Positions 1-64,000 of a stretch of DNA of 64,000 nt are shown piece after piece. The notes under the pieces were generated by a model that saw only the letters and a list, made by a program, of their open reading frames with translations, did no database searches and had not been told where the DNA came from. The stretch is from the NCBI GenBank assembly GCA_963714975.1, contig CAVQQD010000002.1, positions 1,120,001-1,184,000 of the forward strand, in the 5' to 3' direction. Each line of letters opens with the position of its first letter. Positions within the stretch are counted from its first letter, which is position 1. Made by a program: the position numbers and the translations under genes. Source of the DNA: an uncultured Gammaproteobacteria bacterium. Lineage in GTDB: Bacteria > Pseudomonadota > Gammaproteobacteria > JAURND01.

Positions 1-289
1 TACCTTTGAATTGCACTAAATGCTTAGAATAGGTGCTAGCTAGCACCATCACAGCCGCTTCGTTGCAAATTTCTTTTTCAATTTCTTCGTGAGTGAAGTA
101 TTTTTTAATGGCTACAGTTTCAGAATTCCATTTTCCTCGGAACACTGCAGCAGAACCGCCTTTAGCTAAAGGCTCATCTTCATAATCGTATACTAAATCC
201 CCATGGCGAATCCTAAAAAATTCTCCATACGACTGGATGAGTGGTTTGGAAGATTGGAGTTTGGTTTCAATGAGTTGGTCTTGTGCCAA
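1..289 (-). CDS. Eukaryotic-like (TKL-type) protein kinase, N-terminal part; runs off the window edge
   Basis: Not in the ORF track. Manual translation ...EPLAKGGSAAVFRGKWNSETVAIKKY...EICNEAAVM...HLVQFKG shows a Gly-rich loop, the VAIK lysine and the alphaC Glu. Putative TTG start at 289 after AAGGAG; start uncertain. Confidence 0.75.
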   Translation of the reverse strand, partial: MAQDQLIETKLQSSKPLIQSYGEFFRIRHGDLVYDYEDEPLAKGGSAAVFRGKWNSETVAIKKYFTHEEIEKEICNEAAVMVLASTYSKHLVQFKG

Positions 290-372
290 GGATGTGCTCT
301 CCTTTTTGTTATCGTGTTCTTGGATTGGAGTCGCAGCAGATAAACTAATCTAGGGATTAAGAATGAAACTTA

Positions 373-460
373 TGGTGCCCGAGGCCGGAGTCGAACCGGC
401 ACGGGATAAACTCCCGAGGGATTTTAAGTCCCTTGCGTCTACCTATTCCGCCACCCGGGC
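373..460 (-). tRNA. tRNA-Leu(UAA)
   Basis: GCCCGGGTGGCGGAATAGGTAGACGC...ACTTAAAAT...GGTTCGACTCCGGCCTCGGGCACCA; long variable arm, CCA encoded. Confidence 0.97.
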
Positions 461-475
461 TATGCATTGCTATTA

Positions 476-546
476 AGGCTGGGGTCGGAATCGAACCGGC
501 GTCCACGGCTTTGCAGGCCGCTGCATAACCACTCTGCCACCCAGCC
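476..546 (-). tRNA. tRNA-Cys(GCA), CCA not encoded
   Basis: GGCTGGGTGGCAGAGTGGTTATGCAGCGGCCTGCAAAGCCG...GGTTCGATTCCGACCCCAGCCT. Confidence 0.96.
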
Positions 547-600
547 AAGGTCGCAAATCATCGCACATTTTTTTCGAAGCGCAAAGAAGATTATGGATTT

Positions 601-718
601 TTCCCTCCCCCGCTTGCGGGTGAGGGTGAGGGTGCTCAAAATAGCTTAAAGCTACAAAGAGCTTTCTCATCCGGCCTTCGACCACCTTCTCCCTCAAAAA
701 AGCATTGTGGGAGAAGAA
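601..718. repeat. Degenerate REP-like palindromic doublet (CTCATCCG..CACCTTCTCCC..GGGAGAAG family)
   Basis: Matches copies at 3643, 16241, 20293, 23551 and 55420. Confidence 0.7.
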
Positions 719-773
719 GTTTTCTGGTTTATTATGGTCGCATCCTAAGCTCATTCTAATTGGAGAATACAAC

Positions 774-2162
774 ATGGCACAGACGAGAATAGAAAGCGAT
801 AGTATGGGGAAGATCACCGTACCGGCAGATCATTATTGGGGAGCGCAAACGGAGCGTTCACTCCATCATTTCAATATCGGCAATGACCTCATGCCCCAAG
901 AAATCATAGAGGCTTTTGCTATCTTAAAAAAGGCCGCTGCTTTGGCTAATCAATCTTTAGGACAGCTATCGAGTGAGCATGCCGGTCTGATCGTGCAAGC
1001 CGCAGATGAGATCCTCGCCGGGAAATGGAACGACGAATTTCCCCTGCGGGTTTGGCAAACGGGCAGCGGTACTCAAACTAATATGAATGTCAATGAAGTC
1101 ATTGCCAATCGTGCCATTGAACTGGCGGGGGGGCAGATTGGCAGTAAAACTCCAATTCATCCCAATGACCATGTGAATCAATCCCAATCTTCGAATGACA
1201 CCTTTCCCACGGCCATGCACATTGCCGCCGCCTGCGCCATCGTGCGACGCCTATTACCTGCCCTCGTAGATCTTAGAAACGCTTTACATGAAAAAATGTT
1301 GGCTTTTGATGACCTAGTAAAAATTGGTCGCACGCATTTGCAAGATGCTGTTCCGATGACCCTAGGCCAAGAATTTTCCGGCTATGTGGCGCAACTTGAG
1401 GCCGATATTCAGCGTATTGAGTCTACCTTGCCTGGACTCCACGAACTAGCCATTGGTGGAACAGCTGTTGGCACTGGCCTGAATGCTCCTCCCGAATTTG
1501 GATCACGCACTGCCCAAGAAATTTCCCAAATCACGGGTTTGCCCTTTGTAAGCGCTTCCAATAAATTCGCCGCGCTCGCTGCCCATGATGCCATAGTGAT
1601 GACCAGCGGTGCCTTAAAAACTCTAGCCTGCTCTTTGATGAAAATTGCTAATGATATTCGTTGGTTAGCCTCCGGCCCGCGCGCTGGCCTGGGCGAATTA
1701 ATTTTACCGGAAAATGAACCCGGTTCTTCCATTATGCCCGGTAAAGTCAACCCTACCCAATGCGAGGCTATGACGATGGTGTGTGTGCAAGTGATGGGAA
1801 ATGATGTGACCATTGGCTTTGCAGGTTCACAAGGTAATTTCGAGTTGAATGTGTTCAAACCAGTGATGATTTTCAATTTATTGAATTCAATTCGACTGCT
1901 TACTGATGCTTCTCATTCTTTCACTGAATTTGCCATTAAGGGTCTAAAAGCCGATGAGAAAAAAATCAAAGAAAACGTAGACCGCTCCTTGATGTTAGTC
2001 ACAGCCTTAAGTCCCTTCATTGGCTATGATAAAGCCGCAAAAATTGCCCTCACTGCCCACCATGATGGCACAAGCCTTAAAGAAGCTGCCCTCAAACTGG
2101 GGTATCTTACCGCTGAAGAATTCGATCGAATGCTGCAACCAGAAACCATGTGTGGGCCTTAA
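774..2162 (+). CDS. fumC: Class II fumarate hydratase
   Basis: [20 protein letters not shown] and [11 protein letters not shown] signatures; ATG at 774 after GGAG. Confidence 0.97.
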
Positions 2163-2190
2163 TTCAATTTTAAGACTTATGCTATATAAT
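2158..2190 (+). promoter_or_regulatory. PmrA-type box (TTAA-N7-TTAA) plus -10 TATAAT
   Basis: cTTAAttcaattTTAA, 11 nt, TATAAT, upstream of the ankyrin gene. Confidence 0.65.
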
Positions 2191-2221
2191 CTGGGATAAA
2201 TGCAAAAGCATAGGTGGCTAC

Positions 2222-3565
2222 ATGCAAAGTAAAGAGCAATATAGAAACCTAGATAAAGCGTTGGTAGTTGCGGCAGAAACAGGCAATACAACGCTTGTCA
2301 TTGAACTTCTTAAGGCGGGGGCAAACATTAATGCCGGATACCCATGGCCTAATGACACAGCACTTTCATGGGCGGCCTTTCACGGCCACGCACAGCTGGT
2401 AGAATTCTTCATTACAAAGAAAGCCAAACTGCCTGGTGCACTTGATAGAGCTTTTGGGAACAAGCAAATTCCTAGAAAAACCCGGCTTGCCATCGCGCAG
2501 TTATTGCTAGATGCAGGAGCTACATTTGATCCTCATTCTGATTATTATCACCATAGTGGGGCACTACGCAACTTCATCGCAGATTGGAACAACGAATTAA
2601 TTGATGCTGCAGCAAAGAATCAAGTTACGCGGTTAAACACTATAATTCAAGATATTCAAAACTCCTGCATTGCAAAATGCATCCAAATTTATAACAGAAT
2701 TACTTACGTACCTATAAAAATCCCCGGCATTGAGAATGCACGAAATCCCAATGGCGAAACGCCACTTCTAGTGGCGGCAAAGAACGGCCATGTAGAGATG
2801 GTACAGGCCCTTGTCGAAGTAAAAGAAACAATTAATGACTCCAGAGAAGCGGCACTTTTGTGGGCAGCTTTTCGTGGCCACAAAGAGGTTGTAAAAATCC
2901 TCATTCTCAACAAGACCAGCATTACCAGAAAAAACGCAGAGGGATTCACTATCCTCGATCTGGTTTTCCTGAACAACACAACTCCCGTTGAACCTAAGCT
3001 TGCTACCGCGGAGCTATTGATAAATGCGGGAGCTATTTTTATCAAGCGCGAAAAAGAAGTGCTCAATTTTCTCCAAAGCTGTAATCAAGCAGATAAGAGG
3101 GTTTACAAAATTCTAAACCATTTTTGCGAGAATTTTCCACAGAATGAAGCAGCACAAAATTATTTAAAAAGATTAGAAAAAACTATTCATCGTGAAAAGG
3201 TATTGCCAATTTTGGAAGGTCTTAATTTCTTGCCAACAGATTTATTACGTATAATTCAAGCGTATGATCACTATGACAACACTTCGCGACCTGAGATCAG
3301 CCTGGCAGAAATTGAGAACTTATTGCCAAAAGGAGTAAAGACAACTAGCAACAACACTTCATATCGGTTAGGGATTAAAAGCTTGTGTACTTTGCTTGCT
3401 CTAACTGCCACCATTACCACCTCTTTATTAACCACGGATTTATTGCCACTAGCAGCTTATTGGTCCATCATCGCCATTGAAATTTTAGCGACACTTATTT
3501 TAAGTACAGTGACAGGTACAGCTTTTTATAGGGCTTTTAATGCACCTCCTAAGATTTCTCAATGA
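2222..3565 (+). CDS. Ankyrin-repeat protein with two C-terminal TM helices (effector candidate)
   Basis: TALSWAAFHGH, GETPLLVAAKNGH and AALLWAAFRGH repeats; hydrophobic C-terminus. Confidence 0.88.
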   Translation: MQSKEQYRNLDKALVVAAETGNTTLVIELLKAGANINAGYPWPNDTALSWAAFHGHAQLVEFFITKKAKLPGALDRAFGNKQIPRKTRLAIAQLLLDAGATFDPHSDYYHHSGALRNFIADWNNELIDAAAKNQVTRLNTIIQDIQNSCIAKCIQIYNRITYVPIKIPGIENARNPNGETPLLVAAKNGHVEMVQALVEVKETINDSREAALLWAAFRGHKEVVKILILNKTSITRKNAEGFTILDLVFLNNTTPVEPKLATAELLINAGAIFIKREKEVLNFLQSCNQADKRVYKILNHFCENFPQNEAAQNYLKRLEKTIHREKVLPILEGLNFLPTDLLRIIQAYDHYDNTSRPEISLAEIENLLPKGVKTTSNNTSYRLGIKSLCTLLALTATITTSLLTTDLLPLAAYWSIIAIEILATLILSTVTGTAFYRAFNAPPKISQ

Positions 3566-3642
3566 TTGCCATAATCTTAATTCGGCTGCTGCGTTGGTTT
3601 CTTCTTAACTGTTTTTGGAAAGTTTTTAGCATGAATCTTGTT

Positions 3643-3717
3643 ACCCCTCATCCGCCTTCGGCACCTTCTCCCACAAGGGGAGAAGGAAAATCTACCCACT
3701 CGATTCTACATAGAACC
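3643..3717. repeat. REP-like element plus CGATTCTACATAGAACC tail
   Basis: CCCCTCATCCGCCTTCGGCACCTTCTCCCACAAGGGGAGAAGG; the tail recurs at 9269-9285. Confidence 0.85.
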
Positions 3718-3730
3718 ATAATTCTTTACG

Positions 3731-3763
3731 CTTAATTTTATTTTAAGAAAGGCCATGTATACT
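3731..3763 (+). promoter_or_regulatory. PmrA-type box plus -10 TATACT
   Basis: CTTAAttttattTTAA, 11 nt, TATACT. Confidence 0.65.
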
Positions 3764-3822
3764 CCTCAGAAATAACCAATTGATAACTGATAAACTGATA
3801 GCCAACACGAAAGGAGGTAAAT

Positions 3823-4422
3823 ATGCAAGATCCAGACTCACCAAATACTGCTACCAAAAACATAAAATTTCAACCAGGAAGCATGATAGGTTGGGCAGGT
3901 ATTAGTATGTTTTCCATTATGTCCATAGCATCAGCTGTTGTCTATTTTTCTCCAATAGCTGGAGTACCCATGCCTCTACTAGAATGGGAACCTGGGACTT
4001 TCTGGGGTAACTTTAATATCGCCTCAACCATTTTAATAGGTATAAGCGTCCTATTAGCTCTTGGCTATACCGCATTAGAGAAACGAGTTGATCCAAATAA
4101 ATTAGAAGAAACACAACTCCAGGATGAAAAATTGCGTTCAGATATGAAAAAATGTTTAGGTCCCTTAAGTTTCTCCATAGGCACAGGATCAGCAGTGATT
4201 GGAGGTATGATGTTTTTATCATTCGTAGCTACAACACCTATAGCTCTTGCGGGTAACAATCCCGCTCCGATAACAAACTGGGATCCAAGTGAATTTTGGG
4301 GCAGATTTAATATCACAGCCATAATTTTGTTGATAGCTGGTCTGCTAGTAGCTAAGGCAGGGAAAGGTTTGATGGGAAAGAACGACAATGTCGTTCACCC
4401 TGCGAAGCTATTTTGGAATTGA
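3823..4422 (+). CDS. Hypothetical 4-TM membrane protein built from an internal duplication
   Basis: AGGAGG RBS; repeats WEPGTFWGNFNIASTIL and WDPSEFWGRFNITAIIL. Confidence 0.8.
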   Translation: MQDPDSPNTATKNIKFQPGSMIGWAGISMFSIMSIASAVVYFSPIAGVPMPLLEWEPGTFWGNFNIASTILIGISVLLALGYTALEKRVDPNKLEETQLQDEKLRSDMKKCLGPLSFSIGTGSAVIGGMMFLSFVATTPIALAGNNPAPITNWDPSEFWGRFNITAIILLIAGLLVAKAGKGLMGKNDNVVHPAKLFWN

Positions 4423-4447
4423 TTAAATCTTAAGGAAAGGATATAGT
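4419..4447 (+). promoter_or_regulatory. Sigma70 promoter of ffs copy 1
   Basis: TTGATT-17-TATAGT. Confidence 0.65.
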
Positions 4448-4467
4448 CTTGATTCTTTTATGAACAT

Positions 4468-4576
4468 GGGCGGCTCTTGGTCCCTGTGCAACGCTATATT
4501 GTGAACCCCGTCAGGCCCGGAAGGGAGCAGCGGCAGCAGTAAATTCGGGTGCGCAGTAGGGCTAATGAGCCGCCCA
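4468..4576 (+). ncRNA. ffs: SRP 4.5S RNA, copy 1
   Basis: GTCAGGCCCGGAAGGGAGCAGC domain IV; terminal stem GGGCGGCTC/GAGCCGCCC; lies upstream of dnaX. Confidence 0.95.
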
Positions 4577-4602
4577 CCCTGTAATATATGTAAGTAATCT
4601 GA

Positions 4603-6258
4603 ATGTCCTATCAAGTTCTAGCGCGCAAATGGCGCCCCCAGAGTTTTCAAGAAATTGTTGGTCAGTCCATTGTAGTGCGCACCTTAATCAATGCATTGGA
4701 CCAGCAGCGCCTGCATCATGCCTATTTATTTACGGGGACGCGAGGGGTCGGCAAAACCACGCTGGCGCGAATATTAGCCAAGTGTTTTAACTGCGAACAA
4801 GGCGTTACCTCCCAACCTTGCAATCAATGTGCCACTTGCCAAGCGATTACCCAGGGGAAATTTTTTGACCTATTTGAAATTGACGCTGCTTCACGCACCA
4901 AAGTAGAAGATACCAGAGACTTACTCTACGATGTGCAATGCGCCCCTACCCAAGGGCGCTATAAAATTTACATCATCGATGAAGTGCATATGCTCTCTAA
5001 TCATAGTTTTAATGCGCTACTCAAAACTTTAGAAGAGCCACCCCAACATGCGAAATTTTTCCTAGCTACTACTGATCCACAACGTCTACCCCTGACCATT
5101 TTGTCTCGTTGCCTGCAATTTCAGCTTAAAAATTTATCATCGGCGCAAATCAGCAAGCATTTGAGCACTATCTTGGAGCAAGAACAAATTGATTATGACA
5201 GCGATGCCTTACACTATTTATCCCAAGCCGCTCAAGGCAGCGTTCGAGATGCCCTAAGTTTGCTGGATCAAGCCATTGCTTATGGGAATGGTCAAGTGAG
5301 AACAGCTGAAGTAAAAGCTTTATTAGGCGCCACAGAGCTAGACTTACTCACTGATTTACTCCTAGCCTTGGCCAATAAAAATGGACACCAATTAATCCAA
5401 CTTATTGGCAAACTCGCAGATTCTGGCACTGATTTTGCGGCAGCCCTGGAAGATCTTTTAGCCTTAATCCATCAAATTGCCGTGCAGCAAGCCGTCCCCG
5501 ACCTATGCACCGATGTCATCTCAACCAAAGATATCACCAAAACTACAGATACTATCTCAACTACAGATGTCATCCCGAGCGCAGCGAGGGATCTCGCTAA
5601 TACTCTCAGTGCAGAAGAAGTCCAGTTATACTACCAAATTGGCATCATGGGGCGCCGGGACTTACCATTAGCTCCTACCCCTCGTAGCGGCTTTGAAATG
5701 ATTATGCTACGGATGCTTGCATTTCGCCCCCAAGCCTTGCCAGCAACCCGCAGCGAAGAAAGTACTAAATATTATAATACCGCACAGGTGGAAAATACCG
5801 CGCCTACGGCCCCACTACAAAAACCCGTGCTACAAAAACCCGCGCTACAAAAAGAAGATCGCCAAGATCATTGGCAACAACTTCTATCACAACTTAATTT
5901 ACAAGGCGTCGCTTATGTACTGGCCTCACACTGCGTACAAACTAAGCAGAACATTGAAGAAATCGAGTTACTGTTAGATAGTGCTCATGCCGCCCTCTTA
6001 AACAAAACAGCGGAACAGCGCATCGAAGCAGCACTACAAGCTTATTTACAGCATCCCATTCGGCTACAAATTAAAATCGGTTCATCACAACAGATAACAC
6101 CCGCATTACTTGACAAAGCACAGCAAGAAAAACAACAATCAGAAGCCGTTAAAGCGATTACCGAAGATGATCACGTACGTACTTTCATCAATCAATTTAA
6201 CGCACAAATCATACCGAATTCCATTAAAATCAGGAATGATGAGGCCTCTAAGTTATGA
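4603..6258 (+). CDS. dnaX: DNA polymerase III subunit gamma/tau
   Basis: MSYQVLARKWRP, GTRGVGKT, Zn-binding cysteines, DEVHML, SRC. Confidence 0.97.
   Translation: MSYQVLARKWRPQSFQEIVGQSIVVRTLINALDQQRLHHAYLFTGTRGVGKTTLARILAKCFNCEQGVTSQPCNQCATCQAITQGKFFDLFEIDAASRTKVEDTRDLLYDVQCAPTQGRYKIYIIDEVHMLSNHSFNALLKTLEEPPQHAKFFLATTDPQRLPLTILSRCLQFQLKNLSSAQISKHLSTILEQEQIDYDSDALHYLSQAAQGSVRDALSLLDQAIAYGNGQVRTAEVKALLGATELDLLTDLLLALANKNGHQLIQLIGKLADSGTDFAAALEDLLALIHQIAVQQAVPDLCTDVISTKDITKTTDTISTTDVIPSAARDLANTLSAEEVQLYYQIGIMGRRDLPLAPTPRSGFEMIMLRMLAFRPQALPATRSEESTKYYNTAQVENTAPTAPLQKPVLQKPALQKEDRQDHWQQLLSQLNLQGVAYVLASHCVQTKQNIEEIELLLDSAHAALLNKTAEQRIEAALQAYLQHPIRLQIKIGSSQQITPALLDKAQQEKQQSEAVKAITEDDHVRTFINQFNAQIIPNSIKIRNDEASKL
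5512..5595 (+). repeat. In-frame 18-nt tandem repeats ending in a GTCATCCCGAGCGCAGCGAGGGATCTC REP unit inside dnaX
   Basis: Encodes DVISTK DITKTT DTISTT DVIPSAARDL; the same REP family occurs at 25178 and 35187. Confidence 0.75.
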
Positions 6259-6433
6259 GGGAAACAGAGGAGTTTTTTTATTTATAACCAATGACGATCC
6301 CAAGGTCGCTGGCAATCTTACTCGTGCTGCTTTCAATGATGCAACTACCAAGCTCAAAGCAGTGAGGCAACAAGAAGTGGTATCTGTGTACGAAAAATCC
6401 GGTTTACCATTGACGGGTGAAGGAGAAGAGTAA
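6255..6433 (+). pseudogene. ybaB remnant with internal deletion (duplicate copy)
   Basis: Near-identical to the 7055-7091 leader and the 7330-7474 3' end; start codon and N-terminal two-thirds missing. Confidence 0.85.
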
Positions 6434-6443
6434 CTACAGTAAA

Positions 6444-6543
6444 GTGAGTAATCGTATGTTCACCCCCCCCTGGTGCAACAATTAATCGATCACTTACGTT
6501 GTTTAGCTGGCGTTGGGCCAAAGTCTACCCGACGCATTGCTTT
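6444..6543 (+). pseudogene. recR 5' remnant, frameshifted and truncated
   Basis: Matches 7485-7582, with an expanded C run; followed by a REP fragment at 6551-6580. Confidence 0.85.
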
Positions 6544-6590
6544 TTGAAATACCCTTATCCGCCTTCGGCAGGGGGAGGGCTGGTTCAAAT

Positions 6591-6619
6591 TTGATTAAAT
6601 CTTAAGAAAAGGGTATAAT
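6591..6619 (+). promoter_or_regulatory. Sigma70 promoter of ffs copy 2
   Basis: TTGATT-17-TATAAT. Confidence 0.7.
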
Positions 6620-6639
6620 GTAGGCTCTTTTGTGAACAT

Positions 6640-6748
6640 GGGCGGCTCTTGGTCCCTGCGCAACGCTATATTGTGAACCCCGTCAGGCCCGGAAGGGAGC
6701 AGCGGCAGCAGTAAATTCGGGTGCGCAGTAGGGCTAATGAGCTGCCCA
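6640..6748 (+). ncRNA. ffs: SRP 4.5S RNA, copy 2
   Basis: Two substitutions relative to copy 1, both compatible with pairing. Confidence 0.93.
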
Positions 6749-6785
6749 CCCTGTAATGTATGTGATTATATTGTAAGTAAGCTGA

Positions 6786-7058
6786 ATGTCCTATCAAGTT
6801 CTAGCGCGCAAATGGCGCCCCCAGAGTTTTCAAGAAGCGGAACAGCGCATCGGAGCAGCACTACAAGAAATTAAAATTGGTTCATCACAACAGATAACAC
6901 CAGTATTACTTGACAAAGCACAGCAAGAAAAACAACAATCAGAAGCCGTTAAAGCGATCACTGAAGATGACCATGTACGTACTTTCATCAATCAATTTAA
7001 CGCACAAATCATACCGAACTCCATCAAAATTAGGAATGATGAGGCCTCTAAGTTATGA
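6786..7058 (+). pseudogene. Mini-dnaX: in-frame internal deletions joining the N-terminal ~16 aa to the C-terminal tau tail
   Basis: MSYQVLARKWRPQSFQE fused to AEQRI...KIRNDEASKL. Confidence 0.88.
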
Positions 7059-7108
7059 GGGAAACAGAGGAATTTTTTTTATTTATAACCAACTATGAGG
7101 GTTTTACC

Positions 7109-7474
7109 ATGGCAAATAATATACCAGGCGCTTTAAGCAAAGAAGTTCTCGAATTCTTTCAACACAAAGGTCAAGATATGGTGCAGCATTTCCAAAAAAT
7201 GCAGACAGATCTTGAAAACAAACGTGTAGTAGGTCTCGGGGGCGTAGAAGATGAGGATGGTATCTTTGTTAAAACGACTTTAAACGGCTTGCAAGAATGC
7301 ATTAATGTTACTTATGGCAGCAGTGCATTTGACGATACCAAGGTCGCAGCTGACCTAACCCGTGCTGCTTTTAATGATGCAACCACCAAGCTCAAAGCAG
7401 TGATGCAGCAAGAAGTGGTATCTGTGTACGAAAAATCCGGTTTACCATTGACGGGTGAAGAAGGAGAAGAGTAA
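7109..7474 (+). CDS. ybaB: YbaB/EbfC family nucleoid-associated protein (divergent)
   Basis: QKMQTDLENKRVVG and DLTRAAFNDA motifs; dnaX-ybaB-recR synteny. Confidence 0.85.
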   Translation: MANNIPGALSKEVLEFFQHKGQDMVQHFQKMQTDLENKRVVGLGGVEDEDGIFVKTTLNGLQECINVTYGSSAFDDTKVAADLTRAAFNDATTKLKAVMQQEVVSVYEKSGLPLTGEEGEE

Positions 7475-7484
7475 AGCGTAATAA

Positions 7485-8093
7485 GTGAGTAATCGTATGT
7501 TCACCCCATTGGTGCAACAATTAATCGATCACTTACGTTGTTTAGCTGGCGTTGGGCCAAAGTCTGCCCAACGCATTGCTTTGCAATTACTCGAACGCAA
7601 TCGACCCATGGGTTTAGCCTTGGCTAATACTATCACGCAAGCGCTAACGACCGTCGGGCATTGCCAACTTTGTCGCACTTATAGTGAACAATCCTTATGC
7701 AACCTTTGCAGTGATTCTTCACGAATAGCGACGCAACTCTGTGTCGTAGAAACTCCTGCTGAGGTATGGGCCATTGAACAAAGCCGCAGCTTCAATGGAC
7801 TCTATTTCGTACTTATGGGGCGCTTATCCCCTTTAGATGGCATCGGTCCAGAAGAAATTCATATTCCAGCTTTAAAAAATCGCATTCAAACTCATGCAAT
7901 CCAAGAATTAATTTTAGCCACTAATCCGACTGTAGAAGGTGAAGCCACGGCGCACTACATTGCCAATCTGCTACAAGAGACAACCGTGCGTTGCACTCGC
8001 ATCGCCCATGGCGTACCTCTTGATGGAGAACTGGGTTATCTCGATATGGGAACCCTAGCCCGTGCTATGACCCGGAGAACAGTACTTGAATGA
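7485..8093 (+). CDS. recR: Recombination mediator RecR
   Basis: [12 protein letters not shown]4 Zn finger, [18 protein letters not shown] motif. Confidence 0.96.
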
Positions 8094-8866
8094 ACAATTT
8101 TATTTGCGATCTTAACGATTTTAAATTTATCCAGCTTACCGGTGAAAAAACCGCCCCCTTTTTGCAAGGACAACTCACTTGCGACATTCGCGAAGTGACT
8201 GAGCAACAAAGCCGACTCGCTGCCCACTGCAATCGTAAAGGCAAGGTCCAAGCCATCATGCGCGTAATGCAATTAAATGGCCATTTTTATTTAGAACTTC
8301 CCAACAGCCTGCTTGATTCAACCTTGCAACACTTGTTATCCATCGCTCTACTTTCACGAGTTCGTCTCACTAGCGCAGAATTAATTAGTTTAGGATGCTA
8401 TGGTGAGGAATTGAGTCATTCTCTCCAACAAATGTTAATCCCAACCGAATGCACAAAGATACGAATTTCTGACATCCGCTTTGAAGTGATTGGCCCTCCC
8501 GATACAATTGAAACTATTCGCAGTACTTTAAAACAACAATTTCCACTGCTATCCGAAGATTATTGGCAATGGCTGGATATCAAAGCGGGTATTCCCTGGA
8601 TTTATCCCGAAACCCAAAATTTGTTTACTCCTCACATGCTGGATTTACCTAAATTAGCTGCCGTGAGTTTTAAAAAGGGATGCTATGTCGGACAAGAGGT
8701 TATTGCACGGACTCACTATTTAGGCAAAACCAAACGTCAATTACAGAAAATTACGATAACTTCCCCAGACCTTCCAGCGCCTGGTACCCAGTGGGAAGAT
8801 GGTATTGTAATTAATGCTGCAGTGAATCCCATTACTAGGCAAGGCACTGCGTTGATAGTTGTTTAG
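8090..8866 (+). CDS. ygfZ: Folate-binding Fe-S cluster/tRNA-modification factor YgfZ
   Basis: FLQGQLTCD and [12 protein letters not shown] signatures. Confidence 0.93.
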
Positions 8867-8875
8867 GAATGTCTT

Positions 8876-9166
8876 TCAACATGCCTGCGCGGCTTTTGTC
8901 GAGACATTTGATTCAATTTCTTCTCCCTCTTCTGCGCGTTTGTCCCTTATAGGTGCGTATCCTAGATAGAAACATAACCCAAATAAAAATGCTCCTAATG
9001 CGGCACTTCCAAAGAGAACACCTAAGAACTGACTCTCGCTTAGAAGGTCTTCATTGAGCAACCCTATAAATGCTCCCACTAATAGTCCCGCCGCAAATCC
9101 CAGTGAAGAAGATTCTACTGTTTCGTTGATTCTCTGATTCTGATTCGGCATATTTTCACTCCTCAA
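8876..9166 (-). CDS. Small hypothetical 2-TM protein
   Basis: Two hydrophobic stretches; probable ATG start at ~9151 after GAGGAG. Confidence 0.6.
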   Translation of the reverse strand: MRSENMPNQNQRINETVESSSLGFAAGLLVGAFIGLLNEDLLSESQFLGVLFGSAALGAFLFGLCFYLGYAPIRDKRAEEGEEIESNVSTKAAQAC

Positions 9167-9214
9167 TAATAAATGTTACTGTTAATACTTGCTTTTCTCA
9201 TTATGAAGTTTTGA

Positions 9215-9285
9215 GTGGTGGGTAATATATCCTTCTCCCCTTGTGGGAGAAGGATATATTACCCACTACGATTCTACATAGAACC
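9215..9285. repeat. Long hairpin centred on the REP core CCTTCTCCCCTTGTGGGAGAAGG
   Basis: GTGGGTAATATATCCTTCTCCC / GGGAGAAGGATATATTACCCAC arms. Confidence 0.85.
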
Positions 9286-9506
9286 GCAAATTTGTTCCAC
9301 CCCACCTCTTGAGGTAAACTCAGCCTTTTAGGTAGAGAACGTTGGAATCCGTTTAACTAGTTTCTTGCTTCCGTATCGAGTACGAGGTAGGCTCTGCAAG
9401 GATCTTATCCGATGCACACAACTCATTTAAGGTTCGCGTCCCGACATGGATGACGCGGCTATAAGATGTGTGGCCAACGATGGGATATTGAGTAAAAGGA
9501 GTAATA

Positions 9507-11051
9507 ATGCAAGAAAGTACTACTTTAGATCTGAACGAGCAAACTGCTCAGCGAAAAATGAAATTACGTGAGTTACGCGAAAAGGGTAATCCTTTTCCAA
9601 ATCAATTTCGTCGCAATGATTTTGTGGGAGATTTGTTACAATCTTATGAGAACGAAACAGAGCAGAGACTCGAGGAACAACCTGTCTCTGTTAAGTTAGC
9701 GGGGCGTATCATGACGCGCCGCGTTATGGGAAAGGCAAGCTTTGCTCACGTACAAGATATGACTGGAAAAATTCAGTTATATTTCAAGCAAGAATTGTTA
9801 GGGAATGAGGCCTATGCTCAATTTAAACATTGGGACTTAGGCGACATTATTGGGATCGAGGGAGTATTGTTTAAAACTAAAACCGGTGAACTCAGCGTCA
9901 AAGCCATTCATCTTTGTTTATTAACCAAAGCCTTGCAACCTTTACCGGATAAATTTCACGGCTTAGCCGATCAGGAAACACGCTATCGTCAGCGGTATTT
10001 AGATTTAATTGCCAATGAAGAAACACGACAAGTTTTTAAAACTCGTTCTGCAGTGGTCAGTGCTGTTCGGGAATTTCTCACCACTCGCAGGTTTTTAGAA
10101 GTTGAAACGCCGATGATGCATTCCATTCCAGGTGGTGCCGCAGCCCGTCCTTTTGTGACACAACATAATGCGTTAAACATGCGGCTATATTTGCGGATTG
10201 CACCGGAATTGTATTTGAAACGCTTAGTAGTCGGCGGCTTTGAACGTGTATTTGAAATTAATCGTAATTTTCGCAATGAAGGTTTGTCGACGCGGCATAA
10301 TCCAGAATTTACCATGTTGGAATTTTATTTAGCCTATGCGGATTATCATGATTTGATGGACTTGACTGAAGCAATGCTTCGCGAATTGTGCATGAAGGTT
10401 TTGGGAAGCACTCAACTAAGCTATCAAAGTGAGGTTTATGATTTTGCTCAGCCGATTCGGCGCCTGACATTAAAACAATCTTTGTTGCATTTTAATCCAA
10501 ATTTTACAACCGCAGATTTGGAAGATTTATCTAAACTCCGTGCGATTGCACAGTCGTTGGAAATCGCCGTGCGTGAGCACGATGGGATTGGTAAAATCCA
10601 ATATGAGCTCTTTGAAAAGACAGTAGAAGGAAATTTATTACAACCTACTTTTATTACAGAATTTCCTACTGAGGTTTCTCCCTTGGCACGAAAAAATGAC
10701 CAGAATCCTGAGGTGGTGGATCGATTTGAATTTTTTGTGGGTGGGCGTGAAATTGCCAATGGATTTTCTGAGCTGAATGATCCTGAAGATCAAGCAGAGC
10801 GGTTTCGTGACCAGGTGAAACATCGCGATGCGGGTGATTTAGAGGCGATGTTGTTTGATGCGGATTATATTTGTGCTCTGGAATATGGCTTACCCCCTAC
10901 TGCTGGGGAAGGAATTGGCATTGATCGTTTGGTGATGCTATTTACTGACTCGCCTTCCATTCGAGATGTGATTTTGTTTCCGCAGATGCGGCCTGCCTCT
11001 ATTACCCCTCCCCTTGTGGGAGAAGGTGCCCCTTCGACAGGCTCAGGGTAG
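9507..11051 (+). CDS. lysS: Lysine--tRNA ligase (class II); last ~14 aa derived from REP sequence
   Basis: [37 protein letters not shown]. Confidence 0.98.
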
Positions 11052-11093
11052 GCTGAAGGAATAATGCTGAGGCTTATTCCGGGGGAGAGGGGA
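11005..11093. repeat. Composite REP elements at the lysS/prfB convergence
   Basis: CCCCTCCCCTTGTGGGAGAAGGTGCCCCTTCGACAGGCTCAGGGTAGG, with a near-identical copy at 55342-55392. Confidence 0.8.
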
Positions 11094-12193
11094 TTTGTAA
11101 TTGTTTCAAACTGGCCTCAATAAATTGATCTAAATCCCCATCTAATACTGCCTGCGTATTAGACGTTTCTACACCGGTGCGTAAATCTTTAATGCGCGAA
11201 GTATCTAACACATAAGAACGAATCTGGCTTCCCCAAGATATTTCCGATTTACTTGCTTCGACTGCTTGCTGCTCTTCTTGTTTTTTCTGCAGTTCAAGCT
11301 CATATAATTTAGCGCGCAATTGCTTTAAAGCTTGAGCGCGATTTTTATGTTGAGATCGTTCGTTTTGACACTGTACTACAATACCCGTCGACAAGTGGGT
11401 AATGCGCACTGCAGAATCGGTACGGTTGACATGCTGCCCGCCTGCCCCACTAGCACGATAGGTATCTACCCGTAAATCCGCGGGATTAATATCCACCTCA
11501 ATATCTTCATCAATTTCAGGCGAGACAAATACCGAGGCAAATGAAGTATGGCGCCGATTCCCCGAGTCAAAGGGTGATTTACGCACTAAACGATGCACCC
11601 CGGTTTCAGTTCTTAACCAACCATAGGCATAAGGCCCTGCAAAGCGCACAGAAACACTTTTAATGCCAGCAACCTCTCCTGCTGAAACTTCTAATAATTC
11701 CGTTTTAAACTGATGTTTATCCCCCCAACGTAAGTACATGCGCAATAGCATTTCTGCCCAATCTTGGGCCTCAGTGCCCCCTGAACCTGAATTAATATCC
11801 AGATAGGCATTGTTGGCGTCCAGGTTACCGGAAAACATGCGAGCAAACTCCAACTGCTCTACTTTTTGGGTCAAGCCCTCGACATCTTGTTTAATAGCAG
11901 CAAATGCCTGGGCATCATGTTCTTCGGCAGCTAATTCCAGCAAATATTCACTGTCTTGAATGCCTTGTTCTAATTGTTGCAAACTGTCAACTAAGCCCTC
12001 TAACTGCACCCGCTCCCGCCCTAAAGCTTGAGCATTTTCGGGATTATTCCACAATCGCGGATCCTCTAGATTGCGCACCACTTCTTCTAAACGTTCTCGT
12101 TTTCTATCCAGTTCAAAGATACCTCCCCAGCGCCATCACACGCTGTTTAAGATCTTTGAGCTGATCCACTAATGGATTAATTTCTAAAGTCAT
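11074..12193 (-). CDS. prfB: Peptide chain release factor 2 with programmed +1 frameshift
   Basis: ATG at 12193 (MTLEINPL...GRYL), then GGGAGG TAT CTT TGA A shift site; SPF and GGQ motifs. Confidence 0.96.
12112..12128 (-). other. prfB +1 frameshift cassette (internal SD plus CTT TGA)
   Basis: GGGGAGG TAT CTT TGA A. Confidence 0.9.
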
Positions 12194-12265
12194 ATTAACC
12201 TACGCCTCATTTCGGGAAATGTTGTATCATACACCACTTTAAATACTCGATGGAGACATACACTC

Positions 12266-12853
12266 ATGAAAAAATCCCACTTTTCTCAGGAATCTTTAGA
12301 TGAAGAAAATAACATAGCCGAGGAAGAAGCTCCAGCCAAAGCATTAGACCGCCCTCTTTCCTATGAAGAGTTAGAAGGCAACTTAAATGAAGCCGAGGCT
12401 CAACTCAATGAGGCTATAACACGCGCCGAGGAATACAAAAATCAGGTCTTGCGTGCGCAAGCAGATGCTGAAAATGTCAAAAAGCGGGCCGAAAAAGACG
12501 CTGCAAGCCAAATTAAGTCGTCCTTAACACGCTTTATCAACGAATTACTACCCATCATTGATGGTATCGAAAGAGGTTTAAGTATAGAAGTTGGCGATAA
12601 TGAATTTGCCAAACATATGCATGAGGGCTTGGAAATGACGCTAAAATTATTTAATGAAGCCTTGGTCAAGTTCGATGTAAAACCAATTGACCCAATCAAC
12701 CAGGCATTTAACCCAGAACTTCATCAAGCGGTTTCTACCCTACCGAACCCTGAAGTACCTGAAAACACCATCATTCAAGTACTGCAAAAAGGCTACCAGC
12801 TTGGCGAGCGATTAATCCGCCCCGCCTTAGTGATTGTGGCAAAAAAATCTTGA
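12266..12853 (+). CDS. grpE: Nucleotide exchange factor GrpE
   Basis: LRAQADAENVKKR, FNPELHQA, QKGYQLGERLIRPA. Confidence 0.96.
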   Translation: MKKSHFSQESLDEENNIAEEEAPAKALDRPLSYEELEGNLNEAEAQLNEAITRAEEYKNQVLRAQADAENVKKRAEKDAASQIKSSLTRFINELLPIIDGIERGLSIEVGDNEFAKHMHEGLEMTLKLFNEALVKFDVKPIDPINQAFNPELHQAVSTLPNPEVPENTIIQVLQKGYQLGERLIRPALVIVAKKS

Positions 12854-12877
12854 AATTCAGAAGAGACACCCCCAACT
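12849..12877 (+). promoter_or_regulatory. Sigma32 heat-shock promoter upstream of dnaK
   Basis: CTTGAAA-N13/14-CCCCAACT. Confidence 0.7.
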
Positions 12878-12970
12878 ACAAGACTATCAGACAAGAATCC
12901 CGTCTCCCACAAAAACATAGTGGGAGAAGGGATTTAAACAACTTTACTTAGTATTCGGAGAATTAACAAT

Positions 12971-14950
12971 ATGGCTACTTCTGCATCATCCATTATCGGC
13001 ATTGACTTAGGCACCACGAACTCTTGCGTCGCTGTATTAGAAGCCGGAGGAAAAGTACGCGTTATCGAAAATAGTGAAGGAGATCGCACTACCCCTTCTA
13101 TCATTGCCTATACTAAAGATGGTGAAGTCCTCGTAGGTCAGTCTGCCAAACGGCAAGCTGTCACCAATCCTCACAATACCTTGTATGCAATTAAGCGATT
13201 GATTGGACGAAAGTTCAAAGATGATGTTGTACAAAGCGATATCAAAATGGTGCCCTACAAAATTATTGAAGCAGATAATGGCGATGCTTGGGTTCAAGCT
13301 GAAGACCGAAAATTAGCTCCCCCGCAGATTTCTGCCCAAGTGTTGATGAAGATGAAAAAGACTGCTGAGGATTATCTGGGTCATCCCGTCACTGAAGCAG
13401 TGATTACCGTGCCTGCTTATTTTAATGATTCACAACGTCAAGCCACCAAAGATGCCGGACGCATTGCCGGTCTAGAAGTTAAGCGCATTATCAATGAACC
13501 AACCGCTGCTGCTCTAGCCTATGGTTTAGACAAAAAACCTGGAGATCGTAAGATTGCGGTTTATGATCTAGGTGGTGGTACCTTTGATATCTCCATCATT
13601 GAAATTGCAGCAGTCGAGGGGGAAAAGCAATTCGAGGTATTATCGACCAATGGTGATACCTTCTTAGGTGGTGAAGATTTTGACCAGCGCATTATTGAGT
13701 TTATTGTCACCGAATTTAAAAAGGAACAAGGGATCGACTTACGTAATGATCCTCTGGCATTACAAAGACTTAAAGAAGCTGCAGAAAAGGCCAAAATTGA
13801 GCTTTCTTCCTCGATGCAAACCGATATTAACTTGCCTTATATCACGGCAGACAGCACCGGACCCAAACATCTCAACATTCGCCTAACTCGCGCCAAATTG
13901 GAATCACTAGTTGAAAATTTGGTTGATCGCACCATTGATCCTTGCAAAATAGCGCTTAAAGATGCCAACTTGAAAGCCTCTGACATTGATGAAGTGATCC
14001 TAGTGGGTGGTCAAACCCGAATGCCCAAAGTGCAAGAAGCTGTACGAAAATTCTTCGAGAAAGATGCGCGGCATGATGTTAACCCCGATGAGGCAGTCGC
14101 AATGGGCGCAGCAATCCAAGCGGGTGTTTTATCCGGTCATGTAAAAGATATTTTATTGCTAGACGTCACCCCCTTATCTTTGGGTATCGAAACTCTAGGT
14201 GGGGTCATGACCAAGTTAATTGAGAAAAATACTACAATACCGACCAAGGCGACTCAGACATTTTCAACTGCCGACGACAATCAAACTGCGGTGACCGTCC
14301 ATGTGTTACAAGGGGAACGCGAAATAGCCTCGGCCAATAAATCGTTAGGTCGTTTTGATCTTTCTGACATTCCTCCGGCACGCCGAGGTATGCCACAAAT
14401 CGAAGTCATCTTTGATATTGATGCGAATGGTATCCTACATGTTTCAGCCAAAGATAAAGCCACTGGTAAGCAACAATCGATTGTAATTAAAGCTTCTAGT
14501 GGTTTATCCGAAGATGAAATTAATCGTATGCTGCATGATGCTGAAGAACACCGCGAAGCAGACAAGAAGTTTCATGAACTCGTAGAAATATGTAATAAAG
14601 CGGACAGTTTGATTCATGCGACGACTAAATCGTTACAAGATCTGGGCAGCAAGGTCACCAGTGAAGAAAAAGCCAGTATTGAATCAGCCATTGATGCTTT
14701 AAAAGAAGCCATGAAGTCTGATGACAAAGAAGCTATCGAACAACGAACCCAAGCGCTCACAGACGCATCAAGTAAAGTAGTACAACGTGCCTATGAAGAA
14801 AAAGGCACTGCTGCTGACGACGCAGCAGGAGCAGGCAGTGCTGGTGCTGGCGGTGGCGGTAGTGAAGAAGGGGCACAAAAACCCAAGGGCGATAATGTGG
14901 TTGATGCCGAGTTTGAAGAGGTTAAGGATAATAAAGAAGATAAACAATAA
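12971..14950 (+). CDS. dnaK: Chaperone DnaK
   Basis: [25 protein letters not shown]; C-terminal DAEFEEV. Confidence 0.99.
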
Positions 14951-15017
14951 TAGTTAACTATTCAGCAGCTGCCTGTTTTGCCAACTGTGGCAATATTGGG
15001 GCGAGACAACAACGCTT

Positions 15018-16130
15018 ATGACTAATAAAAGAGACTATTACGAAGTATTGGGAGTTTCTCAATCAGCTTCGAATGAAGAAATTAAAAAAGCCTTTCGTGG
15101 TTTAGCGATGAAATATCACCCGGATCGCTATTCGGGTGATAAAGGCGAACAGTTCAAAGAAATAAAAGAAGCTTACGAAGTCTTAAGCGATAGCAAAAAA
15201 CGCGGGCTTTACGACCAATTCGGTCATGCTGGAGTTGCCGGAGCAGGCGGTGGCGCTGGCGCTCATGGTTTTGACTTTGGTGACATCAGTGACATCTTTG
15301 GGAATATCTTCGGTGACGCCTTTGGTGGCGGACGAAGAAGGCAAGCACAACGCGGGGCGGACTTAGTCTATAATTTGGAACTGAGTCTAGAAAATGCCGT
15401 ACATGGCACCGCGGTGCAAATTCAAGTGCCTACCTGGGTAGTCTGTACGGAATGCCATGGCTCAGGAGCTAAAAAAGGCAGTACACCTATCACTTGTTCT
15501 ACCTGCGGGGGACAAGGTCAAGTCTACATGCAGCAAGGTTTCTTCTCGGTCAGCCAAACTTGTCCCGATTGTCGTGGTGAAGGAAAAATTATCCGCGATC
15601 CCTGCCATCATTGTCGAGGGCATGGTCGAGTAGAACAAATTAAAACATTATCAGTTAAAATTCCCGCGGGCATTGATACCGGGGATAGAATTCGTCTCCA
15701 AGGCGAAGGCGAGGCGGGAATGCATGGATCACCTGCCGGTGATTTGTATGTGCAAATTAAAATCAAACCCCATCCTATTTTCACCCGCGAAGAAACCGAT
15801 TTACATTGTGAGGTTCCTATTAGCTTTAGCTGTGCTTGTCTAGGCGGCGAGATCGACATCCCTACTCTTGATGGGAAGGTGATGTTAAAAATCCCCGCAG
15901 AAACCCAAAGTGGTAAACTATTTCGCTTACGCGGCAAAGGCGTCAAATCGATTCGCAGTGGACGCGCCGGTGAGTTATTTTGCCGCGTTGTGGTAGAAAC
16001 GCCGGTAAATCTTACCCGCGAACAAAAAGATTGGCTCAAACAACTTGAAGAATCCTTAGAGAAAGGCGGTGAGAAACACAGTCCTAAATCTAAAACTTGG
16101 TTTGATAGCGTGAAACAGTTTTTTTCGTAG
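15018..16130 (+). CDS. dnaJ: Chaperone DnaJ
   Basis: HPD motif, G/F region, four CxxCxGxG. Confidence 0.98.
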
Positions 16131-16136
16131 ATTTTA

Positions 16137-16289
16137 CCTCTCCCCTTGTGGGGGAGGCCGCCGCGCCGTAAGGCGCGCGGGTGAGGGGTAAGCAGCAGTG
16201 AGCATTTAGCTAATAAAATGCTCCTTACTGGCTTTAAGTTTACCCCTCATCCGCCCTTTCGGGCACCTTCTCCCACAAGGGGAGAAGGA
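16137..16289. repeat. REPIN-like inverted doublet between convergent genes
   Basis: CTCCCCTTGTGGGGGAGG...TGAGGGGTAA / TTACCCCTCA...CTCCCACAAGGGGAG. Confidence 0.85.
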
Positions 16290-16329
16290 TTTTTACGCAC
16301 AAAGATGGAGGTCCATATATTGCGAATAG

Positions 16330-16632
16330 TTACTTATTATTTGAAGTGGAAACGGAAGATGACTCACCGCTAGGCTGTTCTTTATCAGCTTGAGAACGTA
16401 GGCACCACAATGACGCGATTATTGCAAGCATTCCCACTAACATTAAAATAAATCCGCTAGTAGCTGTTTTATTTATTGCGGAATCAAAACCTAAATCTGC
16501 ATGAGCATCCAGTACACTCTGACTCCCAACCGAAGCTATTAGTGTCCAGAAACCCACACCAAAGGTTACCGGACCAAAGCATACAGCACCTATTAAGCCT
16601 ACTTCGGATAATGTTTGTTTATAATTGACCAT
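16330..16632 (-). CDS. Small hypothetical 2-TM protein
   Basis: ORF with AGGA RBS, two hydrophobic segments and a polar tail. Confidence 0.6.
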   Translation of the reverse strand: MVNYKQTLSEVGLIGAVCFGPVTFGVGFWTLIASVGSQSVLDAHADLGFDSAINKTATSGFILMLVGMLAIIASLWCLRSQADKEQPSGESSSVSTSNNK

Positions 16633-16644
16633 AGCTTTATATCC

Positions 16645-18336
16645 TCATTGATTGCTGGCAATTCTAACTTTTTTATGGTAAAACGCGAGCCCGATTTGTA
16701 AAACCTGAACGATTCCATGACTTTTTAAAGTAGCAGCATAGCGTCGATCGATGATTTGCTGCAGCGCCTCCTCTGCAGCTTCTTCTAAAGACTGCGCAGC
16801 ATTCCGGATTGTTTTAAATTCCATCACAATACCTAATTGAGTAGGATCTTTTGGAATTAGCATCACATCATAACGCCCGTCACCACTTTCCTTATTGGAT
16901 TGAACTTCATGAGTAGCTTGTAAGCTGACGATAAGACCTAAGACAAAACCGTGATAAAATTTTTCTGGATGCCTACCTGTCACATCAAATAAGCTGAAAG
17001 TGATTTCAAGACAATCTTGTAACCCCAGACCAAAAGCCTCAACATGCCCTTCCGTGAGATGTTTTAAAAAACTTTGATAAGTGCTATTGCCTAATTTATC
17101 AGAAAACCAGCCATAAATAATACCTCGATATAAAAGGAGAACCTCATGATTAGGCGCTATCAATTGTACATTAATACAAGTATCAAATTCTCTGCGCTCT
17201 CTATCAGTCGCTTTTAAATAACCACTAAACAGTAGCAAACTCCAGACAGCATCATTATTATTATCCAGATCACCAAAGACCGTATTTTCCTCGATGATCG
17301 CTGAAACAGGCTCATTCCGTAGCAGCTTTGCTAGATTTTCCTTGAGAGCCACATCCCCCTTGGCGAGTTGTCGTTTGATTAACTCATTACCGCTGGTATT
17401 AACCCAATAGGGCTGCACTTCTCCTTGGTTTTTAATGCAACTTACAATAGACCAGGGATTATAAATAACGGTATTACCGCATTGATAGCCATTGTACCAT
17501 CCACGAATACGGACAGAATCATACTCTAAATTAGCCTGCTGCAATAAAGAAACGACTTCTGATTCAGTAAATCCGAAATATTCACTATAACCTGAATGTA
17601 ATAGAGTATAGACCTGGACATTATTTAATCCAGAAAATAAGCTTTCTTTAGCAATACGTAAAATTCCAGTGATTACTACCTTTTCTAAATAAGGATTAGT
17701 TTTTAATACCGCACTTAAAACCCCGCGCATTAAACTAATCATTTCTAGATAATAGTCATGCACAAAGGCCGATTGAATTGGCGCATCATATTCATCAATC
17801 AATAACCAGACTCGTTGCGTCGTATGGCGAAATATATATTCGGTTAAATTCCGTAAAGAGGCATGTATTTCAGATTCACTGGCTTGTTTGGCTAAGATTT
17901 TATGATAGACCACTTTTTCTTCTACATCTAAACTGCCCCCATCCAAGACATAACGATGTTCCCGATAAGTACGGCGAATCAGCTCATGCAAGTTTCCAGT
18001 AGCTACCTGAAGATTATGGTCTTTGACGTCTTTGAGAGTAAGAAAAATAACCGGGTGTTTTCCTTGATACTGCATATACTGCTCGCCCAAAGAAGCAATT
18101 TTGAAACGATCAAATAATCCTTGAGTTTTGCGACCATAGACATCCGCTGCAAAAAAATGCTGCAACATTGATAGATTCAGGGTCTTGCCAAAACGCCGAG
18201 GGCGAGTGATGACCATAACGCTGCTCGGGTCATCGATAATTTCTTGAATCAACAAAGTTTTATCAACGAAATCTAATCCTTTCTCAAGGATTTCACCAAA
18301 ATTATCCTGACCTATTGGTAGTCGTAATTTAGACAT
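16645..18336 (-). CDS. AAA-ATPase-like domain plus PD-(D/E)XK nuclease protein
   Basis: RPRRFGKT, LIDEYDAP, YNPWSI, EKFYHGF, SNKESGDGRYD...EFK. Confidence 0.92.
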   Translation of the reverse strand: MSKLRLPIGQDNFGEILEKGLDFVDKTLLIQEIIDDPSSVMVITRPRRFGKTLNLSMLQHFFAADVYGRKTQGLFDRFKIASLGEQYMQYQGKHPVIFLTLKDVKDHNLQVATGNLHELIRRTYREHRYVLDGGSLDVEEKVVYHKILAKQASESEIHASLRNLTEYIFRHTTQRVWLLIDEYDAPIQSAFVHDYYLEMISLMRGVLSAVLKTNPYLEKVVITGILRIAKESLFSGLNNVQVYTLLHSGYSEYFGFTESEVVSLLQQANLEYDSVRIRGWYNGYQCGNTVIYNPWSIVSCIKNQGEVQPYWVNTSGNELIKRQLAKGDVALKENLAKLLRNEPVSAIIEENTVFGDLDNNNDAVWSLLLFSGYLKATDRERREFDTCINVQLIAPNHEVLLLYRGIIYGWFSDKLGNSTYQSFLKHLTEGHVEAFGLGLQDCLEITFSLFDVTGRHPEKFYHGFVLGLIVSLQATHEVQSNKESGDGRYDVMLIPKDPTQLGIVMEFKTIRNAAQSLEEAAEEALQQIIDRRYAATLKSHGIVQVLQIGLAFYHKKVRIASNQ

Positions 18337-18339
18337 TTT

Positions 18340-19113
18340 TCAATCTAACAAACGTTTTGCGGCAGCGAATAATAATTCACTGTCACTAACAGGCATATCG
18401 GTATTTTTTTCACGCCAGACATCGTATTTTCTAGCGGTATCTTTAATAGCTGCGTCACTCGCCATTTTTATTTTGCCACCCATTGACATTGTTAACACCT
18501 GAATTTTGCAAGCATATTCTAAGTAATAATAATACCAAAACGCGTCGAAAATATTTTTTCCCACCGCTAACAATCCATGATTACGCAAAATTAGACATTG
18601 CTTGCCTTTTAGATCACGCATCAACTCTGCTTGGGTATCATCGTTAATAAATAAGGTTTCGAATTCATGATAGCCTACCTTGCCATAAAACATCATACCA
18701 ATCTGGTCGAGTAATAGTAATTCCGTATCTAAACTCGAAATGGCAACGCCATTGTGCGAATGGGTATGTAAAACGCAATTTATTTCAGGATAGGCTCGAT
18801 AAATCGCACGATGCACCGTAGTGCCGTTTTTATTATTAGAAAAGCCCAAGCGACTTTCGATAATATTGCCATCAAAATCTACTTTCACTAAATTTTCGGC
18901 AGTGACCTCTCTAAACGTCAAACCAAATGGATTAATCAGCAAAGCATCTTCGTTGGGAACACGCACCGACAAATGAGTGACAATTAAATCGCACCATTGA
19001 TAGTAATCAAAGATGCGATATAAATAAGCCAGCTGAGTGCGCAAATTAGCTTCTGAAGGATCACGCGCTTGTTCCACACTGGCAATTAAAGCTTTTTGAT
19101 CAAGTCGAGTCAT
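18340..19113 (-). CDS. Class II aldolase/adducin family protein
   Basis: HLSVRVP, CVLHTHS, LRNHGLL. Confidence 0.92.
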   Translation of the reverse strand: MTRLDQKALIASVEQARDPSEANLRTQLAYLYRIFDYYQWCDLIVTHLSVRVPNEDALLINPFGLTFREVTAENLVKVDFDGNIIESRLGFSNNKNGTTVHRAIYRAYPEINCVLHTHSHNGVAISSLDTELLLLDQIGMMFYGKVGYHEFETLFINDDTQAELMRDLKGKQCLILRNHGLLAVGKNIFDAFWYYYYLEYACKIQVLTMSMGGKIKMASDAAIKDTARKYDVWREKNTDMPVSDSELLFAAAKRLLD

Positions 19114-20288
19114 AATTTAAGTTCCTTTGAAGGTGAACGTGAAACCACAGCATCATTTAATTCAATGCCCAAGCCTGGTTGCTCTGAAACCTGAAAAACC
19201 CCATCGACCGGCTGCGGATCTTGTAGGCAAAGTTCGCGATTCCAAGATTTAGTCGCGTAAGTATGATGTTCATGAATCAAAAAGTTAGGGATGGCCGTTT
19301 CCAAATGCAGCGCCACCATGGTGGCTACCGGGCCCCCACAGACATGCGCTTGAATTCTAACATCATAAATATCCGCATAATCACAAACTTTCTTCGCTTC
19401 GGTTAAACCACCACATAAACCCACATCCGGCTGCAAAACATCAACACTTTGGTCTTCTAAATAAGCGCGCACCCCATAACGCGTGTAAAGCCGTTCACCA
19501 GCAGCCAGGGGCACTCGCACTTTATCTGCTACTTTTTTCTGCAATTTTGCATTTAAATAATTCACTGGCTCTTCATAAAACATGCAGCGAAATTCCTCAG
19601 CAATTTCGCCTAACTGAATCGCCGTGGTGGCGCCCGCTAAGCTATGACATTCTAAAATAATATCCACCGAGGGCCCAATCGCTGCGCGAATTGCTTGCAT
19701 ACGTTGGCGGAACAATTGCATTTCATCATGGGTGAAAATTTTCGTCCGATCAAAATAGGTATTACCTGCCGCATCATATAAAATAGGATCGACTTTAACA
19801 CAATCATAGCCCTCAGCCACGGCTTTTTCTGCGGCTTTGCCATAATCAACTGGCTGAAACAATTTATTGACTTCAGGTCCCCAATCAAATTGTAATTGGC
19901 TAGCATAAGTGCGCAGCTTGGTATTGACCCTACCCCCTAACAGCTGATAAACCGGCAACTTAAGCGCCTTGCCTTTAATATCCCAGAGAGCTGTATCAAT
20001 CGCACTCATTGCGGCATAAATTACTGGACCCCCACCTAAGCCCCAAAAACTTTCGCGCAGCATCCGCGACCAAAGCAATTCAGTTTGAAAAGGATCCCAA
20101 CCTAACAAGACTGCATTGCTAATTTCTTCGATCATACTGGCTGCAGCACTATGCCCCCAATCGTAGGCTAGCCCTGCTTCCCCCACCCCGCTAATGCCTT
20201 CATCGGTATGCACGCGCACAAATACCGGATGCCACACCGGCCGTAAGGGACAATGAATATCAAAAATTTCAACTCGGATTACTTTCAT
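19110..20288 (-). CDS. Mandelate racemase/muconate-lactonizing (enolase superfamily) acid-sugar dehydratase-like enzyme
   Basis: True start MKVIRVEI; AIDTALWDIKGKA, EEP, AAGE, QPD, PGLGIE. Confidence 0.9.
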   Translation of the reverse strand: MKVIRVEIFDIHCPLRPVWHPVFVRVHTDEGISGVGEAGLAYDWGHSAAASMIEEISNAVLLGWDPFQTELLWSRMLRESFWGLGGGPVIYAAMSAIDTALWDIKGKALKLPVYQLLGGRVNTKLRTYASQLQFDWGPEVNKLFQPVDYGKAAEKAVAEGYDCVKVDPILYDAAGNTYFDRTKIFTHDEMQLFRQRMQAIRAAIGPSVDIILECHSLAGATTAIQLGEIAEEFRCMFYEEPVNYLNAKLQKKVADKVRVPLAAGERLYTRYGVRAYLEDQSVDVLQPDVGLCGGLTEAKKVCDYADIYDVRIQAHVCGGPVATMVALHLETAIPNFLIHEHHTYATKSWNRELCLQDPQPVDGVFQVSEQPGLGIELNDAVVSRSPSKELKL

Positions 20289-20292
20289 CTCA

Positions 20293-20337
20293 CCCCTCAT
20301 CCGCCTTCGGCACCTTCTCCCACAAGGGGAGAAGGGA
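20293..20337. repeat. REP-like element overlapping the ccmF stop
   Basis: CCCCTCATCCGCCTTCGGCACCTTCTCCCACAAGGGGAGAAGG. Confidence 0.85.
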
Positions 20338-22276
20338 ATTTTCTCTGGGGAATGGCTAACAACCCGCCCAGTATCATCAATAAGCCCCCATACCAAATCC
20401 AGCGTACAAAAGGCTTGTAATACAAGCGTAGTGACCAGGCATTTTGAGGCAAGGGCTCGCCCAATGCTACATATAAATCCCGAAACCAACCTGCATCAAT
20501 CGCTGTTTTCGCCAAAGCTGCATGTTGCACATTATAAATGCGTTGCTCTGGCCTTAACAATGTAATTATGTGGTTATTTTTACGGACTAACACTCCCGCT
20601 TCGATCCCCCGATAATTAGGCCCTGTAATTTCTCGGGTCCCTAACAATTGAAATTGATAAGGGCCAATCATGGCAATATCCTGCGGCTGCATTCGCACTT
20701 CCCGTTGTTCACTATAATACGAGCTTAACACGATGCCTAACCCACATACCGCCACCCCCAGATGGGCGACTACCATCCCCCATTGACTACGAGTTAATTT
20801 TCGCAACATTAATGGTGCAGTGGTTACCATCACCCAAAATAGCAAACTGAGGCCGAGGATTACCTGCCAATGCCATTGCTGTGCCAATAAGGGGGGTAAT
20901 ATTATCGCCAAGACTACAGCGACCACTAAACTCATCAAGGCTCGCCGACGAATCAATTTAAATTCCGTAGCGTACCAACGCGAAAAAGTGGCTCCTCCCA
21001 TAAAAAACAAAATACCTGCAGCAAACGGGATGAACACCAGATTAAAATAAGGCGGTCCTACCGATAATTTTTCCAACCCCAAACTATCGATAATTAACGG
21101 ATAAAGTGTACCCAATAAAATGGTCAGCATGGCTCCGGTCAGCAACAAATTATTAACCAATATAAAACTTTCTCGCGACAACCAGCCAAAATTGACCTCA
21201 TGGCGCAAACTTTGCGCTCGCAAGGCATACAATAATAAAGAAGAACCAATAACAAAGACCAAAAATCCTAAAATAAATACGCCACGCCAAGGATCCACGG
21301 CAAAGGCGTGTACAGAAATTAATACTCCAGAACGCACAATAAACGTGCCAATTAAACTTAAAGAAAAAGTGAAGATTGCCAATAATGCCGTCCAGGCTTT
21401 AAACGCATCTCGTTTGGCGGTGACTACCAAAGAATGAATTAATGCTGTACCGCTTAGCCAGGGAAGCAACGAGGCATTTTCCACTGGATCCCAAAACCAC
21501 CAGCCACCCCAACCCAGTTCCCGATAAGCCCACCAACTGCCTAAAATAATCCCTAAGGTTAAAAAGCACCAAGCCAGTAATGTCCAGGGTTTGGCCCAAC
21601 GCGCCCAAGCTGCATCTAAGCGGCCGCTGATTAATGCCGCAATCGCAAAAGCAAACGCAACAGAAAAACCCACATAGCCCATATAAAGCATGGGCGGGTG
21701 ACTGACTAAACCAGGATCTTGCAATAGTGGATTTAAATCTCGGCCATCTTGCGGAAAATTTGGTAGATAACGCAGAAAAGGGTTAGAGGTCACGAGCATA
21801 AACAGCAAGAACCCGCTGCTGATCATCCCCAATACTGCCAAGACCCGAGCGACGATCAGCGGAGGCAGACGACGACTACATAGAGCCACCCCAACAGTCC
21901 AGAAGCTAAGCAACAGTACCCATAACAGCAATGAGCCCTCATGCGCGCCCCAAATGGCGCAAAAACGGTAAATCCAAGGTAATTGGCTGTTGGAGTTGAG
22001 AGCGACATAGGCCACTGAGAAATCATTACGCAAAAAGCTGTAGGCCAGTGCCAAAAAAGCTAAGGTGATAAAAAAGCATTGGCCGTAGGCGGTGGGGCGG
22101 ATTAAATCCCCCTTTTGGCCCCCTCTCCCCAACCCTCTCCCACCTTCCCTCGCTGACGCTCGGGTGGGGGAGAGGGGGCCAAAAGGGAGGGGATTTTTAA
22201 CAACAAGAAGTACTACCTGAGCAATGGCAAAACACAAAGCGAGGATCAGGGCATAATGACCAAGTTCAGGAATCAT
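20297..22276 (-). CDS. ccmF: Heme lyase CcmF
   Basis: MIPELGHYAL, HPPMLYMGY, WGGWWFWDPVEN. Confidence 0.97.
   Translation of the reverse strand: MIPELGHYALILALCFAIAQVVLLVVKNPLPFGPLSPTRASAREGGRGLGRGGQKGDLIRPTAYGQCFFITLAFLALAYSFLRNDFSVAYVALNSNSQLPWIYRFCAIWGAHEGSLLLWVLLLSFWTVGVALCSRRLPPLIVARVLAVLGMISSGFLLFMLVTSNPFLRYLPNFPQDGRDLNPLLQDPGLVSHPPMLYMGYVGFSVAFAFAIAALISGRLDAAWARWAKPWTLLAWCFLTLGIILGSWWAYRELGWGGWWFWDPVENASLLPWLSGTALIHSLVVTAKRDAFKAWTALLAIFTFSLSLIGTFIVRSGVLISVHAFAVDPWRGVFILGFLVFVIGSSLLLYALRAQSLRHEVNFGWLSRESFILVNNLLLTGAMLTILLGTLYPLIIDSLGLEKLSVGPPYFNLVFIPFAAGILFFMGGATFSRWYATEFKLIRRRALMSLVVAVVLAIILPPLLAQQWHWQVILGLSLLFWVMVTTAPLMLRKLTRSQWGMVVAHLGVAVCGLGIVLSSYYSEQREVRMQPQDIAMIGPYQFQLLGTREITGPNYRGIEAGVLVRKNNHIITLLRPEQRIYNVQHAALAKTAIDAGWFRDLYVALGEPLPQNAWSLRLYYKPFVRWIWYGGLLMILGGLLAIPQRKFPSPLVGEGAEGG
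22104..22196. repeat. ~93-bp palindromic element inserted in frame in ccmF
   Basis: AAATCCCCCTTTTGGCCCCCTCTCCCC...GGGGAGAGGGGGCCAAAAGGGAGGGGATTT; encodes NPLPFGPLSPTRASAREGGRGLGRGGQKGD; core shared with 55273 and 55653. Confidence 0.85.
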
Positions 22277-22686
22277 CAGGTTTTCGCCAGTCCAGGTGGC
22301 ATATAGTTTTCATCATGTTTTGCAAGCACTTGGTCAGCAATAAAAACGCCCGCATTATTTAATTTACCCTGAACTACAATACCCTGCCCTTCACGAAATA
22401 AAGCCGGTAAGATTCCAATAAATTGCACTGGGATTTCATTATGGTAGTCTGTTAACACAAAGTGTACTTTAAGGCTATTCTCTTCACGTTGAAAGCTCCC
22501 CTCTTTGACCATCCCACCCAGGCGAAATGCTCGCACTAAAGCTGCTGTTTGGGCCGTTACTTGGCTTGGCGTAACATATAAGTTCACATTTTGCCCCAGT
22601 GCATAAATAACTAAGCCGGTGGCAATACTCACCCCAAACAAAATCACTACGATAGTATAAATTCTTTTTTTTCGATGCAGCTTCAT
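22276..22686 (-). CDS. ccmE: Heme chaperone CcmE
   Basis: LFREGQG and LAKHDENYMP. Confidence 0.96.
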   Translation of the reverse strand: MKLHRKKRIYTIVVILFGVSIATGLVIYALGQNVNLYVTPSQVTAQTAALVRAFRLGGMVKEGSFQREENSLKVHFVLTDYHNEIPVQFIGILPALFREGQGIVVQGKLNNAGVFIADQVLAKHDENYMPPGLAKT

Positions 22687-22796
22687 TACTTTTTAAGTAC
22701 CTGTACCACCAATACCACCAACGCAATACCATAGGCAGACCAGACATAAGCCCCATAACCACCCATAGAAATAAATTCCGAGAAAGACCCTAACAT
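22686..22796 (-). CDS. ccmD: Heme exporter protein CcmD (36 aa, absent from ORF track)
   Basis: MLGSFSEFISMGGYGAYVWSAYGIALVVLVVQVLKK; located between ccmC and ccmE. Confidence 0.9.
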   Translation of the reverse strand: MLGSFSEFISMGGYGAYVWSAYGIALVVLVVQVLKK

Positions 22797-23521
22797 AGCT
22801 TTATTTCTTTCACCCACCCGGTATTTCGTTCCCGACGTAAAATTTCTCGTCTTGCTCGCAACAATAAAATGCTTAAATAATACATAAAAAACCCTAACAA
22901 CATGGATAATAATGGGTAAAGCATACTAAGTTCAATACTTGGTTTTGCCAATTGTAAAAAGCTGGCTTTTTGATGCAAGGTATTCCACCAATTGACTGAA
23001 TAATGGATGATCGGCACGTCAATGACACCAATTAAGGTCAAAATGGCTGTGGCTCGCCCCGCAATATCTGGGTTTGACATCGCAGAACGCAAGCCTATCA
23101 CCCCAAAATATAAAAATAACAAAATTAGCTCAGAAGTCAGACGCGCATCCCAAATCCACCAAGTGCCCCACATCGGTTTACCCCATAAAGCACCCGTGAC
23201 TAAAGCCAGGAAAGTAAACCAGGCACCGATAGGGGCACTAGCAGCAGCCAAAACATCGGCTAATTTAATTCTCCAGATTAAATAAATACTGGAAAGTATT
23301 GCCATTACCACAAATACCAGCAGTGACAACGCGGCAGCCGGAACATGAATGTAGATGATCCGAAAGGCATTTCCTTGTTGATAATCCGCCGGCGCGAGCC
23401 ACAAGCCACCAAGCAAGCCATAACCCAAGGCGAGCAAGCAAATGGCCCAAACCCAAGGCAGTAATTGCCCGGTGCGATGATAAAAGTTTTTAGGTGATGC
23501 TAATTGATATAAGAATTGCAT
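22790..23521 (-). CDS. ccmC: Heme exporter CcmC
   Basis: WGKPMWGTWWIWDARLT and WWNTLHQ. Confidence 0.96.
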   Translation of the reverse strand: MQFLYQLASPKNFYHRTGQLLPWVWAICLLALGYGLLGGLWLAPADYQQGNAFRIIYIHVPAAALSLLVFVVMAILSSIYLIWRIKLADVLAAASAPIGAWFTFLALVTGALWGKPMWGTWWIWDARLTSELILLFLYFGVIGLRSAMSNPDIAGRATAILTLIGVIDVPIIHYSVNWWNTLHQKASFLQLAKPSIELSMLYPLLSMLLGFFMYYLSILLLRARREILRRERNTGWVKEIKLC

Positions 23522-23550
23522 AATACCCCCTCTCATAAACTCTCGACATC

Positions 23551-23597
23551 ACCCCTCATCCGGACTGCGGCCACCTTCTCCCACAAGGGGAGAAGGA
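23551..23597. repeat. REP-like element between ccmB and ccmC
   Basis: ACCCCTCATCCGGACTGCGGCCACCTTCTCCCACAAGGGGAGAAGG. Confidence 0.85.
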
Positions 23598-23624
23598 ATG
23601 ATGCCGAAGGTTTATTGAGGAAAG

Positions 23625-24305
23625 TTATAACTCTGCACTCAAACGCAACGCTGCACTAGCAGCCAAGGGAGCCAAAGTAAGCGCCAATACCAACAAAGCG
23701 CCTAAGATGGCAAAAGCCCCACGGCTAGGCAATCCAGCGCCCACATCAATCACAGCCCCAGTCCCAAAAATCAACACCGGCACTGCTAAGGGTAAAAATA
23801 ATAAAGCCAATAAAATGCTCTGCTGGCGTAATCCTACCGTCAAAGCCATCACAATACTAGCCAACAAACAAAGAGCTGGGGTGCCTAATAATAAGCTCAG
23901 GATTAAACTGACCAGCTCAGCACGCGACAGCGATAAACTCAGAGCCAAAATTGGGGTAATCAGAATCAAGGGGAATACGCTGATCATCCAATGTGCCATT
24001 ATTTTAGCGCATAACAGCAACGGCAACGGGCATGGGCTCAATAACCATAAATTTAAACTGCCATCTTCATAATCAGGGCGCAAAAAATGCTGAAAGGACA
24101 GTAAAATCGCTAATAACGCTGCCACCCAAATTAACCCTGGGCCCAGGGTGTGCAGTAAATTCCGCTCCGGGATTATAGCTAAAGGAAATAAACTGACGAT
24201 AATAATAAAAAATAACCAGACATTAACCCAATCCGCCTTATTACGATAGGCCATGCGAAAATCGTGGCGAATTAGGGTGGCTAATGGAAAAATCCAGCTC
24301 TTCAT
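23625..24305 (-). CDS. ccmB: Heme exporter CcmB
   Basis: PGLIWVAALLA, DYEDGSL, LPLAVPVLIFG. Confidence 0.95.
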   Translation of the reverse strand: MKSWIFPLATLIRHDFRMAYRNKADWVNVWLFFIIIVSLFPLAIIPERNLLHTLGPGLIWVAALLAILLSFQHFLRPDYEDGSLNLWLLSPCPLPLLLCAKIMAHWMISVFPLILITPILALSLSLSRAELVSLILSLLLGTPALCLLASIVMALTVGLRQQSILLALLFLPLAVPVLIFGTGAVIDVGAGLPSRGAFAILGALLVLALTLAPLAASAALRLSAEL

Positions 24306-24913
24306 AAATTCAATTGCTTAATCATCATCTGCCCCAATGAAAATGGCTGGTGACTCGTTAATACGATCATGCCCTCCGCCCTCAGGTGTTCAAACATTAG
24401 TTTTTCCATCAACGCAATACTTCCGGTATCGAGAGCCGTAAAAGGTTCATCTAAGAGCCACAATTTCGCTGGCAAAATAAGTAACCTAGCCAAAGCCACC
24501 CGTTGCCGCTGCCCAGCAGAAAGACGATGGCAAAGAGTATCCTGGTAAGGCAATAAATCCAACTGCGTTAAAGCTGCTAATAACAGGGACATTTTGGGCC
24601 GAGCCTGGCTCAAGCTGGCAGCAAAAGCTAAATTTTCCAGCACCGTCAACTGCGCCTTAACTCCAGTTTTATGGCCCAAATACAGCAACTGACGTTGGTA
24701 AGCTTGCTGGATTTGAGCGAGAGGAGTGCCGCACCAACCCACCTGCCCCTGCTGAGGGCTAGCTAAACCCGCTAAAATCTGTAATAAGCTCGACTTGCCC
24801 GAGCCATTAATGCCCCTAATATGTAAAATTTCCTGGGACATTAAATTAAAGTTCAGGTTTGAAAAAAGCAATTGATCACTACGAACACATGTCAGCTTAT
24901 CAGCAGTTAGCAT
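24302..24913 (-). CDS. ccmA: Heme exporter ATPase CcmA
   Basis: GINGSGKS, LSAGQRQRVALARL, LDEPFTALD. Confidence 0.95.
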   Translation of the reverse strand: MLTADKLTCVRSDQLLFSNLNFNLMSQEILHIRGINGSGKSSLLQILAGLASPQQGQVGWCGTPLAQIQQAYQRQLLYLGHKTGVKAQLTVLENLAFAASLSQARPKMSLLLAALTQLDLLPYQDTLCHRLSAGQRQRVALARLLILPAKLWLLDEPFTALDTGSIALMEKLMFEHLRAEGMIVLTSHQPFSLGQMMIKQLNL

Positions 24914-24998
24914 AATACCTCAGGCAAAAAAAATCTGGCTAATTGTACCCTAAAAGCGATTTTTTTCTACCCCGTCATCGCGCCTCCCCGTCGGGGCA

Positions 24999-25143
24999 CT
25001 TAGGGAGAGGGGGGATGGGGCAGACGCAACGCCTTCGGGGTCCTGCCGCTCGGTCACCCACCGTGCTCGCACGCTGCGCGCGGCGTGGTTTCCCCACGCG
25101 TCACCCCTACGGCTGCGTCTGCCATCCACCCCACACCTATGGA
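24999..25143. repeat. GC-rich multi-hairpin element, copy A
   Basis: Reverse complement of 26799-26942 with 3 substitutions and 1 indel; internal IR GGCAGACGCA/TGCGTCTGCC. Confidence 0.9.
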
Positions 25144-25212
25144 GTGAAATTAGCATGTTCACCGACTTGGACGGTCAAGAGATCCCTCGCTTTGCTCGGG
25201 ATGACAAGGGAT

Positions 25213-25695
25213 TTATGATCTAAGACGCGTTAAATTCTCTTTGTTGTTTTCTTGATTAGTAGGGGTTTGCACAAATTTAGTGCGGCGGATGCCATCAAAA
25301 CTATAGCGCCCGGCGCCAAAGCTCATGATGTAGAGTGTGCCACCCACGATAGTGATGTTTTTGAAAAAATTAATCATTTGAATTTGCACATCCGCTGTAG
25401 GATAAGTCCAAAAGTGGTGAATGAAAAAATTGACCGCAAGACAAAAAACAAAAAGTAAAAATGCTCCCAGTCGTGCATGCCAGCCGACTAAGATCATCAA
25501 GCCGCCTCCAAGCTCAAAAATAATGGCGCCAATAGCCAATTGCTGGACATAAAAATCCATCCCAGCTTGAGTCATATAGACAACTGTGCTGTCAAGGTTA
25601 AAAACTTTATTGAACCCAGAGAGAATAAAAATTACAGAAAAAAGAATGCGGCCTACTAATAAGGCTAGATTCTGCGAAGTTTTGTAGTTTGACAT
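25213..25695 (-). CDS. DoxX family membrane protein
   Basis: GRILFSVIFILSG, ELGGGL, FFKN, GAGRYSFD. Confidence 0.92.
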   Translation of the reverse strand: MSNYKTSQNLALLVGRILFSVIFILSGFNKVFNLDSTVVYMTQAGMDFYVQQLAIGAIIFELGGGLMILVGWHARLGAFLLFVFCLAVNFFIHHFWTYPTADVQIQMINFFKNITIVGGTLYIMSFGAGRYSFDGIRRTKFVQTPTNQENNKENLTRLRS

Positions 25696-25759
25696 AGTTA
25701 AGTCCTTTTAAATTATGAAAAAATCTTTATTACTTTTTCTCCCCTTGTAGGAGAAAGAA

Positions 25760-26320
25760 TTACTTAAGGAGAGGGAATTTCGTGGCGCACCCCCCAGTTT
25801 TTATGAATTGTTTTGAATATCCTAATAGAAGGTAAAGTGGGGCTGCATGTTGATTTGCTGCAGCCAATCGCTTTAATTCTGGTGAATCTATTTTTAGTAA
25901 ATAAGCAGTTTCATCAATGGGTTGGTTATTTTTCTTGCTTAATTTTTTCCTTTGGTAAACGCCAGTGATGGTAAATGAATGCATTTGTTGCGCAAACATT
26001 TGTGATTCGCTGGCTTGGTAAAGAAAAATTTGATTGGCATTTTCCTGTGAGTTTGGAACGAGACATTTTTTATTTTTTTCATTCAATCTAGTTAGTAAGA
26101 TCGGGTAGAGCTTCGTGACATAATCATCAAATAATTTGAGGTAAACCTTATGATTTTGCTCCTGAGTAATTGATCCTTGGTTTTCCATGGCTTGTGCTGC
26201 TTGAATAAGTGCAGGATTTTGTAACAAAGTGGGGCTCGTTGCCGGTGTTGCCAGGGCAGCGTGGCATAGAAATAATAGGCTGCTTAGAATTGTATTGAAT
26301 AATAAAATTTGTTTTTTCAT
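25760..26320 (-). CDS. Hypothetical exported protein
   Basis: Signal peptide ending ALA; two cysteines in the mature region. Confidence 0.7.
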   Translation of the reverse strand: MKKQILLFNTILSSLLFLCHAALATPATSPTLLQNPALIQAAQAMENQGSITQEQNHKVYLKLFDDYVTKLYPILLTRLNEKNKKCLVPNSQENANQIFLYQASESQMFAQQMHSFTITGVYQRKKLSKKNNQPIDETAYLLKIDSPELKRLAAANQHAAPLYLLLGYSKQFIKTGGCATKFPLLK

Positions 26321-26343
26321 TTTTGTCTCTTGGTATATCCCGC

Positions 26344-26404
26344 ATAACCGCTTGATATTATTCCTTCTCCCCTTGTGGGAGAAGGAATAATATCAAGCGG
26401 TTAT
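26344..26404. repeat. Perfect 28-bp-arm hairpin centred on the REP core
   Basis: ATAACCGCTTGATATTATTCCTTCTCCC / GGGAGAAGGAATAATATCAAGCGGTTAT. Confidence 0.9.
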
Positions 26405-26417
26405 TGAGGGAGCGGCT

Positions 26418-26714
26418 CTAGTTGTCCTTTAGTGCATCGGGGTTGCTAGGAGCTGAACCGCCTAAGCGCTTGCAGTTTTCTGGTGTCTTCCAAATAACGC
26501 CCTTACCTCTGCAAGTATTTTGCCCCTTGCACTCATGCAGCACTCGGCAAGTACTGGTGACTAATCGACATTGGCTAGTACCAGCACATTTATTAATTCC
26601 GTAGCATTTGACAAAAGCTGGCTTTTCAGCGAGCGTGGGGGTTGGTAAGGAAATAAAAGTTAATGCGACTGCAGCAGAAAGCGATGCACCAATTAATTTT
26701 TGCTTTCTATTCAT
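26418..26714 (-). CDS. Exported Cys-rich peptide resembling BufA2-type bufferin precursors
   Basis: Start MNRKQK after AGGAGG; signal peptide; VKCYGINKC...C...CKGQNTCRGKG...CKRLGG with 7 Cys. Confidence 0.75.
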   Translation of the reverse strand: MNRKQKLIGASLSAAVALTFISLPTPTLAEKPAFVKCYGINKCAGTSQCRLVTSTCRVLHECKGQNTCRGKGVIWKTPENCKRLGGSAPSNPDALKDN

Positions 26715-26798
26715 ACGTAACCTCCTTGTTAGCGAATAGAATGAACTACTATCAATAGTTAAGCACGAGATTGCCAAACTTGCCAGTGAAACTCTCCT

Positions 26799-26942
26799 TC
26801 CATAGGTGTGGGGTGGATGGCAGACGCAGCCGTAGGGGTGACGCGTGGGGAAACCACGCCGGGCGCAGCGTGCGAGCACGGCGGGTGACCGCGCGGCAGG
26901 ACCCCGAAGGCGTTGCGTCTGCCCCATCCCCCTCTCCCTAAG
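26799..26942. repeat. GC-rich multi-hairpin element, copy B (inverted relative to A)
   Basis: See 24999-25143. Confidence 0.9.
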
Positions 26943-27057
26943 GAAATTTGGAGCTGTTCACCGACTTGGCCGGCCCTGGCAGAGTTGTCCTCAGCATGTT
27001 AATGAGGCTGCCCTGCTTAACTTAATGGCAGTGGGCCGTAGGCCGGATGAGGGTGCA

Positions 27058-28110
27058 TCATTGGCGTAAAGTCCACCCACACAGCTTATACAACAACCGA
27101 GCACCCACATTAGCATCCCATTCTGCTGCAGGGTCCAGAGCTACTGGCGCCCCTGCAACGACTCTCCCCCCTAAAGAAACTTCATTCAAATCAAAACCTA
27201 TAATCGACCTGCCCGATTGACACACCATTTTGATTAACAATAAAGCCTCATAAAAATCTAAACCTCCAGGTACCGGCGTGCCAGTATGGGGGCAAAAACG
27301 TGGATCAAGGCCATCGATATCAAAGGAAACATAAACTTCCTCAGGCAGCTCTTGCACAATTTCTTCACACAATGCAGCCCAAGACCGCCCTTGTAATTTT
27401 TGCTCGGCCAATTGTGCATCGTAAAAACAACGAACCCGAGCTGCATGACTGCGAATAAACGCAAATTCCTCCTGACAAAAATCCCGAATCCCCACTTGCA
27501 CCAGCCGTGTCAACGGAGTTTGGGTTAAGACATTGTACATAATAGAAGCATGGGAATATTCAAACCCTTCAAATGCAGCGCGTAGATCGGCATGAGCATC
27601 AAAATGTAAAATCCCCATCTTGGGATAACGCTCTAAAAAAGCCCGCATTGCGCCAAAGGGCGTAGAATGATCACCTCCCACGATGCCTATTTTCCTACCC
27701 TCAGCCAAGAAACGTTTGCTCTCTTGATAAACAAAATCGTTTAACAGCGCGCTATAACGATTTACCGTAACGACGGCCTGTTGTAATTCAGCGGTATCCG
27801 CCGCCCCTCCCGCCGCAATAACTTGAGCAGCTGCCTTGCGCCCTTCTTCATTCCATAAACGGACTTGCGGGGATTCCTCCGTCATTGCAATGCCTCGCTG
27901 ATAGAAAGATCCAAGCTCTAAGTCAAATAAATCTATCTGCTTACTGGCATTTAAAATGGCACGTGGCGCACCCGCCGTACCTGCGCCATAGGAAGTGGTA
28001 ACCTCCCAAGGAACAGGTAATAAAACCAATTCAGCCTCTTCAGTTCGAAAAGGAAGCCCAAATATTCCAGACTCTGCAGCCGCCGCCGCATTGGGATCAA
28101 AACTTGTCAT
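27058..28110 (-). CDS. Agmatinase/ureohydrolase family protein
   Basis: GGDHS, DAHAD, SFDIDGLDP, GTPVPGG. Confidence 0.93.
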   Translation of the reverse strand: MTSFDPNAAAAAESGIFGLPFRTEEAELVLLPVPWEVTTSYGAGTAGAPRAILNASKQIDLFDLELGSFYQRGIAMTEESPQVRLWNEEGRKAAAQVIAAGGAADTAELQQAVVTVNRYSALLNDFVYQESKRFLAEGRKIGIVGGDHSTPFGAMRAFLERYPKMGILHFDAHADLRAAFEGFEYSHASIMYNVLTQTPLTRLVQVGIRDFCQEEFAFIRSHAARVRCFYDAQLAEQKLQGRSWAALCEEIVQELPEEVYVSFDIDGLDPRFCPHTGTPVPGGLDFYEALLLIKMVCQSGRSIIGFDLNEVSLGGRVVAGAPVALDPAAEWDANVGARLLYKLCGWTLRQ

Positions 28111-28243
28111 TGTGTAGCATAACCTTATGTGTTTATTAAATATGCATAAAAGTTTATCTTTTTATAGTTAAATTTCTTGACTCTAACGGCGATCCAACAA
28201 ATAATAGCATTAGCTTAATACCCCAACGTGTGGGAGCTTAGTT

Positions 28244-29341
28244 ATGGCTGAAGTAAAACTTTTTAAAGCAGTATTCGATACTCTCAAAAAAATTGTCGAC
28301 ACAGCCGATGATATCTGGATGTCTATGAGAAAAGCCGCCCTTTTCTCCAAAATAGAAACCGGAAAATTTCATCGCATCAGCTCTGTTCTAATAGGTAGCT
28401 TAGGTTTCACAGTTCACTTCCTTGAGGCATTTTTTGCGGTCGATGATCTCCGCGAAACCTATCAATCTTTAAATGATAAGAACCAAAGTGAAGATCGAAG
28501 TAAACCTCGTAAAGGCCAACTCAAATCACGCATTCTGGTAAGCAGCCTCACTATTTTGCTCGCAATGGCAGGTATGGCTCTCAGCGCCATGCTAATTGCC
28601 AGTGCTAAGGGAGCGGTCATACCTTTTACCGGCCTTTATCCTTTTCTGATTTCTGGATTGCTCTTTGCCATGTACTCGATGGCATTGGTACGAAAAGGAT
28701 ATTCTTATAGTGAATTTTCTCAACAGTACCAAGCTTCAAGTGTTGAAGTTCAGAAAAAGCAATTACGCGAAGCTAAATATGAATTCGGCTTTGGCTTCCT
28801 TGAAGTCGCTTTTTCCGGTGTGGGCTTGTTTGGTCTTGCCATGACCATCGAAGACTATTTTCGCGTCGCTAACATTCCCTTTGCAGAAAATGCAATCTGG
28901 TTTTTAGTAGCTGGTGCTGCTGCTGGCCTCCTAAATAAGGCGATAGAAGCCGTCTTTAAAGAGCATGATTATTCTCCAGCTAAGGTGTGGGATTATATTA
29001 AAAATCTTATTCGTTGTGGAAATGCTCCAGGGCCAGCGCGGAATGCACATACTAATTCGGATAATCTAACGGACAATGATTCTTCTATTCCGAAGAGTCC
29101 AAGTGGCTCATTTGATTTAATTAGTGGTACCTTATTAAATCAGCAAGCACTTCAATCTACTGCTACAGCCACTGACCTAAACCAAAGCCAAACTATACCC
29201 CCTACACCATCTGCTTTTGCGAGTCCGATAACTTATTTTTTCCCACCGAACCCATCCCAAACAGGTAATAATCTCCCTCTACCAAATGGAAACATTACTA
29301 GCGGATCACCCACTCTAACCTCAGAGCCTGCCACAAGCTAA
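28244..29341 (+). CDS. Hypothetical multi-TM protein with Ser/Pro/Thr-rich tail (effector-like)
   Basis: 365-aa ORF, several hydrophobic helices, low-complexity C-terminus. Confidence 0.75.
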   Translation: MAEVKLFKAVFDTLKKIVDTADDIWMSMRKAALFSKIETGKFHRISSVLIGSLGFTVHFLEAFFAVDDLRETYQSLNDKNQSEDRSKPRKGQLKSRILVSSLTILLAMAGMALSAMLIASAKGAVIPFTGLYPFLISGLLFAMYSMALVRKGYSYSEFSQQYQASSVEVQKKQLREAKYEFGFGFLEVAFSGVGLFGLAMTIEDYFRVANIPFAENAIWFLVAGAAAGLLNKAIEAVFKEHDYSPAKVWDYIKNLIRCGNAPGPARNAHTNSDNLTDNDSSIPKSPSGSFDLISGTLLNQQALQSTATATDLNQSQTIPPTPSAFASPITYFFPPNPSQTGNNLPLPNGNITSGSPTLTSEPATS

Positions 29342-29721
29342 ACCACCTCAGCTACAAATTTTTCCAGCACCAGGCTGATATTTTCCACAGTTAAAGGTTT
29401 AGCAATAAACTCATCCACTCCGACATCAACACTGCTCATGCGCACATCATCATCAGCCAAGGCTGTCAAGGCAATGATGGGAGTTTTGTGCTCAGTTTCT
29501 CGTTCACGAATAATTTCTGCGACTGTTAAACCATCAATATCAGGCAAACCTAAATCAAGCAAGACCAGCCAATAACGATTAGAATCAAATAATTCCAAAG
29601 CCCGGGCACCATTTTCTGCGATGTCCACTTGGCAATTTAATTGCTGTAAAATAGCAATTGCTGCTTCTTGGGCCACTTTCTCATCTTCTACCAATAAAAT
29701 TTTGAAGTTGATATTTTCCAT
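29338..29721 (-). CDS. Single-domain response regulator receiver
   Basis: ILLVEDE, LLDLGLPDIDG, IIALTA, KP. Confidence 0.92.
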   Translation of the reverse strand: MENINFKILLVEDEKVAQEAAIAILQQLNCQVDIAENGARALELFDSNRYWLVLLDLGLPDIDGLTVAEIIRERETEHKTPIIALTALADDDVRMSSVDVGVDEFIAKPLTVENISLVLEKFVAEVV

Positions 29722-29959
29722 AGATTTTACTCTCCAGTTCAATATGTAAACTGCGCCCGTTTCATGACTCTACGGGCTTAATAATCTCCCAATCAGGGAG
29801 GCAGCAGTATAACTTCTGTACAAAAATATACAAGCTCAAAAGAAGCAAATCGGCAGTATTCCTTCTCCCCTAGCGGAAATTGGGAAGCGCAAAAAAAACC
29901 TTCCAAAAAATATAAAAAACAAGTATAATTCAGCCTTAAATATAACTTATTGAGATATT

Positions 29960-30622
29960 ATGAAACCATTAACGAAAACATTAGCTTTTATTGGCGGCGC
30001 CTTAGGTATTGCAGCTTTAGGGGGTGCTTCAGCTTTGGGCGTGCAGTCTTTATTGGCTCAAAAGACCGAAATTCAGGCTCCCTTACCGGTGCCTGCTGCC
30101 CCAGTAACTCAAGTAGCTCAGGCTCCCCTGCCCACCACCCCAGTGGCGCAAGTGGAAGTGGCTCAGGCGCCAGCGCCAATTCCTCCTCCAGCACCACTAC
30201 CCGCTGTACCGGTTGCTCACATAGTGAACGTTAAACCGTACTACATCACGGTGAAAAACCCCGTGCGGGAATGCTATCGTGAAAGACATGTCTTCTATGC
30301 ACAATCCCAACCCAATGTTCCTGGGGCAGGAGCGGTATTGGGAGGTATTGCGGGAGGATTAGCAGGCTCTGCTATCCATGGTAAAAATCATACCGCAGCG
30401 GTGATTGCGGGTACTGCTATTGGTGCCGTAAGCGGGAATGCAATGCAACAAAACATGAACCAGCCCATCCCCCAATATGCCTATACTCGCCATTGCGAGA
30501 CCCATTATGTCTCGTCGAAGGTGAAGCAAGGCTACGAGGTCACCTATTTTTATAATGGGCAACAAGGAACTTTGCTGATGGCAAATCCACCCATCGGAAA
30601 CACAATCCCTGCGCCTTATTAA
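29960..30622 (+). CDS. Glycine-zipper 2TM (YcfJ-like) protein
   Basis: GAVLGGIAGGLAG...AGTAIGAVSG; GYEVTY; Pro-rich linker. Confidence 0.85.
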   Translation: MKPLTKTLAFIGGALGIAALGGASALGVQSLLAQKTEIQAPLPVPAAPVTQVAQAPLPTTPVAQVEVAQAPAPIPPPAPLPAVPVAHIVNVKPYYITVKNPVRECYRERHVFYAQSQPNVPGAGAVLGGIAGGLAGSAIHGKNHTAAVIAGTAIGAVSGNAMQQNMNQPIPQYAYTRHCETHYVSSKVKQGYEVTYFYNGQQGTLLMANPPIGNTIPAPY

Positions 30623-30669
30623 TCAGCGGCTGTCCTTCTCCCTCAAAGTTAAGGCTGTCTCCTTTAATG

Positions 30670-31443
30670 CTAGCTACTATGCCCCTTTTTTCCATTTGTT
30701 TCCAAGCCTAATCGAGCCTGCAGGACTCTATCATAATGAGTACTCGCCCCTTTAGTAGTACGGAAATAATCCCTAACACCCCAAACTAGCAACGCCAGCG
30801 CCACTACCACCCCAACCAGCCCATAAATTCCCTCTGCGGTCTTAAATCCTGCTGAGGGTGAATTAGCATCCCAAATGCGATTACTGAGAAAAAAATTAGC
30901 AGCCTCAGTTCCATGCTGAAGATCATAAAGGTAGGTGCCTAATAAGCTAAAACCAAGTGAAGTCACCATTGCCAGCAAGGCGCCCAAAGCCACGGTTCTC
31001 TTTGGGTGCTTGTGCTTTTTAGCATACTCTTCAGCCGCTATAAAAAATCTTGACCCACAAGTGGGAGTGATAGGCAATTGCTCGGTAACTTCGGAGGATT
31101 CATGTTCCTCTCCATAGTCTTCATCTAAGAGCTCATCTAGTTGGCGGATCATAGGGTCAAAGGCATCATATAAATTCGAAAGAGCCTCAGGACGAATTTC
31201 ATCAGGTTGATATAATTTAGCTACGGCATCACAAAATTGCCGTGCCAACTTTTCTGAAACAAGATCCTTTTCACTGTCAGTATTTTGCTCTAAAGCATTA
31301 TAAAGCTGTTGTACTATTTTGATCTTGGGGTTAGAAAATTTACCTGGCGCAATCTGTTTATAGAGTTCTTTTACCAACGCGTACTTTATAGTTTTTTCGT
31401 CAGAAAGAACCATAAAAGATTCAGATCGGTCTTCCATATCCAT
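30670..31443 (-). CDS. Paralog 5 of tandem 2-TM orphan family
   Basis: SLLGTYLYDLQHGTEA...IWDA...TAEGIYG. Confidence 0.8.
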   Translation of the reverse strand: MDMEDRSESFMVLSDEKTIKYALVKELYKQIAPGKFSNPKIKIVQQLYNALEQNTDSEKDLVSEKLARQFCDAVAKLYQPDEIRPEALSNLYDAFDPMIRQLDELLDEDYGEEHESSEVTEQLPITPTCGSRFFIAAEEYAKKHKHPKRTVALGALLAMVTSLGFSLLGTYLYDLQHGTEAANFFLSNRIWDANSPSAGFKTAEGIYGLVGVVVALALLVWGVRDYFRTTKGASTHYDRVLQARLGLETNGKKGHSS

Positions 31444-31519
31444 AACTGCCTCCCCTAAAACCAGACGGTAAGAAGCAGTATATTAGCAGATAATTCTTAA
31501 TTAGGGTCTGTCCTTCAAG

Positions 31520-31608
31520 TTATCCGATGCACACAACTTTATTGGATAACAGAGCAGCCTTCTCTGTGGCCCATCCCACAAAAACATGTGGAAATATTGC
31601 ATCGGATA
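31520..31608. repeat. Hairpin element TATCCGATGCA...TGCATCGGATA
   Basis: 19 bp TTATCCGATGCACACAACT shared with 9405-9423. Confidence 0.6.
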
Positions 31609-31627
31609 GGTCCTTAGAGACGGGATC

Positions 31628-32332
31628 TTAGCGACGTGTTCCATCTAAGCTGTTAAACATGGCCGAAGAACCTATCTGGGTATCTGGGCCATGGTTTTTT
31701 GCCCTTAAATGAGCTTTAATAGCCCATACTAACAACAGTAGTCCCAAGATCCCAACACCAACTGAACCATAAATTCCTTCTATGGTTTTAATTTTTTCCT
31801 GTGGAGAAGTGGCATCCCAAATGCGGTGGTTGAAGAAAAAATTAGAGGCCTCCGTTCCATGCCGAAGATCATAAAGATAGGTGCCCAATAGCGGAACTCC
31901 CATTGCCACACCTAAGAGGCCCAAAATGCCAAAAGCTTTCGTGACCTTAGGATAGTTTTTAGGAAATTCTTTGACGGGTGTAAAAAATCTTGACCCACAG
32001 GAGGGCGTACCACCTGAAGTGACCCGTTCATCTATGCATTGAACCCCCACTCCAAGATCAACTGCTGACTGTAATTTAGATAAAGCTGATTCAATCTCTG
32101 GATTGGGCTTGAGTACAGCACCCAGGCCAATTAAGTACTCCACCTCACAACAAAAACCGTACGCTAGTTCCTTAGGGATCGGTTCTCGATTCGACAGGAT
32201 TTTGGAATGCTTCTCCAAGTCCTGGAAAGCACCCCCATCCTGAATTAGCACATCCCAATGAGAACCTTGAGACTTTTTAATAGCCTCATAGCACTCCTGC
32301 ACCAGCTTGTACTCGATAGTTTGCTCACGCAT
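31628..32332 (-). CDS. Paralog 4 of tandem 2-TM orphan family
   Basis: LLGTYLYDLRHGTEA...IWDA...TIEGIYGS. Confidence 0.8.
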   Translation of the reverse strand: MREQTIEYKLVQECYEAIKKSQGSHWDVLIQDGGAFQDLEKHSKILSNREPIPKELAYGFCCEVEYLIGLGAVLKPNPEIESALSKLQSAVDLGVGVQCIDERVTSGGTPSCGSRFFTPVKEFPKNYPKVTKAFGILGLLGVAMGVPLLGTYLYDLRHGTEASNFFFNHRIWDATSPQEKIKTIEGIYGSVGVGILGLLLLVWAIKAHLRAKNHGPDTQIGSSAMFNSLDGTRR

Positions 32333-32432
32333 AGATTATTTCCTACATCGCCCTCGATTTTTTAGGTCGTCTTAGATTTCACCATCGTAGACCGCTCTAG
32401 CTTCCCCTTGCTGTGAACTGCGGCGTCAGCCC

Positions 32433-33770
32433 CTAATTACCGGTTGGGGAAATCCGGTAGCCGTCATTACTGCTGTCAGTGTCGGGAAAGGAGCCGCTCA
32501 CATTAAAATCAGGCTCCCGAAGGATGAGGTTGACCTGAGGAGGGATGTTACCGAAGAAATCTTCTGGTGGTGAATCGTTCTCTGTTGACTGTGCTGAATC
32601 ATTGTCCTGACTTGGTTTAGCAGCAGGGGAACGCTCCCTCCAAGCCCAAATTGCCAGTGTAGCAGCCAATATCAGCACCACCCCAACCGCAACTGAACCA
32701 TAAATTCCCTCTGGAGTCATAAGCCTTTCTGATGCAGAGCCCGCATCCCAAATGTGCTTATTAACGAAAAATTCGGATACTGATCTATAAGCGTCAGTTC
32801 CATACCTAAGATCGTAAATAGCTGTGCCCACTAAACTACAGCTAAACGAAGTTGCCATTGCGGCCAAGGTTACACCCACGGTGCCTAAAGCTACTTCGGT
32901 CTTAGAATATTTCTTGCCGGATTCCTCTTGAGTTTGTTTATTATGCTTATTAAACTCCCCTATAATATGTTGGTTAAGCTCCGAAGCGCTCATTTTAGGG
33001 TCCGAATTACCTATTAAATTGCTTGCACTTGAATCATTAAAAGCACTATTGAAAGTGCTTGCCGATCCTAAATTACTAACATCATTACTGCCAAGACTTT
33101 CACGACTAGCACCCCCCTGCCCTAAACTAGACAAATTATTGCTCTGCTGTGGTGCAGCAGTAGGGGAACGCTTCCAGAAACCCCAAAACCGGGAGGCGCC
33201 ATCACCCTGATTTACATTTATCTTGGGCTTGATAAAGCTTTTATTAATAGCCGCCGCTAAAAGTCTGAAACTCTCTTTTGTCTTTTCTGCCCAATCAGCT
33301 GTAAAGCATGACTCCTGCATGAGACTTCTAACACTAAGATAAAAACCATTCGCTACGGTTACCTCGACTTTTTCAGACTCTATATCTTGCGCATTTTTAG
33401 GCAGGTAGTCATAACGAATATTGTGATAAAGAACCTTTACACTGTTGGCTGCAGTGTTTTGCTTACATAAATCTTCCCAATAATTTTCTCCCAAATTTTT
33501 CTCTTTAGCAGTAGCGTTTATATACGTAGTGATTGCTTTGTAGCATTCCTCTATTAACCGGAACTCTATTTTAGGAGTACTATCATTTGATTTATCCTCG
33601 GGTTGTGCTTGGGGTTGCTGATCATTTGAGTCGCCAAAACTATCCGATAACTCGTGTTTTACACCACTACTGTTATCACTAGAAAAGTTACTACCACTAC
33701 CATTTTGCTTAGATTCATTAGTAACAACACTTCCATTATCATCCAAGGGATTTGTTAGTTGATCAGCCAT
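32433..33770 (-). CDS. Paralog 3 of tandem 2-TM orphan family
   Basis: SLVGTAIYDLRYGTDA...IWDA...TPEGIYGS. Confidence 0.8.
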   Translation of the reverse strand: MADQLTNPLDDNGSVVTNESKQNGSGSNFSSDNSSGVKHELSDSFGDSNDQQPQAQPEDKSNDSTPKIEFRLIEECYKAITTYINATAKEKNLGENYWEDLCKQNTAANSVKVLYHNIRYDYLPKNAQDIESEKVEVTVANGFYLSVRSLMQESCFTADWAEKTKESFRLLAAAINKSFIKPKINVNQGDGASRFWGFWKRSPTAAPQQSNNLSSLGQGGASRESLGSNDVSNLGSASTFNSAFNDSSASNLIGNSDPKMSASELNQHIIGEFNKHNKQTQEESGKKYSKTEVALGTVGVTLAAMATSFSCSLVGTAIYDLRYGTDAYRSVSEFFVNKHIWDAGSASERLMTPEGIYGSVAVGVVLILAATLAIWAWRERSPAAKPSQDNDSAQSTENDSPPEDFFGNIPPQVNLILREPDFNVSGSFPDTDSSNDGYRISPTGN

Positions 33771-33872
33771 AAATTATCTCTCTCAATACTTATATTCTAA
33801 GAAAAATATCACCTACTATTTTTCGCCTTACAGCCTTCGCTGTTCCTGCACAAAATAAACTTAATAGCTTGT

Positions 33873-33904
33873 ATATTACCAAACCAGGCTTAATAAACTA
33901 TTAA
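33873..33904 (-). promoter_or_regulatory. PmrA-type box plus -10 TAATAT
   Basis: TTAAtagtttaTTAA, 11 nt, TAATAT on the minus strand. Confidence 0.7.
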
Positions 33905-34040
33905 CACCCTCATTTTTCAACAAAAATACCTCTGTAGAGGACAAATACCCGGACAATAAGAGTTACGGTTCTATAAATTCTTCTGGGAGGATCAACTCGT
34001 TGAAAGAGAGAAATTGCCCAGATTAGGGAGAGGAGGAACA

Positions 34041-34958
34041 TTACTGAGGGGAACTAACTTCGCGAGCTGCAGGAGTTTCTGCTGGCTCTTCTTCCACGGG
34101 TATCGTTACCGAAGCACGCGCCACACGCCGCTCTGGAACTTGTTTAGCAGCATGGGAATGCTCTTTCCAAGCCATCCATAACAGCAACAATACCACTCCA
34201 ATCGCCACTGAACCATAAATTCCGCCTACAGTCTTAAATCCTTCCGATGCCGAGCTAGCATCCCAAATGCGGTTGTTGAAAAAATCGGATACTGAGTTAT
34301 AACCCTCGGTTTTGAATATATGATCATAAAGCTTTGTGCCTAATAAGCTAAAGCCAACCGAAGCGACCATTCCAGCAAAAGCGCTCGCAGCTACTGTGGT
34401 CTTAGGGTTTCTTTTTGCCGCGTTCTTAGTCGCATTTAACTTTTTACAAAACCAGGACATGGAGGACGCCTTGGGGTCTCGAGAATCTGCAGAGAGATTT
34501 TGACTATCCTGCTTTTCCTCTGCCTGGTTGTTGTTGCTGTTATTAATAGCCTGCCGTAATACTTCTATCTTCTTTTTTACCGCTTCAGTGATGTCTGTTC
34601 TATCCTCCACTAATGAATCTGCGTCCTCCAAAAAGTCCTCCGCTGCACCTACGTCAACTTTTTTAGACTTTCCAAAGCGTGTCGTAATGTCTTCATAGCT
34701 ACTTTGCAAACTACGGACATCCCCACCCTTATCCTCCAATAATTTATTCCAAGCCTTTTGGTTACCAGCTATCCCCTTTACAATAGCAGTATAGCAACTC
34801 GTTATATACTGCAAGTCTATGGTAGCATTACCCGTTGATATGTAATTATTAAATGGTGCAGCACTTACCCCTGAGACGGTACTAGCAGCTGAGCCTGTAC
34901 GCGACCTTACACTACTTCCAAACTGTGATTGTGGTTCTTCCTCAGATTCACTTCCCAT
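34041..34958 (-). CDS. Paralog 2 of tandem 2-TM orphan family
   Basis: SLLGTKLYDH...IWDA...TVGGIYGS. Confidence 0.8.
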   Translation of the reverse strand: MGSESEEEPQSQFGSSVRSRTGSAASTVSGVSAAPFNNYISTGNATIDLQYITSCYTAIVKGIAGNQKAWNKLLEDKGGDVRSLQSSYEDITTRFGKSKKVDVGAAEDFLEDADSLVEDRTDITEAVKKKIEVLRQAINNSNNNQAEEKQDSQNLSADSRDPKASSMSWFCKKLNATKNAAKRNPKTTVAASAFAGMVASVGFSLLGTKLYDHIFKTEGYNSVSDFFNNRIWDASSASEGFKTVGGIYGSVAIGVVLLLLWMAWKEHSHAAKQVPERRVARASVTIPVEEEPAETPAAREVSSPQ

Positions 34959-35062
34959 AAGTTACCTCTCTACAATGCTTATATCTAAGAAAAATACCAC
35001 CTGTTATTTTTCGCCTTAGAGCCTTCGCCATATCTGCACAAAAATAGGCTTCAATAGCTTGT

Positions 35063-35094
35063 ATATTACCAAAAAATTCTTAAAAAACTCTTAA
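35063..35094 (-). promoter_or_regulatory. PmrA-type box plus -10 TAATAT
   Basis: TTAAgagttttTTAA, 11 nt, TAATAT. Confidence 0.7.
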
Positions 35095-35124
35095 CGTCCC
35101 CCATTTTTTCAACAAAAAACTCTA

Positions 35125-35330
35125 TAGGGACAAAAATAATCTCTCCTTTGGAAAAGGGAGGTTAGGGATTTAAAGAAGCAGCTCTCCGTCATCCCGAGGA
35201 ACTTGCGACGAGGGATCTCCATGCCAGTTGCATGGAAATCCCTCGCTTCACTCGGGATGACGAGGACCCTTTCTTTTTAAATTCCCCTTAATCCCCCATT
35301 TTCAAAGGGGGAAATTATTTTTGTCCCCTA
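35125..35330. repeat. Nested ~205-bp palindrome (three levels of inverted repeats)
   Basis: GGGACAAAAATAAT/ATTATTTTTGTCCC outside, a CCTTTGGAAAAGGG-type pair, and a CGTCATCCCGAG/CTCGGGATGACG inner pair. Confidence 0.85.
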
Positions 35331-35366
35331 CAAGAGCAAAAATACCCGGAAAATAAAGGTTAAGCC

Positions 35367-36266
35367 CTATAAATTTCTACCGGGAGGGTCTATTCCTGGC
35401 AGAAGACCCTCACTCTCCCGATTTATTTCATCATTTACTTCTGTCTTACCTTGCTTAGCATGAAAACGATCCCTAAGAGCCCAAGCTGCCAGCATCAGCC
35501 CCAGCAACACCACCACCCCACCGCCAACTGAACCATAAATTCCCTCCACGGTGTTAAATCTACCTAATCTCGAACTTGCATCCCAAATGCTATTGTTGCA
35601 GAAAAACTCAGATACTGACTTATAGGCCTCAGTTCCATGATGAAGATCATACAGGTAGGTGCCTAATAAGCTAAAACCAACTGAAGCTCCCATTGCAACC
35701 AAAGTGCCGCTCAAGGTGCTCACCGCTACTTTGGCCTTAGGAGAATTTTTGAAGGCATTGGCTGCTTGGTTTACTTTGTTTTTAAAAACCTCACACATGG
35801 AGTAAGTATTAGGGCGTGCAACCAAATCTTCATTATTTGAGCTAAAACTAGACCTTTTACTGTCACTATTACTGTAGCAGAAATCGCTCTCATAATTTGG
35901 ATTCCCTCTTTTAATAGCGGCATATAGCTCGCTTAAAGGGTTTAGCCATCCATTAGTTGGAGAAATTGCTCCACTTTTCGCGAAATTAGCTGCAGCTTTT
36001 TCAAATTGCTCTGCTGACGTTACCTCGACCTCTTTCGAATTGCCAAGTTGACCTGTAAGACCTTTATAAAGACCACGTAATCTATCGGCATGCGGATCAT
36101 AGTTTGGATTTGTAAATCCATTTTCCTCATGCCAGCATATTGCTTCCAAATTATCATCCCCACCTATAGCTTCTTTAAAGCCTAGATAGCAATCCGTTAC
36201 AAGCTGAAAGGCTATTTTTGGGCTGCCATCACTTGAATCACTCTCTCGTCGTACTTGGTCACCCAT
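35367..36266 (-). CDS. Paralog 1 of tandem 2-TM orphan family
   Basis: SLLGTYLYDLHHGTEA...IWDA...TVEGIYGS. Confidence 0.8.
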   Translation of the reverse strand: MGDQVRRESDSSDGSPKIAFQLVTDCYLGFKEAIGGDDNLEAICWHEENGFTNPNYDPHADRLRGLYKGLTGQLGNSKEVEVTSAEQFEKAAANFAKSGAISPTNGWLNPLSELYAAIKRGNPNYESDFCYSNSDSKRSSFSSNNEDLVARPNTYSMCEVFKNKVNQAANAFKNSPKAKVAVSTLSGTLVAMGASVGFSLLGTYLYDLHHGTEAYKSVSEFFCNNSIWDASSRLGRFNTVEGIYGSVGGGVVVLLGLMLAAWALRDRFHAKQGKTEVNDEINRESEGLLPGIDPPGRNL

Positions 36267-36368
36267 AAAATATTTCCACCCAAATCGCTTTTCATATGCT
36301 CTAAATCTACAAGAACACCTGCTATCCTGCTCTTTGTGCTGTTAGTTTTAAGCCTAAAATAAGCTTCT

Positions 36369-36400
36369 ATTTTACCAAACCAGGCTTAATAAACTCTTAA
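36369..36400 (-). promoter_or_regulatory. PmrA-type box plus -10 TAAAAT
   Basis: TTAAgagtttaTTAA, 11 nt, TAAAAT. Confidence 0.7.
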
Positions 36401-36586
36401 CACTAGGGATTTTTCAAGCGAAATACTCTGTAGGGGACAAAAATAATCCCTCCCTTGACTAATTTGTTTGGAACAAATTAGCCACGCGAAGCGACCCAAT
36501 TGCTGCTTCTTGACAAGCTCAGAAAAAAGGTAAAAAATTCGTTATCAACAACCAGGCTGCTTGTAAAAAATTTCCTATAAGGAGGA

Positions 36587-37927
36587 ATGTCGGCTATGAC
36601 TAGTGAAGCTTACTCCACTGCGTACAAAGAGGTATATACCACTAACGAGGTGTACACCACTACTTACAACTATGTAGTCACTTTCTATCCTCGTTGGTTT
36701 ACGTTTATGCAGTCTCTCGGCCCAGCGAACCGGTTAATTGGCCCCAACCGGATCAGTCCGCTGTACCACGCTGTGGTAGCCATTAACGATGACACGGTAT
36801 ACGCCAGTGCCTTCATCTCCATTACTGACGAGCCCATTATTGTCAGAATACCTCACACGACCGACAACTATTCCGTGTTGCAGCTTGACCAGTACGGTGA
36901 CGTGTTCGAGGGTATACCTGGCAATACCCCGGGCTTGTTCGCGTTGGTCCTACCGAACTGGAACGGCACGCTGCCTCACGAAGTGGCCCATATCGTCCGC
37001 ATCCCCTATATGCACAGCGTTCTGATAGTCCGCGCCGATAAATACGTCAAAGACCAAAATGGCAACTATCACGACATGCGCGCCGAAGCCGATCGGTTCC
37101 GCCGCAACATAAGTATTGGGACGCTTAGCGAATTTCTCTCCAGACAGATGACACCTACCCTGATCGCCCCGGAGCTGCTCTTCTCCGTACCCTACAAAGC
37201 CGTTGCTGTTCACATGATTGGCAATGAGCCGCTGTCTTTCCTGCACCTGTTACAGATGTCCGTGTTGTCTCCCAAAACCAACACGCTCACTCCCGATGAG
37301 CAGGAGCTTTCTGGTGCTTTCAACCAATGCTTTAGTAATCCGGCCAATTACTCGCAAATGACCGCTGCTGTTCAGGCGGCCCACGCTGACATTGATAACG
37401 ACTACCTCACCAAAACAATTGGCGGAACAACTTGGATCCATTTCAGCAACATTGGTGAATGGCTGGATCCACCGCAATACCTCGATCGCTCTGCCATTAC
37501 TGATTACATACAGTATGGAAACAACATTCAGGCGGCCGCTTACTACCATTCTTTCAACGACACCCATGGCAATCAGCTCGATGGCAGCAAACATAGCTAT
37601 ACTCTGAGATTTTCCAAGGACCAGATACCCGACGTTTCGCGCTTCTGGTCCGTAACGGCTTACCTTCCCCTTGGAATCGAGTTGGTACCGAACTCAGCCG
37701 ACAAATACGTCGTGGCCAGCTACACGCCCGAACTGGTTCTGGACGCTGATGGCTGCTCCATCACAATCTACATGTCGGTGACAAAGCCCGAGTCAGTTCC
37801 GCAGCCGAATTGGCTGCCGATTCCACCAGGGCCGTTCAATATCTTACTGCGAGCGTATGGCCCCGGACGCGACATCCAGAACAACCGATACATTCCGCCG
37901 CCAATCAATCCTGCGCCGATGATTTGA
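36587..37927 (+). CDS. DUF1254/DUF1214 domain protein
   Basis: NDDTVYASA, LDGSKHSYTLRF, FWSVTAY, PNWLPIP, LRAYGP. Confidence 0.85.
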   Translation: MSAMTSEAYSTAYKEVYTTNEVYTTTYNYVVTFYPRWFTFMQSLGPANRLIGPNRISPLYHAVVAINDDTVYASAFISITDEPIIVRIPHTTDNYSVLQLDQYGDVFEGIPGNTPGLFALVLPNWNGTLPHEVAHIVRIPYMHSVLIVRADKYVKDQNGNYHDMRAEADRFRRNISIGTLSEFLSRQMTPTLIAPELLFSVPYKAVAVHMIGNEPLSFLHLLQMSVLSPKTNTLTPDEQELSGAFNQCFSNPANYSQMTAAVQAAHADIDNDYLTKTIGGTTWIHFSNIGEWLDPPQYLDRSAITDYIQYGNNIQAAAYYHSFNDTHGNQLDGSKHSYTLRFSKDQIPDVSRFWSVTAYLPLGIELVPNSADKYVVASYTPELVLDADGCSITIYMSVTKPESVPQPNWLPIPPGPFNILLRAYGPGRDIQNNRYIPPPINPAPMI

Positions 37928-37975
37928 GCTAGGATGGCAGAAAGTTTTAATCCTAAACTCATAAATGACGGGGTC

Positions 37976-38626
37976 TTACGGCACGATGGATAAGGATTCA
38001 AATTTGGCAATCATGCGTTGCCTTAATGCGGCCAGCAAATTTGGATCAGCCTTGGCAGGTGAGCCCGCATCAAAGGGCGGCATGGGATCGTATTCGACAG
38101 CCAATTGTAAGGTTTTGGCAACATTTTCTCCTGAAATTTTAGCAGCCAAGATTAAGGCCATATCGATGCCTGCGGATACGCCTGCTGCTGTTATGATTTT
38201 TCCCGATTCAACAACGCGTTCAGTGGTAGGAATTGCGCCAAAAATAGCTAAACGGTCCATCACGGCCCAGTGTGTCGTTGCTTTTTGCCCCAATAAAATG
38301 CCAGCTGCACCTAAAATAAGGCTGCCGGTACATACTGAAGTTGTCCAGGTTGTACTGCCATGGATGGCACGAATCCAGTCTAAAACTTCGGGATATTGTT
38401 GTAATGTGGTCGCTTTACCCCCTCCTGGAATTAACAGCACATCAGCACTTGATACATCCGCAATAGCAACCTCAGCCTGTAGAATCAAGCCAGAATCGGT
38501 ATGAATAGCCCCTGGGGTTTGCGCAGCCAATTTAACTGATGCGCCTGGCAAACGATTAAGAATTTCATGAGGGCCGATGGCGTCTAGGGCAGTCATGCCT
38601 TGATAGAATAAAAATACAATCTGCAT
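37976..38626 (-). CDS. DJ-1/PfpI family protein (isonitrile hydratase-like)
   Basis: LDAIGP, SVCTG, ATTHW, AAGVSAGID, EYDPMPPF. Confidence 0.92.
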   Translation of the reverse strand: MQIVFLFYQGMTALDAIGPHEILNRLPGASVKLAAQTPGAIHTDSGLILQAEVAIADVSSADVLLIPGGGKATTLQQYPEVLDWIRAIHGSTTWTTSVCTGSLILGAAGILLGQKATTHWAVMDRLAIFGAIPTTERVVESGKIITAAGVSAGIDMALILAAKISGENVAKTLQLAVEYDPMPPFDAGSPAKADPNLLAALRQRMIAKFESLSIVP

Positions 38627-38643
38627 AGGGGAGTCTCCTTAGA

Positions 38644-39200
38644 TTATTGACTCGGTCTTTTCAATGGGCGACCTATTAACCGACCCAGCATTTGGATGGG
38701 ATAGATGCACCCACCCACCGCAGCAAAATTGACGGGCATGTGGTTAACCATATCAGCTACTTGACCCCAATGGATGGGGTGAATGCACTCCGAATATTGA
38801 ATGTAGCTGACGGCACATCGCTTGAAGTCATTCATATGGCCTATAATTTTTCTATCGATTGTTTTGCAAAAGTTTACTGTTCCGGAAAATAATACATCAA
38901 CCTGTTTAGCCCATTCTGATAAATTATGGACGCATAAAAATTCTTTGAGCAAAATGCCAATGTATTTAGGAATAGCAGTAGCACCACCCACTTCAGCATA
39001 AGGAATGCAGCTAATCGTACTTGGGTTTCGGATTCTGCAACACTCGGTTTTTTCGTTGCCCAATCCATCCACTGGGAAAGGGTAGCAAATGACTCTAGAA
39101 TGGCAGCATTAAGCACAGCTCCATCGCCTGGGGCGGGTGGCCGAATGATGAAGCGTGGCGTTGTGATGGGCATAGGTAAATCCACTAGAATCGGTTGCAC
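38644..39200 (-). pseudogene. Chimeric remnant: RimJ/RimL-type GNAT 5' end joined to the 3' end of another gene (possibly DUF6933-like)
   Basis: MQPILVDLPMPITTPRFIIRPP...WMDWA is lost near 39010; a second frame carries FCKTIDRKIIGHMNDF. Confidence 0.55.
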
Positions 39201-39289
39201 AGGATATCCTCGTTAATTTAGTCTGTGGTATTATAAATTAATAGCAATTGACTGGGTACTATTACTGACTGCGTACAAGAGATAATCGA

Positions 39290-40183
39290 ATGACCAAAAT
39301 GCACCCCAATGAATTGACTATAGATGCTGCCTTAGTTAATGCCCTGCTTCAGCATCAATGCCCACAATGGGCTCATTTACCACTCACTACAATCCCTTCT
39401 ACCGGCACTGACCATGCTTTATTTCGTTTAGGCTGTGATTATTTGGTACGTTTGCCACGAATTGACTGGGCAGTAACCTCTATCGATCAGGAATATGAAT
39501 TGCTGCCACAAATCGCCACTTACTTAACAACACCGATTTTCACTCCTATGTTTAAAGGCCATGCAACGTCTGTTTATCCCTGGCCTTGGCTTATTGCTAA
39601 GTGGCATGAAGGCCATAATCCTGAAGCCGAAAAAACCAACGAGTATGCCGCTTTGGCCCAAGACTTGGCAGGTTTTCTCAACCAATTTCATGCAATTCCA
39701 CTTACATCAGGCCCAGCTTCACGTCGCGGAGTTCCTTTAAGCCATCTCAATGCAGACACTCAGAAAGCCATAAATCAATTACGTGGCGAAATAGATGTAC
39801 TTGCTGTTATGGATTTATGGCACGAATTAATGGCAACACCGCAGTGGCAACAAAAATCTGTCTGGGTACATGGTGATTTTTTGCCTGGTAATATTTTGGT
39901 ACAACACAATCGTTTAAGTGCAGTTATTGATTTTACCGACCTTGGGGTAGGTGATCCAGCTTGTGATTTAGTGATTGCTTGGAGTCTGTTAAATTCCCAA
40001 TCAAGAAATTTATTTAGAAATTGTCTAGCACATGTCGATCACAACACGTGGGCAAGAGGCAAAGCTTGGGCACTATCGATCGCGCTCATTATGTTGCCGT
40101 ATTACAAAAATAGTAGTCCGGCATTGGCACAACTCGCTAGACGCATGATCAATCAAGTGTTAAGCGACCAAGACGAGCAATGA
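39290..40183 (+). CDS. Aminoglycoside phosphotransferase (APH) family protein
   Basis: GTDHALFRLG, VHGDFLPGNIL, VIDF, GDPACDL. Confidence 0.9.
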   Translation: MTKMHPNELTIDAALVNALLQHQCPQWAHLPLTTIPSTGTDHALFRLGCDYLVRLPRIDWAVTSIDQEYELLPQIATYLTTPIFTPMFKGHATSVYPWPWLIAKWHEGHNPEAEKTNEYAALAQDLAGFLNQFHAIPLTSGPASRRGVPLSHLNADTQKAINQLRGEIDVLAVMDLWHELMATPQWQQKSVWVHGDFLPGNILVQHNRLSAVIDFTDLGVGDPACDLVIAWSLLNSQSRNLFRNCLAHVDHNTWARGKAWALSIALIMLPYYKNSSPALAQLARRMINQVLSDQDEQ

Positions 40184-40197
40184 TATTTGGGTACTAA

Positions 40198-41238
40198 ATG
40201 ATGCTGACAAAACCCGCACTGAAGGATGAAGAAATTGTCAGATGCATAAAGAATGCGTATGGATTGACCCTAGAAAAAATCTCTTTCTTGCCGCTTGGCG
40301 CTGATTTCAATACGGCCGTTTATCGCGTTACAACAAGCAGCAAAGTGGATTATTTTTTGAAGTTACGGCGCAGAGAATTTTTTGATGCTGCAGTATCGGT
40401 TCCTAAATATTTAGCTGACATTGGTCTCAAATCAGTGATCCCACCTCTCGCAACCAGGATAGAGCAATTTTGGACAAGCTTGGCATCCTTTAAAGCGATT
40501 CTCTACCCTTATGTAGAGGGGCGTAATTGCATAGAAGCAAAATTATCAGACCAGCAGTGGATTGAATTTGGCACAAGCCTTAAAAAATTTCACAGCACCG
40601 ATATTCCTAGCGCAATAACAAAAGACGTATCACAAGAAACATTCTCCCCTAAATGGCGAGAGATGGTAAAGACGTTCCTTAACTGCATTGAAAATAAGGT
40701 GTTCGAAGAGCCTGTTGCCGCTAAAATGGCATTGTTCCTTCAATCCAAAAGTAGCGAAATACTTAAACTTATCAGGCGCACTGAAAATCTTGCCTACTTA
40801 CTGAAAAAACAGCCTATCGAGTTTATTTTATGCCACGCGGACATTCATGGATGGAACTTGCTTATTGATCAAGAAGGCGCGATGTATATGGTCGACTGGG
40901 ATACGCTTATTTTTGCCCCTAAAGAACGCGATCTTATGTTCATTGGCGCTGGCATTGGAGACAGCGGGCGTACGCCGCTTGAGGAGGAAGCACTATTTTA
41001 CCAGGGATATGGCAAAGCAAATATCAATCAGACTGCGGTTGCATACTATCGCTATGAACGCGTTATCGAGGATATCGGGGAGTATTGCAAGTAAATTTTT
41101 CTATCTGACGAAGGCGGTGCAGACCGTATACAGTCGTTCGAATATTTGCAATCCAATTTTCTGTCGAACGGGCCAATAGAGAGAGCTTATCAGGCCGACA
41201 AAGGATTAACAGCTATTCAGTGTAACGGCCTGTTATGA
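40198..41238 (+). pseudogene. APH(9)/spectinomycin phosphotransferase-like kinase with premature TAA at 41092-41094
   Basis: LPLGADF, LCHADIHGWN, VDWD, APKERDLMF; the frame stays open for 47 codons after the TAA. Confidence 0.75.
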
Positions 41239-41337
41239 TTCATTATTAGTCAATACACATTGTTCGAAAACGAACAAATTAACGATTAAAAAATGGCTAA
41301 AGTCCGGTATATGTAATCATTTTAGCACCTATATGGC

Positions 41338-41577
41338 TTGATTATCACTCTATTATCAGAGTTATTCCCAGCTAAAATTCGTAATACGGGCGCTGCATTG
41401 AGTTATAATGTTTCGCTTGGTATATTTGGTGGTACAGCGCCATTAGTTGCAATTAGCTTCACACATGCCCTGCACAGTGGATTTGCACCTGGCATATATT
41501 TGATTTTTGGCGCCTTGGTGTCGGGGGGGGGGGGGTGTCTATTCTTAAAGAAGGGAGACTTTTTAAATGTTGGTTGA
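41338..41577 (+). pseudogene. MFS transporter C-terminal fragment
   Basis: SELFPAKIRNTG...SYN...FGGTAP; N-terminal portion absent. Confidence 0.75.
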
Positions 41578-42343
41578 TTCACATTGCCATTTAGACAAAC
41601 TAGCACTAGACAAATACCAAGGCAGCCTGGATTTGGCCTTGCAACAGGCAGCGCAACAAGGAGTTGAATATTACCTTTGCGTCTGTATAGATCTGTTGCA
41701 TTTTCCAGATATTCTGGCAATTGCCAATCGCTATCACAATGTGAAAGTAACGGTTGGTTTGCATCCCAATGAAAAAGTGTCAATGGAGCCCACAGTTGCT
41801 GAATTAGTGCAATTAGCTGAGCATCCATTGGTGCTGGGAATGGGTGAAACGGGATTAGATTACTATCGCAGTGAAGGTGATTGTGCATGGCAACGAGCGC
41901 GATTTCGCAGGCATATCAACGCTGCAAAAACAGTTAAAAAACCTCTCATTGTACACACCCGGCAAGCACCTGAAGATACCTTGCAGATTTTAAAAGAAGA
42001 AAATGCAACTAGCGTTGGTGGTGTGATGCATTGTTTCACTGAAAGCTGGGAAGTGGCTAAGCAAGCATTGGATTTAGGATTTTATATTTCGTTCTCGGGG
42101 ATTGCGACCTTTCAAAATGCAAGAGCATTGCATGAAGTCGTCAAAAAAGTACCCCTAGAAAAAATGTTGATAGAAACCGACGCACCTTACCTTGCTCCTG
42201 TGCCTTATCGTGGAAAACCCAACGAACCTGCTTATGTGCGATACATTGCAGAAGCGATTGCAATATTAAAAAATGTTGATTTTGATACAGTAGCTAAAAA
42301 AACTACGGAGAATTTTTATAAGCTATTTTCCGTTCCTTTGTAG
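41567..42343 (+). CDS. TatD family deoxyribonuclease (YcfH-like)
   Basis: DSHCHL, GETGLDY, VMHCF, ETDAPYLAP. Confidence 0.95.
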   Translation: MLVDSHCHLDKLALDKYQGSLDLALQQAAQQGVEYYLCVCIDLLHFPDILAIANRYHNVKVTVGLHPNEKVSMEPTVAELVQLAEHPLVLGMGETGLDYYRSEGDCAWQRARFRRHINAAKTVKKPLIVHTRQAPEDTLQILKEENATSVGGVMHCFTESWEVAKQALDLGFYISFSGIATFQNARALHEVVKKVPLEKMLIETDAPYLAPVPYRGKPNEPAYVRYIAEAIAILKNVDFDTVAKKTTENFYKLFSVPL

Positions 42344-42370
42344 GGTACAATTTGTCTGTGGTGAATTAAA

Positions 42371-44437
42371 ATGAATGAATCAAAAGAAATATCATCTCAT
42401 GCTCCCGTCACCTCCGCTCTTATACACATAGAGAAATCTGCCGCAAAATCGGTAAAATCCGATTTGTCGGACGTTTTGCTAAGATTGATAAAGGAAGATC
42501 CCAGTAACAGTATAATAGAAAAACTACGGAATGTATTTACTTCTACTAAGTCGACGCATCATTCATTTTTTACCCCCTATGTTCAAAAGAAAACGCTGGA
42601 CTTAAATACATTTTTTAATGCATTGGAGACGCACGCTAGAGGTTTATCTGCAGCTCAATTATTACAAAACCCATGCTTTGCCCGCATTATTGCTTGGTTG
42701 CATTATGCTGAGCTTTCTGTGATAGAAAAAGAAATTAAAATCCCTGAAAATTTCGTTGAAGCGTTAAAGGAATATCAAATTCAACATCTTCTGACCTATA
42801 TAAAAGACGAGACACAATCTCTAGATAAGAGAGAAAAAATAATAGATGTTTTAGCTCAATATGCTTGCAGTGTCAATTTAAGCCCTCAGCAATCCCAAAA
42901 CCTTTTAGGGGCCTGCAAATCCCTAAATTTAGGTGGTTCAAGAGCTGATTTAAAAGGGAGTTCAAGAGCTTTCATTGGAATACTGCCAAAATTATCTGAT
43001 CAAGTTAATGACGGGGAGGCGATTAACAGGATGAAAGAAATAATAAAGTCGTACAATGATCCATTGCTCAGAACAAGGGCAATAATGGCTCTTTATTCAT
43101 TGGGAATGAAAGTTAATAGTGCTAGCTGCCTGCAGATCATCCGATTTTTGGAGAAACTTTTGCCTACATATTCCTCCCATACACTAATTAAAACTATCAT
43201 TAACTTAGGGCAAGATGCCATCGGCCAACGCGCAGGGATTATTGATCGCATGAAAACAATAATAATAAAAAATAATAAAGATGATGACTGGAAAAACTGC
43301 GCTGCAGTTGAAATCCTTGGCGAATTAGCGAGGGGTGTTGATAGTATTCAGCGCGGAGAAATTATCCAATTTTTGCAGAAAACTATAGCAGCCGAAGATT
43401 TAAGCTATAAAAATCAGAAGTTTCTCTCTACACTAATTGCTGCGCTGGGCAACTTAGCTGCTATCAGTACTGACGATCGGCCGCGCACACAAATTATTTT
43501 GGATCTAAAAAACCTTTTAAATAATAAAGGATATGTGCAAGGTATTGAGGGGGAGGTAATTCTGGCTCTTGGCCGAGTAGGAGCTAGCATTACCACGCGT
43601 CAAAATCAGCTTGAAATCATTCAATTTTTAAAAGGATTTACAGATGATAGGGATAACAACAAAAAAATTTCAGATAATAAGAATTACGTTTATCGTCGTA
43701 ACTTTTGCCAGGTCTGTGTAATTGAAGCACTTGGCGAATTAGGGGCTTCTAGTACTGATGATGATATTCGCACAGAAGTTACTGATTTTATGAAAAAAAT
43801 TTTTCAGGAGATGCCTTCCTTCAAGGAGCACACAATTAAAGCGCTTGGAAAATTAGCTGTTAAGGCGACAATCTCCCAGCGTAGGGATATTATTACGATA
43901 TTGCAAAAAGTAGTACAGTTTAACAAACGGGATGAGGGCGCCATAAATGAGGCTGTAGTTGCTCTTTGTCAGTTAGCTGTTAATCCTAATACTAGTCAGC
44001 ATCAGTGCCAACTGATTGTTCAGACGCTAATCTGTTTTTTAAATAACAAGACAGAGTTCGCAAAGCGTCCCGCAGTCGGGGGAGGGATTGTTCTGTCTCT
44101 TTGTCAACTAGATCTAAGCGCTCTTCAGTGCAAAGAGCTAATTGAGTTTTTACGTTCCATGTATAAAGCTAAGGGGGAGGATGAGGATGCTTGGAGTGCA
44201 GTGGAGCCTCTTGTACAACTCATCAACCATCCAAGCTTGAGGGATGAAAGATCCTCCTTAATTTGCCAAATAGCTATAGATTTTAATAACGATCCAATAA
44301 AAAAGATGAGGTTTGTTTACAGCGCTCAAACGGAATTACGGGCTACTACCTATGAAAAAATTGCTAAGGAAACTCTAAATGAAATATGTCTGAAAATATC
44401 TGATCTTACAAATATTGCGATGTCCTATGTGAAGTAA
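42371..44437 (+). CDS. HEAT/ARM-like repeat protein (effector candidate)
   Basis: Recurrent (A)LG(E/N/K)LA...R.EII.FL helical repeats. Confidence 0.75.
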   Translation: MNESKEISSHAPVTSALIHIEKSAAKSVKSDLSDVLLRLIKEDPSNSIIEKLRNVFTSTKSTHHSFFTPYVQKKTLDLNTFFNALETHARGLSAAQLLQNPCFARIIAWLHYAELSVIEKEIKIPENFVEALKEYQIQHLLTYIKDETQSLDKREKIIDVLAQYACSVNLSPQQSQNLLGACKSLNLGGSRADLKGSSRAFIGILPKLSDQVNDGEAINRMKEIIKSYNDPLLRTRAIMALYSLGMKVNSASCLQIIRFLEKLLPTYSSHTLIKTIINLGQDAIGQRAGIIDRMKTIIIKNNKDDDWKNCAAVEILGELARGVDSIQRGEIIQFLQKTIAAEDLSYKNQKFLSTLIAALGNLAAISTDDRPRTQIILDLKNLLNNKGYVQGIEGEVILALGRVGASITTRQNQLEIIQFLKGFTDDRDNNKKISDNKNYVYRRNFCQVCVIEALGELGASSTDDDIRTEVTDFMKKIFQEMPSFKEHTIKALGKLAVKATISQRRDIITILQKVVQFNKRDEGAINEAVVALCQLAVNPNTSQHQCQLIVQTLICFLNNKTEFAKRPAVGGGIVLSLCQLDLSALQCKELIEFLRSMYKAKGEDEDAWSAVEPLVQLINHPSLRDERSSLICQIAIDFNNDPIKKMRFVYSAQTELRATTYEKIAKETLNEICLKISDLTNIAMSYVK

Positions 44438-44650
44438 TAATCTTCACCAACAAAATCTGTGGTCCTCTCACCTTAACTACTACAATATCAAATTCTGTGG
44501 ATGTGAAAAAGATTACATAAAATTAGATAGATGGAGAAAAAATTTTAAATTATTGAAGAAATATAATTTATCATTTGACATGCAAATCTATCCTGAACAA
44601 GTAGATGAGATTTTACCTTATTGTAAATCAGGCGGATTGCACAGATATAG

Positions 44651-44799
44651 GTAAGCGTCCAACCACTAACGTCATTCCCCCAATAGCGATTCCGTGCTAT
44701 TTTTAAAAAAATCCAAGTCTTTCACGTGATAAGGCAGCAATTTTTCGAAATCTGTTACGTGTTTGCAATTGGGCAGTTCTTTAAAAATATAAGTGAGAT
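44651..44799 (-). mobile_element. IS66-family remnant (transposase C-terminus plus terminal repeat)
   Basis: Minus strand reads YLTYIFKELPNCKHVTDFEKLLPY; GTAAGCGTCC terminus at 44651. Confidence 0.7.
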
Positions 44800-44809
44800 A
44801 GAACAAAAG

Positions 44810-46517
44810 ATGTCCCTTATCAAGTCACCATTCTCGCCTGCTCAATTAAATCAATTAGAGCATATGGTTATGTCTCAAGGGGGACATGCTCTCAGTGAAG
44901 ACGCTGCGATCTTACTCTCCGATCGACATTGGTTCTATATTTATGAATTGGCGCAGGCCTTAAACAATACAGGTAATTGGATTAATTACTATACGAGACA
45001 GCCATTTAATACCTATGATGTAACTAGAATCAAAGAACTCATTAAAAATAAAAAAATCGGTATGAATGCACCTAACGAGCAGAAATTACCTACTTCCACA
45101 GAAGATGATCCTTTCCTAACTGCTGCGCTAAATATTGCCCAAGCAGAAGGCTACGAAATACCTTTTGCCAATAATTTTTTAGTAGATGAGCATATTAGGA
45201 ATCTAGTTTCATCAGGCAGATTAACCCAGGAACAAAGTTTGCCGACCGTTAGACAAATAGTACGGGCAATTGAGATGAATGAACGGTTGAGCGCCTGTTT
45301 TAGCCGAAACCTATTGAGTCTTACCCAGCTTCATGAGTGGGGGTCAATGGAGGCTACTCGTATAGCTAATATCGCTTACTCTGACTATACATGGGTCTTC
45401 GTTTGTGATGGTGCCCTTAGTCTCCGAACAAATTCGTGCATGGGGGGAAGCAGAAACTCTGAGGGTAGTTAATATTGCTAAACAATCCCATATTAGTAAA
45501 TATTTTGAACCCCCTCGTCCAGACCTACTTGATCCCTTACGCTTTGAACAAGAAATGACTCTTGCCGAAATTAAAATGTGGAATCCTCGTCAAATAGAGG
45601 TGGCGACTCGGGATTACAGGAATATTGATTTAAGTAATGAGGATTTAAGGGGCCTTGATCTTCGTGTGGCAAAAAATTTATCTCGAGCCTCTTCCTTGAG
45701 AGGAGTTAATTTATCCCACGCTAATTTGTCGGGCGTTAAGTTAGATAATCAAGATCTTCAAGGTGCGAATCTTTCCCATACTAACTTAAGCTTGGCTTGC
45801 CTCAATGGAGCCAATTTGCAAGGCGCAAATCTCTCCGGTGCCAACCTAAGTGGAGCTACATTTCGAGGAGCTTATTGTCAACAAGCCAACTTTTCGGCAG
45901 CTAATTTTAGCAGGCAGCGAATTCGAATATTTAATCAGCCAGGGAACAGGCTTTTAACAAGCTATCATGATCGAAGTGTAGACTTGACTGCTACAGATTT
46001 ACGCAATACAGTTGGAATGCCAAGACTAAGCACTCTGGGGGTTTACTCACCAGGTGCGCGCATAGACCATGATTTTTTTTGGCGCCCCCACTCGGATTGT
46101 CAAATAGCTACACATCAATTGACAGCAAAAGCTCATCATTTACGCGCACGAGGATATCTAAGAGAAGCTACAGCTGCAGAGCGGTTAACTTATTCCGATT
46201 CACACCCCAGAGAGGAACATCAGCTTGTAGAGTCGAGGAAGTTATTGTCGAAATTACGCGACAATAAAAAAACAGCTGGGCATCTGCTATTTGGCTTGAT
46301 TATTCTTTCTATGGTTACAGAAGGTAGTTTACAATTTACTCACTCGGGTAATATTTTTGAGCTAGAACCTCAAGCCGAGATATATTTAGCAATTGCTTTG
46401 TGTAGTACAGCTGTTTTAGCCCTCATGATCAAAAAAGCAGTGACTGGTAATGTATTCTGCTTTACTTCAGAAGCAGGAGAAATTGCTGATACGCTGTATG
46501 CATTAAAAGGCAGTTGA
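44810..46517 (+). pseudogene. Pentapeptide-repeat protein with C-terminal TM helices, frameshifted near 45420
   Basis: Two overlapping ORFs; ANLSG/ANLQG repeats in the second. Confidence 0.75.
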
Positions 46518-46835
46518 CATCCTCGCCCTGAAGAGCGAGGATTTCTACTGCTTTTAACCATCACCCCAAACCTGCACGATTCCTGCACGCTACTTCTATT
46601 TAAGGATCAATTTCCAAACTGTGTTTCTAGCCTTTCCTTGTTGCTCCAATAAACCTAAAGATTTTAAAACCGTAAAATCAGCTTTTATAGTCCTAAGACT
46701 TAATTTTTCCCCTAAACGATTATAAATTTCTTGAGCATTTAAAGCTTCTCCATAAGCAAGAATCTCCATTATTTTTTGCTGCCTATCGGTTAAAGTAATA
46801 TTTTCTTGCTTCTCAATTGATATTATTGGAGGCTT
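46235..46835 (+). repeat. 601-bp direct repeat, copy 1
   Basis: Near-identical to 61172-61772 (constant offset 14937). Confidence 0.95.
46596..46835 (-). pseudogene. Winged-HTH C-terminal fragment of an ATP-binding regulator-like gene
   Basis: LTDRQQKIMEIL...LSLRTIKADF..LKSLGLLEQQGKARNTVW; slightly longer in copy 2 (FKVIFRFP). Confidence 0.6.
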
Positions 46836-46854
46836 TATATTTAGTTACGAGATT

Positions 46855-47139
46855 TTGGCTACTGAAAAACTATTGCTGCAAAGGGGCCTTATCCCTTCTG
46901 TATTTTTCCGTTATCCAGGCTTAGTTGCTAATGAAACACTACTGTTAAAATTAAATAAGTTAAGCATTATTCCTTTAGGAAGTGATGCTTGGTTGGCGAA
47001 GAAAGAAATTCCAAAAGCTGGTAGTATTATCTTAGTGCATGGCAATTCCAATGAACATGAAGGTATAGTGGCTGCTATGGAATTACTGAAAAAAAGCAAT
47101 CTTACTTTTTTACCCTTGCAGCAGGCCATAGTGGAGTAG
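46855..47139 (+). pseudogene. Polysaccharide deacetylase-like C-terminal fragment
   Basis: FFRYPGL and GSIILVHGN. Confidence 0.6.
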
Positions 47140-47227
47140 ATCAGCCACTTTCTAATAAATCATTGAGAAAACTGTTTATCGCTTCAACAATCCATTTCTA
47201 AAAAACTCATGTAACTATTTGATTTAC

Positions 47228-47272
47228 TGGTGGGCCCACTAGGACTCGAACCTAGGACCAAGGGATTATGAG
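47228..47272 (-). repeat. att site: duplicated 3' 45 bp of tRNA-Ile(CAU)
   Basis: Identical to 62431-62475. Confidence 0.95.
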
Positions 47273-47404
47273 GCTCAAAGTTGTGTCGTAACTATCTAAT
47301 TTTAAACAATTTTATTAGGCGGGCACCCCACTGCAAATGCCTAATAAAGCAGAGTGGAGCAGCACCGAATCGCGCAAAAGTCGCACAGGGTCAAACTAAA
47401 GTTT

Positions 47405-47701
47405 TCATGCTGCCTTAGGATGTTTTTTAACCCATGCTCTCAATACCTCGTCCATACGTGTTTGCCAACCCTCCCCTGTTGATTTGAAATATTCTATGAC
47501 TTCAGGGCTATAGCGTATTGTTATAGCTTTTTTAATTGGCTTTTTCTGATGCCCACGCTGGCCAATCTTACGTTTAGGCAAGGCCTTGAATAACTCTTTA
47601 GGCAAAACTTCAGCAGCAGAACGCATGACACTGATATCGTCATTTTTTAGTTCTCTAACATCCCCTTCTTTATTCGTCAGCCGGCTCTCTCTTTTGCTCA
47701 T
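47405..47701 (-). CDS. BrnA family antitoxin
   Basis: ITIRYSPEVIEYFKSTGEGWQTRMDEVLR. Confidence 0.92.
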   Translation of the reverse strand: MSKRESRLTNKEGDVRELKNDDISVMRSAAEVLPKELFKALPKRKIGQRGHQKKPIKKAITIRYSPEVIEYFKSTGEGWQTRMDEVLRAWVKKHPKAA

Positions 47702-47954
47702 ATCTTTTCACCTCTCTTAAGTTAGCTTTACGAAAACTAATGATACGTACACCACCAGCGATTGGAGTAAAACATATTACATGAAGCCTATCTCCTAAAT
47801 ATCCCATTGTCACAATGCGCTTTTCAGGGTACGGGTTTCGAGCATCCTCAACATAAGCTGCTGTTTCCCAATCAAATTCAATTACCTTATCAAATGGCAA
47901 ACCGCGTTTTTCCTTGTTTTTATTAGATTTTTTAGGATCGAACTCAAGTTTCAT
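47670..47954 (-). CDS. BrnT family toxin
   Basis: EFDPKKSNKNKEKRGLPF and RIISFRKANLRE. Confidence 0.92.
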   Translation of the reverse strand: MKLEFDPKKSNKNKEKRGLPFDKVIEFDWETAAYVEDARNPYPEKRIVTMGYLGDRLHVICFTPIAGGVRIISFRKANLREVKRYEQKREPADE

Positions 47955-50900
47955 ATGTTTAATTGTAGCCACAAATAATTATATGTCAAGCACTTAGGGT
48001 GACTTGGCCAACCATATTTCTTGTCTGAGCATCAGCCAATTCTTTTTTTTAAGAAAAAATTCTTAGTTTTTGTTGTTTTTCAATTTTGCATGAGTCACCT
48101 AATGCAGGGGCAGGGGCCATGAGGTTGAATTGATTGGATCAGCTGCAGATAAAAACTCGCTAATTCTTCAACAGTGTGAAACGGCACCGTACCTGTACCT
48201 ACTTCAATGCCCGGATCTTGAATGCCATATAAAGGCCGTTCTGGATCTAAGTATTTAGTTAATGAAATGTACCAAAATACCGTACCTCCAATGGGATGAA
48301 TCAAAAATAACGGTTTTTTTGAACCCTTTGGGTTTAAAGGAACTAGGCAACGAGGTAAAAGGTTTTTTTCGGCAATGGCTGTAGCGGCTAAAAAAGCCTG
48401 TTTTCCTCCCTAGATCGCGATACCAATTGGGCAAGCTGCGCAATCGTAGGGTTGGGTAAAAAATCACTCAAGGCGATAGGTGTTTTGAATTCCGCTTCGG
48501 TGACAGATAATAGTTTTAATGCCGAAAAAGAATTCCCTCCTAATTCAAAAAAGTGATCTTGTACACTGATAGAATGAATTCCTAATAGCTTTGACCAGAT
48601 AGATGATAGCGTTTTTTCTTCTAGGGTTTGAGGTGATATAAATTTTCGCTGTACATAATGCCCTTCCTCGGGCTGGGGGAGCGCTTTCTTATCAATTTTG
48701 CCATTCTTCGTTAATGGGAATTCAGCTAAAAACACATAAGCCCCTGGGATCATATAGGACGGTAAATAGTCCGCTAAATAATGACGCAATTGATTCGCCG
48801 TGATGGCTTGACTGCACGTCATATAGGCCGTTAAAAACGAGATCCCCTGCTGGATTAGAATGCGTAGTCACCAGAGCTTGTTTTACGCCTTGAAAATCAA
48901 GAATTCGTGCTTCAATTTCTCCCAGCTCAATGCGAAAGCCACGAATTTTCACTTGATCATCACTCCTGCCTTTATAGGCCAGCGTGCCATCGGGTAACCA
49001 CATGGCCAAATCACCTGAACGGTATAACGGTTCTGAGGGATGATCGATGAAAGGATTCGCCACAAATTTGTCTTGAGTCAACTGAAGTTTATTTAAATAT
49101 CCTTTCGCAACGCCACTGCCCCCTACATAAATCTCCCCGATCACATAGGGGGGCACAGGCAGCTGATTTTTATCTAAAAGATAAATAGCACGTTCCGGTA
49201 GCGGTTTACCAATAATCGAATACTCGGAGGTTTTGACATTTTCCTCGGTGAGAACATGATAAGTCGCATGAATCGTGGCTTCGGTGATTCCATACATATT
49301 GATGAGCTGAGGCTGTCGATAATCATGCCGTGCAAACCAAGGAGATAATGCAGATATTGATAATGCCTCTCCACCAAAAATGACATAACGCAGCAATAAC
49401 GATTGAGGCTGCATTTGGTCGATAGTCATCAATTGATAAAATACAGAAGGCGTGACATTCAATACTGTGATCGACCGCTCAACCATCCAACGATAAAAAT
49501 TTGAGAGGTCTTGCTGCATCGATGCAGGGACAATTTCTAATTTTCCACCATTTAGCAAGGCACCCCACATTTCCCAGACGGAAAAATCAAAATGAAACGA
49601 ATGAAACAACGACCAAGTATCTTGATCCGTAAAATGAAATAAAGATTGCGTAGCCACCATTAATTGTGTCACATTTCGATGCGTGATTAGCGTTCCTTTG
49701 GGATCACCAGTAGAACCTGAGGTGTACATCACATAGGCCAAATCATCAACGCTGACTCGAGGTAAAGAGAAAGAATTTTTCCCGACAAAACGACAGTCTT
49801 CGAGATAAACCACTCGCACAGAGCTTTGCAAATTGAGCGATTTTGAGGACAAAGTCTTCTTCTCGGTCAGTAAACAAGTTGCTTGACTGTCTTTGATTAG
49901 GTATTCAATGCGCTTGGGTGGATTCTGCGGATCGATAGGAAGATAGTGAGCACCCGCTTTTAAGCTGGCTAGAATCGCTACCAGCATCGATATACCACGT
50001 TCTAGATACAGGGCTAGTAACGTTCCAGACTTCACTCCCGCTTGCTGCAAGGCACAAGCCAGCCGATTGGCTTGATTTTCTAATTCACGATAGGTCAATT
50101 GTTTTTGCTCAAACACCACCGCTATTCGATGCGGATGCTTTTTGGCTTGTTGTGCAAATAAAGCGTGAATCGTTTGGGCAGAATCTCTAGAAGCTTGGTG
50201 TGGATTCCAATCATAGAGAATTTGTTGATATTCTTGAGTAGATAGCAAGGGTAATCTGTGGATGAGTTGCTCGGGATTCTGCAATAAAGTCGTCATTAAC
50301 CCTGCATAATGCGCAATCACCTGCTTTAATTTAGCGCTCTCCACCTTGGATACGTCATAAGAAAATTTAATCTGCGTTTCCTCCTGTTGAAAAACAGAAA
50401 TCGTCAAAGGGTAATGCGTAGAATCAACAATCGTAATATCATGAAAATTTATTTTTAAGGCAGAAATTCTTGCTTTGGGGTAATTTTCAACCACCAACAA
50501 GCTTTGTAATAAGTCTTGTAAATTTCGTGAAGCTGGATTCCAGGTTTGTATTTCCGATAAAAAAACATAACCATATTCCAGCACTTCGAGAATATTGCGT
50601 TGCACGTGCTTTAAATAATTTAAGGCAGTGTGTTCATTAGCAAAACGGATACGCAAAGGTAACGTATTGACCATTAAGCCAAGGATACGATCCCCCTGAA
50701 TATCACTTGGCCGCAACGAAAAGGAGATTCCAAAAATAACGTCATCAGTTTGAGTATATCGATGTAATAGTAAAGCCCAAAGCGCTTGGAAAAAAGTGTT
50801 AGCAGTTAAATGGTGAACCTTTAAAAAATTGTGAATCTCTTGTGTTAATTGCACCGGTAGCTTTAAAACATGATCAGCTGTTTGGTGTATTAAAGAAGAA

Positions 50901-53900
50901 GCGTTTTTTTCTTTCAACAAAAAATTTTGATAGCTTTCTTGATGCTCTATTCCCGACAAATACTGACTCCAAAATTGTCGAGCTCGTTCTTTTGGTTGTA
51001 ATTGTAACCAATGCACATAGGATGAAAAAGGAAGTGCCGGCGTTAATTTTAGCGTTTGTTGCTGCTGAAAACGGTGATAAATGGAATCCAATTCCTGCAT
51101 AAACAGAGAAAAAGACCAACCATCTAATAAAATATGATGAGTGGTTATCACCAAAATCCCTTGTCCTGGTCTGAGGTGAATCCAAGTTACACGAAGCAAG
51201 GACACTTCATCAAGAGCAAATCCTGCCTCTCGGTCGGCTAGGAGGAATTCTTGTAACGCTGTTTGTTGTTCTTTTCTAGAAACTCTTTCCCAGTGGTACT
51301 GATGCCAATGCAAATTACCTTTCGGTTCGGCCACTTGCAAAGGTTCACCACCTTGTTTCCACACAAAGCGGGTGCGCAGTATGTCATGGCGTGAAATCAA
51401 ATATTCAAACGATTGTTGTAGAATCGAAAGATTAATCGAAGCATCTAAAGTCCAATAAAATTGCACCACATAAGCGCTGGCATTCGGTGTAGATAATGCA
51501 TGGTAGAGCAAACCCTTTTGTAGCGGTGTGAGTGGATACCGCTGAGGGAAACTATTAGCTAGTTTATGAACTTGTTCTCTAATGCAGCTCAAAGATTGCT
51601 CTGGTTGGATCATCTGCAATAAATTTTTAAGATCAGCAAGAAAACGCTGCGCTAGTTTTGCGATGGTTGTGCGTCGATGAAAGTTGCGACTATAAGTCCA
51701 ACTCAACTCTAGCTGCTTATTTTTAATCACGGCATCGATAGTAATTAAATAGGGACGAATATTTTTGGGATGTGATAGCAATTTTAACTCGCCTATACTA
51801 AAGAAATTTTGTGCAAAGGCTTGATCCAATTGTCCCCAATAATTAAAAGCGATTTGTGATTGTTGATCTGCCGTACAGTCCGTCGTCTTGACAAAACGCC
51901 GTAAACCATAACTAATGCCATGGCGTGGTACCGCTTGCAATTGCTGCTGGACTGATTGGATGATTTCGAGTAGCGATAAATTTTTATTACAGCTTAATCG
52001 CAGAGGAAATACACTAGTAAACCAACCAAGAGTAGCAGATAAATTAATTTCCGTGGTTAATTCTTCACGACCGTGGCGTTCAATATCCAACGTGATGCAA
52101 TCTGTTTGACACCAGCGCATAAGGGATTTTGCCAACAAGGCAATTAGAATTTCATCGGTATTTAAGTGATGCGTTTTCGAAAATGTGCGCAGTAAGCTTT
52201 GAGTTTCTTCCACGGCTAATGTTACAGTGACATATTCAGCGGATTTTTCTATGTTAGTACCTTGTTGGTGATCAATAGGAATGGGCGTAAATGAATCAAC
52301 TCCTTGCCAATAGCCTTGCTCTTCTTTAAATTGCGAAGAAACTACATAGTTTTCAAGCGCGTAAACCCACTGTTGATAGGAAGTACTATTAGCAAATTTC
52401 TGCCAGTTAGTACCCCCCTCCTTCAATCCTGCATATAAACTTTGCAATTCATCTAAGAAAATTTGCCAAGAAACGCCATCCATAATCAAATGATGAGCCA
52501 CCAAAAGTAAATGGGTAATTTGCCCTTGCTGACGCACTAAGGCTACCTTGAGTAGATAGCCTGTCTCAAAATTAAAATTCTGGGCCACATTCATCGCCCA
52601 TTCATTCACAAAATCCTGAATTGGAACCAATCGGCTATCGATGACTGGAAAATCCGTACATAAGTCATGAACCTTATCGGCATAATATTGCTGCCAATTT
52701 CCTTGCTCCTTTTTAAATTGGAGGCGAAAAATTTCATGCCATTCAATAACTTCCCGCAAACAGCAAAGCAATAATTCTAAATCAACAGATTTTTGAAATT
52801 CTAACCAACAAATTTGGACAAATTGCTGCGGATGAGTGAATGATTGTTCAAAGAACCAGCGCTGAATCGGTGTTAAAGCAAAATTTTGGGCTAATGGCGC
52901 AGTTGGTTTTGTGGCGGTTTTTTCATGTAATCTTTTAACCAATTTTTTTATGGTGGATGCTTCAAATACATCTCGCACAGAACATTGCAAGCCTAATGCA
53001 TTGATTTTGGAAACCAAATGCATTGCTAAAATCGAGTCACCTCCCAGGAAAAAAAAGTCATCCTCTACACTGAGTGAATCAACCCCCAGTATTTTTTGGA
53101 AAATTTCTAGGAGTAATGTTTCTTTGGCTGACATAGGTCCTTGAACTGCTTGTTCATTAATGAGAGATGGTTTTTTGAGCAGTAAATTTTTATCAATTTT
53201 TCCATTAACAGTTCTTGGAAATCGAGCAACTTCAATTATTTTTGAGGGAACACTGTAACGAGCTAGCTGTTTTTTTAGAAAATGACTAAACTTCGCGATA
53301 TCGATTTTATTGCAGTTATTTTTCTTGATAAAAAAGAGTTTAATTTGGCTTTTTTCGGCTGTGGTATCTAGGCAAGCCACAGCTTGTAAAATATTCGGAT
53401 AAGCTACTGCTATTTGTTCTAATTCACTCAACTCTACCCGACAACCTAAAATTTTAATTTGTTCATCCATTCGGCCCATATATTCGAGATTACCATCCGG
53501 CAACCAACGAGCTAAGTCACCCGTTTTATACACTATCTGAGAGACCTCTTTGGTTCCATGCTCCAAAGACCAAGGTATAAATTTACTGTTAGTAAGGGCA
53601 TCTCGATTTAAGTATCCTTTTGCCAAACCATGTCCTGTGACGTACAACTCTCCAGTTATACCCATTGGTAAAGGTTGCATGTTATCATCTAAAATAAAAA
53701 TTTTAGTATTCGCAATCGGTTTACCAATAGTTATTTTGCTAATACTTGCACCCAAGGTTGCCATCGTGGCGCAGATCGTAATTTCGGTGGGCCCATAAGC
53801 ATTAACAAAAAGGGGAACGTTGACCCACTGCTTTACTATCGCCCTAGAACATGATTCACCCGCTGAAATAATTATCCGCAAATGGGAGGTAGAAGGTGGT

Positions 53901-55269
53901 GGAGTTATCGCTAGTATAGAAGGCACTAAAGTAGTGATAGTAATTTTATTTTTTTCTAGAAAATGCGTAAGTTTACTGCCTGGTAACAAATTTTCTTTCC
54001 TGGCCAGATATAAGGTTGCTCCTGCAAATAGACAGGGAAATATCTCCCACACAGAAGCATCAAAACTAAGGGTGGAAAAATTTAAGATTCTATCAGAGTG
54101 ATTAATGGCAAATTTTCGTAACTTTGCCAAGACCGTATTCACCACCGCCTGATGTTTAATAAGAACCCCTTTGGGTTTTCCCGTAGTACCTGAGGTGTAA
54201 ATGACATAAGCCAATTGAGAAGAGTCAAAATTTAAGCTAATAAATTCTTTGTTACGAATTTTGATATTTTTAATTTTATCAACCGTGATAATAGCGCCAT
54301 CTGTAATAGTATGTATTTTCTTAGCAAGACGAGATTGAGTAAGCACAAACAAAGCTCGACAATCCTCGAAAATGAACTTTATTCTCGCTCTTGGATACTC
54401 AGGATCAATCGGTACATAAACACCTCCAGCTTTTAAAATCCCCAAAATCCCAATAATCATTTCGATGCTGCGTTCCATGCAAATTGCGACTAAAGTTTCA
54501 GCTACCACCCCTTGTTGACTTAAGTAATGCGCAAGTTGATTGGCTTGTTGATTAAGCTCACGATAGGTGAGCGATTGATTTTCAAAACAAACGGCGATTT
54601 TATTGGGATGTTTTTGAACCTGTTCTTCAAATAATTGCGGAATAGTTTTATCGCGTGGATAGTCTGTTTCAGTTTGATTCCAATCAATTAAGATTTGCTG
54701 CTGTTCTTGGGGTGTAAGTAGCACTAAATCGGCAATGGGAGTTTCTGGTTGCGTGGTAATGGCGGTTAGCAAGGTTTCTAAATGGCCGGGCATTTGTTGC
54801 AGAATAGTTTTCAAATAGAGTTCTTGTGCTACGCAATTTTGATCGACATACCAAGACAAACTAGAATCCTTGGCAGATATTACCAACACTAAAGCGGCAC
54901 GAGATTTTTGTAGCTGTTCGATTTCTCGCATAACAACGGCAGTAAATACCGTTTCTTTGACTTCGGTTAAATTCGGATAACGATAAAATATATCGGGTAA
55001 ATAACTGCCTTTTTGTTGCATAGCAAGTAACTCAGCTTGTAATTGGGTCACAACTTGGCCGAAGTGTAATCCGTTTTGCAAGGCAGTGAAATACGGTAGT
55101 TCTAAATTTTGATCAGGTAATTGCAGCAGCACCCCTACTTTGGGTTGGTTGCCGAGACGATAGAGGTAGACGATCCAGAGGGCTAACAGCAAGGTGTTGA
55201 AATCATGAGTAGGGTAATGTTGGTGTAATAATTTTTGTAAAGGGGTGGGGAGGGTCCATTGTTGTAAAT

Positions 55270-55708
55270 ACCCCCTCTCCCTAACCCTCTCCCACCTTCC
55301 CTCGCTAACGCTCGGGCGGGGGAGAGGGGACTGGAGACTTCCTTCTCCCCTTGTGGGAGAAGGTGCCCCTTCGACAGGCTCAGGGTAGGCTGGCGGATGA
55401 GGGGTGAATTCTGAGGGTTCTCCCCTCATCCGGCCTGCGGCCACCTTCTCCCACAAGGGGAGAAGGAATGAGGACTTATTTTCGAGGTGATTAAAATTCA
55501 GGAAGGGAATTTTGGCAGGCTCTATGGATTGCCATTGGGAAACCCAGTAGGCTTCATCGCCTCCTTCGCTCCAGCATAATCCTTCGACCTTATTCCTTCT
55601 CCCCTTGTGGGAGAAGGTGGCCGCAGGCCGGATGAGGGGTGAACCATCCAAGCTCTCCCTAACCCTCTCCCACCTTCCCTCGCTGACGCTCGGGCGGGGA
55701 GAGGGGAT
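55270..55708. repeat. Cluster of about five REP-like units inserted in the NRPS
   Basis: CCCTCTCCCTAACCCTCTCCCACC.., CCTTCTCCCCTTGTGGGAGAAGG.. and CCCCTCATCCGGCCTGCGGCCACC.. units. Confidence 0.9.
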
Positions 55709-55883
55709 AAAGACACTGCATCACCTTCTAAGGTACAAATCTGCCGAATAGCAATGTCGCAAGTAGCGGTCGCAATGCGCCAATAGTCCGCAGTAACAGC
55801 AACTATGGTTCCAGGAGCTTCAGTCGATAGCTCCGGTAATAGCTCTAATTGGGTGATAATGAATTCATCTTCCCAGCTTCCTT

Positions 55884-55940
55884 GCTGGGATGACGGTTCC
55901 TCCTGCTGGAACGACGGTTCGCCCAGCTGGGATGACGACA
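55884..55940. repeat. Three ~21-nt GCTGGGATGACG-type tandem repeats in frame in the formyltransferase region
   Basis: Encodes SSQLGEP SFQQEEP SSQQGS. Confidence 0.75.
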
Positions 55941-56699
55941 ACTTAAATTTCGGGCAAGTAAAGCGATTAGGATAGGAGCCAAATTGAGTAGCCCGAAATA
56001 ATCGCTCAATAGCTTCGGCACTGGCATTCCAATCAATCCACCCATTACCAGCAGGTTTTTGATGGAGACCAAAATAGGTACGTTGACTTAAATCTTGGGG
56101 TTGGCGCTGGTAATCATGATTGACTAAGGATTTCACTAACTCAGAGAAGCTTTGCAGTGCCGCTTCGTAGCATTTGAGATTTAAGCTTAGTGCAGTTTCA
56201 TCTTCAGTAATCGGCACCATCACTTGCTGCAAAATATCACCGGCATCGACGGTTTCAATGGCCACATGCCAGGTGATGCCATGGGTCTTTTCTTGATTTA
56301 AGATCGCCCAGGAAGTGGCCTGAACTCCGGCATATCGCGGTAAAGGGGCATCATGAAAATTAATCGCCAATTGCCGAGGCAGATTGAGTATCGCCGCAGG
56401 CAAAATTTGCGAATTAACAATACTAAATAAATAATCAAAAGGAGTCTTGTTGAGTGCTTCTTGGGTGGCTGCTAATGATGCGTAGTGAGGAATTCCCTGT
56501 TGCAAGGCCCATAGTTCTGCGGCTTCATATGCAGAGATAATGCCTAGTATTTGCTGTCCTTGTTGTTGGATAATTTTGGCACATTCCAGATGGAGATTAT
56601 CCTCTCCAATGATAAAACAAGTGAAAATAGGGGACATAGGGTTGAAATGACTTCACGTTGGGTTTTTAAATTTTCCCTCCTCATAAATTCCTAACAAAT

Positions 56700-56860
56700 T
56701 TGTCATTCTAAGCGAAGCGAAAGACCTCCCCCCTGACCTCCTAGTCCTTACAGGACTAATTTGTCAGGAACAAAACTGTCACATCCCTGTGGGTGGATCC
56801 TGACCTCCTTGCCAGGACGACGCTTACTAGGAGGCCCTTCGGTTCGCTCAGAATAACAAT
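56700..56860. repeat. REP pair with nested hairpins upstream of the NRPS
   Basis: TGTCATTCTAAGCGAAGCGAAAGACCTCC / GGAGGCCCTTCGGTTCGCTCAGAATAACA. Confidence 0.75.
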
Positions 56861-57943
56861 AGGTTGGCCCTGTCGCACTTGCGGTGCTGCCCAACCACGA
56901 TGACAGTCTACTAGCTTAAGGAAAAATTAACAAGTGTAGCAAAAGATTTATAAAAGAAGCGGAAATGGAAAGCAGAGGGGTGATGGGCCACTTGAGAATA
57001 GATCAGTTGGATGAGAAGTCAAAATCTAAGATAAGCCGCCCTTAAGAAAAATTTGCATTTCAGTCAAAGTCAATGAATAATAGCAAACCTCGGGGGCTTG
57101 CGCCTCCGAGGCCGCGCCAAAAGAATGTTGATAGCATTCTTGAGGCACTTCCATAATCAATTAACCTAATACGAGGTTAACCGAAGATGGCCCAGAAAGC
57201 TTACTTCATTGCGTGTTCGTGTAAAACTCTTTTTTCGATGTTGCCCACATTTTTTTACCTGGATTCTCCTAGGCGAATTGTTCACGCCTGGGAAAATTCG
57301 CTTGCATCCCATGGAATTTCCTCGACTGTCTTCGGTGGATTATGGGCTTGGGGTGCTAAGTTACCGGTTTTTTGGTGGCCAACATCGATGCAGAGAGGGG
57401 TAAGCAAGTAAGAGAGGAACGGTATGGCGGGGTGATTTATATCGCCTCGCCATCCTAAAATCTTCTGCTTGCCTACCCTGGTTCGATGCTTTTTTCGCAT
57501 CCACCCAGGAACGCGCCGATGACTCCGAAAAAAATCAAACCCGTTTTCAAATACGAACAAACTAACGCGCCAATTCCGTTCGATCAGGCGCATTGTTTAC
57601 TGACGATTAGCGTCGGCCAAGAAGTGCATGAAGGCGAGCCATTCGCAGCGACCGTAGCTTTGGTGCGTCAGCAATTTGCGCGATGCACTCTGCTGATTGA
57701 CGATACCCTGCAGCGCCACACCCTGGCATTATTGCACCCTGAACGCCGGGCGGAAGATTTTTTAGCCAGCGCACAACAAGAAGGCGAAGCGTGGTTAGCA
57801 CGCAATCACTCTACTTATCAGCATTTACCACAGCTTAAAATAGTCCAGTGGGATGATTGGTTAAACCATCCGCGTTATCCCGCCACCTTTCGACGCGTTA
57901 ACTATTTAGTGACTCAACACTCCGCTTACCAACACGCTATCAA

Positions 57944-59655
57944 CCTAAAAACGGCAGTTGAAGGACTTCCTAACCGATAAAACTCTGATCAAATATCTTC
58001 CAACAAAGTACCTTTTTTTCAATTTTATGTGGGTGCTGATAAACCAAGTGGTGGCTGCAGCGACTTTCCATTTAAATATTTTCCTACTGCTTGGCTCAAA
58101 ATTCGATACCAACATTGATCATGTGTTAACTGCTCCGCATCTTTTTTTAATCCTTTAAAAAATTTCACCACGCGGCTTAATAACATTTGAACTTTATTAA
58201 TATTTCCATGCGTGCTGCTGATAACAATGTGTGTTTGTCTTGCATGGACAGTTTGTTTTGCCATAGCATGCAATAATAAGGGACGACTCGTAATAGCTTC
58301 TAAATGTTTGTCAGGTTCTGCCAGGCGAGCAAATATATTCCACCAATTATAAATAAGAGCAACCACGCGCGACATAAAGCGGCAACGCTTCATGTCTTGG
58401 GTTGTAAACCCGCTCCAACCCCATTGATTTTTCAATTCATCAAATATATTTTCACTGTCCGCACGATCGCGATAATGTTGCGCAATAGTCAGTATTTCAT
58501 CCGGTAATGAAGTAACTAATACAGCGTATTCATAAACATAGGTTTTATCATCAACCTCACCAAAACATATCTCTAATTGTTTTGTTCCTGCATGTTGTGA
58601 AATAAGCATTAAATTTTTTTGTATTTTTTTTCTCAACACGATGACTCGACGCGATCTTTCCCAACCATCTAATTTCAATAAGGCATCAGTCCCTTCCCAG
58701 CCCTGATCAGCAAAATACCAATCTTGACGAACCATTTTTACTTCTTCTATTAAACGCTTTACATTCTTCGTTGATTTCAATTTAAATAAATAGGGTATTT
58801 GCTTTTCTTCAGCAATTTTCATCACACCATCTGTACCAAAAGCACAATCACCTCGCAAAAATTGAGGCCACTGTGCACGCGGAATACGATCTAATAATTC
58901 CCATAAATCAGGCGCCGAATAACTGGATGCCATTTGATTACCAGGCTGTACTTCAACATCCAGTACTAAACGTAAATTGGCGATAAAATAGGAATGATAG
59001 GTATGAGAAGGGCGGCCAGGTTTTGTTGGATTATAACCCAATACAGCTCCTTCCTGTTTTCCATAAAGTACTTTAACTGTGGTATCAACATCTAATATCC
59101 ATGGCACACTCAGCAATGGCACATAACATTTATTTAAATGTTTTTGTAGCCATACTATTCCAGCTTCTTCTTCCATTTTTACAAAAGCACGCCGGAGTGA
59201 ATCTTCACTCACTATTTTTTTCATACCCAATAAATCTGGATTTACTCCATCACAACGCAATGTAGTGATATGAGCATAGCGACTATGACCTGCTAAAACA
59301 GCTAATAACAGCGTACCTAAAATGTCACGATTTGAAGGAGCGTTGGGACTTACTAATTGCAATGGACAATCTTCAACCCAAGGGTCAAATAAATTTCCAA
59401 TCTTTAAAAATTCAATAAAAAATGCCAATTGTCCTAGCGGAGTTACAGCAGCTTGAGGATCCCATTCCACATAGATGCGACCACCAAAAGTATCTAGGGC
59501 TAATGAGACATTTTTGGCTAATAAATTTTCTTCTTTTAAGTCTTCTGGCAGTTCACCCGTTGGGTGAAGAGGAGCCGGAGGTAGTTTCATGCGATTTCCC
59601 CTGTAATTTTGTTATAAGGGTCGCATTATCTCATAGTTCAACTGCTTTTTTTAGG
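57944..59655 (-). mobile_element. IS1380-family insertion sequence, 1712 bp
   Basis: TIRs CCTAAAAACGGCAGTTGAA / TTCAACTGCTTTTTTTAGG; 5-bp TSD ATCAA at 57939-57943 and 59656-59660. Confidence 0.9.
58025..59590 (-). CDS. IS1380-family DDE transposase
   Basis: LDVDTT..LYGKQEGA..GYNP, LRGDCAF, YRDRADSENIFDELK. Confidence 0.9.
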   Translation of the reverse strand: MKLPPAPLHPTGELPEDLKEENLLAKNVSLALDTFGGRIYVEWDPQAAVTPLGQLAFFIEFLKIGNLFDPWVEDCPLQLVSPNAPSNRDILGTLLLAVLAGHSRYAHITTLRCDGVNPDLLGMKKIVSEDSLRRAFVKMEEEAGIVWLQKHLNKCYVPLLSVPWILDVDTTVKVLYGKQEGAVLGYNPTKPGRPSHTYHSYFIANLRLVLDVEVQPGNQMASSYSAPDLWELLDRIPRAQWPQFLRGDCAFGTDGVMKIAEEKQIPYLFKLKSTKNVKRLIEEVKMVRQDWYFADQGWEGTDALLKLDGWERSRRVIVLRKKIQKNLMLISQHAGTKQLEICFGEVDDKTYVYEYAVLVTSLPDEILTIAQHYRDRADSENIFDELKNQWGWSGFTTQDMKRCRFMSRVVALIYNWWNIFARLAEPDKHLEAITSRPLLLHAMAKQTVHARQTHIVISSTHGNINKVQMLLSRVVKFFKGLKKDAEQLTHDQCWYRILSQAVGKYLNGKSLQPPLGLSAPT

Positions 59656-59990
59656 ATCAAGCTAACCATTAGCACTTTTTTACAGCGTTACACTCAACGT
59701 CTGTCCCCTGAAATATTGAGACAATTTAATTACGCCCGTGCCCAGGAATTATGCCGGAATTATGTCCTGGAAGAATGCACCGCGCTTTGTTTATGGCCGG
59801 AATTGCAGTGCCATTATGAGGTCTACCCCAGCCCACACAATGCCGCGATGACTTATACGCATCAACAATTTCTGCTCCCGCGCTATCCCGATTTATTACA
59901 CCCGATCTCGATTAAGTTTAAGCAGCGCAAGCAGTTCAAGCCGCAGCGCTTTGACTGCTTACCGCCCACTCAAGCAGAAGGAGTGATGAA

Positions 59991-61171
59991 ATGACCCTCA
60001 ATTTATTTTATATTCCCGAAATTATTTTTAGCTCGGCGCTTTTTATCAATGCCCTGCTGTTTATTCCACAATTTATCAAAATCCTCAAAGAAAAAACTGC
60101 CCAGGAAGTTTCCTTGCTGACCTTCGTCGGCTTTTGGCTAATTCAAGCCACCATTGTCTGGCACGGTTTTTTGCAGAGGGATTGGTGGTTGGTGTGGGGT
60201 TATATCTTCAGCATGTTCACCTGTGGCGCAGTGATTGTGGGCATTATTTTATATCGACAGCGTCCGCCCCCTGCCTCGCTGCAGGACCAATACGAATTAC
60301 TCGACAATTTATTAGCGATCCTGCCAGAGCATTTGTATTGGATCGATCGCAAGGGGCGGTATTTAGGTTGCAATAATCAGCAAGCCGAATCCGCAGGCCT
60401 GGCTTCGCGTGAAGACATTGTGGGCAAGCGCAATAGCGATTTGCCCTGGAATATCAATGCCGGGCAATTACCCGAAACTTTAGATGCACTCCATCAAAAA
60501 ATCATGTGCACCGGTGAGGCACAGGTTGTCGAAGAACCAGCGGTGTTGCCCAATGGCCGCGAAGCAATTTTTCTCTCTCACAAAGTGCCGCTACATCGTC
60601 GCGGTCAAATTGTGGGGATGGCCGGTGTTTCGATTGATATTACCCGCCCGCATTGAAGCCGAAAAGGCGTTGCTGCAAGCCTTGCAAGCCAAAGACGATT
60701 TTCTGCACAATATCAGTCACGATTTGCGTACTCCGTTTTGTGGTCTGGTGACCATGACGGAATCACTGGCATTAAATGAGGAAAATCCAGAACGGAAAAT
60801 GGGACTGCAATGCATCATGGATTCGGCCGAAGCCTTACTCACTCATCTCAATGAAATTTTAGACTATGTGCGCTCCACAGCCGGCACCCCGGTGAGCCAA
60901 GTGGCTTTTGATTTACCGGCCCTGGTGCAAACCACCTATGCCATGTTGGCTCCAACCGCCCAAGCCAAGCAATTACATTTTACCTGGGAAGTGACCCAAT
61001 CCCTGCCCACCAGTGTTTGTGGTGATCGGCTGCGCACCCAGCAAATTTTGTTACATGTTCTTGCCAATGCAATCAAATTCACACCCAAAGGCTTTGTGCG
61101 CTTGCAAACCGCGGTTGAATCTGAACAAGAACACCACTGGTTAATTCGCTTCACCGTAAGCGACAGCGGCA
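59991..61171 (+). pseudogene. PQ-loop (SemiSWEET-like) 3-TM / PAS / HisKA / HATPase sensor kinase, frameshifted at ~60645 and 3'-truncated
   Basis: LFIPQFIKI, LYWIDRKGRYLGCN, NISHDLRTP, NAIKFT, VSDSG then break; ATGA overlap with the CDPS stop. Confidence 0.85.
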
Positions 61172-61772
61172 GAGGAAGTTATTGTCGAAATTACGCGACA
61201 ATAAAAAAACAGCTGGGCATCTGCTATTTGGCTTGATTATTTTTTCTATGGTTACAGAAGGTAGTTTACAATTTACTCACTCGGGTAATATTTTTGGGCT
61301 AGAACCTCAAGCCGAGATATATTTAGCAATTGCTTTGTGTAGTACAGCTGTTTTAGCCCTCATGATCAAAAAAGCAGTGACTGGCAATGTATTCTGCTTT
61401 ACTTCAGAAGCAGGAGAAATTGCTGATACGCTGTATGCATTAAAAGGCAGTTGACATCCTCGCCCTGAAGGGCGAGGATTTCTACTGCTTTTAACCATCA
61501 CCCCAAACCTGCACGATTCCTGCACGATACTTCTATTTAATGATCAATTTCCAAACGGTGTTTCGAGCTTTTCCTTGTTGCTCCAATAAACCAAAAGATT
61601 GTAAAACCGTTAAATCAGCTTTAATAGTCCTAAGGCTTAATTTTTCCCCTAAACGATTATAAATTTCTTGAGCATTTAAAGCTTCTCCATAAGCAAGAAT
61701 CTCCAATATTTTTTGCTGTCTATCGGTTAAAGTAATATTTTCTTGCTTCTCAATTGATATTATTGGAGGCTT
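61172..61772 (+). repeat. 601-bp direct repeat, copy 2
   Basis: See 46235-46835. Confidence 0.95.
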
Positions 61773-61958
61773 AATGCTTTTGGGAAATCGAAATATGACT
61801 TTAAATTCGGATGTGGATGGGAGTGAGACATATTTAGTTGTTTGGATTTGCTCCGTAGGGTCCCGGGATCAAAATATTGGCTCTTTAAGGCTTGGGCCAT
61901 CACGAAATTAAATTCCGTCAATTCTTTGACTAAATGTTCCATTTCTTCGGCGGATTCA

Positions 61959-62258
61959 TTACTGGGTAAGGGCTTGGGGTAATTCGCTTTGACAACATGG
62001 ACCAAGCGCGGCCGACAAGGCTTGCAGTTCCTCGGTCCCGGTAATGCCACGCACGATATCGCCAATGGCGGGAAAAAAGCGCCCACGCTCCTCCGGGCTG
62101 GTAAGGTGCTGATAAATCGCCTGCTCTACAGCAGCAATGTCGTATTTTTGTAAGGTGATCCAGTACAGTTCACTGACCTCTTCGGTTAACGGCCACCGAT
62201 AGTGATCCCCTAAAATTTTGAGCAACTTGGCAAAGCGCAGCATGTCCTGAGTATTCAT
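61959..62258 (-). pseudogene. Phage replication-module gene remnant (helicase loader/inhibitor-like)
   Basis: YWITLQKYDIAAVEQAI..HL...GRFFPAIGDI pattern; degenerates at the 3' end. Confidence 0.55.
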
Positions 62259-62430
62259 GGGCGGACTCCTAGCTGCTCCGCTTTGGTGTTTAACCAATTC
62301 TGCAGGGTCGCGGCATTGCCCTGCGCCTTTTGTTGGAAAGTCGCGCAAAACTCGCGCAAGCGATTTTGGTGTTACACAAAACGAAAGGGGATAGTTCGAT
62401 ATAACTGATTGATTTTAAATGAATTTTAGC

Positions 62431-62507
<77 letters not shown>

Positions 62508-62553
62508 ATTGGGGCTGAAGGTCTCAAAGTATAGTTAGTCATTGATTAGCTGT

Positions 62554-64000
62554 CTATTCCTTTTCTAGATCAGTGAAACTAATAAGCCTTTCCGCACGGC
62601 TGGGATGACGCAATTTACGTAGCGCTTTAGCCTCAATTTGACGAATGCGTTCGCGGGTGACATCAAATTGCTTTCCTACTTCTTCTAAGGTGTGATCCGT
62701 ATTCATATCAATACCAAAGCGCATACGCAAGACTTTAGCTTCGCGCGTGGTGAGAGAAGAAAGCACATCCTTAATTGCTTGTTGCAAACCAGCAATCGTC
62801 GCCGCATCAATGGGCGATTCTTGATCACCTTCAATAAAATCACCTAAATGAGAATCATCATCGCCATCTTGCCCAATCGGGGTTTCCATCGATATAGGTT
62901 CTTTAGCAATTTTCATTACTTTACGAATCTTATCCTCGCTCATCTCCATTAAAACGCTGAGTTCTTCTGGGGTGGGTTCTTGACCAGTCTCTTGCAAAAT
63001 TTGTCGCAGCAATGCGGCTCAACTTATTGATTGTCTCAATCATGTGAACCGGAATGCGGATGGTACGGGCTTGATCTGCAATTGAACGAGTAATGGCTTG
63101 ACGAATCCACCAGGTGGCATAAGTTGAAAATTTATATCCGCGGCGATATTCAAATTTATCGACCGCTTTCATCAAACCAATGTTACCTTCCTGAATTAAA
63201 TCCAAAAATTGCAAACCTCGGTTCGTATATTTTTTCGCAATTGAAATGACCAAACGCAGATTAGCTTCAATCATTTCTTTTTTCGCACGTCGTGCTTTCG
63301 CCTCCCCAATCGACAAGCGACGATTAATTTCTCTAATCTCGGGTATCATTAACCCTGCTTCTTCTTCTAGTGCAATCAATTTTCGTTGCAATCGAGCTAC
63401 ATCTTGCGCGAATGGTTTTAACAAAGATGCTCGATTTTTATGGATTTTGATATAAGAATCAAACCATTCTAAATTGGTTTCATTGTTGGGAAAAGAACCA
63501 ATAAAAGATTTGCGGGGAGTATTACCTTGAACGACACTAATATTTAAAATAGCTCGCTCATGCGCCCGTACCTGATCCAGCATGTCGCGTATCTTGCGGA
63601 TTTGGCGGGAAAATAATTTAGGTGCTAATTTACATCCTGAAAATACCTCTTGCAGCTTTTTCAAAGCTTGATCAGTATTTTGATGTTTCTTACCATACTG
63701 ATTGCGTGCAGCTAGATATCCCTGCTGCAATGCGGCCAATTCCTGAAAATATTGCTTGGCGACTTCAGGATCTGGGCCGGTATCGAGTATTCCACCTTCT
63801 TCTCCTCCACCACCGCCTTCTTCATCTTCCTCTTCTGCTCCAGCAGGCAAAGCAGCCACTTCTTCTGGCATTGGAAGCTCACCTACCACCTCAGTGCTAG
63901 CTTCTTCACTGGCTAAGAAACCAGTAATCACATCACTTAAGCGCTTTTCATCTTTTAAAGCTTTTCCATATTCTGATAATACCGAATCAATAATCTTGGG
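62554..64000 (-). CDS. rpoD: RNA polymerase sigma70 RpoD, 5'-partial, apparent 1-nt insertion near 63010
   Basis: [34 protein letters not shown], then [10 protein letters not shown] in another frame. Confidence 0.96.

Follow-up and report, generated by a model that had tools for sequence, protein, structure and literature searches.

The question raised by this locus is whether a gene for a cyclodipeptide synthase (CDPS) and the histidine kinase gene overlapping its end belong to a chemical signalling circuit, and if so, which part of the kinase would read the signal. A first-pass annotation had proposed a mobile autoinducer synthase/receptor pair, in which a transporter-derived PQ-loop domain of the kinase served as the receptor for the CDPS product. 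We analyzed the locus in its window, i.e. the whole stretch of 64,000 nucleotides from an uncultured gammaproteobacterium, and compared it with its paralogs and with loci of other genomes. The earlier interpretation was partly supported.

A decayed cassette in the window

The CDPS gene is split by an insertion sequence (IS; Table 1). The terminal inverted repeats of the IS are 19 nt long (57944-57962 and 59637-59655, 89% complementary), and its target site is duplicated as the direct repeat ATCAA (57939-57943 and 59656-59660). An ORF of 521 aa on the minus strand (58025-59590) encodes the transposase (DDE_Tnp_1_4, E 7e-25, Pfam). Including the copy in the window the genome carries seven full-length copies at 99-100% identity, besides one at 85% and a fragment of 194 bp. 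As previously noted, removal of the IS together with one ATCAA copy, joining 57519-57943 to 59661-59994, restores a CDPS gene of 252 codons (141 codons, a junction codon and 110 codons) in which ISVGQ, YVLEE and VYP are all found.

In a phmmer search against the PDB both halves were colinear with 5ocd_A. Residues 9-141 of the N-terminal half matched positions 13-145 (E 1.4e-27) and residues 3-88 of the C-terminal half matched positions 149-231 (E 2.6e-18); further matches were 5mlq, 9i5m, 9iam and 5mlp. The segments ISVGQ, YVLEEC and EVYPS align to the same motifs of 5OCD, where they are identical or nearly so. We take their roles to be those known from the AlbC literature, namely a catalytic Ser in the ISxGQ strand, a Y-x-x-E-E helix and the Y-P of the XYP signature. 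The Pfam CDPS profile gave no match at E<=0.01 for either half or for one intact paralog, and TIGR04539 (NCBIfam) scored 19.8-21.1 bits, under its cut-off of 45. Based on alignment and motifs, we assign the gene to the XYP subfamily of CDPSs.

The CDPS stop codon (TGA, 59992-59994) overlaps the kinase start codon (ATG, 59991-59993) in an ATGA. The order of PQ-loop, PAS and HisKA domains described earlier was confirmed, with a HATPase_c domain that is truncated. The PQ-loop of the window kinase (residues 1-221 searched) reached 21.6 bits, slightly below the Pfam cut-off of 22. One extra C leaves two kinase ORFs (59991-60656 and 60484-61236), and HisKA is found in the next frame (E 1.3e-11, Pfam). 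Further downstream, a duplicate of part of another gene is found in place of the 3' end of the kinase gene, the receiver gene and a small ORF. With no receiver in the window cassette and an incomplete HATPase_c, this is not a complete two-component kinase, though HisKA is present. On the other side of the cassette, the 5' part of a divergent nonribosomal peptide synthetase (NRPS) gene lies within the repeated unit (51618-56955), and the NRPS is here broken into overlapping frames.

The window thus holds a decayed paralog of a CDPS/kinase cassette. This copy is dead, in line with its first description as broken: it cannot work because the IS splits the CDPS gene, the kinase gene is frameshifted and truncated, and the receiver is gone.

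Table 1. Positions of the features of the cassette and its flanks within the window
Feature	Position	Strand	Basis
Divergent NRPS: formyltransferase-domain ORF 55522-56637, then A-T-C-A ORF 48722-55651	48722..56637	-	ORFs, Pfam
Intergenic region between formyltransferase-NRPS (divergent) and CDPS, about 78-87% conserved in other cassettes	56638..57518	.	Genome comparison
CDPS gene, 5' part (codons 1-141 and 2 nt)	57519..57943	+	ISVGQ with putative catalytic Ser
IS, 1712 bp	57944..59655	-	Terminal inverted repeats, target-site duplication, transposase ORF
CDPS gene, 3' part (1 nt, 110 codons, stop)	59661..59994	+	YVLEEC, EVYPS
Predicted PQ-loop/SemiSWEET-like three-helix membrane module, kinase residues about 5-89, PQ motif P26-Q27	60003..60257	+	Pfam, paralog B model
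Kinase PAS domain, PAS_4 E 3.2e-11, residues 111-219	60321..60647	+	Pfam
C-run, one extra C compared with paralogs B and E, frameshift leading to stop 60654-60656	60642..60644	+	Alignment
HisKA (about 60688-60885) and HATPase_c profile positions 1-48 of 111	60652..61171	+	Pfam; paralog homology stops at 61171
604-bp duplicate (97%) of window 46235-46838, 3' end of pentapeptide-repeat protein gene	61172..61775	+	Genome comparison

Cassettes in this genome and linkage in other genomes

The genome carries five cassettes, the window copy included, and the other four are better preserved. In an intact cassette the gene of an XYP-type CDPS comes first, then that of a kinase with 465 aa, and last that of a REC-only receiver. 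The intact kinase begins with a SemiSWEET-like PQ-loop unit with three transmembrane helices (TM), which a short, variable linker connects to a cytoplasmic PAS domain, and ends with HisKA and HATPase. Paralog B holds a complete HisKA-class two-component set (HisKA 2.3e-11, HATPase_c 4e-26, REC 1.7e-19, Pfam), and the kinase core resembles ArcB, BarA, TorS and LuxQ in the NCBIfam comparison. Across the CDPSs of paralogs A-D the segments ISVGQ, YVLEEC and EVYPS are invariant. Among the paralogs dN/dS was 0.08-0.15 for the kinase and 0.11-0.16 for the CDPS, at dS 0.24-0.60; by these ratios of about 0.1 the four better-preserved cassettes are under purifying selection. The five copies differ by dS 0.25-0.6 and are therefore old duplicates, which lends no support to the proposed mobility of the pair.

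Adjacency of CDPS and PAS kinase is conserved elsewhere. In 16/16 non-actinobacterial genome loci, compared to 0/3 actinobacterial ones, a PAS domain or PAS kinase was located no more than 6 kb from the CDPS; among the metagenome loci 15/18 had a PAS kinase no more than 5 kb away. These counts are not independent since the genomes sampled are related. Additionally, three proteins are direct CDPS-PAS-kinase fusions. The synthase/kinase adjacency by which a quorum-sensing pair was judged is therefore found across lineages. CDPS and PAS-kinase genes occur in co-directional, convergent and divergent orientation, and in relatives the receiver and the kinase form one hybrid protein. CDPS-linked kinases belong to two kinase classes and do not form one clade; at least 8 changes of the CDPS label are required by the tree, so that the pairing was rebuilt or partners were swapped. 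The cassette occurs in many Legionella-like bacteria. Its hosts have small genomes (0.8-2.7 Mb) and are probably intracellular.

The position of the PQ-loop unit is less constant. In many of these loci a PQ-loop gene or a PQ-loop-kinase fusion lies directly beside the CDPS, the unit being either part of the kinase or a separate gene upstream or downstream of the CDPS. A PQ-loop gene adjoins the CDPS in 10/18 metagenome loci and in 6/24 PQ-loop loci from another order. Fifteen of the latter 24 have housekeeping neighbours with no CDPS or PAS within 1.5 kb, and the PQ-loop subfamily is therefore not dedicated to CDPSs. Free-standing PQ-loop genes, present in many loci, encode 87-98 aa. At the N-terminus of PAS kinases the unit was found in 42 representative clusters; when these long representatives were taken together with paralog B, Pfam detected PAS_4 in 41/43, HATPase_c in 38/43 and the PQ-loop (E<=1e-3) in 35/43. 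The three CDPS-PAS-kinase fusions gave no Pfam PQ-loop match, and no hydrophobic stretch was evident in them by eye. A PQ-loop of this subfamily was also absent from the CDPS/PAS-kinase loci of the genus Legionella and from two whole genomes searched. A channel would thus not always be needed, or would be supplied otherwise.

The membrane module and the putative sensor

The searches returned both folds that had been predicted, the CDPS fold as described above and the PQ-loop/SemiSWEET fold. The PQ-loop of paralog B scored 23.1 bits against the Pfam cut-off of 22. Its AF2 model (pLDDT 91.4) contains three helices (5-34, 42-61 and 65-89), and the best 11 Foldseek matches shown (ranks 1-13) were all SemiSWEETs, with TM up to 0.86, rmsd 1.5-1.7 Å over about 80 residues and prob 1.00, the E-values for so short a model being only 3.8e-3 to 6.5e-2. 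Furthermore, the PQ-loop profile matched 8 SemiSWEET sequences (E 1.4e-11 to 2.3e-7). Model and profiles together assign a PQ-loop/SemiSWEET fold to the membrane module of the kinase.

The P26-Q27 pair is conserved in 31/33 tabulated family members. The sugar-binding pocket of EcSemiSWEET includes Trp50 and Asn66. At the equivalent positions (I55 and Y71) none of the 33 members has Trp or Asn, respectively: I/V/T/A/F/G/M occupy the first column and Y/F/M/W/T/V the second. The position of Thr15 in EcSemiSWEET is a conserved Asn in the family. All 15 CDPS-linked sequences that have a residue in the Asn20 column retain the Asn; Gln52 is retained in 33/33 members, and Asp64 is retained as well. 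Canonical Trp/Asn SemiSWEETs occur separately in related genomes (L052, L058).

As to the possible product, 5OCD is the cyclo(Gly-Gly) enzyme of Fluoribacter dumoffii and 5MLQ yields cAE, according to the review literature, and the XYP CDPS of Legionella lansingensis produces cGE. Relatives of the CDPS therefore make small polar products. SemiSWEETs are uniporters, and the PQ-loop unit, in which the sugar-pocket Trp and Asn are missing, more likely lets a small polar cyclodipeptide pass than serves as its receptor.

We read the cassette, with evenly balanced confidence, as a candidate chemical signalling circuit of synthase, channel and sensor that has so far gone unstudied. CDPSs use aminoacyl-tRNAs as substrates, and the enzyme would join two residues carried by them to a small polar diketopiperazine, which we infer to be the signal. 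On dimerisation of the kinase the PQ-loop units would probably pair in a SemiSWEET-like manner, and the paired unit could pass the cyclodipeptide over the inner membrane by facilitated diffusion, out and back in. The cytoplasmic PAS domain would then bind it and set kinase activity, and the phosphate would move on to the receiver. As the receiver has no DNA-binding domain, the output would be a phosphorelay as in hybrid quorum-sensing kinases. The PAS kinase is the constant partner while the PQ-loop is variable or absent, and therefore the conserved sensor is probably the cytoplasmic PAS domain; its match to solved PAS structures is weak (BvgS, E 0.0048). The fusion of a synthase with its own sensor would be equally compatible with cell-to-cell signalling and with an autocrine or regulatory role.

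An unlikely, though still the strongest, alternative is that PAS senses another cue (redox, oxygen, host or nutrient) and controls production or export of the cyclodipeptide, which would be no signal but a secondary metabolite or a host-directed compound exported by the PQ-loop unit. Regulators and exporters are common in biosynthetic clusters, and in this genome a formyltransferase-NRPS lies head to head with the cassette, which also adjoins eukaryote-like Ser/Thr kinases with ankyrin repeats. Action on host cells has been proposed for CDPS products of intracellular bacteria by Aravind et al. 2010. However, among the loci compared the NRPS neighbour is confined to this genome, and the locus lacks a DNA-binding response regulator, its receiver being REC-only or part of a hybrid kinase, unlike typical cluster-situated regulators. 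The covalent CDPS-PAS-kinase fusions, moreover, are hard to account for by transcriptional control alone.

The receptor role first proposed for the PQ-loop domain, i.e. a transporter fold that has become a sensor for a ligand (transceptor) and signals via PAS to the kinase, now appears improbable. It would agree with the N-terminal fusions to PAS kinases, with the replaced sugar-pocket residues next to the kept Asn20, Gln52 and Asp64, and with the rate of the PQ-loop unit, which evolves faster among the paralogs than any other kinase domain (dN 0.04-0.13 vs 0.007-0.036 for PAS). Transporter-kinase fusions are also known, such as the 'transceptor' CbrA and the SLC5/STAC kinases. However, CDPS and PAS kinase are paired without any PQ-loop in Legionella loci and without a Pfam PQ-loop match in the fusion proteins, and the unit is often a separate gene. 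Furthermore, the linker from TM3 to PAS, rich in Pro, Ser and Asn (e.g. RQRPPPAS in the window copy), is variable in both length and sequence and is no conserved signalling helix. Least probable is an intracellular gauge, in which CDPS output follows the supply of particular aminoacyl-tRNAs, the cyclodipeptide is a second messenger for the adjacent or fused PAS kinase and the PQ-loop vents it to set its lifetime: the CDPS substrates, the three fusions without an evident membrane segment and the small-genome, probably intracellular hosts would suit it, but a uniporter-like unit in many loci suggests a molecule meant to cross the membrane, and it is not obvious why a gauge should require five copies in parallel whose catalytic segments are invariant.

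Beyond the favoured synthase-channel-sensor circuit, a wider and quite speculative generalisation, to which we give little credence, is that tRNA-derived cyclodipeptides are dedicated messengers of Legionella-like intracellular bacteria. The CDPS would translate the availability of certain charged tRNAs into a small diketopiperazine, a SemiSWEET-derived unit, free or kinase-fused, would gate its passage through the membrane and maybe report occupancy, and the PAS kinase would read it and feed a phosphorelay. If true, this would be an undescribed signalling pathway and a module coupling amino-acid status and cell density; a PQ-loop unit reporting occupancy would add a second structural class to the bacterial transceptors.

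Comparison with known systems

The CDPS of the window resembles the solved XYP enzymes, named Fdum-CDPS (5OCD), Nbra-CDPS (5MLQ) and Rgry-CDPS (5MLP) in the review literature, in its colinearity over both halves and in the shared motifs. It differs from them in being split by an IS and linked to a kinase instead of tailoring enzymes. The PQ-loop unit shares the three-helix bundle and the PQ motif with the SemiSWEET sugar uniporters (EcSemiSWEET 4X5M/4X5N, 4RNG, 4QNC, BjSemiSWEET 9KAX), but it occurs joined to a PAS histidine kinase or as a neighbour gene of a CDPS, and Trp50, Asn66 and Thr15 are replaced.

The first-pass annotation knew of no characterised example, and in the literature searched we found neither a characterised CDPS/sensor-kinase signalling system nor a paper joining a PQ-loop or SemiSWEET with a histidine or sensor kinase. 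The idea itself is not entirely new, however: Skinnider et al. 2018 noted PAS domains near CDPSs, suggested quorum sensing and drew the parallel to VqmA/LuxR.

CbrA, CrbS and RpuS likewise carry a transporter domain N-terminal to a PAS-containing histidine kinase. These SLC5/STAC kinases have a symporter with 13 TM and a STAC linker, in contrast to the PQ-loop unit with 3 TM, which would need a dimer.

VqmA binds DPO via a PAS domain. DPO-VqmA of Vibrio cholerae and the DKP-orphan LuxR system of Shewanella baltica, both covered in a quorum-sensing review, are similar to the proposed circuit in having cytoplasmic receptors for pyrazine- or diketopiperazine-type autoinducers. However, those receptors are transcription factors and not histidine kinases, and the signal does not come from a neighbouring CDPS.

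The Pfam and NCBIfam content (CDPS-like, PQ-loop, PAS) revealed no homology to CqsA/LqsA or CqsS/LqsS, only a generic LuxQ/ArcB/BarA-like kinase core. The Cqs and Lqs systems are pairs of an autoinducer synthase and a sensor kinase. The cassette resembles CqsA-CqsS of Vibrio (CAI-1/CqsS in the same quorum-sensing review) and LqsA-LqsS-LqsR of Legionella in that a small-molecule synthase gene adjoins a sensor kinase gene, and in the output via a receiver without DNA-binding domain or a hybrid phosphorelay. The parts themselves are not homologous: a CDPS stands in place of a PLP-dependent acyl transferase, a SemiSWEET-like unit with 3 TM plus PAS in place of a receptor with 6 TM, and a predicted tRNA-derived diketopiperazine in place of an alpha-hydroxyketone.

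Decay of the cassette in the window

The cyclodipeptide synthase (CDPS) gene of the window is split by an insertion sequence (IS), which is bordered on either side by an ATCAA direct repeat (see table). Its transposase is a DDE protein of 521 aa (DDE_Tnp_1_4, E 7e-25). Genome-wide, seven full-length copies with 99-100% identity (window copy included), one copy with 85% and a 194-bp fragment were found. Taking out the IS and one ATCAA joins the two halves into an ORF of 141 + 1 + 110 = 252 codons carrying the motifs ISVGQ, YVLEE and VYP, as the first-pass annotation had read it. Pfam gave nothing for either half or for an intact paralog and the NCBIfam model TIGR04539 reached only 19.8-21.1 bits (cut-off 45), so the identity rests on PDB homologs. 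Structure 5OCD matched the N half (E 1.4e-27, query 9-141 to chain 13-145) and, colinear with it, the C half (E 2.6e-18, query 3-88 to chain 149-231), followed by 5MLQ, 9I5M, 9IAM and 5MLP. The expected CDPS match came from homologs of solved structure and not from family models. The accessible part of a 2026 review gives 5OCD as the cyclo(Gly-Gly) synthase of Fluoribacter dumoffii, 5MLQ as the cAE enzyme of Nocardia brasiliensis and 5MLP as a Rickettsiella grylli enzyme.

The kinase start and the CDPS stop overlap as ATGA, again as initially described. The proposed domain order PQ-loop, PAS, HisKA, HATPase was detected, but in damaged form. Residues 1-221 matched PQ-loop with 21.6 bits (cut-off 22) and PAS_4 (E 3.2e-11); one extra C then changes the frame, and beyond it HisKA (E 1.3e-11) is followed by HATPase_c limited to profile positions 1-48 of 111. 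Homology to the paralogs ends at the duplicated 3' end of a pentapeptide-repeat protein gene. Through the IS, the frame change and this truncation synthase, kinase and downstream receiver are all lost. The copy had rightly been called broken; it is a pseudogene and of interest only as a pointer to its family.

The essential gene rpoD is also split into two overlapping frames, which suggests assembly indel errors or real decay. It follows that single-base frame breaks in this three-contig assembly, including the extra C of the kinase, could be errors, which is impossible for the IS and the kinase truncation.

Divergent from the CDPS lies a gene for a nonribosomal peptide synthetase (NRPS) with N-terminal formyltransferase. 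It belongs to the repeated unit described below (85-88% to copies B and E) and is broken as well, since the formyltransferase ORF overlaps a 2309-aa A-T-C-A ORF in another frame. The 604-bp direct duplication flanks a 14.3-kb segment with NRPS, CDPS and truncated kinase, and this segment seems to have been inserted or rearranged en bloc. A tRNA gene adjoining short phage-like ORFs may mark an old integration site.

Features of the window and of related loci (window positions unless a contig, C2 or C3, or a locus is named)
Feature	Location	Strand	Remarks
~180-bp repeat	16130-16308		>30 copies, 87-97% identity, all three contigs; MITE-like look
Pentapeptide-repeat protein gene	45405-46517		370 aa
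Duplicated segment, first copy	46235-46838		604 bp; 3' end of pentapeptide-repeat protein gene
NRPS with formyltransferase	48095-56637	-	
NRPS C-terminal pieces	48095-48822		in separate frames
Extra stretch	~55570-55715		surrounded by NRPS frame overlap
CDPS, N half	57519-57943		
ATCAA repeat	57939-57943		
Insertion sequence	57944-59655	- (transposase)	1712 bp; 19-nt terminal inverted repeats, 89% complementary
ATCAA repeat	59656-59660		
CDPS, C half	59661-59994		
Truncated kinase	59991-61171		ATG at 59991; paralog homology ends at 61171
Extra C	~60642-60644		in C-run, versus paralogs B and E
Duplicated segment, second copy	61172-61775		97% identity to first copy
Short phage-like ORFs	61.5-62.4 kb		
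tRNA gene	62434-62507	-	Rfam 74.3 bits
rpoD	62554-64000	-	frames 62554-63012 and 62930-64000+
rpoD frame break	near 63000-63010		beside KLSRIA segment
Cassette remnant	C2:961314-961933		receiver at C2:961541-961933
Cassette remnant	C2:615169-616150		
Receiver of cassette E	C3:799488-799880		
Ankyrin Ser/Thr kinase region at copy B	C2:7526-10483 (L010 4526-7483)		Pkinase E 1.2e-46
Second PQ-loop locus of genome G005	L016 425-3569		

Paralogous cassettes of the genome

Searching the genome (2.56 Mb, 93.75% complete, three contigs) with tblastn and blastn identified five paralogous cassettes: contig 2 carries A (the window copy), B, C and D, and contig 3 carries E. B, C and D have an intact CDPS, and these three and E an intact kinase. 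Copy B consists of the CDPS, on the minus strand at L010 10134-10934, a 465-aa kinase, a 131-aa REC-only receiver and a small ORF (ORF168) without a family in Pfam, NCBIfam or Atlas. Its kinase carries PQ-loop (23.1 bits, above cut-off), PAS_4, HisKA and a full HATPase_c. A formyltransferase-NRPS is located divergently upstream, and an integrase and a eukaryote-like Ser/Thr kinase with ankyrin repeats are convergent to the B genes. At B and the equivalent sites of C, D and E one to three such ankyrin kinases are present, and a tyrosine-recombinase-type integrase flanks each cassette as well. Flanks of this kind are characteristic of intracellular bacteria that interact with a host, and they hint at the repeated unit being an island.

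Pairwise dN/dS (Nei-Gojobori) was 0.08-0.15 for the kinases (dS 0.24-0.50) and 0.11-0.16 for the CDPSs (dS 0.30-0.60); by these sequence comparisons the cassettes are old duplicates held by purifying selection. Among the kinase domains dN was highest in the membrane module (0.04-0.13) and low in PAS (0.007-0.036). All 52 variable CDPS positions lie outside the catalytic segments, and catalytic and pocket-bearing segments are invariant in A-D. Since variation avoids the catalytic segments, the paralogs probably make the same product. The idea of five orthogonal signal-receptor pairs was rejected on the invariant segments of A-D.

Two older remnants on contig 2 run from a 5' CDPS fragment, reaching about residue 77 or 34, straight into the receiver gene. 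Neither receiver is damaged, and purifying selection acts on both (dN/dS ~0.1, dS 0.7-1.1 to the cassette receivers). Judged by eye, the apparent phospho-acceptor Asp (TLDLPDL in copy B) is replaced by Asn (NLNLSDL) or Glu (NLELLDL) in two receivers, those of cassette E and of the remnant at C2:961314-961933.

Linkage of synthase, PAS kinase and PQ-loop unit across genomes

Three of nine genomes of the same order, this one included, carry a CDPS, and in both others a PAS kinase follows it. A one-genome-per-species scan from the CDPS gave 19 loci. A PAS or PAS-kinase match was present within 6 kb in all 16 non-actinobacterial loci, one of these matches being a fragment of just 25 residues at the edge of a contig, and in none of the three actinobacterial loci. 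The 16 include Legionella parisiensis, bozemanae, anisa, dresdenensis and resiliens, a Tatlockia MAG and Coxiellaceae, Francisellaceae and Legionellales MAGs. In metagenomes 15 of 18 CDPS loci, a few near-duplicates among them, had PAS matches; two further contigs stop inside or just past a PQ-loop gene, and around one weak CDPS match neither PAS nor PQ-loop was found. With only 5-9 PAS kinases of this kind (E<=1e-20) in each of these genomes, chance alone would place one in a 12-kb interval in a few per cent of cases. The adjacency on which the first-pass annotation had built is therefore conserved elsewhere, in co-directional, convergent and divergent orientations; the convergent one occurs in the Legionella species, whose kinase is a hybrid that includes a receiver. 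Two CDPS genes accompany one PAS kinase in three loci, in tandem (L053) or flanking it on the opposite strand (L100, L102).

The position of the PQ-loop unit varies. It is free-standing upstream of the CDPS in locus L017 and five further loci of L017's order, free-standing between CDPS and kinase in L100, L103, L104 and L105 (87-98 aa) and, split, in L015, and fused to the kinase five times in this genome and in L029; L097 holds a 183-aa PQ-PAS ORF. The unit adjoins the CDPS in 10 of 18 metagenome loci. Within the order of L017, a PQ-loop profile found the subfamily in 14 of 22 genomes, at 27 places in 24 loci. Within 1.5 kb on each side of the match, six loci combined it with CDPS and PAS kinase, three with PAS and no CDPS, and 15 with housekeeping genes only; the subfamily is thus broader than its link to CDPSs. 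An intact PQ-loop kinase directly behind the CDPS, the expected arrangement, is accordingly only one of several, the unit often being a separate gene. In genome G005, 6.7 kb from the CDPS-kinase pair, a free-standing 90-aa PQ-loop gene precedes a 423-aa protein and a PAS-PAS kinase, perhaps a further PQ-loop-linked sensor that has another partner.

A single-protein metagenome scan with the PQ-loop gave no relative. A library of 1.84 billion representatives yielded 204 matches to the module (E<=1e-3), and 42 of the best 150 are proteins of 325-938 aa that begin with the module. Together with paralog B these 43 contained PAS_4 (41), HATPase_c (38), PQ-loop (35), HisKA (30), receiver (14) and Hpt (5) domains; their source annotations are generic names only, and the share adjoining a CDPS refers to the few with known context. 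Three longer CDPS relatives (988, 863 and 892 aa; 42-43% identity over 88-91% of the CDPS) carry N-terminal CDPS motifs, then PAS_4 and a kinase core, in one case with receiver. Pfam found no PQ-loop in them, and no long hydrophobic stretch was seen when their sequences were read by eye. Given both kinds of fusion, all three modules are linked pairwise via the PAS kinase.

In a quick IQ-TREE analysis of 92 PAS-plus-core segments (SH-aLRT support only; copy E and duplicate rows left out; context unknown for 50 rows) the CDPS-linked kinases fall in two kinase classes. One clade of 39 rows (support 90) is CDPS-linked in 14 of 16 rows of known context, the rest of its class in 2 of 15. This genome's four PAS kinases that belong to no cassette group separately. 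A single ancient clade of CDPS-linked kinases was rejected on this tree, where the label needs at least eight changes.

The membrane module and the proposed circuit

The 3-TM PQ-loop module recognized by the first-pass annotation was confirmed beyond the Pfam match in B. An AlphaFold2 model of paralog B residues 1-105 (56-row alignment) has three long helices with a mean pLDDT of 91.4. In Foldseek against PDB the first eleven matches listed (ranks 1-13) were all SemiSWEETs with probability 1.00, target-normalised TM-scores up to 0.86, rmsd 1.5-1.7 A over ~80 residues and identity up to 31%; with this short query no E-value was below 1e-3. A family profile matched eight SemiSWEET sequences (E 1.4e-11 to 2.3e-7). 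The predicted complex of two modules scored 0.29 against a mark of 0.42 and is neutral on dimerisation.

EcSemiSWEET is a uniporter; Trp50 and Asn66 line its pocket, and Thr15 sits behind the Trp (Lee et al. 2015, accessible text). The HMMER alignment places these at I55, Y71 and N20 of the kinase. Trp is absent from the first position, and Asn from the second, in all 33 tabulated family members; Gln52, Asp64 and Gly70 do not vary among them. At the Asn20 column, Asn is found in all 20 sequences that adjoin a CDPS or a PAS kinase and have a residue there; of the 13 sequences adjoining neither, 7 have Lys or His. These counts are not independent because the sequences are related. Canonical Trp/Asn SemiSWEETs are separate proteins in related genomes (loci L052, L058). 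As the sugar-pocket residues are replaced in these 33 sequences, the ligand would be polar and not a sugar; for a bacterial PQ-loop protein, the altered pocket predicts a non-sugar substrate.

With the parts, their conserved and repeatedly rearranged linkage, the fusions and the selection on the paralogs established, we propose a synthase-channel-sensor circuit, for and against which the balance is even. The CDPS product would be the signal and the cytoplasmic PAS domain, the constant partner, would detect it. The SemiSWEET-like unit would allow facilitated diffusion of the product out of and into the cell, and the receiver would feed a phosphorelay. Characterised CDPS relatives make cGG, cAE and cGE, all small and polar, which should cross membranes poorly. 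Among solved relatives only the BvgS PAS matched the PAS domain (E 0.0048).

In an unlikely reading, though one worth keeping in mind, the kinase responds to another cue, and the dipeptide serves as a metabolite or as a compound aimed at the host. For the CDPSs of Legionella and Rickettsiella, host manipulation was suggested in the available part of Aravind et al. 2010. The first-pass interpretation was partly borne out. Its idea of a transporter-derived PQ-loop domain as the receptor was not supported as it stood and appears improbable: the linker between TM3 and PAS is short, variable and rich in Pro, Ser and Asn, CDPS/PAS-kinase pairs without PQ-loop exist and the unit is often a separate gene, all of which favour PAS as the primary detector. 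A gauge of intracellular tRNA charging is a very poor prospect.

CDPSs are usually regarded as secondary-metabolite enzymes, and what their products do in Legionella, Rickettsiella and related bacteria has been a standing question ever since the enzymes were noticed there in 2010. The kinase, always adjoining the synthase and sometimes fused to it, offers a direct testable candidate for that role. The CDPS product in turn becomes a defined candidate ligand for a family of orphan PAS sensors of which these bacteria have many. A full-text search of the literature outside subscription journals, judged by titles and abstracts, found no description of a CDPS/PAS-kinase pairing or a PQ-loop kinase, nor of the SemiSWEET-like unit as the input module it forms on ~40 sensor-kinase clusters. 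The exception is Skinnider et al. 2018, who, in the text accessible, noted PAS domains near CDPSs and suggested quorum sensing; the earlier statement that no characterised example was known stands with this addition. The family is a conserved, uncharacterised module, a putative synthase-channel-sensor unit and candidate signalling system of the synthase/sensor-kinase kind. Transporter-kinase fusions known from the accessible literature, CbrA, CrbS and RpuS, differ from it in having the SLC5 fold.
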